From: Candidatus Magasanikiibacteriota bacterium
GTDB taxonomy: Bacteria; Patescibacteriota; Patescibacteriia; Magasanikbacterales; UBA922
Direction: 5' to 3'
Length of the DNA stretch: 45,828 nt
NCBI GenBank assembly: GCA_043825135.1
Contig: JBDRSF010000010.1
Span: 1-45,828 of the forward strand
Part shown: positions 1 to 45,828 of the stretch, in pieces
Layout of the letters: the number at the start of each line of letters is the position of its first letter
Position numbering within the stretch: the stretch's first letter is position 1
The notes under the pieces: generated by a model
What the model was told of the DNA's origin: nothing
The model's database searches: none
What the model saw: only the letters and a program-made list of their open reading frames with translations
Made by a program: the position numbers and the translations under genes

Positions 1-24
1 TGATGAGTGTACAGCTTTTGCCAT
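1..24 (-). CDS. Possible 5' end of a gene running off the left edge (MAKAVHSS...)
   Basis: ATG at 24 on the minus strand, directly preceded by a TGaTATAAT extended -10-like motif; only 8 codons visible. Confidence 0.3.
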
Positions 25-56
25 GTATTATATCATTGATTGTAGTATAACTGACT

Positions 57-128
57 AACCCCCTCTCTTGCGAAGAGAGGGGGAAATAAAATGCCCCTCT
101 CTTCGCAAGAGAGGGGTTGGGGTGAGTT
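57..128. repeat. REP-like doublet of GC-rich hairpins
   Basis: CCCCCTCTCTT-gcg-AAGAGAGGGGG (59-83) and inverted copy CCCCTCTCTT-cgc-AAGAGAGGGG (94-116) followed by ttggggtgag; lies just downstream of radA. Confidence 0.75.
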
Positions 129-141
129 ATCGCTATTTGTA

Positions 142-1485
142 TCAAGCATGTCTAATCAACTCCGCAATATTTTTTACTTCAATTATTTTTAAAGTGGCCG
201 GGTGTTTTTGTGCTCCGGGGCTCAGGTGTGTTATTACTCGTTTCATTCCCAACTTCTCACATTCTTTTAAGCGTTTTGTTGTTTGTGTCACGCTTCGTAC
301 CTCACCGCCCAATCCAACTTCACCAAAGACGCATAAATCAGAGCCAAGTGACTTATCTTTGTAGGCACTGGCAATGGCAAGGCAGACTGCGAGATCAACA
401 GCTGGTTCGTCAGCTTTTATACCGCCGACAATATTGAGATGAATATCATATTGTCCTAAATTTATTCCGGCGCGTTTTTGTAATACAGCTGTTAAAACGT
501 GTAGGCGATTCAAATCAAAACCACTGGCTTTTCTAACTGGATAACCAAAAGATGTTTTATTTACTAATGCTTGAATTTCTACCAGCAGGGGGCGCGTACC
601 TTCCATTAAACAGGTTACAACACAGCCAGACATGTTTTCACCGCGTTCTTGCAAAAAACTGGCCGATGGATTGGTTACTTCCTCAAGTCCAGTTTCTTTC
701 ATTTCAAAAATTCCTACTTCATCAGTCGCACCAAAGCGATTTTTTGTTGCTCGTAAAATTCTATAACTATGATAACGCTCACCTTCTAAATACAAAACAG
801 TATCAACCAAATGTTCTAAAGTTTTTGGTCCAGCTACAGCACCATCTTTGGTCACATGGCCAATTATTACAATAGCAACATTGGTTGATTTGGCCACTTC
901 CATTAGTTTTCCAGCACAGGCGCGAATTTGCGAGACGCTACCTGGTTCGCCAGTAGATTCTTCAGAATAAATGGTTTGGATAGAATCAATAACGACTAAT
1001 TTAGGTTTTAGTTGTTTGATAGTAGAACAAATGGTTTCGACATGGACTTCGTTAGCTAATTGCAGTCGGCTGTCGGCTGTCGGCAATCTATCAGCGCGGA
1101 GTTTTATTTGTCCGACTGATTCTTCACCAGAGATATACAAGACATTATCTAGTGCCATGGCGAGTTGCATGGCGAGAGTTGATTTGCCAATTCCAGGTTC
1201 ACCACCAAGCAATATCAGACTACCAGGAACAATGCCACCACCCAAGACACGATCTAGTTCAGATATGTTCGTCTTGGTCCGATTTACATCAGAAGCTTTT
1301 ATTTCAGAAAGTTTTTGGGTTTTAGCAGGGGAATAGTCTAGCTTTCGGCTTTCGGCTTTCGGCTTTTGATTAATTTCTTCTACAATTGTTGACCATTTTC
1401 CACATTCCAAACACCTGCCCGTCCATTTAGAATACTGAGCGTCGCAGTGAGAGCAGACAAAGATTGTATTTGATTTGGTTGACAT
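142..1485 (-). CDS. radA: DNA repair protein RadA/Sms
   Basis: N-terminal C4 zinc finger (CSHC...CLEC), Walker A GEPGIGKST, VVIDSIQ, KNRFG motif, Lon-like C-terminus. Confidence 0.97.
   Translation of the reverse strand: MSTKSNTIFVCSHCDAQYSKWTGRCLECGKWSTIVEEINQKPKAESRKLDYSPAKTQKLSEIKASDVNRTKTNISELDRVLGGGIVPGSLILLGGEPGIGKSTLAMQLAMALDNVLYISGEESVGQIKLRADRLPTADSRLQLANEVHVETICSTIKQLKPKLVVIDSIQTIYSEESTGEPGSVSQIRACAGKLMEVAKSTNVAIVIIGHVTKDGAVAGPKTLEHLVDTVLYLEGERYHSYRILRATKNRFGATDEVGIFEMKETGLEEVTNPSASFLQERGENMSGCVVTCLMEGTRPLLVEIQALVNKTSFGYPVRKASGFDLNRLHVLTAVLQKRAGINLGQYDIHLNIVGGIKADEPAVDLAVCLAIASAYKDKSLGSDLCVFGEVGLGGEVRSVTQTTKRLKECEKLGMKRVITHLSPGAQKHPATLKIIEVKNIAELIRHA
1065..1085. repeat. 7-bp tandem array (GTCGGCT x3) within radA
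   Basis: gtcggct gtcggct gtcggca; encodes LPTADSRL. Confidence 0.7.
1341..1366. repeat. 7-bp tandem array (GCTTTCG x3.7) within radA
   Basis: gctttcg gctttcg gctttcg gcttt; encodes KPKAESRKL in the zinc finger-ATPase linker. Confidence 0.75.
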
Positions 1486-1488
1486 AAA

Positions 1489-3198
1489 TTATTTACAAGC
1501 ATTTATCTTCTTCAAACCTCCGGAACTACATAGAGAATATTTTAATATATTATCACACTTTGGTAAAGGGATATCGGAAATATTTTTGTGATCTAGAACA
1601 GCAATTCTTCTATACTCAAAAAAGAATCCAGTCCTCTTTTGCATTTCTTCAATGGCAGCATCTGGAAGTAGTATTTTTCCATCTTTTACATAACTACTTA
1701 CTCCTTCTTCATTTCTGGTAGTATATATCTTATCTTGTTCTTCCTTGGTTAATGACTCTATGTTTCTCCATTTATTGTATTCCTTACCAAATTTTTCTGT
1801 TAAGTGAGCTCTAGCTTTTTCAAGTTTTTCCTGCAAGAGTATTTTTAGGTAAGTTTCATCTTCTTCACTTAGAGCCGTATATTTATTATCTTCTATATAA
1901 GATTGCGGTCCATGGACATGAATTATTTGTGTACACCCATTATTAAGACAGACCATAACATGTCCTACGTCTATACCTTTATCTGGATTTTTTTTATAAC
2001 CAACTATATCACCCGGAATAGTTTCTGATTTTGGGATTGGTTGATATTTTCTGATTTCATCTGCATTACATGAAAAGAGTATTAAAGTTTTAGCTGCTAC
2101 ACCTTTTTTAGCACCACATTTAAAAATAGTGTGAGTAAAGCCACTGCAGTCAAGGCAATATTCTAAATCCCAAGGTGGTGTGGCTAAATTTTTATTTGTG
2201 AGTTCTTTTTTCATATCTGAAGTGCAGTCAAATCTACCCCACGATGTATCATTGCAAATTGCCTCAACAGATTCACTATTTTTTTCTGTTGCACAAGGCG
2301 CTCCTCTGCCGTAAAAAGCATAAGAGACAATATTTTGTTTTTCTAAATATTTACCAAAATTAATAGCGGCAAATCTAGCTGGATTTCCATACATATTCAT
2401 AGTTTTCCAGTCTAAACAAGATCCGTCTTGTATAAATTCATCAGATAAACTAGTATTTGTATTACTTAAATTCGGATTTAATTTATTGTAATCTTGAGGG
2501 TGTGTTTCGTAAAAATCTTTTATGATTTCTAATAATGTATTAAATGCTTCGCTAGCATAAGCGGTTTCTGGCTTGAGTAAAAATAAATTTTTAATTATAT
2601 CTAAATTAGTTGCAATATATTTTGGCAAGAAACTTATTCTTTCACCAGGATGACGAGCCTCCCAATCACCACTATCACCCGGTGTTTTACTCATTAAAGC
2701 TTCTTCAATACTAATACCTTTTACAAATAATATCTCCAGATCCCCAAAATTTACTAAATTTGGGTTTATTGTATATAATAAGGTGTAGGAAAGAATAGCT
2801 AATATTAGGCCCATTAATGCTCCGCTTATTTTTTTCTGGGCACTTTTTATCTTTTCTGGGCTACCACCAGATATAGTCCATTGAAGGCCTCCGATTATTA
2901 TAAAAACCACAGTTAGAATACTAGCCACAACAACAGCATAACGATAAAAGGCCATTAAATATTCTCCTAAGTAGGGGATGAGTAGATAAGTACCCTGCTG
3001 TCCTGAAGGGGTAGTTTTTTCTATAAATTCAGCTTTTGAAAACTCTAAACCAGGTAGAGTTGTTTGTAATTCAGGTTTTATATCTTTGTATTCATGTTCA
3101 CCAAAACTGTCTGCCAATAGATTGGTGGGGAATAAAAAAATACCAAAAAAACTAATAATATAAAAAAATGCTAAAATTTTGGTATTTGGTTTATTCAT
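1489..3198 (-). CDS. CPR pilin-like (TrbC/VirB2-like) domain fused to an NlpC/P60-like cysteine peptidase domain
   Basis: Signal peptide; two-TM module ...IIIGGLQWTISGGSPEKIKSAQKKISGALMGL...LLYTINPNL; LDCSGF...PGDIVGY...GHVMV...IIHVHG. Confidence 0.7.
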   Translation of the reverse strand: MNKPNTKILAFFYIISFFGIFLFPTNLLADSFGEHEYKDIKPELQTTLPGLEFSKAEFIEKTTPSGQQGTYLLIPYLGEYLMAFYRYAVVVASILTVVFIIIGGLQWTISGGSPEKIKSAQKKISGALMGLILAILSYTLLYTINPNLVNFGDLEILFVKGISIEEALMSKTPGDSGDWEARHPGERISFLPKYIATNLDIIKNLFLLKPETAYASEAFNTLLEIIKDFYETHPQDYNKLNPNLSNTNTSLSDEFIQDGSCLDWKTMNMYGNPARFAAINFGKYLEKQNIVSYAFYGRGAPCATEKNSESVEAICNDTSWGRFDCTSDMKKELTNKNLATPPWDLEYCLDCSGFTHTIFKCGAKKGVAAKTLILFSCNADEIRKYQPIPKSETIPGDIVGYKKNPDKGIDVGHVMVCLNNGCTQIIHVHGPQSYIEDNKYTALSEEDETYLKILLQEKLEKARAHLTEKFGKEYNKWRNIESLTKEEQDKIYTTRNEEGVSSYVKDGKILLPDAAIEEMQKRTGFFFEYRRIAVLDHKNISDIPLPKCDNILKYSLCSSGGLKKINACK

Positions 3199-3262
3199 AT
3201 AAAAATAACCGTCAATATTGTGAGAATTCTTTTTTTATTTTTATGCATGTTTTTTATTTTTG

Positions 3263-5491
3263 TTATCTATTTGGATTGACGAGATAGTGAGTAAAACTAG
3301 GGGTTGAGTCAAGTTGGACACATTGTCTTGTGCTACAACCACTGTCTACTGGATCACTGACGTTAGGGTCGCTCCATTTATCGCTATCTACTCCACTGTT
3401 AGGTGTTCCACCGAAGAAATCACAATAATCACAACTACTTTTTAACCATTTAGGATCGGCCCAAGGTGCGCATCCACCCATACTAGCGACACATTGGGCA
3501 TATTGTTTTTTTGTTTCTACCCAGTTCGTGGTATTATAACCATATTTTGCTAATAGTGTTTTTCCTGCCTCAGTCAATTGTCTACCACCTGAAGTTTTTT
3601 CATAACCCGCCCAGTAAGCTATTTGCCAAAAAGAACCACATTTTTTCTCTATTTGATTTGCTTTATCACCCCAGCAAGCACGCATGTCAACATTAGAGCC
3701 TATGCTTTTTGGTTTAGCTCCACCCTGCACAATAACTTCTATATGTGTAACCGCGGTCCCTTCTCCTTTTGGTATGACTTTATTGTAAATATTAATATCA
3801 CCTTTTTGTTTTTCTAGGGTGCGGTCATATAAAGCAATATCGCCTGGTTGTGCACCAGCTTGGCCTTTTTTGAGAATCCAGCCTGCTTTAATTAGGTTAT
3901 TCCTCAATCCGTGGGCACTATTGGTTAGTATTTCTTTTGGACATCCGCTCAATCCCAAAACCCTACTTACAAAATTAGCACAATGGCAAGATCCTTCGCA
4001 GATAGTTTTACTAGCAAAAACACTAGCAATCTCAGTAAGGTTTTTACCACATCCTTTTCCTTGGTATTTGGCTAATTCTGCGTTGATGTCTGCTGAATTT
4101 AAAGGAGTTAATAAAAAGGGGGTATTAGAATCAAAAACCCCACTAGAATAATCAGCACCTAAGGGAACACCTTTAACAGTTTGTACTCTCAAATTTTTAA
4201 ATTCAACCAATTCTGGATTGATATTATAAAGCAACATATAAGATCCGACTGCTAGAAATAATCCAATTAATGATTGCATTATTCTAGTTTGTGATTCTTT
4301 TATTTTTTCAGGACTACCGCCAGACATTGACCATCTAAAACCACTAATAATTATCATCACCACTGCAAAGATAGAGGCGACAACAACTCCATATTTATAT
4401 AGACCAGCTAGGTATTCTCCTAAAAACGGTACTAATATATATTTTTTTTCACCCTCGGTAACTTCAAAATTATCTGTAAAAGATAATCCAGGGATTTTTA
4501 TTTTTATGTTTGGTTTTTGGAGTATTAGTTTTATTTCACTAAAAACTCCAGGAGCACTAACAGAGCCTACTGCTGAGGCAGAAGCAAGTGCCGAAGATCC
4601 GGCAATAGCAGTATTTGCACCACCCTGCAGAGTAGCAGTACCAGAACAGCTATTGTTTTTTAAAAAATCTAAACTACATAATTGTGGTACTTGAGTATGG
4701 TCTTTTCCGTCTACAAGATACACGGTTGTATTGGGTTTTTCCCAAATCTTTTTTGCAATGGTGGCGGCTTTGTTTTTTTCATTATTTGCATAATGTCCGG
4801 CGGCATGAACATCTGAGACATAAGTTATTAATGACCCTCTTTGACTTTCTGGTATATTGGCCTCCTCTAAACATTGATTTCCATAACAACTATCAAAACG
4901 AAGAATTTTTATCACTTTTATATTTGGGTATTTTGCTATGTTTGTGGTTATGTGTGAGGTGGCTGGACCGCCTTGTGAATGTGAAGCAAAAATCGTATTT
5001 TGTGTTACTGTCAGGCCTTTTCCACTAGCTATTGTCAAAAAATCATTATATAGACATTGAAAAAAATCAGCATAATGTTCTGACCAATAAGATTTTGTAT
5101 TTCCTGAGGCTGTAATACCATTTGATTTATTCATTTCCGGACAAAAAATGACAAAATCTTTTCCAGCTGTGTCATTGAGGACACTGGTGGCACTAAATCT
5201 ATTTTCGCAGGCTTTTCTGGGAGCATTACTACTATCGCCGTGTTGGAACCAAATAAGGTCTTTGTTGCCAGTGCTTACTGGATTATAATAAATATTTTGA
5301 GGCAATTGTGGTTTATCTTCTCCAGACCATCCACCTCTTGTATATTCGGTACAATCAGATTGAAAACTTACTTTTTTCATTCCATTGTAAACAGTTTCAG
5401 AGATGGCGCTTGGAGTGGCTTTAGCAGTTTGGGCACTAAAAAGCAATATAAATAATGATAAGAAAAATACTATTTTTTTATTTCTTCTCAT
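3263..5491 (-). CDS. CPR pilin-like domain protein with an N-terminal alpha/beta-hydrolase-like domain and a C-terminal CHAP/NlpC-like domain
   Basis: Signal peptide; ASHSQGG nucleophile elbow; same pilin module (SGGSPEKIK...LLYNINPEL); CANFVSRVL...QPGDIALY...HIEVI; Cys-rich. Confidence 0.65.
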   Translation of the reverse strand: MRRNKKIVFFLSLFILLFSAQTAKATPSAISETVYNGMKKVSFQSDCTEYTRGGWSGEDKPQLPQNIYYNPVSTGNKDLIWFQHGDSSNAPRKACENRFSATSVLNDTAGKDFVIFCPEMNKSNGITASGNTKSYWSEHYADFFQCLYNDFLTIASGKGLTVTQNTIFASHSQGGPATSHITTNIAKYPNIKVIKILRFDSCYGNQCLEEANIPESQRGSLITYVSDVHAAGHYANNEKNKAATIAKKIWEKPNTTVYLVDGKDHTQVPQLCSLDFLKNNSCSGTATLQGGANTAIAGSSALASASAVGSVSAPGVFSEIKLILQKPNIKIKIPGLSFTDNFEVTEGEKKYILVPFLGEYLAGLYKYGVVVASIFAVVMIIISGFRWSMSGGSPEKIKESQTRIMQSLIGLFLAVGSYMLLYNINPELVEFKNLRVQTVKGVPLGADYSSGVFDSNTPFLLTPLNSADINAELAKYQGKGCGKNLTEIASVFASKTICEGSCHCANFVSRVLGLSGCPKEILTNSAHGLRNNLIKAGWILKKGQAGAQPGDIALYDRTLEKQKGDINIYNKVIPKGEGTAVTHIEVIVQGGAKPKSIGSNVDMRACWGDKANQIEKKCGSFWQIAYWAGYEKTSGGRQLTEAGKTLLAKYGYNTTNWVETKKQYAQCVASMGGCAPWADPKWLKSSCDYCDFFGGTPNSGVDSDKWSDPNVSDPVDSGCSTRQCVQLDSTPSFTHYLVNPNR

Positions 5492-5492
5492 A

Positions 5493-6137
5493 TTACAAAT
5501 TTAACAAAGTTTCCCAACCTTCCACAGTAGAAGGGGATTCAACTTGTTTATTATTTATAAAAATAGTTGGTACAGCTTGAATATTTAAGACCATACCTAA
5601 TTGTTCAGTTTTTGAAATATGAGAGTCAGCTCGACCAGACTCTAAGCAGGTTGCTAATTTTTTTGGATTTATATCAATTTGTTCATTTATAATATTCAAA
5701 ATTTCTTCTGACAAATTGTCGCCATTAGTAAAAGCAAATTTATAGAATTCAGTAAATTTGTCTTGTTCATTGGCACAAAGTGAATAGCGGTGAGCTAATT
5801 CACTGGAATAAGGGAATTGACTGACCGGCAAACCTTTCCAAATAATTTTTAATTTATTTGGGTATTTTGTCATTATTTGTTCAAGTAAAGTAAATTGAAT
5901 ATTACAACCTTCACAAGCGAAATCTTCAAAAACAATAATCGTTTGTGGGGCTTTTTTGTTGCCAATAATCGGATCTTCAGGATAGATTGGAACAGTAAAA
6001 TTATTACCATTATTTTTTAGAGTATTTGTTATTTTTGGATATAATGGCTCATATTGAATTACTCTAATAAAAAGAGCAAAGCCTGCTATTAAGAGGGCGG
6101 GAATAAATATCAATATAAGGGTTTTTGTTTTGGGCAT
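5493..6137 (-). CDS. DsbA-family thioredoxin-fold oxidoreductase
   Basis: N-terminal TM; DPIIGNKKAP...FEDFACEGC (CxxC); VPTIFIN cis-Pro loop. Confidence 0.88.
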   Translation of the reverse strand: MPKTKTLILIFIPALLIAGFALFIRVIQYEPLYPKITNTLKNNGNNFTVPIYPEDPIIGNKKAPQTIIVFEDFACEGCNIQFTLLEQIMTKYPNKLKIIWKGLPVSQFPYSSELAHRYSLCANEQDKFTEFYKFAFTNGDNLSEEILNIINEQIDINPKKLATCLESGRADSHISKTEQLGMVLNIQAVPTIFINNKQVESPSTVEGWETLLNL

Positions 6138-6224
6138 ATTTGTATAATGTTTGTGTGGTGATTTTTTTGAGTTAGCTATTCTTATAAAATTATTTTCTGT
6201 TTACCTGCAGGCAGGGCTTACTCT

Positions 6225-6250
6225 TTATTCCTTAATCCTTAATCCTTATT
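6225..6250. repeat. 7-bp tandem array (TCCTTAA-like)
   Basis: ttattccttaatccttaatccttatt at the stop codon of the upstream gene; reverse complement resembles the TAAGGAA array at 30521. Confidence 0.6.
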
Positions 6251-7469
6251 ATATAGGTATGTTAAATAAACCACTTTGATTTTTGTCAGTAAAGTATAAA
6301 GTTTTATTTTCTCCGAGAATTATCTCGTCTATGACATGATAACCTTCTAATGGTATTTCATTTTTTATGCCAGTTTTGGTATCAATTTTGTATAACTTAT
6401 CATTAACATCATTTAATAAATCTGGTGCTAGTCCAGCCCCCATTTTACTTTCTGATGGTACGGCACAATAAACAAAACGATCATCAGCAAAAGTGCATTT
6501 GTCAGCCCAAGTACTTAGATTTAATAATTTTCTTCCTGAACCAATATTATCACCTTCGGCATTTACAATCCATAATTCAGGCTGAAAATTACTTCTAATA
6601 CTATAAACACTGTAGAGCATTTTTTGTCCAGTTGGTGACCACTGTTCTCTAAAATCTCGTCCTTCTACGATCATGGAGCGGAAGTTTTCACCATGTAGGC
6701 CGACAAATAATATTTCTTCTCGGTCAGATCCTTGGGCTTCGCCAGTTCTGGATAAAGCCACCACTTGTTTGTTTGGCGACCAGTCCACTGTCACTCGATC
6801 GGCATTTTCTCCCATTGGCTCAATTAGACTGACGCTCTTTCCTTTTGGATCAGAAGTTACTAACCAACGATTGTCAGGGGATAGACCAACACTTTTACTA
6901 GCAATTTTGTCTCCTAGAGGAGAAAAAGAAAAGTCTTCCCAATGTTGAGGTAATGTAACTTGTTCGCTAGTGTCAAAATTATAATAAATATTAGATCCAT
7001 CTGGATATTCAATTATGGACTCATCTTTAATTGGCGACCAAGTGACATTTTGGACATTATAAAAAACTTCATCGCTAAGAGTTTTGGGATTGCCACTGGC
7101 ATCAATCTTATAGAATTTACCATCACTCTGATTATAAAAGTTGGCAGTACCACTTTTATTTAGACTAGGATTAATAATAGGTGCAGTTACCATTTGTGTA
7201 ACTGGATAAGGTCTATATTCTTCATATTCTTCGTATTCATCTAAATAAATAATTTCTTCAGCCGATGGTAATGTGCCAGGCACAGGGGTGACGCCCGGAG
7301 TTACTACACCTTCTTCAGCACTTGGCAAAATACCCGGGGTAGTTATTGCTCCTGGTGGTAAGCCAGTTGGTACTTCTTTTTTGGCAAAAAACACACGATA
7401 AAGTAGATAGCCTAAAGCTATGGTAATTATGATAAATATGATAGAAAAAATTAGTCGTTTTTTGTCCAT
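6249..7469 (-). CDS. Membrane-anchored TolB-like/beta-propeller protein
   Basis: N-terminal TM, Pro-rich linker, repeated WSP/FSP motifs (VTWSP, FSFSPLG, VDWSPN, QWSPTG). Confidence 0.7.
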   Translation of the reverse strand: MDKKRLIFSIIFIIITIALGYLLYRVFFAKKEVPTGLPPGAITTPGILPSAEEGVVTPGVTPVPGTLPSAEEIIYLDEYEEYEEYRPYPVTQMVTAPIINPSLNKSGTANFYNQSDGKFYKIDASGNPKTLSDEVFYNVQNVTWSPIKDESIIEYPDGSNIYYNFDTSEQVTLPQHWEDFSFSPLGDKIASKSVGLSPDNRWLVTSDPKGKSVSLIEPMGENADRVTVDWSPNKQVVALSRTGEAQGSDREEILFVGLHGENFRSMIVEGRDFREQWSPTGQKMLYSVYSIRSNFQPELWIVNAEGDNIGSGRKLLNLSTWADKCTFADDRFVYCAVPSESKMGAGLAPDLLNDVNDKLYKIDTKTGIKNEIPLEGYHVIDEIILGENKTLYFTDKNQSGLFNIPI

Positions 7470-7473
7470 AGAG

Positions 7474-8682
7474 TTATCTTTTAAAAATAAGTTGTCTTCT
7501 TTCTTGGCTTAGTTGTTTAATTTCATTATTTATTTCGGTAATTTCTTTGTCTATTCCTTCTTTTTTCTTCATTAATTCTTTAATTGATTTTTTAATTTTT
7601 TTACGCATTTCCTTTGCTATTTTTATTGGAATACTAAAAGATTTGCCTATTGTCAAGACAATTCCTGGAATTGGTGTGAATAGTAAAATGATTGTGAGAC
7701 ATAGTAATATACCAATGATATATAAAATTATTTGTAAAGTGTGTAAACCTAACTGGGTTGCCAAAAGACTTTTTTCTGCCATTTGTAATGGTTTTAATTT
7801 AATGTCTATGGGTTTTTTTTGAAAAATTTTACGTTTTTTTTCTTTTTCTTCAGTTTTGATTTTTTTATCAATCTTTTTTACTTTGGGTTTTTTTTTATTT
7901 TCCTCTTGCTTTTCTTGTTCTTTTTTCTCTTCTTCTTCGCCTCTGTTTCCTTCCGGAGTCTGCTCTGGTTGTTCGCTTGGTTTTTGTTCTTCCGGGCTTT
8001 CTTCTTGAGTCATGGGTTCATCAGCCTTTGGTTGAGGTTTTTCTTCTTTATTTTCTGGTTCTTTTTCTTCATCTCCCAAAGAATCGGACATCTGTTGCCA
8101 TTGGTCATTACCCCACCTACTAGCTGAACCCTTCGGTTTTTTAGTCTTTTCTTTTTCTTCCCCAGCTTCTCCAGGTTGTTTGCCTTCTTCTGCTGGATTT
8201 TCAGTTGGTGTTTCAGGTGGTTCTTCTTGAGCCATAGGCTCATCAGCCTCTGGCTGAGGTTTTTTTTCACCTTCCTGGCCTTTGGGGTTTCCCCCAGGTT
8301 CTTCTGCTGGTGTTTCAGAAGGTTCTTGCTCATTTCCTGTGGTTGAACCTTCTTCTGGCGGTGTTGGCGGTTGGGTTTCTTCACTACTTGGTTCTGCGTT
8401 ATTTTCTGCACCTTCTTCTCCGTTTGTATTTTCTGGAATGTCGGTTATTTCCTCAGTAGGTTGTTCACCAAAAGAATTAAGCATTTCTTGTATAATTTTT
8501 TCATTTGTTTTTTTTGATCCACCTACCAGCTTTTCTATTATGTCTGATAATTTTTCTTCAACTTTTTTGGCAATTTCATCAGCCTCTTCTTTGGGTATTC
8601 CAGCATTCTCCACACCTTGTTCAATGTGAGGAGTTAATTCAGCTTCAAGTTTATTATCTATATTTTCTGCTGTATCTGTCAT
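7474..8682 (-). CDS. Hypothetical protein with acidic low-complexity region, basic coiled coil and TM hairpin
   Basis: 402-aa ORF tightly packed in the operon; internal duplication KPQP.ADEPM.QEE.PE. Confidence 0.75.
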   Translation of the reverse strand: MTDTAENIDNKLEAELTPHIEQGVENAGIPKEEADEIAKKVEEKLSDIIEKLVGGSKKTNEKIIQEMLNSFGEQPTEEITDIPENTNGEEGAENNAEPSSEETQPPTPPEEGSTTGNEQEPSETPAEEPGGNPKGQEGEKKPQPEADEPMAQEEPPETPTENPAEEGKQPGEAGEEKEKTKKPKGSASRWGNDQWQQMSDSLGDEEKEPENKEEKPQPKADEPMTQEESPEEQKPSEQPEQTPEGNRGEEEEKKEQEKQEENKKKPKVKKIDKKIKTEEKEKKRKIFQKKPIDIKLKPLQMAEKSLLATQLGLHTLQIILYIIGILLCLTIILLFTPIPGIVLTIGKSFSIPIKIAKEMRKKIKKSIKELMKKKEGIDKEITEINNEIKQLSQERRQLIFKR

Positions 8683-8683
8683 G

Positions 8684-9007
8684 TTATTTGCTTAGTAATT
8701 TTGAGGCAATTTTTGTGACTGAAAAACAATCATGATAATAATTTTCCAATTCTTTTTCTTGATCTATATTTCTTTGTGATAATAAAAGCTTTAGGAGTCT
8801 GGATCTGGTTTTTATTAATTTTTTTAATATATCTTTGGTAGCTTCTTGATTTTTTTGTTCTAGTGCTTGCCAAAGTTTTTGTTTAAAATAATCAAGTTCT
8901 TCTTTGATTTGTTTTTTTTGTAAATTAGAATTGACTCGGGTGACAACCTGACCCTGTTTAGACTTTTTTATGGTTTTGGCCCACTGTTGTTCAAAATCCT
9001 CGGTCAT
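8684..9007 (-). CDS. Hypothetical helical protein
   Basis: 107-aa ORF overlapping the clpC stop (ATGA coupling) and 1 nt from the next gene. Confidence 0.7.
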   Translation of the reverse strand: MTEDFEQQWAKTIKKSKQGQVVTRVNSNLQKKQIKEELDYFKQKLWQALEQKNQEATKDILKKLIKTRSRLLKLLLSQRNIDQEKELENYYHDCFSVTKIASKLLSK

Positions 9008-11574
9008 ACTAATTTATAAGTATTTTTTACTTTTGATAAAGTATAGTTTTTTTTGTCCCGCCTATGGACGGGATTCCGTCCTTCACAGGCGGAACAATTA
9101 TCTTTTTGCAGTATTTCTATTACCAACTCATGAATAGTATCTCCAATAATTTTTTCTACTTGTCTAGCTCCATAATCTTCATCAAAAGATTCTCGGGTCA
9201 AAGCAGAGATGGCGACAGAATCCGCCTCAAGTTTAATTTTTTCATTGTCAAAGATTGTTTGAGTTATTTGTTGGATATTTTTTTCTACTATTTTTTGTAT
9301 ATCAGATTCAGTTAGAGGATTGAATATTTCTATCGTAGTTAGGCGATTAAGTAAAGCCGGGGATAGTTCTTCTTTTAATTTATGCATTATTGATTCATTC
9401 ATTTCTTTTTTAGCCTGTTTGTCATTTTTACCAAAGCCAATTCCGCTGGATTTGAATAATTCTGCACCAAGATTAGTTGTTAAGATTATGATTGTATGTC
9501 TAAAATCAGTTTTTTTACCGCTACTATCAGTTAAGGTGCCTTCGTCTAGAATTTGCAACAGAAGTTTATTTACATTGTTGTGAGCCTTGTCAACCTCATC
9601 AAACAAAACTACACAATAAGGGCGTTTTCTGATCTCGTCAGTAAAATGATTGCGATCTTTGTGACCAATATAACCAGCTGGCGAACCAAGTAGTTTGGAA
9701 GTGCTGTGGCCTTCGGAAAATTCACTCATATCAAGTTTTATAAGAGCTTTATCATCGTGAAAAAGTTCTTTGGCCAGAACTTTAGCTAGCTCAGTTTTAC
9801 CAACTCCGCTTGGGCCAGCAAAAAGCAAAGAACACAGGGGTTTTTTGCTAGATTGTATTCCTAAATGAGCTTGGCTAATTTTTTTTACCAAATTATTAAT
9901 CACTTTATCTTGGCCTACAATATAATTTTTGAGACGATCATTCAAAGTCTTTAATTCATCCCATTTATTTAATAGCAGTGTTTGCGAGGGAATGTCTAAT
10001 TTATTTTCCAATATTTTGGCAATGTCTTTTTCAGTTACTTTTTTGGCAATTGATTGTGGAGTTTTTTCAATTTGTTTTTGTAGAGAACTTAATTTCTTTT
10101 CAATTTGTTCTATTTTTTTCTTCCAGTCAATGGCTTTTTCAAAATTTTCTTTTGAAATGGCATCTTCTTTGTTGTCATAATAGGCCTCACGTTCGTCTAT
10201 AAGTTTTTGTTTTTTTATTTCAAGTGGTGTGGCCTTGCGAGTGGCTTTGACAGCGGCAGCAGCTTCGTCAATCAAATCAATTGCCTTGTCTGGTAAAAAA
10301 TTACTATGAATATATTTGATGCTCAAATCAACCGCGGTTTTTATGGCTGTCTCAGTAATTTTTACATTATGAAAATCTTCGTAATATTTTTTTATGCCAG
10401 TCAAAATTTTTATAGTATCATCGCGATTAGGCTCTTCAACATAAATACTTTGAAATCTTCTCTCCAGGGCAGGGTCAGAACTCACATGTTTTTTGTATTC
10501 ATCAATGGTGGTTGCTCCAATACAACGGAGTTGACCGCGAGCCAGAGCTGGTTTCAAAATATTGGCAGCATCCATGGCACCCTGGGATGACCCCGCACCA
10601 ATTATATTGTGTAATTCATCAATAAATAAAATATAGTTGGGGTTTTTGGTGATTTCATCTACTACCTGTTTCAAACGTGATTCAAATTCACCACGGTAGA
10701 TTGTTCCGGCAATCATTAGAGTTACATCAAGAGATAGGATTTTTTTATTTTTTAAAATATCTGGAACATCACCTTCACTAATTCTTTTGGCTAGCCCTTC
10801 TACGATAGCAGTTTTGCCTACACCGGGTTCGCCAATTAAAACTGGGTTATTTTTATTACGACGCGATAGAATATTTATTACTCGTTCAATCTCTTTTTCA
10901 CGACCAATGACCGGGTCAATGGCTTTGCTATTTTTTTTGTCAGTTAGGTTGGTGGTAAATAAATCAAGACCAGAAAATTGGGTCTTTTTTTGATTTGTAA
11001 AAGGTAGAGGAGAAGGTGGAAGATTTGTGGGATTTGTCTTACCAATTATATCATCCATTTGTGACATAATATCCTCAACATCTTCAAATTTTGGAAAGTG
11101 ACTAGAACTTTGTAAAACCATTTCAATTTCTTGTTCAATTTCTTTTTTAGAAACTTTAAATTTTTTAAAAATTTCAGCCAGTTCTTCACTTCGGCTCTTT
11201 AATATTCCCAAAAGTAAATGCTCAGTCCCGACAAAATTGTGGCCTTTTTCATAAGCTATTAAAATAGATCTTTCCAAGGCTTGTTTTGATAAAGAATCTA
11301 ATTCTGGAATAACACCGACATCAACTTTGCTGATGTTTCGTCTTAATTTTGCCTTGCTTTCTAATAATTCTGAAGGAAATTTGGTATCAAAACCATTTTT
11401 ATTCAAGATTTCACAAGCAATTGAACCTTTTTCTTCAATTAAAACAATCAAAATATGAATCGGACTAACCATGGGTTGTTCAAAAGCTGTGGCCAAGGCC
11501 ATTGATTTGGCTATGGCATTTCGTAGATGAGTAGAAAAGCGACCTAGCAATTGTTCGGGAGAAAATTCTTTCAT
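9004..11574 (-). CDS. clpC: ATP-dependent Clp protease ATP-binding subunit (ClpC-type)
   Basis: Two Clp_N repeats, GEPGVGKT and GPSGVGKT Walker A motifs, FLPDKAIDLIDEA, short UVR-type middle domain. Confidence 0.92.
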   Translation of the reverse strand: MKEFSPEQLLGRFSTHLRNAIAKSMALATAFEQPMVSPIHILIVLIEEKGSIACEILNKNGFDTKFPSELLESKAKLRRNISKVDVGVIPELDSLSKQALERSILIAYEKGHNFVGTEHLLLGILKSRSEELAEIFKKFKVSKKEIEQEIEMVLQSSSHFPKFEDVEDIMSQMDDIIGKTNPTNLPPSPLPFTNQKKTQFSGLDLFTTNLTDKKNSKAIDPVIGREKEIERVINILSRRNKNNPVLIGEPGVGKTAIVEGLAKRISEGDVPDILKNKKILSLDVTLMIAGTIYRGEFESRLKQVVDEITKNPNYILFIDELHNIIGAGSSQGAMDAANILKPALARGQLRCIGATTIDEYKKHVSSDPALERRFQSIYVEEPNRDDTIKILTGIKKYYEDFHNVKITETAIKTAVDLSIKYIHSNFLPDKAIDLIDEAAAAVKATRKATPLEIKKQKLIDEREAYYDNKEDAISKENFEKAIDWKKKIEQIEKKLSSLQKQIEKTPQSIAKKVTEKDIAKILENKLDIPSQTLLLNKWDELKTLNDRLKNYIVGQDKVINNLVKKISQAHLGIQSSKKPLCSLLFAGPSGVGKTELAKVLAKELFHDDKALIKLDMSEFSEGHSTSKLLGSPAGYIGHKDRNHFTDEIRKRPYCVVLFDEVDKAHNNVNKLLLQILDEGTLTDSSGKKTDFRHTIIILTTNLGAELFKSSGIGFGKNDKQAKKEMNESIMHKLKEELSPALLNRLTTIEIFNPLTESDIQKIVEKNIQQITQTIFDNEKIKLEADSVAISALTRESFDEDYGARQVEKIIGDTIHELVIEILQKDNCSACEGRNPVHRRDKKNYTLSKVKNTYKLV
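9054..9095. repeat. GC-rich palindromic element in-frame in the clpC 3' end
   Basis: gtcccgcct-at-ggacgg-gatt-ccgtcc-ttcac-aggcggaac; related copy at 30445-30483. Confidence 0.7.
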
Positions 11575-11725
11575 AGCTAAAATGTTGCCTTTTTTGAAGG
11601 CTTTTTCTTTGCATAATTTATGTATATATTATATACTGTTTTTGCCATAAGTACAAATGTTTGAGAGCTTTGTTATGAGAGTAAGAGGGCTTGTAGAATG
11701 ATCCAACGGTTAAAGTAAAAAAATT

Positions 11726-11779
11726 ATGATAAGTGATAAATGATACTCACTAAGAAATTTATCACTTATCATTTATCAT
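11726..11779. repeat. Inverted pair of 7-bp tandem arrays (TGATAAR x3), no cargo gene
   Basis: atgataagtgataaatgata ...14 nt... tatcacttatcatttatcat. Confidence 0.8.
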
Positions 11780-11841
11780 TTTTGTCTTGTTTAGTGTCTA
11801 CTAAAATATCAAAGTAATTTATATTTTATAAAAACAAAATT

Positions 11842-13191
11842 ATGCAAAACATACCAGAACAAATTTTTAAGGCCTATGATTTTCGTGGGGTTTACCCGAC
11901 AGAAATTGACGCGGATGTAATGGAAAGAATTGGGCGGGCGTTTGCTGTATTTGCCAAGTCAGACAAGATTTTGGTGGGTTATGATATGCGTTTGTCAGTA
12001 CCGGAAACCTCAACTGCTTTTAAAAAAGGCATAACTGCTATGGGAGTAGATGTGATTGATTTGGGTCAAGTCAGTACAGATACAATTTATTTTGCTTCTG
12101 GTCATTACAAATTACCCGGAGCTATGATTACTGCCTCACACAATCCCAAAGAATATACGGGTGTGAAATTTTGCCGTCCGGGAGCAGAACCGATTGGCAA
12201 AGAAACTGGTTTGGAAGAAATAAAAACTATGGTTTTGACCCCCTCTAACCCCCCCTTGGCAGGGGTGGAAGGTGTGGTGACCAAAAAGGAAGATATTTTA
12301 GAAGAATTTGCTGAACATTGTTATAAATTTATTGATAAAGATAAAATTAAGCCACTTAAAATTGTGATTGATGCTGGTAATGGCATGGCTGGTAAAATTG
12401 TACCTGTTGTTTTTAAAGATTTACCTTGTGAGATTGTTCCTTTATATTTTGAACTAGATGGCAGTTTTCCCAATCACCAGCCCAGCCCGATTGAGTTGGA
12501 AAATAATCTAGATTTAATTGCCAAAGTAAAAAAAACCGGAGCTGATTTTGGGATTGCTTTTGATGGTGATGCGGATCGAGCATTTTTTATTGATGAAAAA
12601 GGTGAGATGATAGACAGCTCACTCATAGTAGCTATGGTAGCAGGGAAGATGTTAGAAAAAAATCCAGGTTCTACAATTATTTACAATGTAGTTGTTAGCA
12701 AGTCTGTACCGGAATTAGTAGAAAGGCTGGGCGGTAAACCTCTTATGAGTAAAGTGGGGCATTCATACATTAAGCAAGACATGAAAGAAACCAATGCGGT
12801 TTTTGCAGGTGAACATTCTGGTCATTATTATTTTCGAGATAATTACCGAGCTGATAGTGGAATTATTACTGCTCTCGTCGTTTTGCAAATGTTGAGTGAG
12901 TCTGCCAAGAAAATGTCAGAATTATTGCAAGAATTTAAAATCTATCACAAGATTGAGGAGACAAATTTTAGAGTTGAGGATAAAGAGGTGATAATAAATA
13001 AATTAAAAGAAAAATTCCCAAATAATATTATTCAGGAATTTGACGGTGTTAGTTTTGACCTTGGTGATTGGTGGTTTAATGTCCGTCCGAGTAACACTGA
13101 GCCATTATTGCGATTAAATTTGGAAGCAAAGACAGAGGAATTGATGGGGGAGAAGTTTGAGGAAATGAGAGGGTTGATTGAAGATAATTAA
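11842..13191 (+). CDS. manB: Phosphomannomutase/phosphoglucomutase
   Basis: FKAYDFRG, TASHNP phosphoserine loop, FDGDADR metal loop, GEHSGH, RPSNTEP. Confidence 0.92.
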   Translation: MQNIPEQIFKAYDFRGVYPTEIDADVMERIGRAFAVFAKSDKILVGYDMRLSVPETSTAFKKGITAMGVDVIDLGQVSTDTIYFASGHYKLPGAMITASHNPKEYTGVKFCRPGAEPIGKETGLEEIKTMVLTPSNPPLAGVEGVVTKKEDILEEFAEHCYKFIDKDKIKPLKIVIDAGNGMAGKIVPVVFKDLPCEIVPLYFELDGSFPNHQPSPIELENNLDLIAKVKKTGADFGIAFDGDADRAFFIDEKGEMIDSSLIVAMVAGKMLEKNPGSTIIYNVVVSKSVPELVERLGGKPLMSKVGHSYIKQDMKETNAVFAGEHSGHYYFRDNYRADSGIITALVVLQMLSESAKKMSELLQEFKIYHKIEETNFRVEDKEVIINKLKEKFPNNIIQEFDGVSFDLGDWWFNVRPSNTEPLLRLNLEAKTEELMGEKFEEMRGLIEDN

Positions 13192-13200
13192 ATTTATATG

Positions 13201-13929
13201 GTAGGGGCGGGTCTGGACCCGCCATTTGCCAGTATAAAAATTCAAAAATTATTACGATCTCGCCACCATTTGGCGGGATTTTTATTTATATAATTTTGAA
13301 TGGCAAAAAATGATTTTTCATCACGAATTATGTGGTCATAAAATGATCGTTGCCATTTGAAATTTTCAAATCCATTGTGATGGATATATTTGGATGATGT
13401 GGTTTTTAATGCGCCGATTAATTCGGATAATGGTTTGATTTTTATTGCATCGTTTGCCGTAGGGGCGGGTTGCGACCCGCCCTCATTTGCAAATGATACG
13501 TTTGGATATGATTTATTTATTGGTTGCGCGATGGGGACAGGTCGCGACCTGTCCGTACACGATCCGTCAATATGCGACCCGCCCGTGTATGGTTTAATGT
13601 GTGATGAATCAATTTGTATTATCCCATGCACATGGTTCGGCATTACAACAAAATCGTGTAATACAATATACGGATATTGTCCGGCCAGCCATTGCCATTG
13701 TTCCCAGACAATTCGTCCCAATTTATTTATGCACATTATTTCATTGTGAATTCCACCGAAATAATTTATTCGTTCACGGGTATAAAATGTCACAAAATAT
13801 AAACCATCCTGCGAATAATCATATCCCAATAATCGATTCCGTTTACGGTCGTGTAGGGTTTGTTTGATGATTTTCATAAAAAATAGGGCGGGTGGTATAA
13901 AAAAAGGGCGGGTCCAGACCCGCCCCTAC
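13201..13929. mobile_element. REP-flanked Y1 transposase locus (RAYT/REPtron-like)
   Basis: Perfect 23-bp inverted GTAG-headed palindromes GTAGGGGCGGGTCTGGACCCGCC at 13201-13223 and 13907-13929; further REP copies inside the gene. Confidence 0.85.
13242..13877 (-). CDS. REP-associated tyrosine transposase (IS200/Y1 HUH family)
   Basis: RL.GYDYSQ.G.YFVT, MPNHVHGI (HUH), WQRSFYDHIIR, YINKNP catalytic Tyr. Confidence 0.92.
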   Translation of the reverse strand: MKIIKQTLHDRKRNRLLGYDYSQDGLYFVTFYTRERINYFGGIHNEIMCINKLGRIVWEQWQWLAGQYPYIVLHDFVVMPNHVHGIIQIDSSHIKPYTGGSHIDGSCTDRSRPVPIAQPINKSYPNVSFANEGGSQPAPTANDAIKIKPLSELIGALKTTSSKYIHHNGFENFKWQRSFYDHIIRDEKSFFAIQNYINKNPAKWWRDRNNF

Positions 13930-13943
13930 GTTTGTTATTTATT

Positions 13944-14195
13944 TTACATCGTTTTTGGCAATTCACTATTAATATTTTTTTCAACATCCGTTTTTTTCTC
14001 TTTTCCAATTACATATATATAAAATATTTCAAAAATACCAAGGGTGTTGAAAATTAACAAGATGACAAACCATGGTTTGCTATCATTTTTGGCTGCTCGC
14101 CAAAGAGCCAAGCCTTTCCAGACCAGTGACCACAGAATCATGAGGATAAATGTTATAACGAGAGAGATTGTTTGGTATAGTTCTACATTTTGCAT
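13944..14195 (-). CDS. DUF5652-like small membrane protein
   Basis: WSLVWKGLALWRAAKN...WFVILLIFNTLGIFEIFYIY signature. Confidence 0.8.
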   Translation of the reverse strand: MQNVELYQTISLVITFILMILWSLVWKGLALWRAAKNDSKPWFVILLIFNTLGIFEIFYIYVIGKEKKTDVEKNINSELPKTM

Positions 14196-14441
14196 AGGAT
14201 TCTGAGTTAAAATTTATATTTTTTATATTATAGGGTTATTTTGACTCGAGACAGACAGACATAGAGGACTCTATAGAGGGTACTATAGAACCCTCTACAA
14301 TATATTTTGTTTTGTATTTAAATATGTAATTGTTTTTATTTGCCGGAAATTCTCTCTCGGTTTTTATAAGCTAGTTTTCCATTTTTATCTATTTTGTTTT
14401 TGTAAATATATTTTTGAGTTTAAATGAGGTTAAACATAAAA

Positions 14442-15320
14442 TTATTTTAGTTTTTTCATTTTCTTGCTTTGCAGATGCTTTACATTTTTTGAAGAAAGAA
14501 CGTTTTTTCCTGTCTTTTGTTCAATATCTTTTCTGGCTTTTCCAGCGGTATCACCACCTTTTTGGGCAATTGCTTTACTTTCAGAAAAAGTTTTTGGTTT
14601 TTTCTCCTTAGAAATTTCGGTCGTTGTTGCCTCTGCTAACATATTTAAAATCAATTCGAGATTTGTCATATTATCTCTCAAATTTTGCTTTCTTAAGCCT
14701 TTGAAAGTCTTGTATTGTTTTACTGATTTTCCAGTCCATGCTTTGGTAATTTCATCTGTCAAAATGGCAAATTCTAAACCTTCTTTTACACCTCTTTCTT
14801 GCCATTCATCTGTTAAATCTTTTCTTACCTCAATCGTTTTTAGTCTTTGATTGATCCAATCTTTGGAATAGCCTTTTTTGAGATATGTTCGCATAGCTCT
14901 GTCAAAGGCAAGTTCTGGATCTTCAGTTTCTTCTATCCGTTCGTAACCAACTTTGGCTAACCAGAGTTTTATTGGTTCTGCTTTTGGGGAGGGGACAGAT
15001 TGGATGAGACGTAATAATTGTTCTGTACTGGCAACGTCTGTTAGATATTTTTTTCCATCTGATGACAACAATTTGAGTTGGTTACAATTTGTAACCAACT
15101 GACTCCCTTCTTCTTTTAATCGATGTTTTAGTACCTTCCAATAGTTATTTGGGTTATTACTTTCAGTCAAAATTGCAATCATATCAACAATGGAAAAAAA
15201 CCATTCTTCTTTGTCTTCGTCCCATTGACGACGAACTTCTTGCTGGTGGAAGAGTACAATGGAATTATGCCCCAGGGCACTCTCTCTTCCTTCGGAATTC
15301 ACCTTGTTTTTTTTAGCCAT
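14442..15320 (-). CDS. Bro-N domain (phage antirepressor-like) protein
   Basis: VRRQWD...WFFSIVD...YWKVLKHRL..EG, RLIQSVPSPKAEP, NLRDNMT.LEL. Confidence 0.82.
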   Translation of the reverse strand: MAKKNKVNSEGRESALGHNSIVLFHQQEVRRQWDEDKEEWFFSIVDMIAILTESNNPNNYWKVLKHRLKEEGSQLVTNCNQLKLLSSDGKKYLTDVASTEQLLRLIQSVPSPKAEPIKLWLAKVGYERIEETEDPELAFDRAMRTYLKKGYSKDWINQRLKTIEVRKDLTDEWQERGVKEGLEFAILTDEITKAWTGKSVKQYKTFKGLRKQNLRDNMTNLELILNMLAEATTTEISKEKKPKTFSESKAIAQKGGDTAGKARKDIEQKTGKNVLSSKNVKHLQSKKMKKLK

Positions 15321-15353
15321 AAATATTTATAGTATAGTCTAAAATATTTTTTG

Positions 15354-15385
15354 TTACGTAGCAAGTTACGTAATTAATTACGTAA
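15354..15385. repeat. Triple TTACGTA(A) palindromic repeat
   Basis: ttacgtagcaagttacgtaattaattacgtaa between the htpX stop and the Bro-N start. Confidence 0.55.
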
Positions 15386-15416
15386 TACATCTGAGTTTAT
15401 CTTTAAATCTTTTGGT

Positions 15417-16313
15417 CTAAGCCATGTTCCTAAGTTTGTTTATTCGTTCCTCAATAGGTGGGTGTGTAGAAAACAACTTATTCATACCCTTGCCTTTCAA
15501 AGGATTGGAAATAAACAAATGGGCCGTGGCAGTTGAGGCGGTTTGAAGTGGTTGATTTGACTTAGATATTTTTTCCAAAGCTCTGGCTAGCCCTTCTGGA
15601 TAACGAGTGAGAAGTGAGCCAGAAGCGTCAGCCAGATATTCACGCTTGCGAGAGATGGCGAGTTTGATTAGCTCGGCAATAACGGGGGAGAGGATTAGTA
15701 AAACTAAACCAACCACCATTATGATTGTGCCGAGTTGTCCACCACCTTTATCACTAGAGCTTTTTCTACCACCACCCATACCGAATAATCTAGCACGAAA
15801 AAACCAACTAGAAAGCAAGGCAATCGTTCCAACCAAAACAACAACAATGGTCATCAGACGAATGTCATAGTTTTTAATATGTGATAATTCATGAGCAATC
15901 ACGCCTTCAAGTTCTTCATTTTCTAATGCAGAAATAATTCCCGTTGTTAGTGCAATTGATGCATGTTCTGGATCACGGCCAGTCGCAAAGGCGTTCATGG
16001 CCGGAGAATCAATAATATAAACCTTTGGTGTAGGTGTGCCGGCAGTGATGCAGAGATTTTCTACCATTCTGTACACATACGGATTATCTTCTTTAACAAT
16101 GGCTTTGGCACCAGTTGAAGCTAGTGCAATTTTATCACCTTTGAAATAACTAGTCAGTGACATGACTAGTGATAATGTAATCGCGCCAATTAGATAGCCA
16201 TATCCATAGCCCATGTAAACACCAACAAAATAGCCTATTGCTATGATGAAGGCGATGAAGATGGCGACGAGGAGTAGAGTTTTGCGTTTATTTGAGTCAA
16301 TTTGATTATACAT
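15417..16313 (-). CDS. htpX: M48 zinc metalloprotease HtpX
   Basis: NAFATG, HELSH (HExxH), SRKREYLAD, STHPPIEERI. Confidence 0.95.
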   Translation of the reverse strand: MYNQIDSNKRKTLLLVAIFIAFIIAIGYFVGVYMGYGYGYLIGAITLSLVMSLTSYFKGDKIALASTGAKAIVKEDNPYVYRMVENLCITAGTPTPKVYIIDSPAMNAFATGRDPEHASIALTTGIISALENEELEGVIAHELSHIKNYDIRLMTIVVVLVGTIALLSSWFFRARLFGMGGGRKSSSDKGGGQLGTIIMVVGLVLLILSPVIAELIKLAISRKREYLADASGSLLTRYPEGLARALEKISKSNQPLQTASTATAHLFISNPLKGKGMNKLFSTHPPIEERINKLRNMA

Positions 16314-16354
16314 ACGAACTACGAAATGCTTACGAAATTACGAACTACGAACTT
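16313..16354. repeat. Left inverted arm (TACGAAC-type 7-mer array) of GxxExxY cassette 1
   Basis: tacgaactacgaaatgcttacgaaattacgaactacgaactt; 16328-16354 is the exact reverse complement of 16773-16799. Confidence 0.9.
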
Positions 16355-16763
16355 ATTCGTTCACCACTCTTTTTATAATTGCCCCTCCGTGTGTGAAACA
16401 TACTAAAAGTCCAAGTTTTAAATCAAGAGTTTCTAAATATTGTTTAGTTTGATCTATTATTTTTCTTGAAATAAATTCACCTCTTTTGATCTCAATTACG
16501 ATCTTATCTTCAACTAAGAAATCTAGAAAATATTTTCCAACTATTTCATTATCAAATTTTAGAGGCACATAGGCTTGTTCTATGAATTTAATTCCACTTT
16601 TTTCAAATCCGATCTTTATGGCTTTTTGATAATATTTTTCTTGGTGACCACCACCAAGTTGTTTGGCAACCTCAAAAAATATACCATTAAGTTTAAAACT
16701 TAATTCAGGATAAAACAAGTCTTTTCTTCTTATTATGTATTTTTTCCCTCCTTTATTGTCCAT
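16353..16763 (-). CDS. GxxExxY protein (PD-(D/E)xK nuclease fold)
   Basis: GHQEKYY motif; LDFLVEDKIVIEIK. Confidence 0.92.
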   Translation of the reverse strand: MDNKGGKKYIIRRKDLFYPELSFKLNGIFFEVAKQLGGGHQEKYYQKAIKIGFEKSGIKFIEQAYVPLKFDNEIVGKYFLDFLVEDKIVIEIKRGEFISRKIIDQTKQYLETLDLKLGLLVCFTHGGAIIKRVVNE

Positions 16764-16772
16764 AAATATTAC

Positions 16773-16815
16773 AAGTTCGTAGTTCGTAATTTCGTAAGCT
16801 GTTCGTCAGTTCGTA
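16773..16815. repeat. Right inverted arm of GxxExxY cassette 1
   Basis: aagttcgtagttcgtaatttcgtaagctgttcgtcagttcgta. Confidence 0.9.
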
Positions 16816-16820
16816 AATAA

Positions 16821-17384
16821 TTATAATTTAACCTCGACCACTTCTTTCTCACTCTCATCAGCTTCAAAAAATTCATATTTCTTGAAATGCAACATTCCAG
16901 CTACAGTGTTGTTTGGGAAGGTTTCGATCTTGGTGTTGAAATCACGAACCATGCCATTGTAGAATCTGCGAGAGGCTTGAATCTTGTTTTCAGTATCAGA
17001 TAATTCGTCCATTAATTGCATGACACTTTGGTTAGCTTTTAGATCTGGATAAGCTTCTACTGCGATTTGTAATTTACCAAGCATGCCACCAAGTAGGTTT
17101 TCTGCATTGGCGAGTTCTCCAGTATTACCAGATTCTTGAGCAGTCATGGCCTGTGATCTGGCTTTGGTAATATTTTCTAATAGCTCTCTTTCGTGGGTCA
17201 TATAGCCACGAACACTGTTAATTAAGTTTGGAATTAGATCATGACGTCTTTTTAGTTGGACATCAATGTCACTCCAGGCTTCTTTGGTGCGGTTATTTAG
17301 CTTGACCAGGGCATTATAGACGCCGATGATCCAGAGGACTACGAGGACGACTATGGCGAGAATTGCGACGTACATTCCTGACAT
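16821..17384 (-). CDS. lemA: LemA family protein
   Basis: N-terminal TM, AWSDIDVQLKRRHDLIPNL, EAYPDLKAN, ENKIQASRRFYN. Confidence 0.95.
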   Translation of the reverse strand: MSGMYVAILAIVVLVVLWIIGVYNALVKLNNRTKEAWSDIDVQLKRRHDLIPNLINSVRGYMTHERELLENITKARSQAMTAQESGNTGELANAENLLGGMLGKLQIAVEAYPDLKANQSVMQLMDELSDTENKIQASRRFYNGMVRDFNTKIETFPNNTVAGMLHFKKYEFFEADESEKEVVEVKL

Positions 17385-17549
17385 ATTATTATAGATTAAA
17401 CCAGCTAGAAACGTGTTAGTATCTGACTGGTATTTTTAATTATCGTTGTTTTTTAGTTATATAGGCAATATAACACCCCTTGATTAAAAGTATTGTTTAG
17501 TTTATACTATTACTATTATTCTACCTTAATTTATATATACTAGTCAACT

Positions 17550-18728
17550 ATGTTTACAGTAATTATCTTTATCCTAATTCTCGGTCTTCTTGTATTAGTT
17601 CATGAGTTTGGTCATTTTATCACTGCTCGTAAGTCAGGTATGAAAGTTTATGAGTTTGGTTTTGGGTTTCCCCCACGAGCTTTTGGTGTTTACAAAGATC
17701 CTGAGACTGGTAAATTTGTTTGGGTTTGGGGCAAAGGCAAGAGTAGTTTGAAAAAGACAGTATCTGGTACAGAAAACAAAGAAGATTTTGGTTTTCCTTC
17801 AACGATTTATTCTTTTAATTGGTTACCTTTGGGTGGGTTTGTACGCATTAAGGGTGAAAATGGCGAGGATGCCAATGAACCAGATAGTTTTGGTTTTCAA
17901 AAACCTTGGAAGAGAATTATAGTATTGGTATCTGGTGTTACCATGAATATTGTATTAGCCGGAATCTTGCTTTCTTTTGGATTTATGGTTGGTTTACCAA
18001 CTGACATGTCAGCTGGGGCTGACGATAGTGCAATTATTGTTCAGGAGCCACAAGTTTTGGTGCAAATGGTGGATAAAAATTCCCCAGCCGAGACAGCAGG
18101 ATTGAAATTAGGTGATGCCATTCTCCGCATTGATGATACTGATATAATAGGTTCAAATCAACTGGTTTCTTATGTTCGGGAAAATAATGATAGAGAATTA
18201 AATTTATTAGTATTAAGAAGTGGTGAGGAAATGAATTTTGCGATAACCCCAGAGATTGTAAAAAGTGGTGAAGCTAATGCTAGATTAGGAGTGATGTTAG
18301 CAGATGCCGCTGTCATTCGTTATCCTTGGTATCTAGCTTTTGGTAAAGGTTTTGTGGCAGCATTTTGGGGCTTTATAAATATTTTTGTTACCTTTTATTA
18401 TCTAATCAAATATTTGATTTTAGGACAAGGTTTGGTCTATGATGTGTCTGGTCCAGTAGGAATTGCCAAAATAGTGGGTGATAGTGCTAGATTAGGTATT
18501 AGCTATTTAATAAATGTGACAGCTATGTTGTCGTTATCTTTGGCAGCTATTAATATTTTACCAATTCCAGCTCTTGACGGTGGTAGAATTTTATTTATTC
18601 TAATAGAAAAAATTATCCGCCGACCAGTACCAATGAAATACGAACAAATTGCCCACACTCTCGGTTTTGTTTTGCTGATGCTTTTGATTGTGGTTGTAAC
18701 TGCTCGCGATGTGATTGGATTATTTTAA
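17550..18728 (+). CDS. rseP: RIP metalloprotease RseP (M50, PDZ)
   Basis: HEFGH, PDZ domain, NILPIPALDGG. Confidence 0.94.
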   Translation: MFTVIIFILILGLLVLVHEFGHFITARKSGMKVYEFGFGFPPRAFGVYKDPETGKFVWVWGKGKSSLKKTVSGTENKEDFGFPSTIYSFNWLPLGGFVRIKGENGEDANEPDSFGFQKPWKRIIVLVSGVTMNIVLAGILLSFGFMVGLPTDMSAGADDSAIIVQEPQVLVQMVDKNSPAETAGLKLGDAILRIDDTDIIGSNQLVSYVRENNDRELNLLVLRSGEEMNFAITPEIVKSGEANARLGVMLADAAVIRYPWYLAFGKGFVAAFWGFINIFVTFYYLIKYLILGQGLVYDVSGPVGIAKIVGDSARLGISYLINVTAMLSLSLAAINILPIPALDGGRILFILIEKIIRRPVPMKYEQIAHTLGFVLLMLLIVVVTARDVIGLF

Positions 18729-18748
18729 GTTTTTTTATTAAGATTTTT

Positions 18749-19162
18749 ATGTCTAATGAGCCAACAGATATAAAAGAAGGATTACTTCCTAAAAAAGTAA
18801 GAGAGCTTGTGGATAAATTTCTCCCCGATGAATTTTTTGATGAAGTAGAGGGTTTTGATACGAGTTTTAAGACAGGAAATACAATTAGAAAAGAAGAAGT
18901 AAGAAGGATGTTGGTAGATATGTTTTCTGATGAAAAAGAAAGAATGGATGATGCTAATGGTAAATATATGGAATTGCGAGTTGCTTTTCCTCATATTGCA
19001 GGAAGACCAAATCCAATTATCGCTCGTTTAGGATGGATATGTAAAGAGCTATCTAAGAGAGATTGGAAAAGATCATATGGAGAATCTATTGAGGGTATTA
19101 ATGTGGGAAAAGATAATGAAGTGGCTTATGCTGATTTTGGAAATAAAAATGGAAAAAAATAG
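18749..19162 (+). CDS. Hypothetical protein
   Basis: 137-aa ORF filling the rseP-pheS gap on the same strand. Confidence 0.65.
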   Translation: MSNEPTDIKEGLLPKKVRELVDKFLPDEFFDEVEGFDTSFKTGNTIRKEEVRRMLVDMFSDEKERMDDANGKYMELRVAFPHIAGRPNPIIARLGWICKELSKRDWKRSYGESIEGINVGKDNEVAYADFGNKNGKK

Positions 19163-19177
19163 ATAAAATTATTTTAT

Positions 19178-20209
19178 ATGAAAGCACAATTAGAAAAATT
19201 AAAAAAAGAATTTATAAAAGGCCTTAATGAAATCAAGGATGTTTTGCAGTTGGAAGAGTTGGAACAAAAGTTTTTTTCCCGCAAATCCGGTGAGATGACC
19301 GAGGCCATGAAGAGCTTGAAAAAACTATCAGGCGATGCCAAAAAAGAATTTGGTAAACTTGCTAATGAGGTAAAGAGAGAGTTAGAAGATTTGTATAGTA
19401 AAAAGAAGCAGGAAATTGAGAAAAATAAAATGGGAGATTTGGCTGATACAGAATGGATTGATGTTACTCAACCAAAGTTGCCTAAAGCAGAAAAAGGTCA
19501 TCTACATCCAGAGACTTTAGCACTAAGGGAGATGGAAGAGGTGGCAAGGAATATGGGATTTTTGGTTGAAGATGGACCAGAATTGGATAGTGACTATTTT
19601 TGTTTTGAAGCTTTAAATATTCCAGATAGTCATCCAGCTAGAGACTCGCAAGATACTTTTTATATCAAAGATCATCCGGAGTTATGCATGCGCCCTCATG
19701 TTTCTAATATGCAAGTTAGGTCGCTTCAAAAGTATGGCGCACCACTTAGAATTGCTTATCCTGGTCGTACATTTAGAAATGAAGCAACAGATGCTTCTCA
19801 TGATCACACTTTTTATCAGTTTGAAGCCTTGGTGGTGGATAAAGATATAAATGTTGGAAATTTGATTGGAATTATAAAAGAATTATTAGGTGGTTTGTAC
19901 AAGAAAGAGGTTGAGGTTCGTTTGCGTCCTGGATATTTTCCTTTTGTAGAACCCGGATTTGAGTTGGATATGAAATGTCTTATTTGCGAAGGTCAGGGCT
20001 GTGGTGCTTGTGGTCATGCTGGTTGGGTAGAGACTTTAGGCTGTGGTTTGATGCATCCGCGTGTTTTAGAAGCTGCTGGGCTCGATCCAAAAGAGTGGAG
20101 TGGATTGGCATTTGGTATGGGTCTTACTAGATTAGTTATGCAAAAATATAAAGTTGAAGATATACGGCATCTAAATAGTGGGGATTTGCGGTTTTTAAAG
20201 CAATTTTAA
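19178..20209 (+). CDS. pheS: Phenylalanyl-tRNA synthetase alpha subunit
   Basis: HPARDSQDTFY, FRNEATDASH, YFPFVEP, GLAFGMG, DLRFLKQF. Confidence 0.97.
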   Translation: MKAQLEKLKKEFIKGLNEIKDVLQLEELEQKFFSRKSGEMTEAMKSLKKLSGDAKKEFGKLANEVKRELEDLYSKKKQEIEKNKMGDLADTEWIDVTQPKLPKAEKGHLHPETLALREMEEVARNMGFLVEDGPELDSDYFCFEALNIPDSHPARDSQDTFYIKDHPELCMRPHVSNMQVRSLQKYGAPLRIAYPGRTFRNEATDASHDHTFYQFEALVVDKDINVGNLIGIIKELLGGLYKKEVEVRLRPGYFPFVEPGFELDMKCLICEGQGCGACGHAGWVETLGCGLMHPRVLEAAGLDPKEWSGLAFGMGLTRLVMQKYKVEDIRHLNSGDLRFLKQF

Positions 20210-20212
20210 AAA

Positions 20213-20278
20213 CACAGATTTGTACATATTTTTCACAGATTTGACATATCACAGATTATACAAATTTAACAGATTTGT
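20213..20278. repeat. Left inverted arm (ACAGATT-type array, 7 units) of GxxExxY cassette 2
   Basis: cacagatttgtacatatttttcacagatttgacatatcacagattatacaaatttaacagatttgt. Confidence 0.85.
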
Positions 20279-20281
20279 TTT

Positions 20282-20695
20282 ATGGAGGAAAATTTTTTAG
20301 AGAAAGAATTGAGTTATAATTTAGTAGGATGTTTTTATAAAGTTAGAAATTTGTATGGGGTGGGACATAGAGAGAAGTTTTATGATGATGTTTTGGGAGA
20401 AATTTTGGAATATGAGAAATTGTCCTTTGTAGATAAACCAAGAATTCCACTGTATTCTGTATTAAGTGGTAGACAGGTTGGTTATAATATTCCGGATAAG
20501 TTGGTAGAAAATAAAATAATTGTGGAAATAAAAGCAAAGCCATTTTTTACAAAAGATGATATCAATCAAGCTACGGAGTATTTAAAGATAACCGAGTGTG
20601 AAATATTATATTTAGTTAATTTTAGCGAGCCAGAGTTTAGACCAAGGAGATTCATCTATACAAATAATCGCAAACCATTTTTAAATCTTAAATAA
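20282..20695 (+). CDS. GxxExxY protein (PD-(D/E)xK nuclease fold)
   Basis: GHREKFY motif; PDKLVENKIIVEIK; LYLVNF. Confidence 0.9.
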   Translation: MEENFLEKELSYNLVGCFYKVRNLYGVGHREKFYDDVLGEILEYEKLSFVDKPRIPLYSVLSGRQVGYNIPDKLVENKIIVEIKAKPFFTKDDINQATEYLKITECEILYLVNFSEPEFRPRRFIYTNNRKPFLNLK

Positions 20696-20754
20696 TTTGT
20701 CAGATCTGTAATATTTGTGATTTGTAAAATCTGTAAAGATCTGTCAAATCTGTT
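20694..20754. repeat. Right inverted arm (AATCTGT-type array, 7 units) of GxxExxY cassette 2
   Basis: aatttgtcagatctgtaatatttgtgatttgtaaaatctgtaaagatctgtcaaatctgtt; its reverse complement aligns unit-for-unit with the left arm. Confidence 0.85.
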
Positions 20755-20762
20755 ACTAATAT

Positions 20763-23282
20763 ATGTTATTAAGTTACAATTGGCTAAAAAATTACGTTGA
20801 TTTACCAGACTCTCTCTCACCAGAAGAGTTGGCTTTGAAATTGACAATGAGTACTGTTGAAGTTGAGGGTGTAGAAAAACAAGGCAAAGATCTTGAAAAT
20901 ATTGTAGTAGGACTTGTTAAGAAAGCTGAGAAACATCCTGATGCGGACAAATTGCAAGTTTGTACTGTTTACGATGGTGTGGAAGATTATCAAGTTGTTT
21001 GTGGTGGTTCAAATGTGATAGAAGGAATGAAAGTGGCTTTTGGAAAAATTGGTGCCAAAGTAAAGTGGCATGGTGAAGGTGAGCTTATTGAGCTTACTAA
21101 AGCAAAAATTCGTGGAGTAGAATCATTTGGTATGATTTGTGCATCTACTGAGATTGGTTTGGGTGAGATGTTTCCAGTGAAAGATGGGAAAGAAATCTTA
21201 GATTTGAGCTCCCACCACCCCGGCCTAAAGGCCACCCCTCCTCGGGCAGGAGGGGACAATATTGGTATGCCTTTGGCAGAGTTTCTAGGCTTAAATGATG
21301 TCATAATCGATATTGACAATAAATCCATGACGCATCGTCCAGATTTGTGGGGGCATTATGGTATGAGTAGAGAAGTGGCAGTGCTTTATCATAAAGAATT
21401 GGTGGAATATAATCCACCTTTGATTAAAAAAATAAAGAAAGCTGGAGGGACAGGTCGCGACCTGTCCGTACACGACCTGTCCGTACAAGTGCAAGATACA
21501 AAATTATGTCCGCGATATATGGCAGTAGTGATTGATGGGGTGAAGATCGTGCCGTCGCCAGAGTGGATGCAGAAGAAGTTAATTGCGGTTGGTTTGCGTC
21601 CGATTAATAATATTGTTGATATTACTAATTATATTTTGTTTGATCTTGGTCAGCCACTCCATGCTTTTGATAAATCAGCAATCAGCAATCAGCAATCAGC
21701 AGTCACGATTATTGTTAGGCGAGCCAAAAATGGTGAAGAATTTGTCACTCTAGATGATAAAAGCCACAAATTAACGAATGACGATTTGGTAATTGCTGAC
21801 AGTGAAAAAGCCGTGGCTTTGGCTGGGGTGATAGGTGGTTTAAACAGTGAAGTAAAAGATGATACTATAACTATAGTTTTTGAATCAGCTAATTTTGATG
21901 CACTGAATATCAGACGAACAGCGACTCGTTTGGGAATAAGAACTGATTCATCAGCTCGGTTTGAAAAGAGTTTAGATCCAAATAATTGTGAATTAGCTTT
22001 GAAACGTGCGGTTGAATTGACATTAGAGCTATGCCCAAATGCAAAAGTTGTAAGCAATGTTGTTGATGAAGCCAATTTTAATTTGAATCAAGGGCCAATA
22101 GAATTATCATTAGAATTTTTAAATAAAAAGATTGGTGTTGAATTGGAGAAAAAAGAAGTTGTAAAGATTTTGGAATCGCTTGGGTTTGGCATAAAAGAAA
22201 AGAAAGATGTATTATTGGTTGCTATACCAACTTGGCGTGCGACTAAAGATATTTCTATTCCTGAAGATTTAGTTGAAGAAGTCGCTAGAATTTATGGCTA
22301 TGGCAATATTCCAACAGTCTTACCAACTTTTCCAATTACACCACCAGAGAGAAATGAATTAAAGTTGCTGGAGAGAAAAATCAAAAATATATTAAGCTTG
22401 GAATTTGGTTTTAATGAAGTTTATAATTACTCTTTTATTTCACCAAAGTGGATTGAAATATTAGAACTAGATAAGGAAGATTTTATTGAACTAGATAATC
22501 CAATTGCAAAAGACAGACCATATTTGCGCCGAGGTCTGTGGCCAAATTTGTTAGAAAATGTAGAGAAAAATTTACATGAGTTTGATCAAGTAAAAATATT
22601 TGAAATTGGTCAGGTGTTTGATAAGCTTAACCCTGGTCAAAGAGCAAGTGATAATGGTGATGATTTGTTACCAAGGCAAGATTTGATGTTGGGAATGGTG
22701 TTTGCTGGTAAGGGATTTGATAAGCCGTTTTTTGAATTATCATCGGCTATGTCAGGAATTTTAGACCATTTTAATTGCACTTATGAATTAAAAGCTAAGA
22801 GTGAGATGGATGGAGAATTTATTCATCCGGGTCGTATAGCTGAGATAGTAGTTAATGGAGAAGTAATTGGTGCGGTGGCTGAGATACATCCAATTACATT
22901 AAACAAGATTGGCTTGGACGAGAGCACAGCGGTATTAGAAATTAGTTTACAAAAACTAGTAGAGCAAGTATTAGAAAAAAATAATTATCAAAAACTTTCA
23001 GTCTATCCTTCTGTCGAGCGGGATGTGGCTTTTCTAGTAGACAAAAAAATTTCTAATACAGAAATAATTGAGAAGCTAAAAAATATTGATGGATTAGTGA
23101 GAAATGTTGAATTGTTTGATGTTTATGAAGGTGATAAAGTTGGTGCTGGAAAAAAGAGTATGGCTTATCGTATTACATATCGTAGTGATGATAAGACTTT
23201 GGAGTCGGTTGAGGTTGATAAGGTTCACGATAAACTGGTTAAAATATTGGAGAAAGAATTTAGTGCTGAGGTGAGGAAATAA
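20763..23282 (+). CDS. pheT: Phenylalanyl-tRNA synthetase beta subunit, with three repeat-derived in-frame segments
   Basis: HPDADKL, RGVESFGMIC, NNIVDITNY, EDLVEEVARIYGY, C-terminal anticodon-binding domain (RDVAF...LFDVYEG). Confidence 0.97.
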   Translation: MLLSYNWLKNYVDLPDSLSPEELALKLTMSTVEVEGVEKQGKDLENIVVGLVKKAEKHPDADKLQVCTVYDGVEDYQVVCGGSNVIEGMKVAFGKIGAKVKWHGEGELIELTKAKIRGVESFGMICASTEIGLGEMFPVKDGKEILDLSSHHPGLKATPPRAGGDNIGMPLAEFLGLNDVIIDIDNKSMTHRPDLWGHYGMSREVAVLYHKELVEYNPPLIKKIKKAGGTGRDLSVHDLSVQVQDTKLCPRYMAVVIDGVKIVPSPEWMQKKLIAVGLRPINNIVDITNYILFDLGQPLHAFDKSAISNQQSAVTIIVRRAKNGEEFVTLDDKSHKLTNDDLVIADSEKAVALAGVIGGLNSEVKDDTITIVFESANFDALNIRRTATRLGIRTDSSARFEKSLDPNNCELALKRAVELTLELCPNAKVVSNVVDEANFNLNQGPIELSLEFLNKKIGVELEKKEVVKILESLGFGIKEKKDVLLVAIPTWRATKDISIPEDLVEEVARIYGYGNIPTVLPTFPITPPERNELKLLERKIKNILSLEFGFNEVYNYSFISPKWIEILELDKEDFIELDNPIAKDRPYLRRGLWPNLLENVEKNLHEFDQVKIFEIGQVFDKLNPGQRASDNGDDLLPRQDLMLGMVFAGKGFDKPFFELSSAMSGILDHFNCTYELKAKSEMDGEFIHPGRIAEIVVNGEVIGAVAEIHPITLNKIGLDESTAVLEISLQKLVEQVLEKNNYQKLSVYPSVERDVAFLVDKKISNTEIIEKLKNIDGLVRNVELFDVYEGDKVGAGKKSMAYRITYRSDDKTLESVEVDKVHDKLVKILEKEFSAEVRK

Positions 23283-23295
23283 ATAAATATTTTTT

Positions 23296-25782
23296 ATGAA
23301 TGAAGAAAGAAAAATACCAGAGTTGAAAGATGAGGGTGTTTTTTTGGAACCAGTAGAAAAAACCGGTATTTTTTTTGATACATTAGAAAAAATAAAAGCA
23401 TATAAAAAATGGAAAGAAGAGGTTGATCCGGATTTCAGGCATATCGTAGAAGCAAAACTGCAGGGTAAAAAAATAAAAATAGACAAAACAAATAGTCCTT
23501 TGGTTGGGGAGTTTTATGGTAGCTTTCAATTTTTGTTAGCTAATCCTGATTTTGAAGTTGGCGGGTTAGATATTGATAGTCGTGTCAAGAGACAACTTAA
23601 AAATTTACAAAAAGTAAAAATAAATGATCAGGGTGATACTGTAAATATTTTTAAGTTAATGACTAATTCTGATATTGATTTTGTTTTAAAACAAGATTTT
23701 TACAATAAAAAAATAAAAGCACGGGTTGATTGGTTGGAAGCTCAAGATAAAAAAGATGTAGAGAAATATAGTACAAAAAATGAAAAAACAGAGGTTACAG
23801 GAAGTAATGAGGATGATGAGTATGAGCCACATCGTCAAGCCAGCCAAGAACAAGAAGGAGAACCGAGTGAATCAATTGCAACAATCTTTCAATATTTTGG
23901 TGGGTATTACAAAGACGGTGTGTTTCCAAAATTTGATTCGCAAACCTTGAAATGGAGCAAGGATAAAACCACCTTTCAAGAATTACCTGAACAAAAAATT
24001 GATCAAGATAAAAAAAGAATGTATAGGACAGCAGTCAAATCTGGTAAAGTTCAAATAATTAAAATGCCATATAATTGGGCAGTAGATCAAGCAAATGTAA
24101 AATGGAGTGGAGACCAACCTGATGAGTTCAATTTTTTTCAAGACCAAAATGGTCTCAGTTATATAAAAGTTAGGGGAGATGCTGTAGAATATGAATTACA
24201 AATTGATATAGGGCTGACTAAGGATAATTTAGTTGTGGTTGACTCAGATCAGCAAGTTAAAGATGTTGCAGATATTTTTTCAGAAGAATTAAATCAGTTT
24301 ATTATTGATATAAAAACTGCTAGAATTCCAGAAATACAAAAAGCCAGAAAATTAGTTTCTTTTATTCGTTCTCACTTAGAGTATGACAAAGATGATGTGA
24401 GTCTGGATGCTTTTTATAAGCAAGATAGATCACAATATTTTGTAAAAATGTGGGAAAATAAAAAGGCAAAATGTGATGAGGCTAATACCATGGCAGTTCG
24501 TGCTTTAACAAAAGCCGGCTTTAACGCACAGTTGATTTCCGGACATAGTGTACAAGCGAAATCTAAAAAAGGCGAAGCATTGCTTTTGGATAATAATCGC
24601 CATGCTTGGTTGGAGGTTTTGGATAAAGAAAATAACAAATGGGTTCGTTTAGATGCAACTCCAAAAGGAGATCCAAATGTGGATGAAGAAGATCAGGAAG
24701 AGGATTTGGGATTGTCAGAAGGTGATTATAGTGAGCAGAGTGCAGATTTAATGTCTGAAGAAGAAATGGAAAAGATTTTGAAAGAATTGGAAAAAAAAGA
24801 AAAAGAAAAATCACAAAAACCAGAAATAATTTTTGCTAGAGAGGCTGGGTGCACACCAGAAGAAGCAATAAAAGTACTTGATAAAATTAAAGATTTACGA
24901 GAAAAATATAAAAAAGAGCTTGAAAGTTCCAATAATCATTGGAAAAAAGTTTTGCGAAAAAATCTGATAGATGAATTAGAATATAGTGGTCCAGTCAGGC
25001 AGAGTGAGGGTGATGATTTGGATGATCCAGTAGAAGCACGGATTGATGTGCGAGTGGGTGAAGATGATCCAAGTGGATTTGAAAAAGAATTTATAGAGCA
25101 AAAACAAGAAAAAATATTTGGTGGTTATGAAGTATATATTATGGCTGATATGTCTGGTTCTATGGATTGGGATCTAAATGGTATAAAAAAGTCAGAGGCA
25201 CAGAGAGATATGGTATTTTTGTTACTTGATAGTATTATGAGAAGTGCGGTAATGTCACGCAAAGCAGAAAAAAATCTGAAAACTCCTATGCCAAATAAAG
25301 TTTGTTTAGTAGTTTTTGGAGCAAAAACAGAAATTGTCTTACCTGTTACAGACAAATGGGGACCAGCCGAGCAGATAAAGGCGTATAAATCTTTGGATCA
25401 ATCTGCAAATGGCTCAACTCCTGATGACAAAGCTTTGAATATGATAAAAAGACAAATTGAAATAGCTACGGAAGAGGAAGAAAAGAGCAAAAAGAAAGTA
25501 TCAAAAAATAACAAAGATAATTGGAAAATGCATAGGTTTGTGATAGCAACTGCTGATGGCGGTTCGGATAATTATTCGCAGGTAAAATTACTAAATAATG
25601 AATTGCAAAATATGGGAATTCCAGTTGACCTATTTTTGATAAGTGACACAGAAGACGAGAATTTGTTAAAAACAGCCAGACAAACTTATCAAAGTGCAAC
25701 TCAAGTTTCAGATGTGCGTGATTTGGCAGGACAGTGCTTAGATACTTTGACGGATCGGATCAAAGAGGTTTATGGTAAATAG
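23296..25782 (+). CDS. Transglutaminase-like plus von Willebrand factor A domain protein
   Basis: Cys-His-Asp triad motifs AKCDEAN...HAWLEV...WVRLDATP; acidic linker; MIDAS DMSGS, TPD, TADG. Confidence 0.85.
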   Translation: MNEERKIPELKDEGVFLEPVEKTGIFFDTLEKIKAYKKWKEEVDPDFRHIVEAKLQGKKIKIDKTNSPLVGEFYGSFQFLLANPDFEVGGLDIDSRVKRQLKNLQKVKINDQGDTVNIFKLMTNSDIDFVLKQDFYNKKIKARVDWLEAQDKKDVEKYSTKNEKTEVTGSNEDDEYEPHRQASQEQEGEPSESIATIFQYFGGYYKDGVFPKFDSQTLKWSKDKTTFQELPEQKIDQDKKRMYRTAVKSGKVQIIKMPYNWAVDQANVKWSGDQPDEFNFFQDQNGLSYIKVRGDAVEYELQIDIGLTKDNLVVVDSDQQVKDVADIFSEELNQFIIDIKTARIPEIQKARKLVSFIRSHLEYDKDDVSLDAFYKQDRSQYFVKMWENKKAKCDEANTMAVRALTKAGFNAQLISGHSVQAKSKKGEALLLDNNRHAWLEVLDKENNKWVRLDATPKGDPNVDEEDQEEDLGLSEGDYSEQSADLMSEEEMEKILKELEKKEKEKSQKPEIIFAREAGCTPEEAIKVLDKIKDLREKYKKELESSNNHWKKVLRKNLIDELEYSGPVRQSEGDDLDDPVEARIDVRVGEDDPSGFEKEFIEQKQEKIFGGYEVYIMADMSGSMDWDLNGIKKSEAQRDMVFLLLDSIMRSAVMSRKAEKNLKTPMPNKVCLVVFGAKTEIVLPVTDKWGPAEQIKAYKSLDQSANGSTPDDKALNMIKRQIEIATEEEEKSKKKVSKNNKDNWKMHRFVIATADGGSDNYSQVKLLNNELQNMGIPVDLFLISDTEDENLLKTARQTYQSATQVSDVRDLAGQCLDTLTDRIKEVYGK

Positions 25783-25993
25783 AATGTCTTGAAATGTAAT
25801 AGATTCCTCGGGGTTTTACTCAGGGGTAATCCACGTTTACACTAGGAGTGGTCACTTCTGTGAGATCCATACTCTTCACTATATACACAGGATAGATAAA
25901 AAAATTGTATTTTAAAAATATTTTTCTTTCAATACCTCCAGCCTTTGGCTGGGGGATGGAGTACGACTATCGTTTAAAAGATTATTTACTTTA

Positions 25994-26050
25994 TTGACAA
26001 CAAAATATAGATAATGTACAATGGAAGTAAGAGTATTTATTACTTCCATT
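25994..26050 (+). promoter_or_regulatory. sigma70 promoter with overlapping inverted-repeat operator upstream of abiEi
   Basis: TTGACA (25994)-17 bp-TACAAT (26017); AATGGAAGTAA-N9-TTACTTCCATT (26020-26050). Confidence 0.7.
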
Positions 26051-26066
26051 AGACAAAAGTAAAATT

Positions 26067-26636
26067 ATGGATAATTTAATCGCAAAATTATATCAAGTAA
26101 ATAAAACTGTTTTTAGAACTAAAGATCTATCTTTGGTCTGGCAAGAAATAAATTCTAACAATCTTAAAGCTAAAATGACGTACTATGTAAAACGGGGCGA
26201 TTTACTTCGTCTTACTCGAGGTATTTTTGTGTTGAACAAAAAATACAACAAAAGAGAGTTGGCTGGTAGCGTGTATACTCCAAGTTATATTAGTTTTGAA
26301 ACTGTTCTTAGAGATGAAGGTATTATTTTTCAACACTATGATACCATTTTTGTTGCCGGACCTTTTTCAAAAACTACTAATGTAGACGATAATAAAATGG
26401 TTTTTAGAACTTTAAAAAAAATAGTTTTATATAATTCCGCTGGTGTTATAAATAAAAATGGTTTTAGTATTGCTACAAAAGAGAGGGCATTTTTGGATAC
26501 AATTTATTTATTTCCAAATTATTATTTTGATAATCTTAAAAAAATTAATTGGGATAAAGTTTTTGAGCTGGTAAAGATTTATAATAATAAAGAATTAATA
26601 AAACGAGTAAAAAAATATTATTTTTATGCTAAATAA
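26067..26636 (+). CDS. Type IV TA antitoxin, AbiEi-like
   Basis: N-terminal wHTH (LLRLTRGIF), PSYISFETVL, IATKERAFLD; overlaps the AbiEii gene. Confidence 0.8.
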   Translation: MDNLIAKLYQVNKTVFRTKDLSLVWQEINSNNLKAKMTYYVKRGDLLRLTRGIFVLNKKYNKRELAGSVYTPSYISFETVLRDEGIIFQHYDTIFVAGPFSKTTNVDDNKMVFRTLKKIVLYNSAGVINKNGFSIATKERAFLDTIYLFPNYYFDNLKKINWDKVFELVKIYNNKELIKRVKKYYFYAK

Positions 26637-27348
26637 AGAAAAACATGCACTTATAATGGGACAGATTTTGAAAGATATTTATTCTGATATTTTTTTGGCA
26701 TCTTTACTTGGTTTTAAGGGTGGTACCTGCGTGTATTTTTTTTATGATCTGCCACGATTCTCAGTAGATTTGGACTTTGATTTACTGTCTTTTGAAGAAA
26801 ACAAAAGACAAGAAGTTTTTATAAAAATTAAAAATATTTTAGTGAAGTATGGACAAATAAAAGATAGTCATATCAAAGAAAATACAATTTTTTATTTACT
26901 TTCCTATGGGGATAATGATCATAATATTAAAATTGAAATAAGTACAAGAGATTTAATAAAGAATATAAAGGATTTTTACGAATTAAAAGAACATTTGGGG
27001 ACATCATTGTTTATAGCAAAAAAAGATTATATGTTTTCCAGTAAACTGGTTGCACTAATTGGACGTAATAATATTGCTATGCGTGATGTTTATGATATTT
27101 ATTTCTTTGCAAAAAATAACTGGGTTATTAACAGTGAAATTATTTTGTTATGGACAGGCAAAAGTATCGGTGAATACTTATCAGATTGTATGAAAACAAT
27201 AGAAAAAATAAAAGAAAACGAAATTTTGGCTGGATTAGGAGAACTTGTAAATGAAAAAGAAAAAAAATGGATAAAAGAAAGTTTGCGAGAAGAAGTTATT
27301 TTTTTATTAAAAAATTACAAATTCACATTACAAAAAACTAATATATAA
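26626..27348 (+). CDS. Type IV TA toxin, AbiEii/AbiGii nucleotidyltransferase
   Basis: FKGGT, RFSVDLDF, KLVAL..R...RDVYDI. Confidence 0.9.
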   Translation: MLNKEKHALIMGQILKDIYSDIFLASLLGFKGGTCVYFFYDLPRFSVDLDFDLLSFEENKRQEVFIKIKNILVKYGQIKDSHIKENTIFYLLSYGDNDHNIKIEISTRDLIKNIKDFYELKEHLGTSLFIAKKDYMFSSKLVALIGRNNIAMRDVYDIYFFAKNNWVINSEIILLWTGKSIGEYLSDCMKTIEKIKENEILAGLGELVNEKEKKWIKESLREEVIFLLKNYKFTLQKTNI

Positions 27349-27352
27349 AAAT

Positions 27353-36695: not shown

Positions 36696-36981
36696 CGAAC
36701 ACCCCGCCAGAGGCTGGTCCGCCTTGGGCGGAAAAAACACTCGGCCTGTGACGGCCTTAAAACACTCGACCCTGACGGGTCTTAAAACACAAAAACACAA
36801 AAACACTTTTGTTTAGCTCGTTTTTTATAAAACAAAAACTTTTAATTTAAAATTCACTATATCTAATCCACGATTGAAATAAAGATATTTGTCCCTTAGT
36901 AAATTGTGTTTTTGTGTTTTAAGTCCGACGGAGTCGGATGGGTGTTTTTAGCCCGGAGGGCGAGTGTTTTCGTGTTCGCTA
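36693..36981. repeat. Long inverted arms of AAAACAC units interrupted by GC-rich mini-hairpins
   Basis: tagcgaacac...cttaaaacacaaaaacacaa (36693-36800) versus ttgtgtttttgtgttttaag...gtgttcgcta (36904-36981). Confidence 0.85.
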
Positions 36982-36987
36982 AAAATG

Positions 36988-36996
36988 TGGTATAAT
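36988..36996 (+). promoter_or_regulatory. Extended -10 promoter, near-leaderless
   Basis: TGgTATAAT 9 nt upstream of ATG 37006. Confidence 0.55.
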
Positions 36997-37005
36997 ATAT
37001 TTATT

Positions 37006-37650
37006 ATGATAAAAAAAGCGAATAGATTTCACCGCTTAATTTTGGGGATATTTATCTCTCTATTTTTTGTCTTTTTGTTTGTTTCAATTCCAATTGTTTT
37101 AGCTAGTTCAGAACAGAGCTTAACTGCTTCTGTTACTATTATCAATCCCCTAGGTCCTTATGTCGATATTAGAGCGGTTCCGGAAAAGCGTATTCCTAAT
37201 ATTTCTTTACTTAGAGTATTAAACCGCGCCACATCTCTCAAAGTGAAAGTTTATCCAGCTGGTGTTGATAGAATTGAGGCTAATGTCTTACATAATTTCA
37301 CTTCTACCACTGATGATATTGGCCGAATACCGTATTATCTTTTTGAGGGATTGTCACAAGGAACTTACGATTTTACTGCCAAAGGTTATTCACATCTAAC
37401 TAGATTGTTAGCTGGTGTAGAATTACAATATTTTGCGATTTTAGATTTTACTGATGACGGCAATGATCCACTTTTGTCGGGCGATATTAATATGACTGAA
37501 GGTGATGACGAAATAAATGCTTTAGATATTTCAGTTTTGGTAAATGCCTGGAATACCTCAGACTCTAGATCAGATCTCAATCGTGATGATGAGGTTAATT
37601 CTATAGATATTTCTAATTTGTTGGCGAATTTTAATGCGACAGGTGATTAG
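37006..37650 (+). CDS. Secreted dockerin-domain protein
   Basis: Signal/TM segment; two EF-hand-like repeats GDINMTEGDDEINALDIS and SDLNRDDEVNSIDIS; ATG 37006 preferred over GTG 36964. Confidence 0.8.
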   Translation: MIKKANRFHRLILGIFISLFFVFLFVSIPIVLASSEQSLTASVTIINPLGPYVDIRAVPEKRIPNISLLRVLNRATSLKVKVYPAGVDRIEANVLHNFTSTTDDIGRIPYYLFEGLSQGTYDFTAKGYSHLTRLLAGVELQYFAILDFTDDGNDPLLSGDINMTEGDDEINALDISVLVNAWNTSDSRSDLNRDDEVNSIDISNLLANFNATGD

Positions 37651-37655
37651 TAATT

Positions 37656-37721
37656 ATGATAGATGATAAATGATAGATGATAACCTGCTAAAAAATATCA
37701 TCTATCATTTATCATATATCA
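37656..37721. repeat. Inverted pair of 7-bp tandem arrays (TGATARA x4), no cargo gene
   Basis: atgatagatgataaatgatagatgata ...13 nt... tatcatctatcatttatcatatatca; 25/26 paired. Confidence 0.85.
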
Positions 37722-37731
37722 CCCATTAGCT

Positions 37732-40700
37732 ATGCTCAAAAAAACTTTCTTCACATTCGTAATCTTATCTCTTCTAGCAATCAACTTTGCTTGGATAGGC
37801 ACGGCCAAGGCTGATCCGGCGCCGTATTTTAGTTTAATTGCAACCGAAGGGCAGGGTGTTGGAAGTAATGAATTTTATGTTGGCCGGTGTTTTCGGGTGA
37901 ATATATATCTTAATACTGGTGGAAGTAACACTAATGGAGCTGATGTGGAGATTAATTATAACAGCAGTACTTTACAGGCTGTACAAAGTAATTGTTCTTC
38001 GGCCGCGACGACTGTTTATACAGATGGTATTTTTGATGTCTATCTTGGAGCTGGTAATGATATTTCTTCCAGTAAAATTTTACTAAGTGCCTATAATAAT
38101 CCGGGTACTTCTACTAATGTAAGTAATGGTTTATATGGTCATTTGTTTTTTAAAGTTTTGACTGCTTCCAGTAGTTATGATTTGAATTTTGAATATACTC
38201 AAGATTTAACAACTGATACCAATTTAGCACAAACCGGTGGTGATGGATCAGACATTCTATTGTCAGTAGAAAATTTAAATCTTAGTCTAATAGAAGACAA
38301 TGATAATCCTGTGATTGATACTCAAAGTCCTGCTTCGGGTGCAACCGGAGTCGCCGTAAATAGTACAATAAGTTTTCGTCTCTATGATGCCATGGCTGGT
38401 ATTGACAGTAGTAGTGTGACTAGTCGGATGAAAGAGGGAAGTGGTACATATTATTCGCAATCAGTTTCAGTTGGTTCGTCATTATCTACTAATCAGACTC
38501 GTTATTATCAATATACTGGCAGTTATAACCCTAATTCTAATATTAAGACTAATGGTGGATATTATGAATATGCTACTAGCTATACGGTTGAAGCAGTTAC
38601 AAATGATCTAGGGTCGGCTTCTACCCATTCTACTACTTCGGTCTGGTCATTTACCACCGAAGATGATACCAATGCCCCTTATACTTCAAATTTTAGCCCC
38701 ACAGATGGTTCTAGCGGGGTGGCGGTAGATTCAAATGTTTCATTTAGGGTAAAAGATTATAAAAGTAATGGCGGAGTAATTCCTGGATTGGGTGTGGACG
38801 AAGATGCTATTGCAGTTGTAGTTAGTAGTGATAGTCTGGGTATGCTTAACTATACTTGTAGTTCAGGTATAGTCACTTGTGATGTTAGTAATCCTAATAG
38901 TGTTTTAGTGACAATTAATCCAGCATCTGATTTTGCAGAAAATGAAGCTGTTAGTGTTGATATTGGTGCTAGTGATCTACATAGTTCTGCTAATGCTATG
39001 ACAACATCATCATATAGTTTTACTACTGAAGATACAGCTCCACCAACAATAAGCGGATTTACACCAACTGCTAATTCTACTGGTAGCGCATCTTCCACTA
39101 ACATAAGTTTTCATATTGTTGATGGTGGTTCTGGAGTTGCTATTGAATATTTAGATGTTTATGTTAATAATGATAATTATACAGCCATAAGTTCTGAAGT
39201 GACAGTAACTGGTGATGCTAGTGATTATTTAATTGTAATTGATCCAGTCAGTAATTTTACAGTTGATCAGGCAGTAGTAGTGAGAATTTCAGTTCAAGAT
39301 CAAGCCTCTACCCCAAATGTAATATCGCCTAATCCAACTTTATATAATTTTATTGTTGGTTTGGAAAGTACGACTCCAACTTGTCCAACTTGCGGAGGAG
39401 GAGGCGGAATTATGTATATTGAAAAAGAATGCCCCGAAGTGCAATGTGAACAATGTGAAGAGTATGAAGAAGCTACGTTGTCTTGTCCTGTGGCAGAGGA
39501 TTTAATTTGTCCGGAGGTGCAAAATGGAGTAGGTTCATGTCCGGTTTGTCCAGCAACAGATTCTATTGATCAAGAAGATGGATTATTGGTTCAGGATGTT
39601 TGGTTACCGACTAAAATTAACCTTGAGACAATAAATGATAAGAAGTTATCTGACAAGAAATTTTTGAGTATATTTGATACTGAAAAAATATTAAAATTTG
39701 GCGGAGTCACAGATGCAAAAGAAGGGGCATTTTTGCCAGTTTTATTTTTTAAAAAAGGAGCAAAAGCATCAGATATTGCTTTATATGTAAAAACAGATAA
39801 GCAGGGGCGTTTCGCCATAGATATGCAAAATATTTTTACAACTGGTGTTTATTCAATCAAGTCCAGTCTTTTTGATGATCTGGGAAAAGAAAAAGAAGTG
39901 GAGATTGGATCATTTGAAATAAAGGAAACTTTTTTCATACCTCTTAGAACTGAAGATCAACAGGCTAAAATAGACCAACGGTTTAATATTGCAGGAATTT
40001 TAGTTTTTTTATTCATAGTTTTAATTAGTATTATAGTACTTTTTGCGACTCGTTCTATGGTAGGTGGACTGGGGTTTGCTACAACTTTTCTTTTGGCAAT
40101 ATTTGGTATGGTTTTAATTGTTATGCATTCAAATAACAGTGCTATTATTGTTAAAGAGGCAAAATCTGGTTTTGAGGTTGATGAATCCGGATTAACACAA
40201 GAAAAATATCAGGAGTTGGCAGAAGGAGCCAGAAAAGAATATGAGACATTCAATGCTCAGCTGGTTGACCCCATTATTGGTAAAACAATAACAGGGGCAG
40301 TGATAGAGGTGGGGGATCAAATATCTGTTACTGATGAGTTAGGTGTATTTACTTTGCAAAATGTGGCTTCTACTGATAGAATTAAAATAACTCACGCTGG
40401 TTTTTCACAACCATTATATTTATTAGTCGGTGAAATAGTTGATAATCAGATTGGAGTAAATACCAAACTCATGGAGACCTTAGTCAGAATACAAAAAGGA
40501 CAACAACAAAGACAATTTAAGTCAGTTTACCCCTATGCTTCTAGCGATGTTCAGGAACAAATTGGCCAAGATTTATTTGTTAAAGCCCAAAATCAATCAC
40601 TTTTGGATCGTATAAAACAATTTAAAATGGCTGATAGTGGTTTTGCTACGACAATTAATATTTTGGATACTTGGAAATCAGCCAGCCTTGGTAAAACCTA

Positions 40701-40821
40701 TCAAAATGTTGCTAAAGTAAATTATACTTATTCTGGATATAATGATAATCAAGGTTTGGTTAAATTAAATGAGCCTTGGTATTTTATTGAGGAAGAAGGG
40801 GAATGGAGGTTTTTAAAGTAG
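37732..40821 (+). CDS. Large surface protein: cohesin-like domain, three Ig-like repeats, Cys-rich linker, TM hairpin, C-terminal domains
   Basis: Signal peptide; VNIYLNTGG...GADVEINYNSSTL...LFFKV cohesin-like pattern; repeats P..G..GVAV.S.ISF...D...G....WSFTT. Confidence 0.7.
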   Translation: MLKKTFFTFVILSLLAINFAWIGTAKADPAPYFSLIATEGQGVGSNEFYVGRCFRVNIYLNTGGSNTNGADVEINYNSSTLQAVQSNCSSAATTVYTDGIFDVYLGAGNDISSSKILLSAYNNPGTSTNVSNGLYGHLFFKVLTASSSYDLNFEYTQDLTTDTNLAQTGGDGSDILLSVENLNLSLIEDNDNPVIDTQSPASGATGVAVNSTISFRLYDAMAGIDSSSVTSRMKEGSGTYYSQSVSVGSSLSTNQTRYYQYTGSYNPNSNIKTNGGYYEYATSYTVEAVTNDLGSASTHSTTSVWSFTTEDDTNAPYTSNFSPTDGSSGVAVDSNVSFRVKDYKSNGGVIPGLGVDEDAIAVVVSSDSLGMLNYTCSSGIVTCDVSNPNSVLVTINPASDFAENEAVSVDIGASDLHSSANAMTTSSYSFTTEDTAPPTISGFTPTANSTGSASSTNISFHIVDGGSGVAIEYLDVYVNNDNYTAISSEVTVTGDASDYLIVIDPVSNFTVDQAVVVRISVQDQASTPNVISPNPTLYNFIVGLESTTPTCPTCGGGGGIMYIEKECPEVQCEQCEEYEEATLSCPVAEDLICPEVQNGVGSCPVCPATDSIDQEDGLLVQDVWLPTKINLETINDKKLSDKKFLSIFDTEKILKFGGVTDAKEGAFLPVLFFKKGAKASDIALYVKTDKQGRFAIDMQNIFTTGVYSIKSSLFDDLGKEKEVEIGSFEIKETFFIPLRTEDQQAKIDQRFNIAGILVFLFIVLISIIVLFATRSMVGGLGFATTFLLAIFGMVLIVMHSNNSAIIVKEAKSGFEVDESGLTQEKYQELAEGARKEYETFNAQLVDPIIGKTITGAVIEVGDQISVTDELGVFTLQNVASTDRIKITHAGFSQPLYLLVGEIVDNQIGVNTKLMETLVRIQKGQQQRQFKSVYPYASSDVQEQIGQDLFVKAQNQSLLDRIKQFKMADSGFATTINILDTWKSASLGKTYQNVAKVNYTYSGYNDNQGLVKLNEPWYFIEEEGEWRFLK

Positions 40822-40827
40822 GGTTTT

Positions 40828-42575
40828 ATGAAGAGTTTATTCTTATCATTTCAAAATTTATTTTCTTCAAGGAAGATGATGCTTATTTTTTTATTGGTCG
40901 TTGTTTTGGCAGGAGTATTAAGGATTGCTTTTTTGTCAGCTTCTGATGTAGTTGATGATGAGCCATTTTATGCTTTACGAGGCATTGGTTGGGTAGATGT
41001 ATTGTATGGTAGTAGTCAAACTACCCCTTATCATTGGTTTGAAGAATTGCCGTGGTGGTCAAAATTGTCCTTTCATGATCATCCGCCACTTGTATTTGCT
41101 ATCTTTCGTTTTTTTTCAATTTTTTTAGGAGATAGTTTATTCGCTATACGGTTAGTGCCTGCTTTTTTTGGAGTTTTATCAGTGATCTTGATGTTCTTTA
41201 TATCCCGTCTTTGGTTTAAGGATGAAAAAAAAGCTTTAATCACAATGTTTTTAATAGCTATAAATAGTGGTGTTGTCTTTTTTTCTCGTTTAGCTATGAT
41301 GGAGTCAATAAGTCTCTTTTTTATTTTATTAACGTTTTTTTTCTTTTTACTCGCATTAGATAATAGAAAATTCTTACCGTGGTTGGGTTTAGTTTTTGGT
41401 CTTAGTGTAATTGCAAAGTATGTAGCTTTTATACCTCTACCAATTTATTTATTGATTTTGTTTATTTATAAAAGAGAATATTTCAAAGATTTTTATCTTT
41501 ACTTGGCTGTCTTTTTGTCTTTTGTAATAATGTCACCTGTTATTGTTTATAATTTTTTTCTTTTTAAAACTGTTGGTCATTTTGATTTACAAATAGCCTT
41601 CACTTTGGGGCAAAAGGTTACTGAATGGGGTGAACCCTGGGGCAAAGAACTTCGAGGTGATTTTAGTGAGCGACTAAAAGGTCTGACTAGATTAGCAGAA
41701 TATCTATCACCAGTCTCTTTTTTTCTATTTGTCTAGCGTCTTTTTTTCTTTTTTTGACAGAATTAAAGAAAAAAAGGATAAATCAAAAGCAAGCGCTTCT
41801 TTTAGGTATAATCTTGATTTGGTTACTCTCCACTCTTTTAACAGGATCTTCTTTTAGGTTTTTATATTATGTCGTACCTTTTTTGATTTTAATGGTAGCA
41901 GAATTTATCTTTTCATTAAAAAATGTTATTAAAGCAGTTTTTTTCAAAAAACTATTATTTGCCTTCTTTATTATCTTTGAATTAATATATTGTTTAAATG
42001 GAAATATACTAATTCATTTTAATAAAACTATAGGATGGGACAAAGTAAATTTTTCCTACAGAGTCTTTAATTCAAAGGACTTTGGTTTGGAGAAAATAAA
42101 TCAGTATTTTATCCAAGAATTTTCAGGATATAGTCCTGGTATTGATCCAGTTTTTAGTAATCAAAACATAAGAAAAAAGGTAAAGCAAATAAGCTCTAAA
42201 AATTTATTAATAAACGCACCTCCTTATAAGGCTATGATTTTGACTGATAACAGATCGGACGCCTCTATTCTTTCGTGGGTTTTTGCTAGGCTAAGTTTTT
42301 ATTACGGTTGGCCATTTATAAACGTTAGTTATTTGGAAGAAAAATTTGATCTTTTTGAATTGAATGAAGATTTTGATGATGCCATCTTTTATTATGTTCT
42401 TAGTACCCCACACACTCTAAGATCACCCCAACTATATGCTAAAGCCGATGAATTCGCTATTTTTTTGGAAAGTGAAGGTGTAAAGCCTGCTGGTATTTAT
42501 AATAAAGATAACCTGCTTGTATTTTTAATATACAAAATAAAACTGCAGGATATGCAGCCATTTTTAGATAACTAG
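40828..42575 (+). pseudogene. GT39/ArnT-PMT-like membrane glycosyltransferase split by a frameshift (ORFs 40828-41736 and 41754-42575)
   Basis: DEPFY, DHPPL, RLAMME, AKY motifs; adding one T to the T7 run at 41718-41724 fuses both ORFs into 582 aa. Confidence 0.75.
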
Positions 42576-42604
42576 AGGAAGTTCTCTAAGGTGTTTGAAT
42601 TGAT

Positions 42605-42946
42605 TTAGACGATGACAATAGTGGTTACCATAACAAAGAATGATATTAAGGTTATTAATAATAGCGTCCTTGTTTGAGTGTAAATCTTTAAAAAATTAGT
42701 AAAAGCTAGTTGATAGGTACCGTTTTTGTCTCTTTTGGAAATCTTTTCAAAAGCTTCCATACTAGAATAGCGTAAAATAATAGGAATATTTTTTGGATTT
42801 TTCGTGAGAATAAATCCAGCTGTAAGGGCTGTAATGAGTAGGCCAAAAATAAAACCAAGCAGAATCTTGTTTTGTAGTAAGTCTAACATAAAAATCTTTA
42901 TATCATAATTTATGGCTTTAATGCCGAAAAGAAAATTATCTTTCAT
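42605..42946 (-). CDS. Small two-TM membrane protein
   Basis: 113-aa ORF with two hydrophobic segments; TGaTATAAT upstream on the minus strand. Confidence 0.65.
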   Translation of the reverse strand: MKDNFLFGIKAINYDIKIFMLDLLQNKILLGFIFGLLITALTAGFILTKNPKNIPIILRYSSMEAFEKISKRDKNGTYQLAFTNFLKIYTQTRTLLLITLISFFVMVTTIVIV

Positions 42947-43103
42947 AATTTATTTTGTTTAAGGTATGGTTTATTTTACTAAATTATTATATCATATTAT
43001 TAATCCATAGTCTATATCATCTGTCATTATTAACAAAAATTTGTTATAATAGCGTTGTATTGGGTCTAGGTTTAACTATCGTTTTTTTAAATTAATAATC
43101 TAA

Positions 43104-43640
43104 ATGAAAAAATATTTTAGGTTTAAGGCGTTTGAGCGTTTTCTTTATCTCGTGACTTTATTTCTAGGAGTATTTTTTTTCGTTATTTTTTTTGCAAGAT
43201 TTTTTGTAATTTCACCTGGTAGGATTGATGGACCATCAATGGAATCAACTTTTATAGACGAAGATTTATTTTTAGTAAATAGGTTTACATACCTGTTTAA
43301 TGAACCTAAACGCTATGATATTGTGCAGATTGTAAATCCAGATGAAGGTAAACTAATAGTTAAAAGAATCGTCGGTTTACCTGGGGAGGTAGTGGTAATT
43401 AAAAGGGGGCAAGTTTATGTGGGTTTTTCGTCTTCCTCTGCATATATTTTGGATGAATTTAATTATTTAGATGAATATACTTTTACCACAGTCAAAGGAC
43501 AGAAGGAAACGGAAGTGTTTGAAATTAAAAAAAATGAATATTTTTTATTAGGCGATAATCGACCAAGAAGTATAGATAGTAGGTATTACGGTGCTGTGAG
43601 CAGAGATAAAATAATTGGAAAAGTTGTTTGGCCTCATTAG
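43104..43640 (+). CDS. lepB: Signal peptidase I
   Basis: GPSMEST (Ser), IVKRIVGLPGE (Lys), GDNR..S.DSR. Confidence 0.93.
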   Translation: MKKYFRFKAFERFLYLVTLFLGVFFFVIFFARFFVISPGRIDGPSMESTFIDEDLFLVNRFTYLFNEPKRYDIVQIVNPDEGKLIVKRIVGLPGEVVVIKRGQVYVGFSSSSAYILDEFNYLDEYTFTTVKGQKETEVFEIKKNEYFLLGDNRPRSIDSRYYGAVSRDKIIGKVVWPH

Positions 43641-43743
43641 TCTGTCCACATATTTATTATTGTTTTTTGTTTTTTAATTAATTTGTGATATAATATATAA
43701 ATAATCATCTAATTCGTTTATAGTTTAGTGTGCTAATTATATT

Positions 43744-44667
43744 ATGAAAAAAATACTTGTTTTTATTTTTAGTTTGTTGATATTTTTTTTGCCGAATAAT
43801 GTTTTTGGTCTTAGTGTGAGTCCAATATCAGAATCATTGGATGGAATTATGAATTTTCAAAAAATAGAGAAAGAAGTGGTCGTAGGTAGAGCCCTAGATA
43901 GTAAGGATTGGGTCATGGAAGTACAAAAAAATGATGACAATTATAATTCAATTGAGCTTTCAGAAGATAGGTTTATTTTTCCTAAAGGACAGAAGCAGTA
44001 TAAATACATATATTACATTTATCCCCAAGGTTTGGAAGTCGGCGACTATGAAGCTAAATTTTTTTTTAAGATAACTTCAATGAATGAAGATAATAAAGGT
44101 GGAAATTCTGTTAACCTAGGGATGAACTCATTCATTAATTTTACTGTTACTACTACAGCCTTTCGTGGCTTGTCGGTCAAATCGATTGTTTATGAAAAAA
44201 TTAATAATTCTGTTGTATCTTTGGATATGGTGGTAGAAAATACCGGCAATGTGTTACAAGAAATAGAAACCATAGATCTTTTATTATATGAAACTGTTAG
44301 TAAAAAATTTGTAAAGAATATCACAAAATCAATTAAGTCTGAAATTTTTGCTTTTAGTAAGAAGAATTTTAATTTTATCATAGATGATTTACCACCCGGA
44401 GAGTATTATGTGGAAGCGGTAGTGAAGGATATTAATACACAGCAGTTGGGAGGTAGTCGTTCGTTAAGTTTTACTATTGGCGATAATGATAATTTGGTGC
44501 ATAAAAATAAAACGGGATCAATTAGAGAGAATAACTCTTTAGAATTTGGTAACATAAAATTTTTTTTGGTGCGGGTTTATAATTTTTTATTGACCCCTCT
44601 TGGTTTGGGTTTGGTCTTGGGTTTGTTAGTGTTAGTAATTTCTGTTATAAATCTTTTTAAAAAATAA
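43744..44667 (+). CDS. Secreted beta-sandwich protein with C-terminal TM anchor
   Basis: Signal peptide, GLSVSP, ENTGNV, LPPGEY; paralog of the next gene. Confidence 0.75.
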   Translation: MKKILVFIFSLLIFFLPNNVFGLSVSPISESLDGIMNFQKIEKEVVVGRALDSKDWVMEVQKNDDNYNSIELSEDRFIFPKGQKQYKYIYYIYPQGLEVGDYEAKFFFKITSMNEDNKGGNSVNLGMNSFINFTVTTTAFRGLSVKSIVYEKINNSVVSLDMVVENTGNVLQEIETIDLLLYETVSKKFVKNITKSIKSEIFAFSKKNFNFIIDDLPPGEYYVEAVVKDINTQQLGGSRSLSFTIGDNDNLVHKNKTGSIRENNSLEFGNIKFFLVRVYNFLLTPLGLGLVLGLLVLVISVINLFKK

Positions 44668-44690
44668 TTTTTTTAATGTAAATAAAATGT

Positions 44691-45828
44691 ATGAAGAATA
44701 AAATAATAGTATTTATATTACTAATAGTTATAGGGCTATTACCGGCTGTTGATGCTCATGGATTGGGTGTATCTCCTTCACCCATTACCAGAGATAATGT
44801 GTCAAATGGTGTGAGAATGCGAACCCGTGTTAATGTGGTTAGATCAAGTGCACTGGATAAAGATGTATTAATAGAAGTTCAACTTCAGGGAGAATCATCA
44901 CGTTATTTAGAATTAACTCAAGAAAGTTTTATTATTCCTAAAGGTCAGAAGCAAGCAGTTTACGAGTTTTTTATAAGCCCACAATCAGCCCCCAATGGTC
45001 ATCACGAAGCCATGTTACTATTTACAAATAAAGGACCTGTTAATGAATCATCACAAGCTGGTTCTTCTGGAAATTCAGGCGCTAGTATTTTGGAGGCGAT
45101 GTTACTCGGTGTAAATTTTATAGTTACAGATAATGAGGTCAAGGAATTTAATGTATCTAGTTTTGCTGTAGAAGACACAGAAGTTGGTCTGCCTTTGCAA
45201 TTTTCTTATGTTTTAGAGAATAATGGTAATGTGGATGGTCGGATTGATAAAATTGAAGTTTTGGTGGTAGACACTACAGATTCTTCTCATGAATACAGAG
45301 AGACTTTTTTAAAAGAACAAAATCCATTATTAGCTCCTGGTGAACATAAAGAGATGGTTTTGTTTATGAACCAGACAATACCACAAGGTGAATACCAATT
45401 TTCTGCAGTTTTTTATTTTAACAATGAGAATATTTTTAGTATTAGTGATAGGTTGGTAGAAGTGTTACCACCTGGTAGTTTAGGTCAAGAGGCAAAATTT
45501 ATTTCTTTTTTGACAGAAAAAGAGAGATATAAAAAAGATGAATTGTTAGAATTAATTGGTATTTTGGAGAACACCGGTGATGTAGGTTTACGAGCTAATC
45601 TATATGTAGAAGTAAGAGATGAAGATGATATTAGAATTGATTTATTACGTTCTGATGATAAGTTTGTTTTAAAAGGTAAAAAGGGAGAGTTTAGGATCCA
45701 GACTAGATTATCGGAAATAGGGTTATACAATTTGAAGGCCTATGTAGAATTTGGAGCTGGTAAATCAGAATATAAAAATCTACAAATTGAAATTTTTGAT
45801 GATACTGCATCTATTGGATTATTTAGGC
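44691..45828 (+). CDS. Secreted beta-sandwich protein, truncated by the window end (absent from the ORF track)
   Basis: MKNKIIVFILLIVIGLLPAVDAHGLGVSP...FIIPKGQKQ...ENNGNV...ENTGDV; reading frame open to the end of the window. Confidence 0.8.
   Translation, partial: MKNKIIVFILLIVIGLLPAVDAHGLGVSPSPITRDNVSNGVRMRTRVNVVRSSALDKDVLIEVQLQGESSRYLELTQESFIIPKGQKQAVYEFFISPQSAPNGHHEAMLLFTNKGPVNESSQAGSSGNSGASILEAMLLGVNFIVTDNEVKEFNVSSFAVEDTEVGLPLQFSYVLENNGNVDGRIDKIEVLVVDTTDSSHEYRETFLKEQNPLLAPGEHKEMVLFMNQTIPQGEYQFSAVFYFNNENIFSISDRLVEVLPPGSLGQEAKFISFLTEKERYKKDELLELIGILENTGDVGLRANLYVEVRDEDDIRIDLLRSDDKFVLKGKKGEFRIQTRLSEIGLYNLKAYVEFGAGKSEYKNLQIEIFDDTASIGLFR

What the first reader, a model, noticed from the sequence alone, without database searches (positions are those of the whole stretch)
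16313..16815. GxxExxY nuclease-fold gene bracketed by inverted microsatellite arms, splitting lemA-htpX
Seen: approximately 42-nt arms of TACGAAC-like 7-mers with a perfect 27-bp inverted core (16328-16354 / 16773-16799). One arm starts 5 nt after the lemA stop and the other ends on the htpX start codon. Established: lemA and htpX are commonly adjacent, and GxxExxY proteins are PD-(D/E)xK-fold proteins of unknown function. Inference: a minimal selfish element with no transposase or integrase. In mRNA the arms would form a long stem that loops out the cargo and re-juxtaposes the lemA stop and htpX start, making the insertion nearly neutral (compare rRNA intervening sequences).
Basis: partly seen in the sequence, partly recalled or inferred. 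Interest (0 to 1): 0.85.

Follow-up and report, generated by a model that had tools for sequence, protein, structure and literature searches.

The report
Hairpin-armed nuclease cassette splitting an operon
A small nuclease gene framed by two mirror-image arrays of 7-base repeats sits exactly between two normally touching genes; it belongs to a widespread, barely described class of mobile hairpin cassettes that resemble the intervening sequences of ribosomal RNA genes.

Summary
On the minus strand, lemA (16821-17384), a GxxExxY/PD-(D/E)xK gene (16353-16763) and htpX (15417-16313) lie in a row. Inverted TACGAAC-type arms (16771-16816 and 16313-16356) fill both gaps.

It is not a one-off:
- All 5 GxxExxY genes of this 1.17-Mb genome have inverted short-period arms, each with its own repeat unit. 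So do its six four-helix-bundle genes (the family of the rRNA intervening-sequence protein), two DUF559 genes and one GIY-YIG gene.
- Flank inverted repeats reach z>=5 in 16 of 28 GxxExxY loci from the phylum and 56 of 78 from many phyla, against 5 of 250 control ORFs.
- The lemA|htpX junction is 1-7 nt in 8 of 28 relatives. It holds related cassettes in 3, and other hairpins or genes in the rest.
- Gene-less hairpins with up to 100% identical arms lie elsewhere in this genome. Two of their sites are empty in a same-genus genome.
- The cassettes sit in sense orientation inside co-directional gene pairs (51 of 70, against 3 antisense).

Best reading: a mobile palindromic cassette that rides on operons, built like an ORF-bearing rRNA intervening sequence. 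An RNA stem cut by RNase III is plausible but untested, and how the element moves is unknown.

The parts
16821..17384 (-). lemA (LemA family), upstream host gene of the operon
   Evidence: ORF; PF04011, E 8.5e-58. It lies directly before htpX in 28 of 29 relatives' loci.
16771..16816 (-). lemA-side arm (5' arm in the transcript): an array of TACGAAC/TACGAAA units that starts 5 nt after the lemA stop
   Evidence: It pairs with 16313-16356 in the RNA fold. A perfect 27-nt core is shared with the other arm.
16353..16763 (-). Cargo gene: GxxExxY protein, 136 aa, a minimal PD-(D/E)xK nuclease. It carries the motif G39-x-x-E42-x-x-Y45 and the catalytic residues D81, E91 and K93.
   Evidence: TIGR04256, 89.5 bits; PF13366, 88.9 bits. 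E42, D81, E91, K93, Y109 and F123 are invariant in 74 sequences. AlphaFold2 model with pLDDT 91. Foldseek hits to Cas4 SSO0001, lambda exonuclease, MGME1 and Hjc.
16313..16356 (-). htpX-side arm (3' arm in the transcript): the inverted array GTTCGTA... It overlaps the cargo stop codon at its inner end and the A of the htpX ATG at its outer end.
   Evidence: Over 42 nt it is 100% identical to a gene-less hairpin at C19:4726-4767. It is 97% identical over 36 nt at C52 and 92% over 39 nt at C21.
15417..16313 (-). htpX (M48 zinc metalloprotease), downstream host gene. Its start codon lies in the base of the predicted stem.
   Evidence: NF003425, 361 bits against a cut-off of 355; fold.
20210..20762 (+). 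Second cassette of the same class in the window. A GxxExxY gene (20282-20695) is framed by inverted ACAGAT-type arrays (20210-20281 and 20696-20762). It fills the gap between pheS (19178-20209) and pheT (20763-23282).
   Evidence: TIGR04256 match; flanks read; flank inverted-repeat score 55, z 13.6; pheS and pheT named.

Best explanation
The region 16313-16816 is the gene-bearing copy of a family of palindromic intergenic elements whose arms are arrays of TACGAA-type 7-mers.

It belongs to a broad class of small hairpin cassettes. Each has one short ORF framed by inverted short-period arrays. The ORF is a GxxExxY PD-(D/E)xK nuclease here, and elsewhere a four-helix-bundle 'rRNA IVS' protein, DUF559 or GIY-YIG. 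These cassettes have no promoter, transposase or integrase of their own. They lodge in the few bases between co-transcribed genes, in sense orientation.

Shown:
- The architecture is systematic.
- The arms and the gene are inherited and diversify together.
- The site is empty or differently occupied in relatives.
- Gene-less copies with identical arms are dispersed.

Inferred:
1. The cargo is expressed by read-through from the lemA promoter.
2. In the transcript the arms pair into a stem of about 42 bp. The genome's RNase III would cut this stem, as it cuts rRNA intervening sequences. That would release the cargo message and leave the lemA and htpX messages usable, so the insertion costs little.
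3. The nuclease keeps an intact active site. It serves the element itself by acting on the arms as DNA (duplex repeats, hairpin or cruciform), for copying into new junctions or for keeping the two arms identical.

Step 3 is the weakest. The mechanism of movement is unknown.
For: Architecture is systematic:
- All 5 of 5 GxxExxY genes of the genome have inverted short-period arms. Each has a different unit: CACGGAT, GCAGAT, TACGAAC, CCGAAT and ACAGAT.
- In a ranking of 817 ORFs of 90-260 aa by flank inverted-repeat score, the top 30 hold 4 GxxExxY, 6 of 6 TIGR02436 genes, 2 DUF559, 1 GIY-YIG and 4 Y1_Tnp genes (2 of the 4 Y1_Tnp confirmed by Pfam, the other 2 labelled by eye).
- Flank inverted repeats reach z>=5 in 16 of 28 GxxExxY loci from 28 genomes of the phylum.
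- They reach z>=5 in 56 of 78 loci of a cross-phylum clade.
- They reach z>=5 in 21 of 29 four-helix-bundle loci.
- Only 5 of 250 control ORFs reach z>=5.

Turnover and mobility:
- The lemA|htpX gap is 1-7 nt in 8 of 28 relatives. It holds GxxExxY plus arms in 3 (one a pseudogene), other non-coding inserts of 35-162 nt in 12, and other genes in 5.
- The two same-genus genomes carry different gene-less hairpins at this site.
- The htpX-side arm is 100% identical over 42 nt to a gene-less hairpin on contig C19, with near-copies on C52 and C21.
- The C19 and C21 hairpins are precisely absent (112 and 115 nt) in same-genus genome G001.
- G006 has about 20 such hairpin places and one gene-bearing copy at another locus. 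G002 has a TACGAA-armed copy between two genes that I read by eye as gmd and fcl.
- GxxExxY is patchy: it was found in 39 of 301 genomes of the phylum.

Arms and gene travel together:
- The repeat unit tracks the protein subfamily.
- One clade keeps ATAG(A/C)AC(A/G)CNGAT... termini from Magasanikbacteria to Bacteroidota, Ignavibacteriota, Geomonas and cyanobacteria.
- Copies at the lemA|htpX site have different units but 39 of 39 and 34 of 34 paired arm bases.

Transcript dependence:
- Both neighbours are co-oriented with the gene in 51 of 70 loci, and both are antisense in 3 of 70. For the four-helix-bundle genes the counts are 22 of 29 and 1 of 29.
- Promoter-like sites are no more frequent than in shuffles. 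None lies in either gap, and only one weak 9/12 match lies inside the cassette. No terminator-like site lies on the minus strand.
- The RNA fold gives -132.7 kcal/mol, z -7.3, with a terminal stem that closes the cassette.
- RNase III is encoded.

Nuclease: D81, E91 and K93 are invariant in 74 sequences, and the fold is PD-(D/E)xK.

Precedent: the Coxiella 23S IVS has an ORF, a 28-bp stem and tandem GACAGAT heptamers of variable number, and is excised by RNase III (PMC4990558, passages).
Against: - There are no RNA data, so expression, the stem and its cleavage are all inferred (one search listed no RNA holder).
- Arm mismatches show no excess of G:U over A:C: 103 against 120 in 54 loci, and 21 against 30 in 13 cassettes. 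The pairing is therefore not visibly selected on the sense RNA. DNA-level symmetry or arm-to-arm conversion fits as well or better.
- No target-site duplication is visible at the conserved termini or at the two sites with an empty counterpart.
- No excised or inverted form was seen, though only contigs were available.
- The four lemA|htpX copies form one protein lineage (47-63% identity, against 26-30% for in-genome paralogues). That pattern could also come from one old insertion followed by many losses rather than from repeated insertion.
- Cassettes with a non-nuclease cargo (the four-helix bundle) have the same architecture. The nuclease therefore cannot be the general engine of the class.
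- This genome's own 23S rRNA gene has no large insertion (3018 nt for a model of 2925 positions). None of 113 GxxExxY loci lies near 23S-like sequence.
Confidence: 0.6

Rival explanations
1. Target, not part. The short-period palindromes are pre-existing host intergenic hairpins (REP-like stabilisers or terminators). Small selfish genes such as GxxExxY, the four-helix bundle, DUF559 and GIY-YIG insert into their loops. The arms then mark the landing site and do not belong to the mobile unit.
For: - The genome is littered with such arrays without genes: 77 TGATA[AG], 35 AAAGTC, 22 TAAGGA, 15 GTAATT, 9 ACAGAT and 8 ACGAA arrays.
- Gene-less hairpins outnumber gene-bearing ones.
- Unrelated cargo families share the architecture.
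- The ACAGAT unit flanks a GxxExxY gene here and an S23p gene in Coxiella (PMC4990558).
Against: - The arm unit tracks the protein subfamily.
- In one clade the arms stay conserved, together with the gene, across phyla whose genomes otherwise share no such repeats.
- The gene-less hairpins are themselves gained and lost between congeners, so they are not fixed host signals.
Confidence: 0.15
2. Domesticated RNA device. The stem is a host-selected RNase III or stability site that uncouples or tunes lemA and htpX expression. The nuclease gene is an ordinary host gene that happens to lie in the loop.
For: A strong predicted stem that includes the htpX start codon; RNase III is present; sense orientation.
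Against: - 8 of 28 relatives manage with a 1-7-nt junction.
- The two congeners have other elements at the site.
- The same architecture splits pheS|pheT and other junctions that I read by eye: one downstream of leuS, and gmd|fcl in G002.
- There is no G:U over A:C signature.
- The family is patchy, found in 39 of 301 genomes.
Confidence: 0.1
3. Site-specific homing endonuclease gene. The PD-(D/E)xK protein cuts empty lemA|htpX junctions, and the cassette is copied in by repair from an occupied allele. The arms are a by-product.
For: Related copies (47-63% identity) occupy exactly the same junction in four genera. These are scattered among empty sites on a LemA+HtpX tree. The catalytic residues are intact.
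Against: - Members of the same subfamily sit at other junctions in G002 and G006.
- Each paralogue in one genome sits at a different site.
- Homing does not explain the arms or the dispersed gene-less hairpins.
- The two-protein tree has modest support, with 7 of 26 inner branches open.
Confidence: 0.1
4. A stable host gene with chance repeats, and no element at all.
For: None beyond the gene's intact reading frame.
Against: Flank inverted repeats reach z 23.9 here against a 2% control rate. Relatives have empty sites. Identical arms occur on other contigs.
Confidence: 0.02

Closest known systems
ORF-bearing intervening sequences (IVS) of 23S rRNA genes (Leptospira, Coxiella; S23p four-helix-bundle ORF)
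   Same: - About 0.4-0.5 kb long, with one small ORF.
- Terminal inverted repeats form a long stem.
- In Coxiella the arms contain tandem heptamers (GACAGAT) of variable number.
- No transposase, a sporadic distribution, and dependence on host transcription (PMC4990558, passages).
- This genome's six genes of the S23p family (TIGR02436) have the same array-armed architecture.
   Different: - It lies between protein-coding genes, not in an rRNA helix. This genome's 23S gene has no large insert, and none of 113 GxxExxY loci is near 23S-like sequence.
- The cargo is a PD-(D/E)xK nuclease, not S23p.
- RNase III excision is not shown here.
REP/REPIN-RAYT systems (from my own knowledge: Nunvar 2010; Bertels and Rainey 2011; not read here)
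   Same: One gene is flanked by inverted palindromic repeats, and the same repeats are dispersed as gene-less palindromes in intergenic spots. This holds in G000 (1 gene-bearing copy plus 3-4 hairpins) and in G006 (1 plus about 20).
   Different: The flanked gene is a PD-(D/E)xK nuclease or a four-helix bundle, not a Y1 HUH transposase. The arms are A/T-rich arrays with a 7-8-nt period, not GC-rich REPs. This genome's Y1_Tnp genes have their own, different GC-rich palindromes.
Hairpin MITEs co-transcribed with genes and cut by RNase III (Correia/NEMIS elements of Neisseria; from my own knowledge, not read here)
   Same: Palindromic intergenic elements inside transcription units whose RNA hairpins are RNase III substrates. 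They occur as gene-less copies at gene junctions.
   Different: Correia elements carry no ORF and have TA duplications. Here one copy carries a nuclease gene, and no duplication was seen.
Free-standing homing endonuclease genes
   Same: A small nuclease gene inserted between conserved genes, with patchy distribution and empty alleles in relatives.
   Different: Homing endonuclease genes are not framed by long inverted repeat arrays and do not spawn gene-less palindromes.

Membership tests
GxxExxY protein (TIGR04256) / PDDEXK_3 (PF13366) | Profile score above the curated cut-off | tested here: met
   TIGR04256, 89.5 bits against 35; PF13366, 88.9 bits against 22.
GxxExxY protein (TIGR04256) / PDDEXK_3 (PF13366) | GxxExxY motif and the PD-(D/E)xK catalytic residues D...E-x-K | tested here: met
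   G39-H-Q-E42-K-Y-Y45 is read from the translation. E42, D81, E91 and K93 are invariant in 74 sequences. The predicted fold matches Cas4, lambda exonuclease and Hjc.
rRNA intervening sequence (IVS) | Inserted in a helix of a 16S or 23S rRNA gene | tested here: not met
   It lies between lemA and htpX. No Rfam match in 15000-21500. No 23S-like sequence in 113 GxxExxY loci.
rRNA intervening sequence (IVS) | Terminal inverted repeats that form a long stem closing the element | tested here: met
   A stem of about 42 bp; fold z -7.3, and 0 of 100 shuffles fold as well.
rRNA intervening sequence (IVS) | Excised from the transcript by RNase III without religation | not testable with these tools
   An RNase III gene is present. 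No RNA run holds the stretch.
REPIN-RAYT system | The flanked gene is a Y1 (HUH) REP-associated transposase | tested here: not met
   The cargo is PF13366 with no Y1_Tnp match. Y1_Tnp genes exist elsewhere with other repeats.
REPIN-RAYT system | The flanking repeats also occur as dispersed gene-less palindromes | tested here: met
   C19:4694-4767, C21:5505-5578 and C52:12297-12370; about 20 places in G006.
TIR transposon / MITE | Terminal inverted repeats conserved among copies | tested here: met
   Arms are 92-100% identical among 4 copies in this genome. ATAG...CTAT termini are conserved across phyla in the C57-type clade.
TIR transposon / MITE | Target-site duplication and a recognisable transposase | tested here: not met
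   No direct repeat appears outside the arms in 38 loci or at the two occupied/empty pairs. The only ORF is the 136-aa nuclease.
Homing endonuclease gene | The nuclease cleaves the empty allele of its own insertion site | not testable with these tools
   The same junction is occupied in 4 genera and empty in 8 genomes, but subfamily members also sit at other junctions.

The most novel reading that the evidence does not exclude
ORF-bearing rRNA intervening sequences are only the long-known tip of one large class of hairpin cassettes that lack a promoter and a transposase. These cassettes have colonised stop/start junctions of operons across many bacterial phyla. They carry interchangeable small cargos (GxxExxY nuclease, four-helix bundle, DUF559, GIY-YIG). 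They spread by a mechanism not yet described, in which the periodic 7-8-nt arms are recognised as DNA hairpin or cruciform and one arm is re-copied from the other. That would explain arms that stay perfectly paired while drifting in sequence, the lack of target duplications, and the lack of an RNA wobble signature.
Probability: 0.3. Interest if true: 0.85.

Novelty: new variant of a known kind. Interest (0 to 1): 0.68.

Why it matters
What rRNA intervening sequences are, how they move and what their ORFs do has been open since they were found. PMC4990558 states that their 'functionality and origin remain unclear'.

This work shows that the same architecture frames GxxExxY nucleases and four-helix-bundle genes at ordinary operon junctions. 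It also shows gene-less derivatives, empty sites and termini conserved across phyla. Together these turn an rRNA curiosity into a general and testable class of mobile element.

It gives a family of 'unknown function' (PF13366 is listed as Unknown in PMC3424549) a concrete candidate substrate: its own arms. It also flags a systematic source of operon interruption and contig breaks in small CPR genomes.

Tried and rejected
- RNA-strand test: if the stem were selected in the sense RNA, G:U mismatches should outnumber A:C. They do not: 103 against 120, and 21 against 30. I therefore do not claim RNA-level selection.
- Reads: no RNA holder is listed. Only Logan contigs could be laid, on 4 runs. X1 covers the whole stretch, and its contigs break in the arms. 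One 323-nt contig of X4 joins the two arms with 10 other letters between them. That is a gene-less hairpin of unknown locus, not evidence of excision.
- Homodimer prediction of the nuclease: no verdict.
- Sequence search of the PDB: only weak matches to T7 endonuclease I, E 0.07-0.6. This is a lead, not used as evidence.
- PADLOC: only marginal hits, E 0.001-0.004. PHROGs: none. A defence reading has no support.
- Rfam: no match in 15000-21500.
- Target-site duplication: none seen. A possible imperfect 7-8-nt repeat at the C19 hairpin rests on one case.
- Split-RBS idea (an SD-like GAGGT in the lemA 3' end brought next to the htpX ATG by the stem): most relatives, whatever the gap, lack an SD before htpX. 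Nothing can be concluded.
- Rejected idea that all copies share one terminal repeat, as a recently spread transposon would: the five copies in this genome have five different units.
- Literature: six searches found no description of GxxExxY or four-helix-bundle genes framed by inverted heptamer arrays outside rRNA. The library lacks most subscription journals. Ralph and McClelland 1993 is not held. Supplements were not consulted. The curators' family texts for TIGR04256 and TIGR02436 could not be read and may mention such repeats.
Full report
**The observation**

All three genes lie on the minus strand:
- lemA, 16821-17384 (PF04011, E 8.5e-58)
- a 136-aa GxxExxY protein, 16353-16763 (TIGR04256, 89.5 bits against a cut-off of 35; PF13366, 88.9 bits against 22)
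- htpX, 15417-16313 (NF003425, 361 bits against 355)

The two gaps are filled by inverted arrays of TACGAA[C/A/T] heptamers. The repeat finder reports arms 16321-16354 and 16773-16806, 34 nt and 94% complementary. A perfect 27-bp core lies at 16328-16354 / 16773-16799. The lemA-side arm begins 5 nt after the lemA stop. The htpX-side arm ends on the A of the htpX ATG.

Folded as RNA, 16300-16830 (minus strand) gives -132.7 kcal/mol. Shuffles give -89.7 +/- 5.9 (z -7.3; 0 of 100 shuffles fold as well). A terminal stem of about 42 pairs closes the whole cassette and encloses the htpX start codon.

**It is a rule, not an accident**

The window is contig C10 of a 1.17-Mb genome in 77 contigs, 35.6% G+C. 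The best relatives of one paralogue are Candidatus Magasanikbacteria MAGs, so the organism is probably a member of that group of the Candidate Phyla Radiation (Patescibacteria).

The genome has five GxxExxY genes. All five are framed by inverted short-period arrays, each with a different unit: CACGGAT, GCAGAT, TACGAAC, CCGAAT and ACAGAT. One of them is also in the window, at 20282-20695. It fills the gap between pheS and pheT.

I ranked 817 ORFs of 90-260 aa by the inverted-repeat score of their flanks (median 16, 99th percentile 55.8). The top 30 contained:
- 4 GxxExxY genes (the fifth was outside the length filter)
- all 6 genes of TIGR02436, the four-helix-bundle family of the '23S rRNA intervening-sequence protein'
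- 2 DUF559 genes
- 1 GIY-YIG gene
- 4 IS200-like Y1 transposase genes (2 confirmed by Pfam; the other 2 labelled by eye)

All 14 non-transposase cassettes gave z between 5.1 and 29.6 against shuffled flanks.

| Set | Loci reaching z>=5 |
|---|---|
| GxxExxY loci from 28 other genomes of the phylum (a 29th had too little flank) | 16 of 28 |
| Loci of the clade of the C57 paralogue (2 of 80 had too little flank) | 56 of 78 |
| Four-helix-bundle loci from 29 genomes | 21 of 29 |
| Control ORFs of 150-600 aa from this genome | 5 of 250 |

The C57-paralogue clade includes Magasanikbacteria, Bacteroidota, Ignavibacteriota, Geomonas, a Pseudanabaena, Chloroflexota, Nitrospinia and Gammaproteobacteria.

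**The site in relatives**

I fetched the lemA locus from 29 relatives. 28 of them carry htpX downstream.

| State of the lemA|htpX gap | Relatives (of 28) |
|---|---|
| 1-7 nt | 8 |
| GxxExxY gene with inverted arms | 3 |
| Other non-coding sequence, 35-162 nt | 12 |
| Other genes | 5 |

- The three gene-bearing relatives have arm units TACAAAT, TTCGAAT and TACGAAC. The last gene has two in-frame stops, and its arms are reduced to 20 of 21 paired bases.
- One of the 12 non-coding gaps is a 41-nt solo array of TACGAAA units.
- One of the 5 'other gene' inserts is, by my reading of the ORFs, a toxin-antitoxin-like pair.
- The two same-genus genomes (lemA 82-84% identical) lack the gene. They carry two different gene-less hairpins: one has ATAGAACACTGAT... 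termini of the cross-phylum type, the other has GGGGAGGG-type arms like those of a DUF559 cassette.

The copies at this site are 47-63% identical in protein to the window's copy. The in-genome paralogues are 26-30% identical. The site copies therefore form one lineage.

On a LemA+HtpX tree the four carriers are scattered within an 18-genome clade, among empty sites (7 of 26 inner branches unresolved). I cannot tell whether this reflects one old insertion with many clean losses or repeated insertion at one junction.

**The arms are a dispersed, recently active repeat**

The 42-nt htpX-side arm is 100% identical to C19:4726-4767. It is 97% identical over 36 nt to C52:12335-12370, and 92% identical over 39 nt to C21:5540-5578.

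At those three places the two arms are separated by only 9-15 nt. These are gene-less hairpins sitting at gene junctions. In same-genus genome G001, the C19 and C21 hairpins are precisely absent (112 and 115 nt). The flanks are contiguous or 2 nt apart.

Genome G006 has only the solo array at lemA|htpX. It has about 20 such hairpin places on 17 contigs. It also has one gene-bearing copy (60% identity) framed by the same arms on another contig. G002 has a TACGAA-armed copy (61% identity) between two genes that I read as gmd and fcl from their translations, by eye.

So there is one gene-bearing copy plus a swarm of gene-less palindromes. Repeats are gained and lost between congeners.

**Arms and cargo go together**

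The arm unit follows the protein subfamily. Proteins at least 45% identical to the window's have CGAA[ACT], ACAAAT or ACGGA units. The clade of the C57 paralogue has C-N-GAT units.

In that clade the proteins are 61-83% identical across phyla. The termini stay ATAG(A/C)AC(A/G)CNGAT(G/A)ACAC(G/A)GAT... / ...ATCCGTGTCATCCGTGT(T/G)CTAT, with sharp ends and no flanking direct repeat. This is sequence conservation, not just pairing, so something recognises the arms.

At lemA|htpX the units differ between genera, yet the arms pair at 39 of 39 and 34 of 34 positions. This points to strong selection for pairing, or to homogenisation of one arm against the other.

**Orientation**

In 51 of 70 GxxExxY loci with enough flank, both neighbours are co-oriented with the cargo. 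In only 3 are both antisense. For the four-helix-bundle genes the counts are 22 of 29 and 1 of 29.

A palindromic element has no orientation of its own. The bias therefore says that the cargo needs the host's transcription. In the window, promoter-like sites are no more frequent than in shuffles (10 against 9.1). The best site on the minus strand lies upstream of lemA. None lies in either gap, and only one weak 9/12 match lies inside the cassette. No terminator-like site lies on the minus strand.

**The cargo**

Across 74 family members, E42 (of GxxExxY), D81, E91, K93, Y109 and F123 are invariant. The AlphaFold2 model (pLDDT 91) is a minimal PD-(D/E)xK core. Foldseek places it with Cas4 SSO0001, lambda exonuclease, MGME1 and, at matching size, the Holliday-junction resolvase Hjc. 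A profile search of PDB sequences gives only weak matches to T7 endonuclease I. The active site is maintained, so the protein probably still cuts nucleic acid. What it cuts is unknown.

**Mechanism**

Shown: a palindromic element with a slot for a small gene, lodged in operon junctions in sense orientation, with gene-less derivatives and turnover.

Inferred, by analogy with rRNA intervening sequences: read-through expression and RNase III cutting of the stem. For the Coxiella 23S IVS, the passages I read report a 28-bp terminal stem, tandem GACAGAT heptamers of variable number, an S23p ORF and excision by RNase III (PMC4990558). RNase III is encoded in this genome.

Evidence against a purely RNA-level reading: arm mismatches show no excess of G:U over A:C (103 against 120; 21 against 30). 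The unit sequences are also conserved.

I therefore favour a DNA-level role for the arms in spread or maintenance, with the RNA stem as the reason the insertion is tolerated. Non-nuclease cargos share the architecture. The nuclease therefore cannot be the universal engine, and the mechanism of movement remains open.

**Comparison with known systems**

The element works like an ORF-bearing rRNA IVS and like a REPIN-RAYT pair, but it is a member of neither. It is not in rRNA, and its gene is not a Y1 transposase. It has terminal inverted repeats like a MITE, but no target duplication and no transposase.

Six literature searches found no description of this architecture for GxxExxY or for four-helix-bundle genes outside rRNA. 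PF13366 is listed with function 'Unknown' and 'multiple transfers' (PMC3424549, one table passage). The library is incomplete, and the curators' family notes could not be read. I rate it a new variant of a known kind.

**Verdict**

The selfish-element reading is supported. The RNA 're-juxtaposition' mechanism is plausible but unshown. The finding generalises far beyond the window.

Noticed in passing
window 20210-20762 (+): A second GxxExxY cassette fills the pheS|pheT junction. The gene is at 20282-20695 and its arms are ACAGAT-type arrays. This is the same unit as the GACAGAT heptamers reported for the Coxiella 23S IVS.
   Followed up: yes
window 13201-13929 (-): An IS200-like Y1 transposase-related ORF lies at 13242-13877 (PF01797, E 3.9e-5). 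It is flanked by GC-rich palindromes GTAGGGGCGGGTCTGGACCCGCC at 13201-13223 and 13907-13929. This looks like a REP/RAYT arrangement and is distinct from the heptamer-array cassettes.
   Followed up: partly
G000 contig C18:25617-25997 (L004): This GxxExxY copy has no stop codon of its own. The frame stays open through the CCGAAT arm into the next gene, which has a prepilin-like GFTLIE N-terminus, giving a 345-aa open frame. It may be a lost stop, a fusion or an assembly issue.
   Followed up: no
whole genome G000; in the window near 6229, 11759, 30521 and 37657: The genome is littered with gene-less short-period arrays, often as local hairpins at gene junctions: 77 TGATA[AG], 35 AAAGTC, 22 TAAGGA and 15 GTAATT arrays. 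The units match the arms of the four-helix-bundle cassettes at C52, C70, C46 and C6.
   Followed up: partly
G000 C54:11085-11375 and many contigs: A 96-aa GIY-YIG gene is framed by GTGTCATTGCGAG...GCAATCCCA palindromes, which recur on at least 7 contigs. A further dispersed family, AAAGGGATCCCTC...GGGATGACA, has no gene assigned to it.
   Followed up: no
L021 (G017), lemA|htpX gap: The GxxExxY copy here has two in-frame stops, and its arms are the most decayed of the site copies (20 of 21 paired, score 37, against 67-78 for the others). Gene and arms may decay together, but this is a single case.
   Followed up: no
window about 16735-16745 and the same place in L010, L019, L021, L176 and L177: A GGAGGG-like string is conserved inside the first 8 codons of the site-lineage GxxExxY genes. 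It could be a Shine-Dalgarno site for a later start, or a conserved G-G peptide. The annotated ATG has no SD before it.
   Followed up: no
L034 (G029), L011, L028, L029, L031: The same lemA|htpX junction holds unrelated inserted genes in other families of the order. One is a toxin-antitoxin-like pair, by my reading of the ORFs. The junction is a general hot spot for insertions.
   Followed up: no
window 14442-15320 (-): A 292-aa ORF lies directly downstream of htpX, and I could not place it by eye. It was not scanned against any library.
   Followed up: no

What the first reader, a model, noticed from the sequence alone, without database searches (positions are those of the whole stretch)
20213..20754. 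Second GxxExxY cassette with a different repeat unit, splitting pheS-pheT
Seen: a divergent GxxExxY paralog flanked by seven ACAGATT-like units on the left and seven inverted units on the right, with mirrored spacing (short fourth unit in both arms). The arms fill almost all of the intergenic space: 3 nt from the pheS stop, 8 nt from the pheT start. The architecture matches cassette 1 but the unit sequence differs. Inference: each paralog is paired with its own repeat, as a recognition site or as a product it generates. This would be an undescribed mobile-element class and a possible source of the scattered 7-mer arrays.
Basis: partly seen in the sequence, partly recalled or inferred. Interest (0 to 1): 0.85.

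Follow-up and report, generated by a model that had tools for sequence, protein, structure and literature searches.

The report
Nuclease gene framed by mirrored heptamer arrays
A small nuclease gene wedged between pheS and pheT is bracketed by mirror-image arrays of a 7-base unit. Gene-less copies of the same arrays are scattered over the genome, which looks like an undescribed kind of small mobile DNA element.

Summary
ORF 20282-20695 is an intact GxxExxY/PDDEXK_3 nuclease. It lies between seven ACAGATT-like units (20213-20277) and seven inverted units (20694-20754) with mirrored spacing. Together they fill a pheS|pheT gap that is 1-8 nt in 17 of 28 relatives.

- **Recurrent architecture.** All five GxxExxY genes of this 1.17 Mb genome have it, each with its own unit. 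So do most relatives and 21 of 75 cross-phylum loci (control 1 of 141).
- **Second cargo.** The unrelated PF05635 "23S IVS protein" genes have it too (21 of 30).
- **Gene-less copies.** Palindromes of the same units sit at other gene junctions (about 22 sites for ACAGAT). They are insertion polymorphisms within the genus and are most numerous in the three genomes carrying this cassette.
- **Shared core.** GxxExxY units share the core RCNRAT, pointing inward; PF05635 units do not.
- **No RNA signal.** Arm mismatches show no G-U bias (61 vs 51), which argues against an RNA-stem function.
- **Horizontal transfer.** The cassette protein is more conserved between genomes (80%) than pheS/pheT (56/50%), implying transfer into the same site.

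Best reading: a REPIN/RAYT-like or transposon-like selfish element whose PD-(D/E)XK nuclease acts on its own DNA repeats. That mechanism is inferred, not shown. I found no description in print.

The parts
19178..20209 (+). pheS (host gene upstream of the insertion)
   Evidence: ORF. Its C-terminal part finds pheS next to pheT in 28 relatives.
20213..20277 (+). Left arm: seven forward ACAGATT-like units with spacers 3,4,2,0,2,2
20282..20695 (+). GxxExxY / PDDEXK_3 nuclease gene, 137 aa. G28-E31-Y34 and D72, E82, K84 are present.
   Evidence: Pfam and NCBIfam hits. Invariant catalytic columns in alignment A1. AF2 model with pLDDT 91.6 and a PD-(D/E)XK fold.
20694..20754 (-). Right arm: seven inverted units with mirrored spacing. 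The innermost unit overlaps the stop codon.
20763..23282 (+). pheT (host gene downstream). It normally starts 1-8 nt after the pheS stop.
16313..16351 (+). Cassette 1, array of TACGAAC units. It abuts the start codon of the neighbouring gene at 16313.
   Evidence: 100% identical over 42 nt to a gene-less hairpin on contig C19.
16353..16763 (-). Cassette 1, second GxxExxY gene (136 aa, 33% identical to the finding's protein)
16775..16816 (+). Cassette 1, inverted array (GTTCGTA units)
   Evidence: The RNA/DNA fold pairs both arms, z = -7.3.
37656..37715 (.). Gene-less hairpin of ATGATAR / TATCATY units. This unit family has a PF05635 cassette on contig C52.

Best explanation
The cassette is the gene-bearing member of a family of small selfish palindromic DNA elements. 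Its arms are inward-pointing arrays of a 7-nt site (core RCNRAT, here ACAGATT). I infer that these sites are read as DNA by the PD-(D/E)XK nuclease encoded between them. Gene-less palindromes built from the same units are its non-autonomous partners at other gene junctions.

The nearest analogy is a RAYT gene flanked by its REPs, with REPINs spread over the genome. Another is a transposase with subterminal binding sites and its MITEs.

The element entered the pheS|pheT junction, and its lineage has reached that same junction in other lineages by horizontal transfer.

**Shown:** the anatomy, its recurrence, empty sites, gene-less copies, unit conservation, family-specific unit grammar, and the lack of an RNA wobble signature.

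**Inferred:** that the nuclease binds or cuts at the units, and that this drives copying or movement.
For: 1. **Intact enzyme.** PF13366 and TIGR04256 hits. E31, D72, E82 and K84 are invariant in 22 relatives. The model is confident and has a PD-(D/E)XK fold.
2. **Recurrent architecture.** It is seen in 5 of 5 own-genome copies. By an exact-6-mer test 14 of 31 relatives' loci have it, and by arm alignment 18 of 24. Across phyla 21 of 75 loci have it, against 1 of 141 shifted controls.
3. **Insertion.** The pheS-pheT gap is 8 nt or less in 17 of 28 genomes, including same-genus G001 at 2 nt. It holds this cassette with the same unit in G000, G006 and G039. A metagenome contig from a relative about 90% identical joins the pheS end directly to the pheT start.
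4. **Horizontal arrival at the same site.** Between G006 and G039 the cassette protein is 80% identical, while pheS is 56% and pheT 50%.
5. **Gene-less copies.** ACAGAT tandem pairs number 64, 46 and 26 in the three genomes with the cassette, and 23, 17 and 10 in G009, G002 and G014. The other 35 genomes have 0-5. In G039 the copies are palindromes with the cassette's own arm layout and no ORF. In G000 there are about 22 other sites. A cassette-1 arm is 100% identical over 42 nt to a hairpin on another contig.
6. **Polymorphism.** Gene-less hairpins are present or absent between same-genus genomes at two junctions. Different unit families occupy the same junction.
7. **Family-specific polar site.** RCNRAT in the forward-left/reverse-right arrangement averages 5.25 per GxxExxY cassette (n=24) and 0.76 per PF05635 cassette (n=29). 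The opposite arrangement gives 0.88 and 0.79. Across phyla the related motif occurs at 18.1 per kb in flanks and 3.2 per kb further away. Orientation is 155:49 on the left and 53:145 on the right.
8. **Concerted change.** The unit changes in both arms together at one orthologous locus.
9. **No G-U excess.** Arm mismatches are 61 G-U-type vs 51 A-C-type, p = 0.40, which fits DNA-level symmetry.
Against: - PF05635 genes encode a helical bundle, not a nuclease, yet sit in the same architecture (21 of 30). This includes genomes where no GxxExxY was found. A nuclease is therefore not needed to keep such arms.
- Association with gene-less copies is imperfect. G009 has 323 TACGAA pairs, but the one cassette of this type that I examined in G009 has TACAAAT units (3 of its 9 GxxExxY matches were not examined). 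G023 has 81 pairs and no PF13366 match.
- G001 has six cassettes, but only 0-1 arrays per 20 kb in the 40 kb sampled.
- Paralogs within one genome are only 22-33% identical, so gene-bearing copies have not transposed recently.
- No target-site duplication was seen.
- The RCNRAT motif was defined after looking at the data. Related genomes are not independent.
- There is no biochemical or expression evidence.
Confidence: 0.5

Rival explanations
1. IVS-like RNA device. The arms exist to pair in the pheS-pheT transcript. The stem folds the insert out of the way, or is cut by RNase III as in 23S rRNA intervening sequences, so the host operon still works. The repeat structure would be incidental.
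For: - The MFE and centroid folds pair the left arm with the right arm around the whole ORF (z = -3.0 for this cassette, z = -7.3 for cassette 1).
- The arms abut the stop and start codons.
- Sister cassettes carry PF05635, the family found in rRNA intervening sequences. Short rRNA insertions in CPR bacteria are thought to be RNase III-type IVSs (passages of PMC11270868; abstract of PMC4990558 in the listing).
Against: - There is no G-U over A-C excess among 112 transition mismatches in 41 cassettes (61 vs 51), and there are 179 transversions.
- A stem needs no internal repetition, no family-specific unit core and no fixed polarity.
- Gene-less palindromes of the same units exist at many junctions.
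- One cassette is kept in frame inside recG, where cutting the stem would destroy the message.
- Rfam gives no hit.
Confidence: 0.13
2. Free-standing homing endonuclease. The nuclease cuts the empty pheS|pheT junction of cassette-free genomes and is copied in by repair. The arrays are accessory and are not what the enzyme recognises.
For: - A nuclease ORF sits exactly between two conserved, normally abutting genes, with empty sites in most relatives.
- The same site is occupied in three divergent genomes, and the cassette protein is far more similar than the flanking genes.
- Two of the matches in relatives contain stop codons, as the homing cycle predicts.
- From recall, not seen here: PD-(D/E)XK homing endonucleases are known, for example I-Ssp6803I.
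Against: - It does not explain the arrays, their family-specific core, or the gene-less copies that track the cassette.
- PF05635 cassettes behave the same way without a nuclease.
- Other unrelated ORFs also occupy the pheS|pheT gap in four genomes, so the site may simply tolerate insertions.
Confidence: 0.17
3. Host punctuation. Heptamer arrays and hairpins are the organism's own terminators or translation signals at gene junctions, like the TAACTGA repeats upstream of start codons in Beggiatoaceae. The small ORFs are passengers that happen to lie between two such signals.
For: - The genome has 515 arrays against 43-53 in shuffles, and 300 are mostly intergenic.
- Arrays often end at start codons.
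- Heptamer arrays ending 1 nt before start codons are described in other bacteria (passages of PMC4679880).
Against: - Arrays are sparse in 13 stretches sampled from 11 related genomes without these cassettes (0-4 per 20 kb, against 8.8 genome-wide here).
- They are present or absent at orthologous junctions within a genus, and different units fill one junction.
- The arms of each ORF are one palindrome with the ORF at its centre.
- Units are specific to the cargo family.
- The scan for promoter- and terminator-like sites is at chance level.
Confidence: 0.08

Closest known systems
REPIN-RAYT systems (REP-associated tyrosine transposases with their REP/REPIN repeats)
   Same: - One enzyme gene is flanked by inverted copies of a repeat.
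- That repeat is also spread, gene-less and palindromic, over intergenic junctions of the same genome.
- Each enzyme lineage has its own repeat.
- The gene sits at a conserved locus.

Background comes from abstracts in the listing (PMC3337134, PMC3116915, 10.1101/2022.05.22.493013). This genome also has classical Y1_Tnp genes flanked by their own GC-rich hairpins.
   Different: - The enzyme is a 137-aa PD-(D/E)XK nuclease, not an HUH/Y1 transposase.
- The repeat is an array of 7-nt units, not a single GC-rich palindrome of 20-40 nt.
- There are signs of horizontal transfer into the same site.
- A second, non-enzymatic cargo family (PF05635) uses the same layout.
23S rRNA intervening sequences carrying a PF05635 ORF
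   Same: A small ORF is framed by inverted repeats and inserted into a transcribed, essential context. Sister cassettes in these genomes carry exactly that protein family with the same array architecture.
   Different: - This cassette lies between protein genes, not in rRNA.
- It encodes a nuclease.
- Its arms are multi-unit arrays.
- There is no wobble signature of an RNA stem.
Free-standing homing endonuclease genes
   Same: The nuclease gene is inserted precisely between conserved genes. Its distribution is patchy with empty sites, and the same site is filled in divergent genomes.
   Different: Homing genes have no flanking repeat arrays and no dispersed gene-less copies.
Intergenic heptamer arrays (TAACTGA repeats of Beggiatoaceae, cyanobacteria, Bacteroidetes)
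   Same: Tandem 7-nt units at gene junctions, often ending next to a start codon (passages of PMC4679880).
   Different: Those are described as one-sided direct repeats of a single unit with no associated gene. Here the arrays are paired, inverted, of many unit families, and each family has one ORF-bearing copy.
Rickettsia palindromic elements (recalled; no paper seen)
   Same: Palindromic selfish DNA that can sit in frame inside protein genes, as the recG case does here.
   Different: RPEs carry no ORF and are not built of short unit arrays.

Membership tests
GxxExxY protein / PDDEXK_3 (TIGR04256, PF13366) | Profile match above the curated cut-off | tested here: met
   PF13366 scores 71.9 bits (cut-off 22). 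TIGR04256 scores 69.6 bits (cut-off 35)..
GxxExxY protein / PDDEXK_3 (TIGR04256, PF13366) | GxxExxY motif and the D...ExK catalytic triad | tested here: met
   G28, E31 and Y34 are present. E31, D72, E82 and K84 are invariant in the 22-sequence alignment A1.
GxxExxY protein / PDDEXK_3 (TIGR04256, PF13366) | PD-(D/E)XK fold | tested here: met
   The AF2 model has pLDDT 91.6. The best Foldseek matches are Cas4 SSO0001, lambda exonuclease and Hjc, at E about 1e-3 and TM of 0.55 or less. No close solved relative turned up by sequence.
REPIN-RAYT | Enzyme is an HUH/Y1 (IS200-like) transposase | tested here: not met
   The only family hits at E<=0.001 are PF13366 and TIGR04256. Y1_Tnp genes exist elsewhere in the genome with different repeats.
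REPIN-RAYT | Gene flanked by inverted copies of its repeat, with gene-less copies dispersed in intergenic DNA | tested here: met
REPIN-RAYT | Repeat is a short GC-rich imperfect palindrome (REP) | tested here: not met
   The arms are AT-rich arrays of seven 7-nt units.
23S rRNA intervening sequence element | Located in a 23S rRNA helix | tested here: not met
   It lies between pheS and pheT.
23S rRNA intervening sequence element | Flanking inverted repeats able to form a stem | tested here: met
   The folds pair the arms.
23S rRNA intervening sequence element | Excision by RNase III | not testable with these tools
   No RNA run holds the stretch. The wobble test gave no RNA signal.
IS/MITE transposon | Recognised transposase (DDE, HUH, serine or tyrosine recombinase) in the autonomous copy | tested here: not met
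   The only ORF is the PD-(D/E)XK protein.
IS/MITE transposon | Target-site duplication | tested here: inconclusive
   None was evident in three filled-versus-empty comparisons. The flanks are AT-rich and the element ends are blurred by degenerate units.
Free-standing homing endonuclease | Cuts the empty allele of its own insertion site | not testable with these tools
   Only the population pattern was tested, namely empty sites and same-site occupancy with incongruent similarity. That pattern was met.

The most novel reading that the evidence does not exclude
GxxExxY proteins are the enzymes of a bacteria-wide, so far unrecognised class of mobile or REPIN-like DNA elements. A minimal PD-(D/E)XK nuclease reads inward-pointing arrays of a 7-nt RCNRAT site, and each clade has its own heptamer specificity. 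PF05635 'IVS proteins' would head a sister class. This would explain where rRNA intervening sequences and many unexplained intergenic heptamer arrays come from. It would also offer a small nuclease family with naturally diversified short-site specificity.
Probability: 0.3. Interest if true: 0.92.

Novelty: new variant of a known kind. Interest (0 to 1): 0.8.

Why it matters
GxxExxY (PF13366) and PF05635 are large families with no known function that turn up between housekeeping genes in many phyla. This work links them to a defined DNA architecture: inverted arrays of a family-specific heptamer, with gene-less palindromic copies.

- That gives both families a testable role.
- It explains a large share of the odd heptamer arrays in this genome.
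- It points to a repeat-enzyme partnership that parallels REPIN-RAYT but uses different chemistry.
- It bears on annotation. Such cassettes split operons, fuse in frame to recJ and a pilin-like gene, and sit inside recG.

Tried and rejected
- **Rfam** on 15800-21300 at E<=1: no hit.
- **PADLOC:** only weak Csn2-like noise.
- **PDB by sequence:** nothing convincing. The best nuclease hit was T7 endonuclease I at E 0.056.
- **Promoter and terminator scan:** at chance level.
- **Exact ACAGATT word count** over the window: not enriched. The clustering is what carries the signal.
- **Sequencing runs:** no RNA holder listed. All runs laid were contigs, so they say nothing about transcripts, ends or rare excision products.
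- **Classical RAYTs or reverse transcriptases as the mover of the arrays:** considered and set aside. Both gene types exist in the genome. The RAYT-like genes are flanked by different, GC-rich hairpins.
- **CRISPR-like array:** considered and rejected. The units are 7 nt with spacers of 0-4 nt.
- **Target-site duplication:** not found.
- **Other ORFs in the pheS|pheT gap of four genomes:** one weak 2H/LigT-like match, the others without a family.
- **Supplements:** none were opened. Table S4 of PMC11270868 and the supplements of PMC4679880 might list repeat contexts that I could not see.
- **Literature searches for a prior description:**. None ties PF13366, TIGR04256 or PF05635 to flanking repeat arrays. 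Subscription-only papers were not searched.

Full report
**What is there.**
The window is contig C10 of a 1.17 Mb, 99.85% complete genome in 77 contigs. Named look-alike loci and the sequencing runs point to a groundwater Patescibacteria-type (CPR) organism.

- pheS ends at 20209 and pheT starts at 20763. A 137-aa ORF lies between them at 20282-20695.
- The ORF matches PF13366 PDDEXK_3 (7e-20) and TIGR04256 GxxExxY (2.7e-19), as searches show.
- Its G28-E31-Y34 motif is present. E31, D72, E82 and K84 are invariant in 22 relatives.
- An AlphaFold model built on that alignment is confident (pLDDT 91.6).
- The model resembles only generic PD-(D/E)XK nucleases: Cas4 SSO0001, lambda exonuclease and Hjc, with E about 1e-3 and TM of 0.55 or less.
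- There is no solved close relative by sequence.

**The arms.**
- Seven 7-nt units (ACAGATT with variants ACATATT, ACATATC, ACAAATT) fill 20213-20277. Seven inverted units fill 20694-20754.
- Spacers read from the outside inward are 3,4,2,0,2,2 and 2,3,2,0,2,2.
- The degenerate word ACADATY occurs 7 and 6 times in the two 60-nt arms, on opposite strands. The whole window holds 89 on both strands.
- The arms are 77% complementary over 44 nt.

**It is an insertion.**
Both genes were found in 28 relatives (30 loci were examined and 2 lacked the upstream gene). The pheS-pheT gap sizes are:

| Gap | Genomes | Notes |
|---|---|---|
| 1-8 nt | 17 | includes same-genus genome G001, at 2 nt |
| 38-57 nt | 4 | |
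| 393-871 nt | 7 | three hold this cassette, four hold unrelated ORFs |

- The cassette-bearing genomes are G000, G006 (another genus) and G039 (another family). Their cassette proteins are 66-80% identical to each other and carry the same CACAGAT unit, but the unit numbers differ.
- The four other large gaps hold unrelated ORFs.
- A contig in another metagenome joins a pheS end directly to a pheT start that is about 90% identical. Contigs show presence only.
- Between G006 and G039 the cassette protein is 80% identical, while the pheS and pheT parts are 56% and 50%. The similarity order also disagrees with that of the host genes.

I read this as horizontal arrival of one cassette lineage at the same junction. 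The alternative, that the small protein simply evolves more slowly, cannot be excluded with three genomes.

**The architecture recurs.**
- All five PF13366 genes of this genome are framed by inverted arrays, each with a different unit: ACAGATT, TACGAAC, ACGGATG, GCAGATT and ATCCGAAT.
- PF13366 was found in 10 of the 41 genomes searched (G000 and 40 relatives).
- By an exact-6-mer test, 14 of 31 loci have the same word at least twice on the left and its reverse complement at least twice on the right.
- I then dropped ORFs under 95 aa or over 170 aa. Arm-to-arm alignment clearly beat shuffles in 41 of the 54 cassettes left, which is 18 of 24 GxxExxY and 23 of 30 PF05635.
- I also sampled 80 loci from Bacteroidota, Ignavibacteria, Chloroflexota, Acidobacteriota, Planctomycetota and other phyla. 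They encode proteins 60-82% identical to one of this genome's paralogs.
  - 75 of them had enough flank to analyse. Of these, 21 pass the 6-mer test, against 1 of 141 shifted control positions.
- Two of eight plasmid-borne genes from named organisms (Bernardetia and Bacteroides finegoldii) show the arrays clearly.

**A second cargo.**
- PF05635 occurs in 20 of 41 genomes, including all 10 that have PF13366.
- 21 of 30 PF05635 loci pass the same 6-mer test, again with locus-specific units.

The layout is therefore not a private feature of the nuclease. This is the main fact against a simple "nuclease plus its site" story.

**Gene-less copies.**
- The genome holds 515 arrays of at least three copies of a 6-mer spaced 6-22 nt, against 43-53 in shuffles. 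Of these, 34 pairs form short-loop hairpins.
- Each ORF cassette's unit recurs at other junctions.
  - ACAGAT recurs at about 22 other sites, TACGAA at 8, ACGGAT at 14, GCAGAT at 5 and CCGAAT at 4.
  - The PF05635 units recur at 7-39 sites.
- Of the 515 arrays, 17 are cassette arms, 54 fall to GxxExxY unit families, 163 to PF05635 families and 281 are unassigned.
- ACAGAT tandem pairs across the 41 genomes number 64, 46 and 26 in the three genomes with this cassette. G009, G002 and G014 have 23, 17 and 10. The remaining 35 genomes have 0-5. The reversed-pattern control gives 0-4.
- In G039 the copies are palindromes with exactly the cassette's arm layout and nothing in the centre.
- One arm of cassette 1 is 100% identical over 42 nt to a hairpin on contig C19. 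The finding's arms match other hairpins at 86-90% over 37-52 nt.

The second unit tested is less tidy. TACGAA pairs number 323 in G009, although the one cassette of this type that I examined in G009 has TACAAAT units. They number 81 in G023, where no PF13366 was found. G006, G000 and G002, which do carry the cassette, have 79, 33 and 23. G001 has six cassettes but almost no arrays in the 40 kb sampled.

**The hairpins come and go.**
- At one junction, G001 has stop and start nearly abutting. G000 has a 97-nt TACGAAC hairpin, G002 another palindrome and G014 a GAGATAA hairpin.
- Upstream of rplB, G002 has 17 nt and G014 31 nt. G000 has an ACAGAT hairpin and G001 a TTAGGT hairpin.
- I saw no target-site duplication.

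**RNA or DNA?**
- Folded as RNA, both window cassettes pair arm with arm around the ORF (z = -3.0 and -7.3).
In the 41 good arm alignments there are 61 G-U-type mismatches, 51 A-C-type mismatches (binomial p = 0.40), 179 transversions and 78 gap columns.
- The units have a cargo-specific grammar and a fixed polarity.
  - RCNRAT, forward on the left and reversed on the right, averages 5.25 per GxxExxY cassette (n=24).
  - It averages 0.76 per PF05635 cassette (n=29). The opposite arrangement stays at the chance level in both.
- In the cross-phylum set a related motif reaches 18.1 per kb in 150-nt flanks, against 3.2 per kb further away. Orientation is 155:49 on the left and 53:145 on the right, and 57 of 74 loci have at least three hits.
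- Both motifs were chosen after seeing the data, so they need a pre-registered repeat.
- At the orthologous cassette-1 locus the unit is TACGAAC, TACGAAA, TTCGAAT or TACAAAT in different genomes, changed in both arms together.

A repeated, polar, protein-family-specific short site in inverted arrays is what subterminal binding sites of a DNA element look like. It is not what an RNA stem needs.

**Tolerated almost anywhere.**
- In G009 a cassette lies in frame inside recG, between helicase motifs II and III. Both arrays are translated and recG continues to its normal end.
- In G009 and G002 a cassette is fused in frame to the end of recJ.
- In G000 and G001 one runs in frame into a pilin-like gene.

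**Verdict.**
The most likely account (about 0.5) is a selfish palindromic element whose PD-(D/E)XK nuclease acts on its own inward-pointing heptamer sites. It has gene-less partners and works like REPIN-RAYT or a transposase-MITE pair, but it fails the membership tests of both.

| Rival | Weight |
|---|---|
| Homing at the empty junction | 0.17 |
| IVS-like RNA stem | 0.13 |
| Host punctuation | 0.08 |

What the PF05635 cassettes do, and who moves them, is unexplained.

**Literature.**
- Only three papers in the library contain "GxxExxY". I read the matching passage in one, and the other two appear by title or listing to be on other topics.
- PF13366 is listed as function unknown in a table row of PMC3424549.
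- PF05635 is noted in CPR rRNA insertions (PMC11270868) and between cas genes (PMC3936711), without mention of repeat arrays.

Noticed in passing
L023 (G009:C25), minus strand, locus 547-2064: A GxxExxY cassette with CGCGGAC-type arrays sits in frame inside recG, between helicase motifs II and III. It forms one ORF of at least 505 aa with no stop. The same recG also holds a small in-frame GC-rich palindrome that recurs just downstream and in the neighbouring RAYT-like ORF.
   Followed up: partly
L125 (G009:C30) 102-2327; L018 (G002:C34): Full-length recJ is fused in frame to a GxxExxY domain through a translated repeat array, in two genomes. Together with the recG case and a radA neighbour in Bacteroides finegoldii (L115), three repair genes are hosts or neighbours.
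   Followed up: partly
L005 (G000:C18:24150-27479); L126 (G001:C21) 1356-2663: The ATCCGAAT-unit cassette runs in one open frame (337 aa and 435 aa) into a type IV pilin-like gene. If translated through, the prepilin leader would include the whole cassette.
   Followed up: no
G000:C70:4801-5381; G000:C50:6318-6838 (L063, L062): Two cassettes have AAAGTC/GACTTT arms. One holds a PF05635 gene. The other holds a 115-aa ORF with no Pfam hit and no similarity to the first, which may be a third cargo type.
   Followed up: partly
window 30520-30566, 6229-6248; genome-wide: Arrays of TAAGGAG/TAAGGAA units, which resemble repeated Shine-Dalgarno sequences, are among the commonest families (about 39 sites). 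They have a PF05635 cassette on contig C46.
   Followed up: partly
window 21673-21701: Four tandem AATCAGC units lie inside the pheT coding sequence, so the array is translated.
   Followed up: no
G000:C2:9619-10068, C18:9011-9502, C65:4647-4991 (L140-L142): Three Y1_Tnp (IS200/RAYT-like) genes. Those on C2 and C18 are flanked by their own GC-rich hairpins. This is a classical REP-RAYT arrangement in the same small genome, separate from the heptamer arrays.
   Followed up: partly
L034 (G014:C3), pheS-pheT gap of 772 nt: Another genome has a 231-aa ORF with weak 2H/LigT-like phosphoesterase matches in the same pheS|pheT gap. G036, G007 and G030 hold other unrelated ORFs there. The junction collects insertions.
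   Followed up: partly
L146-L225: One GxxExxY clade is 60-67% identical across at least eight named lineage groups (Bacteroidota, Chloroflexota, Acidobacteriota, Planctomycetota, Gammaproteobacteria and others). This implies wide horizontal spread, with CACGGAT-type units travelling along.
   Followed up: partly
L130 (G002:C46) about 2125-2295; L005 right flank: A different, longer palindromic repeat of about 170 nt, with terminal inverted ends of about 11 nt, occurs in G002 and G000. It is probably another MITE family.
   Followed up: no

What the first reader, a model, noticed from the sequence alone, without database searches (positions are those of the whole stretch)
21210..21705. PheT carries three different repeat-derived in-frame segments, one identical to the RAYT REP
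Seen: (a) 21210-21256, a double hairpin encoding SHHPGLKATPPRAGG. (b) 21447-21475 GGGACAGGTCGCGACCTGTCCGTACACGA, 29/29 identical to 13534-13562 inside the RAYT gene, followed by a partial duplication (GTGRDLSVHDLSVQ). (c) 21673-21700 AATCAGC x4 (SAISNQQS). An essential protein has taken up three unrelated repeat families, reminiscent of Rickettsia palindromic elements. The exact match directly links the transposase locus to protein-sequence change.
Basis: partly seen in the sequence, partly recalled or inferred. Interest (0 to 1): 0.75.

Follow-up and report, generated by a model that had tools for sequence, protein, structure and literature searches.

The report
Repeat DNA translated inside PheT loops
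The essential phenylalanyl-tRNA synthetase beta subunit of a tiny groundwater bacterium carries three short repeat-derived stretches, all read in frame in floppy surface loops. This is one example of a habit seen across this genome and its relatives.

Summary
All three segments are present as described, in an intact 839-aa PheT with every PheT domain. Segments (a) and (b) are absent from 29 orthologs; (c) fills a loop of variable length.

- **(a)** A 36-nt GC-rich double hairpin from a small dispersed family (7 loci).
- **(b)** A REP hairpin with a GTAC foot plus a 15-nt tandem duplication. It is 29/29 identical to a copy inside a REP-flanked RAYT gene. That gene fits TnpA-REP subclass 2.4, already published as carrying REPs in frame within itself.
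- **(c)** A heptamer array in a loop where 8 of 30 orthologs carry arrays of different units.

(a) and (b) have pLDDT below 50 in the AlphaFold2 model. An independent metagenome contig carries the REP without the duplication.

The habit is genome-wide: 51 ORFs of 250 aa or more hold such elements, including PolA, TGT, TruB, MetRS, LigA and RecG. Intragenic REPs, some in tRNA synthetases, are already published, so the REP part is a new member of a known kind. I did not find recurrent heptamer arrays at one loop in print, although this scan has noted them in other Patescibacteria.

Most likely these are tolerated selfish or mutational DNA rather than an adaptation.

The parts
20763..23282 (+). 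pheT, phenylalanyl-tRNA synthetase beta subunit, 839 aa, intact frame
   Evidence: ORF; five PheT Pfam domains, E 2e-68 to 4e-16; full-length match to solved PheRS beta chains, 2rhs_B E 1.9e-130
21210..21257 (+). (a) GC-rich double hairpin. The 12 inserted codons are placed by the alignment at 21222-21257; true edges are ambiguous within 21210-21257.
   Evidence: Absent from 29 of 29 orthologs. Site is 114 nt against a commonest length of 78 nt in 20 of 30. Fold. Seven loci fit the family pattern. pLDDT below 50 at residues 154-164.
21447..21475 (+). (b) REP: 20-nt palindrome 21448-21467 plus GTAC foot; 29 nt identical to 13534-13562
   Evidence: Encodes GTGRDLSVH, matching the VGTGRDLSLH consensus of the RAYT variable region. 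pLDDT below 50 at residues 228-232.
21458..21487 (+). 15-nt tandem duplication (REP 3' arm plus foot, twice). The second copy encodes D238-V241 at the start of strand E237-243.
   Evidence: TRF period 15, 2.0 copies, 100%. One copy is missing in the X3 contig. V241 is nearly invariant. Strand.
21673..21705 (+). (c) heptamer array AATCAGC x4.7, encoding (K)SAISNQQSAV
   Evidence: TRF. Lies in the loop between strands E299-303 and E313-320, block pLDDT 80. 8 of 30 orthologs have a period-7 array in this loop. The same unit in the same frame occurs in PolA at C11:9746-9780.
13242..13877 (-). [quoted passage not shown]
   Evidence: Pfam Y1_Tnp 24.2 bits (cutoff 23). NCBIfam REP_Tyr_transpos 57 bits (cutoff 80). 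NHVH, WQ and YINKNP motifs. 3352 homologs, some named RayT by a source.
13201..13223 (+). REP with GTAG foot flanking the RAYT gene (downstream of it on the - strand)
   Evidence: Direct repeat family D3 and inverted pair I2, 13186-13227 / 13903-13944, 81% complementary
13902..13925 (+). Inverted REP flanking the RAYT gene on the other side
13459..13482 (+). REP copy inside the RAYT ORF (encodes GGSQPAPT on the - strand)
13534..13562 (+). REP copy inside the RAYT ORF, 29/29 identical to the PheT copy; encodes CTDRSRPVP on the - strand

Best explanation
PheT of this Magasanikbacteria (candidate phyla radiation) genome carries three independent pieces of repeat DNA. Each sits in a loop that tolerates changes in length, and each is translated as part of the protein.

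**(a)** A 36-nt GC-rich double-hairpin element from a small dispersed family, inserted in the disordered connector after the tRNA-binding (B2) domain.

**(b)** A REP of the resident RAYT: a 10+10-nt palindrome with a GTAC foot.
- Inferred, not shown: it was copied into the linker before the B3/4 domain as single-stranded DNA by the HUH/Tyr enzyme, as for E. coli TnpA-REP.
- Its 3' arm plus foot encodes DLSV, which stands in for the first residues of the next beta-strand.
- In this strain those 15 nt were then duplicated in tandem.

**(c)** A heptamer microsatellite in a B3/4 loop that repeatedly acquires such arrays in this family. The process that makes them is unknown; slippage with homogenisation, or templated copying between loci, are candidates.

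None of the three is likely to serve PheRS. Only in-frame, stop-free events in tolerant loops survive in an essential gene of an approximately 85% coding genome, and that filter explains where they lie.

**Shown:** presence, absence from orthologs, loop position, family membership, RAYT/REP co-occurrence.
**Inferred:** translation, the RAYT-catalysed mechanism, neutrality.
For: **Insertions relative to orthologs.**
- (a) is absent from 29 of 29 orthologs.
- (b) makes the site 81 nt against a commonest length of 51 nt (22 of 30).
- (c) makes the loop 42 nt against a shortest common length of 30 nt (10 of 30).
- Alignment to a solved PheRS beta chain is gapped at all three sites.

**Loops.** pLDDT is below 50 at 154-164 and 228-232, both coil. 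(c) lies in coil 307-312. No invariant column falls inside the inserts.

**REP/RAYT.**
- The RAYT has the NHVH, WQ and YINKNP motifs and is flanked by inverted REPs.
- Homologs from several phyla encode VGTGRDLSLH or RDRSRPVPT in the variable region. These are the two orientations of the same hairpin.
- The REP pattern occurs in 6 of 41 genomes, all among the 8 of 41 with a RAYT homolog. None of the 33 genomes without a RAYT homolog has it, and the reversed-pattern control gives 0 everywhere.

**Genome-wide habit.**
- 136 GC-rich hairpins: 58 inside crude ORFs, 74 intergenic, 4 at ORF edges.
- 151 period-7 arrays at score 40 or more, against 0 in a Markov control.
- 51 ORFs of 250 aa or more are affected.
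- Hosts include PolA, TGT (three hairpins), TruB, MetRS, RecG, UvrD, LigA and Dus.
- Eight sites in PolA, TGT, TruB and MetRS were compared with orthologs. The five GC-hairpin sites in TGT, TruB and MetRS are longer than in most orthologs. The PolA REP site is only 2-3 aa longer, and the two PolA heptamer sites are not longer than in some orthologs, so these are mostly overwrites.

**Same loops reused in relatives.** G022 PheT has a palindrome peptide near site (a) and a GTAG REP with a nested hairpin at site (b). G002 has a heptamer array at site (b).

**Independent contigs** support (b), (c) and most of (a).
Against: - No RNA or protein evidence exists for this gene, so translation of the inserts is inferred only from the intact frame.
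- REP copy number is low: 8 strict copies, and about 13 when the degenerate copies are added. Classical REPs number in the hundreds.
- The PheT copy has a GTAC foot, not the canonical GT[AG]G.
- NCBIfam's RAYT equivalog model scores 57 bits, below its cutoff of 80.
- The fold of (a) is not strongly better than shuffles (z = -1.88), and its family is loose.
- The REP ends at exactly the same junction in G000 and in G022. That fits site-specific targeting or shared ancestry rather than random insertion filtered by selection.
- A heptamer array in an essential gene should be frameshift-prone, so it may not be strictly neutral.
- Gene calls for the genome-wide counts are my own crude ORF calls. 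Some N-terminal cases may lie upstream of the true start codon.
Confidence: 0.72

Rival explanations
1. The REP in PheT, and the same-unit heptamer arrays in PheT and PolA, were not placed by a transposase. They were written by template switching or ectopic gene conversion at short homologies, which overwrote loop codons. On this view the RAYT is only a co-resident carrier of the same hairpin.
For: - The net length change is small where REPs sit in PolA (+2-3 aa) and TruB (+1 to +5 aa against G001 and G014; G002 and G012 carry longer inserts of their own there).
- The REP 3' arm replaces the start of a conserved strand in PheT.
- (c) has the same length as the loop in 9 other orthologs.
- The AATCAGC array occurs at only two loci, both in ORFs, both in the same frame.
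- The 29-nt identity runs 3 nt beyond the foot into the next half-unit.
Against: - REP presence is confined to genomes that have a RAYT: 6 of 6 REP-bearing genomes have one, and 0 of 33 genomes without a RAYT have the REP.
- The inserted unit always includes the foot tetranucleotide.
- RAYT cleavage at the foot is established for E. coli TnpA-REP. This comes from the background text of PMC6006769 and my own knowledge of the structural work.
Confidence: 0.2
2. The inserts are adaptive. They add new surface peptides that tune PheRS (tRNA binding, editing or partner binding), or the hairpins act in the mRNA to regulate translation or stability.
For: - The same three loops carry inserts in several lineages.
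- Site (c) lies in the B3/4 domain, which I recall as the editing domain.
- Hairpins in mRNA can slow ribosomes (general knowledge).
Against: - The sequences at each site differ completely between close relatives: a REP, a heptamer array, or nothing.
- The nearest sequenced congener, G001, lacks (a) and (b).
- Identical elements sit in unrelated proteins and in intergenic DNA.
- The inserts are low-confidence coil.
Confidence: 0.06
3. Assembly artefact: repeat-rich reads from other loci or other organisms were wrongly joined into pheT.
For: The genome is a 77-contig metagenome bin. REP-bearing contigs from other places also pile up on 21436-21472 (records 23 and 24).
Against: - The frame is intact across all three segments.
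- One X1 contig spans the whole kilobase with 0 differences.
- An X2 contig from another study spans (c).
- A diverged X3 contig from a third study spans 21212-21718 with only in-frame indels.
Confidence: 0.02

Closest known systems
Intragenic GTAG/CGTC REPs (Di Nocera et al. 2013, PMC3733652; abstract and passages read)
   Same: Short REP palindromes with a tetranucleotide foot lie in frame inside known genes. Many hosts are DNA replication or repair genes and some are tRNA synthetases. The authors argue the inserts sit in flexible linkers or loops. Here REPs sit in PheT, PolA and TruB, and other hairpins sit in UvrD, RecG and MetRS.
   Different: - The organism is a candidate-phyla-radiation bacterium with only about 8-13 REP copies.
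- About 6 of the 9 copies outside the RAYT locus are inside ORFs, counting copies. In that paper most REPs are intergenic.
- The foot here is often GTAC.
- Their list of intragenic REPs (Additional file 3) was not seen.
TnpA-REP / RAYT subclass 2.4 (Bertels group 4) with REPs inside the transposase gene (Quentin et al. 2018, PMC6006769; passages and Table 1 read)
   Same: NH[IFV]H, WQ and Y...NP motifs. A variable insertion between HuH and Y that is made of in-frame REPs. Length near the 194-aa median (211 aa here). REPs flank the gene. Some copies are 'double foot' REPs, such as C11:8457.
   Different: - The paper's sample was rich in Cyanobacteria and Bacteroidetes; no candidate-phyla-radiation member is named in the passages I read.
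- The Y motif here is YINKNP, not YIxNNP.
- Activity is untested.
Rickettsia palindromic elements (Ogata et al. 2000; seen only as described in the review PMC10969869, and in PMC3733652)
   Same: Selfish palindromic repeats inserted in frame in many unrelated housekeeping genes, compatible with protein fold.
   Different: RPEs are about 100-150 bp and encode a conserved peptide module. No transposase is linked to them in what I read. The elements here are 20-47 nt, belong to several families, and one family has a cognate RAYT.
Over-represented heptanucleotide tandem repeats: cyanobacterial STRR (recalled), Xanthomonas/Nostoc heptamers (PMC4692102) and Beggiatoaceae TAACTGA repeats (PMC4679880); the last two seen only as search listings and abstracts
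   Same: Genome-wide excess of 7-nt tandem arrays of a few units each, with a few dominant unit families.
   Different: 121 of 317 arrays lie inside crude ORFs. They are read in frame in essential proteins and recur at one loop of PheT with different units. I did not find this described for Patescibacteria.

Membership tests
REPtron: RAYT / TnpA-REP subclass 2.4 with its REPs | HuH motif NH[IFV]H, W motif WQ, Y motif Y-x-x-x-N-P (Table 1 of PMC6006769) | tested here: met
   NHVH at 81-84, W175-Q176 and Y196INKNP201. N81, H82, H84, W175, Q176, Y196, N200 and P201 are invariant in 20 homologs.
REPtron: RAYT / TnpA-REP subclass 2.4 with its REPs | Curated profile score for RAYT | tested here: inconclusive
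   Pfam Y1_Tnp scores 24.2 bits against a cutoff of 23. NCBIfam REP_Tyr_transpos scores 57 bits against a cutoff of 80. The in-frame REP insert splits the match.
REPtron: RAYT / TnpA-REP subclass 2.4 with its REPs | Gene flanked by inverted REP copies | tested here: met
   Inverted pair 13186-13227 / 13903-13944, 81% complementary; hairpins at 13206-13223 and 13906-13925
REPtron: RAYT / TnpA-REP subclass 2.4 with its REPs | REPs inserted in frame within the tnpA-REP gene, between HuH and Y | tested here: met
   Hairpins at 13463-13482 and 13535-13554 lie inside the ORF, residues about 90-145
REPtron: RAYT / TnpA-REP subclass 2.4 with its REPs | Conserved 5' GT[AG]G foot on the REP | tested here: inconclusive
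   GTAG on the RAYT-flanking copies. GTAC on the PheT, C26, C50 and C57 copies. GTAC...CTAC on C11:8457.
REPtron: RAYT / TnpA-REP subclass 2.4 with its REPs | REP family dispersed in the genome and co-occurring with the RAYT across genomes | tested here: met
   8 strict copies in G000. The pattern occurs in 6 of 41 genomes, all within the 8 of 41 that have a RAYT homolog. Copy number is low, and related genomes are not independent.
REPtron: RAYT / TnpA-REP subclass 2.4 with its REPs | RAYT binds and cleaves its REP as ssDNA | not testable with these tools
   Needs biochemistry
Rickettsia palindromic elements | Palindromic element of about 100-150 bp encoding a conserved peptide module | tested here: not met
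   The elements here are 20-47 nt
Rickettsia palindromic elements | In-frame insertion in many unrelated housekeeping genes, in surface positions | tested here: met
Heptanucleotide tandem repeats (STRR-like long SSRs) | Tandem 7-nt units, three or more copies, with period 7 over-represented in the genome | tested here: met
   AATCAGC x4.7. 151 period-7 arrays at score 40 or more against 0 in one Markov-2 simulation; period 6 gives 3 and period 8 gives 57.
Phase-variable contingency repeats | Unit number varies between strains and switches the gene on and off | tested here: not met
   Two independent contigs (X2 near-identical, X3 diverged) have no indel in 21673-21705. The gene is essential and in frame. 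Only two contigs were examined, so rare variants are not excluded.

The most novel reading that the evidence does not exclude
Magasanikbacteria, and perhaps Patescibacteria in general, have an undescribed mutational process that repeatedly writes arrays of 4-5 heptamer units into the same tolerant loops of essential proteins. REP hairpins are written in alongside them, overwriting native codons. On this view a few 'landing-pad' loops, such as the three in PheT, turn over between species while the rest of the protein stays conserved. The heptamer array in the B3/4 loop would have arisen at least five times in the 30 orthologs, with the unit replaced outright between congeners.
Probability: 0.3. 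Interest if true: 0.7.

Novelty: new variant of a known kind. Interest (0 to 1): 0.5.

Why it matters
The finding shows that in a very small, gene-dense genome, repeat DNA that normally lives between genes survives inside essential genes. Several repeat classes are involved, and they converge on the same few protein loops.

This matters in four ways:
- **Annotation.** Odd low-complexity peptides in candidate-phyla-radiation proteins can be repeat DNA rather than function.
- **Protein engineering.** The affected loops are natural insertion-tolerant sites in PheRS, PolA, TGT and other enzymes.
- **REP/RAYT biology.** A low-copy system in which most copies are coding tests the idea that REPs persist only in extragenic space.
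- **Heptamer arrays.** Their mechanism of origin is open. One loop with eight independent-looking arrays offers a clean comparative system for studying it.

Tried and rejected
- **Expression.** No RNA holder was listed for this stretch. Two metatranscriptome runs of the same study held next to none of its words. This says nothing about expression.
- **Earlier findings by sequence.** A lookup with the REP region returned nothing.
- **Literature.** No paper on in-frame palindromes or heptamer arrays in candidate-phyla-radiation or Patescibacteria genomes turned up. Searches used: 'Candidate Phyla Radiation' + palindromic + in-frame + repeat; heptanucleotide + tandem repeat + Patescibacteria; RAYT/REPIN/coding/Patescibacteria; small dispersed repeats + cyanobacteria + heptameric; and simple sequence repeats + prokaryotic genomes + heptanucleotide + long SSRs. 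The library lacks most subscription journals. The supplements of PMC3733652 (list of intragenic REPs) and PMC6006769 (Figure S10) were not seen, and either could list PheT-like cases.
- **tRNA link.** I tried to connect it to family (a). My aragorn script listed 38 tRNAs and flagged none as Tyr or as lying near a family (a) copy. My parsing may have missed intron-bearing genes, so I dropped this.
- **Fetched but unused.** Locus L049 (the C22 ORF with an (a)-like element) was fetched but not analysed further.
- **Phase variation of (c).** Rejected on two contigs only.
- **Splicing or bypass of the inserts.** Considered and set aside. All inserts are stop-free multiples of three, which would not be required if they were removed. 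There is no direct test.
- **Common ancestry of the REP at site (b) in G000 and G022.** Left open. A midpoint-rooted FastTree, with no support values read, puts G022 as sister to the clade that holds G000. Four intervening orthologs lack the REP.
Full report
**The gene and the organism.** The window is contig C10 of a 1.17-Mb, 77-contig genome with 35.6% GC. Earlier notes of this scan name it Magasanikbacteria. Sources label the closest named RAYT homologs the same way. ORF 20763..23282 (+) is an intact 839-aa PheT. It has the tRNA_bind, B3_4, B5, core and FDX-ACB domains and aligns end to end with solved PheRS beta chains.

**Observation.**
- (a) 21210-21256 encodes SHHPGLKATPPRAGG and folds into two adjacent hairpins. 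The fold alone is only marginally better than shuffles (z = -1.88, 9 of 200). It is, however, a 58-62% GC island in DNA that is otherwise about 35-42% GC.
- (b) The 29-mer at 21447-21475 is identical to 13534-13562. None of 100 shuffles gave a match. It is followed by a perfect 15-nt tandem duplication at 21458-21487.
- (c) AATCAGC x4.7 lies at 21673-21705.

**Are they insertions?** PheT was found in 39 of 41 genomes searched, counting G000 itself. The 30 best loci, again including G000, were aligned.
- Site (a): G000 has 114 nt where 20 of 30 orthologs have 78. The 12 extra codons are absent from all 29 others.
- Site (b): G000 has 81 nt where 22 of 30 have 51.
- Site (c): the loop is 30 nt in 10 of 30 and 42 nt in 10 of 30, G000 among the latter. 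The array is therefore at most a 4-codon gain and otherwise overwrites loop codons.

An AlphaFold2 model (mean pLDDT 84.4) has three segments below 50: residues 154-164 (a), 228-232 (b) and 740-744. (c) lies in a coil between two strands, with block pLDDT 80.

**Assembly.** A contig from run X1, which may be the source sample, spans 20900-21900 with no difference. An X2 contig from another study spans (c) with one substitution and no gap. An X3 contig from a third study is diverged (55 differences in 498 nt) and runs from 21212 to 21718. Its only indels are +6 nt at 21439-21443 and loss of one 15-nt copy. So a relative carries the REP in PheT without the duplication, and the duplication is a separate, later or reversible event. 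All these indels are multiples of three.

**What (b) is.** ORF 13242..13877 (-) encodes a 211-aa HUH/Tyr protein with the NHVH, WQ and YINKNP motifs. It is flanked by inverted GTAG-footed hairpins and has 3352 homologs, several named RayT by a source. It scores just above Pfam's Y1_Tnp cutoff, but below NCBIfam's RAYT equivalog cutoff because an insert splits the match.

The insert itself consists of REP hairpins read in frame. This is exactly the published signature of TnpA-REP subclass 2.4 (Bertels group 4). That paper also notes REPs in unrelated genes (PMC6006769; passages and Table 1 read).

Across 20 homologs from several phyla, the variable region encodes VGTGRDLSLH or RDRSRPVPT. These are the two orientations of the same palindrome. 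PheT reads GGTGRDLSVH.

The strict REP pattern occurs 8 times in G000. It is found in 6 of 41 related genomes, all among the 8 of 41 with a RAYT homolog, and the reversed-pattern control gives 0. The 20-nt palindrome is letter-identical in four other genera. The 29/29 match therefore shows membership of the RAYT's REP family, not that the RAYT-internal copy was the donor.

**Where the REPs lie.** I count nine copies outside the RAYT locus: six strict and three degenerate.
- Six are inside ORFs: PheT, PolA, TruB, a GT4-type glycosyltransferase (two copies) and a GT2 glycosyltransferase.
- One sits at residues 8-15 of a glycosyltransferase ORF and may be upstream of the true start.
- Two are intergenic.

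In PheT the REP's 3' arm plus foot encodes DLSV. In this strain the second 15-nt copy supplies D238-V241 of strand E237-243, including the nearly invariant V241. In the X3 relative the single copy must do this. In PolA the REP adds 2-3 aa. In TruB it adds 1-5 aa against G001 and G014, while G002 and G012 carry longer inserts of their own there. Overwriting is therefore as apt a description as insertion.

The G022 ortholog, from another genus, has a GTAG-footed REP with a nested second hairpin at site (b). It ends at exactly the same junction. In a midpoint-rooted FastTree, G022 is sister to the clade holding G000, with four REP-less orthologs between them. Two hits on one target, or one gain followed by losses, both remain possible.

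**What (a) is.** A pattern search finds 7 loci, PheT included, with the layout CACCCC, hairpin 1, CCCCTC, loop, GAGGGG, often followed by ACAA. One further copy lies in a 488-aa ORF. It is one of at least six GC-rich hairpin families in the genome. I did not identify an enzyme for it. Earlier notes of this scan link other hairpin families of this genome to GIY-YIG and DUF559 nucleases; I did not test this.

**What (c) is.**
- Period-7 arrays are a hallmark of this genome: 317 at TRF score 30 or more, of which 169 are intergenic, 121 inside crude ORFs and 27 at ORF edges.
- At score 40 or more there are 151, against 0 in one order-2 Markov simulation.
- A few unit families dominate. AATCAGC occurs at two loci only, PheT and PolA, both in frame, giving AISNQQSA.
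- In the same PheT loop, 8 of 30 orthologs carry a heptamer array, each with a different unit. A ninth ortholog has a weak one.
- Five of the six members of the G000 clade have one (one of them weak), and four more lie scattered in other clades. That implies at least five origins, or many losses.
- Within G000's own genus the unit differs outright.
- Neither independent contig shows a change in unit number. This does not look like a phase-variation switch, although only two contigs were examined.

**Generality.** Using my own crude ORF calls (1096 ORFs, 85% coding), 51 ORFs of 250 aa or more contain a GC-rich hairpin or a strong heptamer array.
- Pfam identifies 18 of the 19 proteins scanned, among them DNA polymerase I, TGT (three hairpins), TruB, MetRS, RecG, UvrD, LigA, Dus, a U32 peptidase, a PPDK-like enzyme, BipA and an intein-bearing AddA-like helicase.
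- Eight sites in PolA, TGT, TruB and MetRS were compared with up to five relatives. The five hairpin sites in TGT, TruB and MetRS are longer than in most relatives, while the three PolA sites show little or no net gain. Relatives often carry a different repeat at the same loop.
- Recurrent peptides, such as TPSxSPLxGGE in four enzymes, show that the same element entered in the same frame repeatedly.

**Mechanism and rivals.** My best reading (0.72) is tolerated selfish or mutational DNA. Essentiality filters the events, so only in-frame, stop-free events in loops survive. For (b), I infer mobilisation of REP ssDNA by the RAYT.

A templated-copying or gene-conversion route is a serious alternative for how the copies are written (0.2). 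An adaptive role (0.06) is disfavoured, because close relatives have nothing, or something unrelated, at each site. Artefact (0.02) is disfavoured by three contigs from three studies.

**Novelty.** Intragenic REPs, including some in tRNA synthetases, and REPs inside subclass 2.4 RAYT genes are both published (PMC3733652, PMC6006769). RPEs are the classic analogy (PMC10969869). The REP part is therefore a new member of a known kind, in a new phylum.

I did not find the following in print in the searches listed under Tried and rejected: three repeat classes converging on the same loops of one essential enzyme, and recurrent heptamer arrays with unit turnover at one loop. This scan has, however, noted in-frame heptamer arrays and REP-like hairpins in other Patescibacteria genomes before.

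Noticed in passing
window 20282-20695 (+), between pheS (19178-20209) and pheT: A 137-aa GxxExxY / PD-(D/E)XK_3 gene sits between pheS and pheT. Of the 27 relatives in which both genes are seen, 22 have a pheS-pheT gap of at most 98 nt, 2 carry a homolog of this gene there, and 3 have other gaps of 396-775 nt. The junction looks like a landing site for small genes.
   Followed up: partly
window 16321-16354 and 16773-16806: Inverted arms of 34 nt, 94% complementary and made of TACGAAC-type heptamer units, flank the 136-aa ORF 16353-16763 (-). This could be a hairpin-bounded cassette or an invertible segment.
   Followed up: no
window 60-82 / 94-116: Paired GC-rich hairpins of the CCCCTCTCTT...AAGAGAGGGG family. 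The 10-nt arm occurs 30 times in the genome, often as close pairs.
   Followed up: no
window 13545-13589: By eye, three consecutive 15-nt units inside the RAYT ORF give a five-residue periodicity (YTGGS / HIDGS / CTDRS on the - strand). The period matches that of the PheT duplication. TRF did not report it.
   Followed up: no
window 1341-1366 and 1065-1084, in ORF 142-1485 (-): Two further in-frame heptamer arrays (GCTTTCG x3.7 and GTCGGCT x2.9). The first gives QKPKAESRKL, a peptide that recurs in LigA (C66).
   Followed up: no
window 30520-30566 and 37656-37721: An intergenic heptamer array, ATAAGGA x6.7, and an inverted pair of ATGATAG arrays (26-nt arms, 96% complementary, 13 nt apart) that would form a long AT-rich hairpin.
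   Followed up: no
G000 C28:5621-5869 and C22:39447-39680: Two more RAYT-like paralogs. The C28 copy has two GAGACGAGGCA(C/G)TGCCTCGTCTC hairpins just downstream, in the same crude 155-aa ORF. The genome probably hosts several RAYT/REP pairs.
   Followed up: no
G000 C18:5672-6979 (L036): The tRNA-guanine transglycosylase carries three different GC-rich hairpin inserts (residues 119-126, 220-228, 336-343). All three sites are longer than in G014, G002 and G012; G022 carries inserts of its own at the same places.
   Followed up: partly
G000 C51:10119-14192 (L048): A 1358-aa AddA/UvrD-like helicase-nuclease contains an intein (Intein_splicing and Hint hits at residues about 263-635) as well as a hairpin insert.
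   Followed up: no
L004 (G022 pheT), site (a) region: The G022 ortholog has a 30-nt palindrome encoding SARGGSALGG. The same palindrome family gives FSAQGGSALGGG in G000 MetRS and YSARGGSASGGN in a DUF3048 protein.
   Followed up: partly

Follow-up and report, generated by a model that had tools for sequence, protein, structure and literature searches.

A conserved transglutaminase-vWA and AAA-CLec ATPase gene pair from Magasanikbacterales, with an AbiE module between the two genes and a variable tail without an adjacent template

Two large genes and their products

The DNA analysed here (hereafter the window) is a stretch of 45,828 nucleotides from a Candidatus Magasanikiibacteriota bacterium (assembly GCA_043825135.1, contig JBDRSF010000010.1). 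It contains four co-oriented open reading frames, all on the (+) strand, encoding a transglutaminase-vWA (TGase-vWA) protein of 828 residues (23296–25782), an AbiEi-like antitoxin of 189 residues (26067–26636), an AbiEii nucleotidyltransferase toxin of 240 residues (26626–27348) and an AAA+ ATPase of 958 residues (27353–30229). These four genes, with their coordinates and shared orientation, had been described in an earlier note on this DNA and are borne out by the list of open reading frames; likewise, the ATG of the ATPase gene does lie just 3' of the abiEii stop codon, with 4 bases between them (27349–27352). The locus is flanked by the core genes pheT and dnaE, pheT being upstream also in the related loci L093 and L094, and large T4SS pilin-like proteins are encoded at 1489–5491 of the same window. 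ARAGORN returned nothing over the whole window, and Rfam (E up to 0.1) gave no match on 30000–32100.

The TGase-vWA protein is made up of residues 1–340, to which no fold was assigned, a transglutaminase-like core (residues 345–454; Pfam Transglut_core at 37.2 bits, cut-off 23) and, beyond an acidic linker, a vWA region at about 610–800. The triad C393/H436/D453 is invariant in the alignment of 16 homologues (16/16), and from the profile score and this Cys-His-Asp triad the domain is assigned to the transglutaminase-like superfamily, which has a cysteine protease fold. The VWA_2 profile matched residues 613–722 with 20.6 bits, under its gathering cut-off of 27; the predicted vWA domain rests on its MIDAS residues (D618-x-S620-x-S622, T708 and D754), invariant in the same 16 sequences, and on the PF00092 or PF13519 matches precomputed for some homologues. 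We found 101 homologues of similar length and, where the source was named, it was always of Patescibacteria type.

The ATPase can be divided, by locus comparison and modelling, into an N-terminal extension (residues 1–230; 27353–28042), a segment with the AAA+ core, lid, helical linker and small beta domain (residues 231–704; 28043–29464) and a C-terminal C-type-lectin (CLec) domain (residues 705–958; 29465–30229). AAA_5 matched residues 269–407 with 43.6 bits (Pfam cut-off 22), and K279 and T280 of Walker A, D352 and E353 of Walker B, N401 and R409 are invariant in 12/12 sequences. A model of residues 200–720 (pLDDT 90.0), in which residues 200–245 are helical, gave CbbQ2 (6l1q_A, E 1.1e-9) and NorQ (9qh7_E, E 1.6e-9) as its best Foldseek matches; the NorQ matches included 9qh7, 9qh4 and 9qh8 at E about 1e-9, with chains solved together with the NorD vWA domain among them, and dynein, McrB and Rea1 came next in the ranking. 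The AAA_5 score, the intact motifs and the closest folds identify the core as a MoxR-class AAA+ ATPase of the CbbQ/NorQ group, whose members CbbQ and NorQ work with vWA partners.

The model of the C-terminal domain (about 250 residues, pLDDT 92.1) found its best VIA-align match in TvpA (2y3c_A; Z 9.5, rmsd 4.1, 171 residues aligned), a Treponema variable protein of a diversity-generating retroelement (DGR), and further matches in FGE-family proteins, Mtd (1yu0, Z 6.1) and TaqVP (5vf4, Z 5.7); Foldseek of the same model against the PDB gave no match at E up to 0.001. As modelled, the domain has a CLec/FGE-type fold, the kind used by Patescibacterial DGR variable proteins. It recurs in 79 genome loci, 41 of which also contain a reverse transcriptase (RT) homologue, and a tblastn search of the own genome with the last 259 residues gave no paralogue. 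A scan of viral contigs returned one locus, with the CLec domain only, and the family is not phage-borne in the viral collection scanned.

Both large genes are intact and under purifying selection: dN/dS is 0.09–0.28 outside the variable tail, and 0.14–0.15 for TGase-vWA against L093 and L094. NCBIfam returned nothing useful for the two large proteins and PADLOC nothing for either. Their N-termini are hydrophilic and their 19-residue Kyte-Doolittle means never reach 1.6 (maxima 0.96 and 1.16), a result consistent with the earlier claim that neither has an evident signal peptide and that likewise reveals no membrane span.

A link between the two genes in other genomes had been predicted, and it was found. 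When 151 genomes of the order were searched, with the N-terminal 700 aa as the ATPase query, TGase-vWA was present in 14 and the ATPase in 12, every ATPase-positive genome also having TGase-vWA; with the own genome set aside, the two genes are no more than 3.5 kb apart on a single contig in 9 of the remaining 11. The genomes being related rather than independent, these counts overstate the statistical weight. The linkage follows the form of the ATPase: a TGase-vWA-like ORF is found in 16 of the 21 loci whose ATPase has the N-terminal extension and in 0/27 of those without it, and the extension is confined to ATPase forms having a vWA partner. Nothing like TGase-vWA neighbours the commonest AAA-CLec form (about 700 aa, 27 loci), so that some AAA-CLec proteins must do without a vWA partner. 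In a further, split form the ATPase is encoded separately, alongside several lectin proteins and a vWA protein.

NorQ-NorD acts in metal insertion and CbbQ-CbbO in Rubisco reactivation, and the pair could be a maturation or repair chaperone of this kind, devoted to one endogenous substrate with the CLec domain as adaptor. It shares with them the closest solved folds, a complete and conserved MIDAS on the partner and adjacent genes; its position between pheT and dnaE, and its persistence without any RT in two genomes (G015 and G051), would also suit such a role. Unlike a housekeeping factor, however, the pair occurs in just 12–14 of the 151 genomes, and in 8/8 orthologous loci its tip is rewritten by a mutagenic retroelement, which makes little sense for a fixed substrate. 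The vWA partner moreover conserves a transglutaminase-like triad, and we know of none in NorD or CbbO. Other differences from these systems are the lack of any phmmer match of either large protein to PDB sequences at E up to 1 and the 230-residue extension and variable lectin carried by the ATPase. We regard a chaperone as unlikely; with its patchy distribution and its variable tip, the pair seems more likely to act in conflict, involving phage or host-cell proteins, than in housekeeping.

The variable tail and the diversification cassette

The ATPase gene ends in a tail (the variable region, VR; 30107–30226, residues 919–958) that runs up to the stop codon. Its 120 nt comprise 12 A, 39 C, 45 G and 24 T, that is, a G+C content of 70% compared with about 0.33 in the surrounding window and roughly 33% in the genome, and these base counts show that the VR-like tail noticed earlier is real, being G+C-rich and A-poor. 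It is colinear with the template repeat (TR) and the VR of the orthologous locus L013.

The cassette of the relatives has the order TGase-vWA, (small CLec protein), AAA-CLec, (small CLec protein), TR, RT, and TGase-vWA is adjacent in 6/6 orthologous loci having flanking sequence. In all eight orthologous loci (L013–L019 and L047) the TR is located 300–500 nt 3' of the VR, and TR/VR mismatches fall almost only at A (for example 19/21, 14/15 and 19/19). The TR of the relatives rewrites the tails at adenine positions, and the C-terminal domain, CLec-like by its fold match, is DGR-variable across the family, as had been anticipated. The RT adjoins the ATPase gene in 7 of the 10 genomes examined; the other three have the pair without an adjacent RT, G015 and G051 being those devoid of any RT match. 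Since the pair is kept without an RT it can work without diversification, and this weakens a reading as immunity by diversification.

When the window was compared with its nearest relative, L092, the VR differed at 15 of 120 nt, 14 of these 15 being at sites that are adenine in the L013 TR (36 positions of the tail), and the 360 nt upstream of the VR differed at 56. The VR has a dN/dS of 2.48 and a dS of 0.066 against L092, while dS elsewhere in the ATPase gene is 0.2–0.65. The concentration of differences at template-adenine sites indicates that diversification was recent and was then lost.

Neither a TR nor an RT was found in the window by repeat search and similarity search; the repeat search yielded no TR/VR-like direct repeat, its families consisting of AT-rich chance matches and short palindromic elements. 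Within the whole assembly (1.17 Mb in 77 contigs, estimated completeness 99.85%) BLAST gave no TR for the tail, and the best non-self score of a TR scan allowing A at any position was 101/120, with just 23–36 identities. The RTs of this genome lie on other contigs (C1, C28 and C32) and are 42–49% identical to the L013 RT, whereas the RTs of L013 and L094 are 62.6% identical to each other. Two candidates were tried and rejected. The TRs of contigs C32 and C56 scored 16–28 as template for the tail, to be compared with a shuffle mean of 16.2 and maximum of 24; the small RT contig C1, considered as the missing cassette, has its own AAC-rich TR-like segment unrelated to the VR, and its RT is 45% identical to that of L013.

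Downstream of the VR, a conserved spacer with CACTTGG-type repeats (30230–30430, + strand) includes a block homologous to L013 3035–3084. Homology to L013 stops at 30423, before the L013 TR, and homology to the relatives overall at about 30423–30440. At the sister locus L092 an RT fragment of about 60 aa remains. On balance, and as one part of the overall explanation given below, we consider that TR and RT have probably been deleted from the locus in this genome and that the VR is frozen. The earlier statement that the binding domain is DGR-diversified is thus right for the family but not for its present state here, where TR and cognate RT are both missing from the assembly. A deletion inherited by the window and L092 from a common ancestor was considered and rejected, as the junctions differ and the VRs diverged at A sites after the split: in L092 the spacer is joined to about RT codon 124, and in the window about 20 more spacer bases are present and no RT. 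Judging from these junctions, independent losses in the two lineages fit better than one shared deletion.

It could be, on the other hand, that the module is still hypervariable, with a TR and an RT located elsewhere in unassembled sequence and acting in trans. The low dS of the VR would then reflect recent writing, and the 77 contigs leave places for a template, as a contig end truncates the C28 RT and the upstream region, the usual place of a TR, is missing. Remote targets are known in this genome (a TR on C56 has its VR on C46), and one Logan contig of the probable source run, with a depth like that of the main contig, joins 30090 to 30284 with unknown letters between, a weak joint whose shorter side is 21 letters. 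Yet the TR and RT of the relatives are directly downstream, precisely where the window has a clean homology break and L092 a decayed RT; no RT of the genome is closer than 49% to the cognate lineage, and the estimated completeness is very high. Action in trans is in our view improbable, and deletion in place is the reading that we retain.

In the probable source run, one Logan contig is identical over 25500–30548, and the smaller-share runs X2–X4 gave short matching pieces only; rare VR variants are not visible in contigs of this type. Several further Logan-contig joints have sides of 21–41 letters.

The AbiE pair

The segment between the two large genes begins with a part (25783–26066, + strand) that contains a small, G+C-rich hairpin repeat; upstream of abiEi it also has TTGACA-17-TACAAT (25994–26022), the region's best match to a sigma-70 site. 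This site has 11/12 consensus matches, and is a consensus match only; it is conserved in L092. PADLOC recognised AbiEi (E 3.7e-53) and AbiEii (E 1.3e-69), and AbiEii also has a Pfam match (E 2e-19). The abiEi product had no Pfam match, and scored 35.2 bits with NCBIfam TAA_AbiEi, below the cut-off of 150. By gene order and profile matches the two genes, which overlap by 11 nt, are identified as an AbiE type IV toxin-antitoxin pair. Homologues of both proteins, the usual order and the overlap make the pair itself ordinary; only its position inside a DGR-target cassette is not.

The earlier note had described AbiE as embedded in the module; it is not a core component. The segment is absent in L093 and L094, where the spacer is about 80 nt, and there is no AbiE between the large genes either in L015–L019, with TGase-vWA upstream of the ATPase gene, or in L047, where the order is AAA - RT - TGase-vWA. 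Between the window and L092 the AbiE proteins are 96–99% identical while the flanking ATPase is 82% identical, which points to a recent insertion. From this comparison AbiEi/AbiEii appears as an insertion common only to the window and L092, and would be an independent addiction or abortive-infection module that landed in the locus. Transcription of the ATPase gene probably now starts from the AbiE cassette or is shared with it.

A closer tie can be envisaged, in which AbiE is a working part, forming one operon with the ATPase in a composite abortive-infection device where regulation runs from the variable sensor to the toxin or the other way round. The 4-nt gap between abiEii and the ATPase gene, where we found no strong promoter-like site, is what one would expect of it, and L092 has the same arrangement; an AbiE pair 56–65% identical directly follows the RT in L013, and another AbiE is near the AAA-CLec gene in L059. 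The lack of AbiE between the two genes in L093, L094, L015–L019 and L047 and the contrasting identities noted above are against it, as are the presence of an AbiEii homologue in just 2 of the 79 genome loci and the local G+C, which falls to 0.26–0.29 over the AbiE segment (0.256–0.289 in abiEii). The genome has four AbiEii matches, the locus copy included, so that chance adjacency is plausible. We hold a composite device to be quite improbable, and keep to AbiE as an insertion.

A putative two-protein machine and its place among known systems

Our best explanation, which we judge somewhat probable as a whole, is that of a conserved Patescibacterial (CPR) gene pair whose DGR was deleted here, whose spacer of about 80 nt received AbiE and whose tail is frozen, the two proteins working as a cytoplasmic motor mechanism. 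The ATPase would form a MoxR-type hexamer displaying six CLec heads, and these would bind a ligand whose identity was DGR-tuned. The vWA-MIDAS of the partner would dock on the ATPase, most likely via the N-terminal extension, and ATP-driven remodelling would either pass the captured protein on to the transglutaminase-like cysteine enzyme or activate that enzyme, all steps taking place in the cytoplasm. Ligand, oligomeric state, protein-protein contact and transglutaminase chemistry are here inferred. That the proteins are instead extracellular, exported by a non-classical route, with the variable lectin as an adhesin for epibiont-host attachment, is very unlikely. In its favour, other DGRs have variable CLec proteins that sit on surfaces or bind receptors, Mtd and TvpA being among the fold matches, and T4SS pilin-like proteins are encoded in the window. 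Against it, neither protein has a signal-peptide-like or membrane-span-like segment, and the lectin is part of the same polypeptide as an ATPase whose Walker motifs are intact and which needs cytoplasmic ATP; published surveys also note that transmembrane and other recognisable domains are typically missing from CPR targets (PMC8144416).

A bolder version of the cytoplasmic motor can be put forward only tentatively, and we think it doubtful. Long-form AAA-CLec and TGase-vWA might constitute a DGR-programmable two-component cytoplasmic immune machine, widespread in CPR, in which six rewritable heads capture phage- or host-derived proteins, the vWA domain docks on the extension and the transglutaminase-like enzyme cleaves or crosslinks the target. 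Lineages such as this one might then have fixed a useful specificity and discarded the mutator, independently in two sister lineages after entry of the toxin-antitoxin pair. The immune sensor-effector reading of the earlier note, which would resemble adaptive immunity, is likewise hypothetical here, and its concept has already been published for DGR-diversified MoxR-vWA systems (PMC7159879, PMC10907252).

An antigen sensor-transducer-effector logic has been proposed for ternary vWA-MoxR systems with DGR-diversified FGS/CLec domains (VMAP systems; Kaur et al. 2020, PMC7159879; Dore et al. 2024, PMC10907252), and transglutaminase-like peptidases are VMAP effectors "on rare occasions". Like the locus described here, such a locus combines a MoxR-class ATPase and a vWA protein with an effector of peptidase type and a lectin made variable by a DGR; the lectin, however, is usually fused there to the vWA protein and here to the ATPase, and the effector, there on a third protein (VMAP), is here on the vWA protein, two genes standing for three. 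In our cassette maps no third large conserved gene recurs. VMAP systems are enriched in multicellular bacteria with RT clade 5, and the RTs of CPR form a separate clade (PMC10907252, PMC8144416).

AAA-ATPase-fused CLec DGR targets are known in CPR (Paul et al. 2017, as related in PMC10907252), and Wu et al. 2018 (PMC5758913) report that "UVR4" targets match the Midasin AAA domain. The ATPase described here comes from the same phylum-level group as the CPR targets and shares their architecture: the AAA+ domain precedes a variable CLec domain that closes the protein, the VR occupies the extreme 3' end of the gene, and the orthologues have TR and RT downstream; it differs in that the copy in the window is without TR or RT. 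A TGase-vWA partner, long and short forms and orphaned copies are not mentioned in the accessible text of the published accounts. Within the literature open to our search, no paper linking a transglutaminase-vWA protein to CPR DGR targets was found. AAA-CLec targets in CPR and the MoxR-vWA immunity concept are not new, but the TGase-vWA partner, like its association with the extension at the N-terminus of the ATPase, appears to be undescribed in the searchable literature.

DGRs are over-represented in CPR bacteria, and we know of no role established for their cytoplasmic ATPase-fused targets. One major class of them is always accompanied by a transglutaminase-vWA protein, and this linkage tracks the N-terminal extension. 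The pair is thereby a well-defined system of two proteins, open to expression and testing, and it would connect the DGRs of CPR in mechanism with the MoxR-vWA conflict systems of multicellular bacteria. The orphaned copy described here would offer a natural comparison between programmable and frozen versions of the same machine.

Gene block between pheT and dnaE

Four ORFs sharing one orientation lie between pheT (20763-23282), which flanks them on the TGase-vWA side, and dnaE (31926-36695), on the AAA-CLec side. They encode the TGase-vWA protein (23296-25782, plus strand, 828 aa), AbiEi (26067-26636, plus strand, 189 aa), AbiEii (26626-27348, plus strand, 240 aa) and AAA-CLec, an ATPase with a C-terminal lectin-fold domain (27353-30229, plus strand, 958 aa). 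The earlier note had described this four-gene module, and both the observation and its domain calls for all four genes were confirmed by Pfam, PADLOC and alignments. Within a genome of 1.17 Mb in 77 contigs (estimated completeness 99.85%), the window is contig C10, with a G+C of about 0.33; the closest named relatives of the studied genes are Magasanikbacteria and other Patescibacteria MAGs. The window's gene content is typical for Patescibacteria (CPR), with a dockerin-like protein, giant proteins resembling T4SS pilins and a dnaE that bears an intein. The DnaE protein (DNA polymerase III alpha, 1589 aa) contains an intein (Intein_splicing, residues 765-1178) with a LAGLIDADG homing-endonuclease domain (LAGLIDADG_3, residues 956-1038). 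On the minus strand, at 1489-5491, two large ORFs of 569 and 742 aa show weak T4SS_pilin similarity and adjoin a DsbA-like thioredoxin and a ClpB-like ATPase. The genome has 11 copies of a short palindromic element rich in G+C (core GGACAGGTCG); one, inserted in frame in pheT at 21447-21496, makes this gene product about 10 residues longer than that of L093, a metagenome contig from a near relative; a copy 94% identical lies at 13534-13568, within a minus-strand ORF (13242-13877) weakly similar to an IS200-like Y1 transposase.

Looking at the two large proteins, we found in TGase-vWA a Transglut_core domain whose C393, H436 and D453 are invariant among homologues, and a vWA domain with a complete and invariant MIDAS motif, although its Pfam VWA_2 score is under the gathering cut-off. 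The ATPase is of the AAA_5 type, with Walker A, Walker B, sensor and arginine residues intact. Inspection of both sequences revealed neither a hydrophobic N-terminus nor a segment resembling a membrane span, in agreement with the earlier suggestion that there is no evident signal peptide.

The last 279 residues of the ATPase protein were modelled from a 40-sequence alignment (pLDDT 92.1) and compared with 48,161 PDB representatives. The best match was the variable protein TvpA of a diversity-generating retroelement (DGR) (2y3c_A, Z 9.5, rmsd 4.1, 171 residues aligned); the FGE-family proteins CarF, PvdO, EgtB/SenA and an FGE paralogue were also matched, as were Mtd (Z 6.1), TaqVP (Z 5.7) and numerous animal C-type lectins. 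Foldseek alone gave no match for this model at E up to 0.001. Given the TvpA, FGE-family, Mtd and TaqVP matches, the C-terminal domain is CLec/FGE-like, as had been guessed from the sequence. For residues 200-720 (pLDDT 90.0) the closest solved fold was CbbQ2 (6l1q_A, E 1.1e-9), about equally close being NorQ (E about 1e-9), some of its matched chains coming from structures that also contain the NorD vWA domain, followed by dynein, McrB and Rea1. The label MoxR-like is thus correct, if taken to mean the CbbQ/NorQ group within the MoxR class. To our knowledge, all solved members of this group use a vWA/MIDAS partner.

The paired genes and the N-terminal extension in relatives

When one genome of each prokaryotic species was scanned with profile guidance, the C-terminal domain was found encoded at 79 loci, the named ones being nearly all Patescibacteria. 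A DGR-type reverse transcriptase (RT) homologue was present at 41 of the 79 and an A/T-biased pair of template repeat (TR) and variable region (VR) at 42; the VR lay at the end of the CLec domain at 36. Full-length orthologues of the 958-aa ATPase were found at 8 loci (L013-L019 and L047), in all of which a TR lies 300-500 nt 3' of the AAA-CLec gene and the VR mismatches fall almost only at adenines. The usual cassette order on the ORF maps is TGase-vWA, small CLec protein, AAA-CLec, sometimes a further small CLec protein, TR and RT; at L047 it is AAA-CLec, TR, RT, TGase-vWA. All six orthologous loci with flanking sequence contain TGase-vWA, while at L013 and L014 the contig ends directly at the ATPase gene.

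Across the order to which the window belongs, 151 genomes, including its own, were searched. TGase-vWA was found in 14 and the N-terminal 700 residues of the ATPase in 12, all 12 within those 14. In 9 of the 11 genomes other than our own, both matches were on one contig and at most 3.5 kb apart; in the other two they were on separate contigs of fragmented assemblies. Of 10 genomes examined, 7 have an RT next to the ATPase gene, and two genomes with the pair (G015 and G051) gave zero RT matches. Among 2.9 million viral contigs, one encoded the CLec domain and none the ATPase.

We then surveyed the forms of the ATPase with profile HMMs built from our own alignments, run on every ORF of 82 loci (L013-L094), an N-terminal extension being counted as present when the profile start was 92 or less. 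An AAA core ORF was found at 48 loci, 21 of them with the extension, and 16 of these 21 have a TGase-vWA-like ORF. Four of the five partnerless ones (L013, L014, L088 and L092) lost the partner side at the contig or locus end, and the L092 locus starts within the partner gene, whose 3' end is still visible; L038 has no such explanation. At 27 loci the AAA core belongs to the common AAA-CLec form (about 700 aa), which has no extension, and the scan found a TGase-vWA-like neighbour at none of them. A split form occurs at L081, L083, L084, L086 and L090, in Yanofskybacteria and other Patescibacteria, and partly at L078: the ATPase, of about 560 aa, has the extension without the lectin, alongside it stand two to four CLec proteins, separate and 270-280 aa long, and the vWA protein, about 662 aa long, lacks the transglutaminase core and matches the profile in its other parts. 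The vWA partner thus tracks the N-terminal extension and not the lectin, across loci that are kin and not independent samples. From this we infer, for these related loci, that the extension is the docking site for the vWA partner.

The variable tail, the lost DGR and the inserted AbiE genes

The ATPase gene closes with 120 nt (30107-30226) that run right up to the stop codon and are 70% G+C (A 12, C 39, G 45, T 24). Their product has a framework fixed among homologues, RSSxGxLVxVGxFxAGGxxVxxWxPDxRxxxLGVSFSR, between whose residues positions vary even in near-identical proteins (compare P0001 with P0005 and P0010 with P0012). We compared this VR with that of L092, one of three metagenome contigs recovered from nearest relatives (L092, L093 and L094). 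Of 15 differences in 120 nt, 14 fall on the 36 positions that are adenine in the L013 TR and one on the remaining 84; the 360 nt upstream hold 56. The dN/dS of the VR is 2.48 (dS 0.066), against 0.09-0.28 (dS 0.2-0.65) across the rest of the ATPase gene, and that of TGase-vWA is 0.14-0.15 relative to L093 and L094. On our reading of these sequences, the tail was probably rewritten by a DGR after the window and L092 lineages parted, and both large genes have stayed under purifying selection. In X1, the probable source run, one Logan contig leads from 30090 to 30284 across unknown letters and leaves out the VR (depth 15.6, compare with 15.1 for the main contig; shorter side only 21 letters); this may be either an artefact or another path through the VR.

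The earlier note had called the module hypervariable. This does not hold for the window's copy now: BLAST (word size 7) found no TR for 30107-30226 in the assembly, and a scan allowing the VR base or A everywhere gave at best a non-self score of 101/120; the true identities numbered only 23-36, and every match of this kind lay in A-rich DNA. Past the ATPase stop, homology of the window with L013 runs as far as 30287 and resumes at 30373-30423 (L013 3035-3084, about 65 nt before the L013 TR); beyond 30423 it shows no similarity to the L013 TR or RT. The window's copy is, judged from sequence, a frozen derivative that has lost its DGR.

At least two other DGR TR/VR pairs exist in this genome, one on C32 (TR 6881-6999, VR 6397-6515, 10 of 12 mismatches at A) and one with its TR on C56 (13029-13150) and its VR on C46 (15296-15417; 13 of 13 mismatches at A, TR-sense strand). 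These TRs were considered as templates for the tail and rejected, being unrelated to it. The RTs of the genome, on C1, C28 and C32, are 42-49% identical to that of L013; L013 and L094 RTs are 62.6% identical over a 123-residue fragment. The C32 RT is split over two frames. C1 (2.8 kb) holds a complete RT and an AAC-rich TR-like segment (about 400-560), for which no VR was found.

In L093 and L094 the order is pheT, TGase-vWA, AAA-CLec, with an ATPase 72-74% identical to the window's and a spacer of about 80 nt between the two large genes. About 300 nt after AAA-CLec, L094 has the beginning of an RT, its N-terminal part. The order in L092 is the end of TGase-vWA, AbiEi, AbiEii, AAA-CLec and a piece of an RT, some 60 residues long and equivalent to residues 124-182 in the L013 RT open frame, with identities to the window of 82% (ATPase), 96% (AbiEi) and 99% (AbiEii); no TR was found in L092. 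There the spacer joins straight to about RT codon 124, and the window has at its junction about 20 more spacer bases and no RT. We read these different deletion junctions as probable independent losses of TR and RT in the two lineages, after the tail was rewritten. AbiEi and AbiEii are embedded as the earlier note had said, but they are apparently a passenger and not part of the system, being absent between the two large genes in L093 and L094. Since the window and L092 share them, they would have entered the spacer in the common ancestor of these two or spread between them. The best promoter-like site of the region (25994-26022) arrived with AbiE.

AbiEi/AbiEii pairs, 56-65% identical to the window's, also lie right after the DGR RT of L013 (4772-6050) and a few kb from the AAA-CLec gene of L059, a Saccharibacteria contig (2989-4246); the association with such loci may be recurrent or chance. 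At the end of L093, 3' of the ATPase gene (about 8880-9015), the contig repeats its own TGase-vWA 3' end, either a tandem duplication or an assembly wrap-around. Immediately right of the window's deletion junction, a G+C-rich repeat able to form a hairpin (about 30440-30485) is followed by a tandem (GGAATAA)n run (about 30520-30560). Contig depth at 30428-30651 is 208 in X1 and 891 in X4, another run, against 15-20 on either side, which suggests a multi-copy repeat shared between organisms.

Known systems and proposed working

Of the published accounts, Dore et al. (2024, PMC10907252) cite Paul et al. on ATPase-fused CLec targets of CPR bacteria and suggest the ATPase as a transducer, Wu et al. 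(2018, PMC5758913) match the CPR UVR4 targets to a Midasin AAA domain, and Roux et al. (2021, PMC8144416) describe CPR targets as typically without recognisable domains. In the vWA-MoxR-VMAP ternary conflict systems of Kaur et al. (2020, PMC7159879), unlike here, the DGR-diversified FGS/CLec domain is usually on the vWA protein, and the effectors are peptidases and rarely transglutaminase-like. From these accounts, both the AAA-CLec target and the antigen-sensor idea are already known. The immune-module interpretation is partly supported: the pair exists and is conserved, with a DGR link in relatives, but the window's copy is a frozen derivative, AbiE is apparently a passenger, and the immune function is putative and as an idea not new. 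A full-text literature search, Paul et al. 2017 aside, found neither the TGase-vWA partner of CPR AAA-CLec proteins nor its tie to the N-terminal extension, and neither the split form nor orphaned copies with an inserted AbiE; we provisionally regard all of these as new.

By analogy with CbbQ-CbbO, NorQ-NorD and the published logic of DGR-diversified vWA-MoxR systems, the ATPase would form a hexamer with six lectin heads binding a ligand picked by diversification, which might be a phage protein, a host-cell protein or another. The vWA/MIDAS partner would bind the ATPase ring, probably through the N-terminal extension, and ATP hydrolysis would either activate the transglutaminase-like cysteine enzyme or make the bound protein accessible to it, by delivery or exposure. 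Four observations make a role in conflict more likely than a housekeeping one: the two proteins both look cytoplasmic, their occurrence is patchy, in 12-14 of 151 genomes, a mutator rewrites the tip, and the cassette draws in a toxin-antitoxin module.
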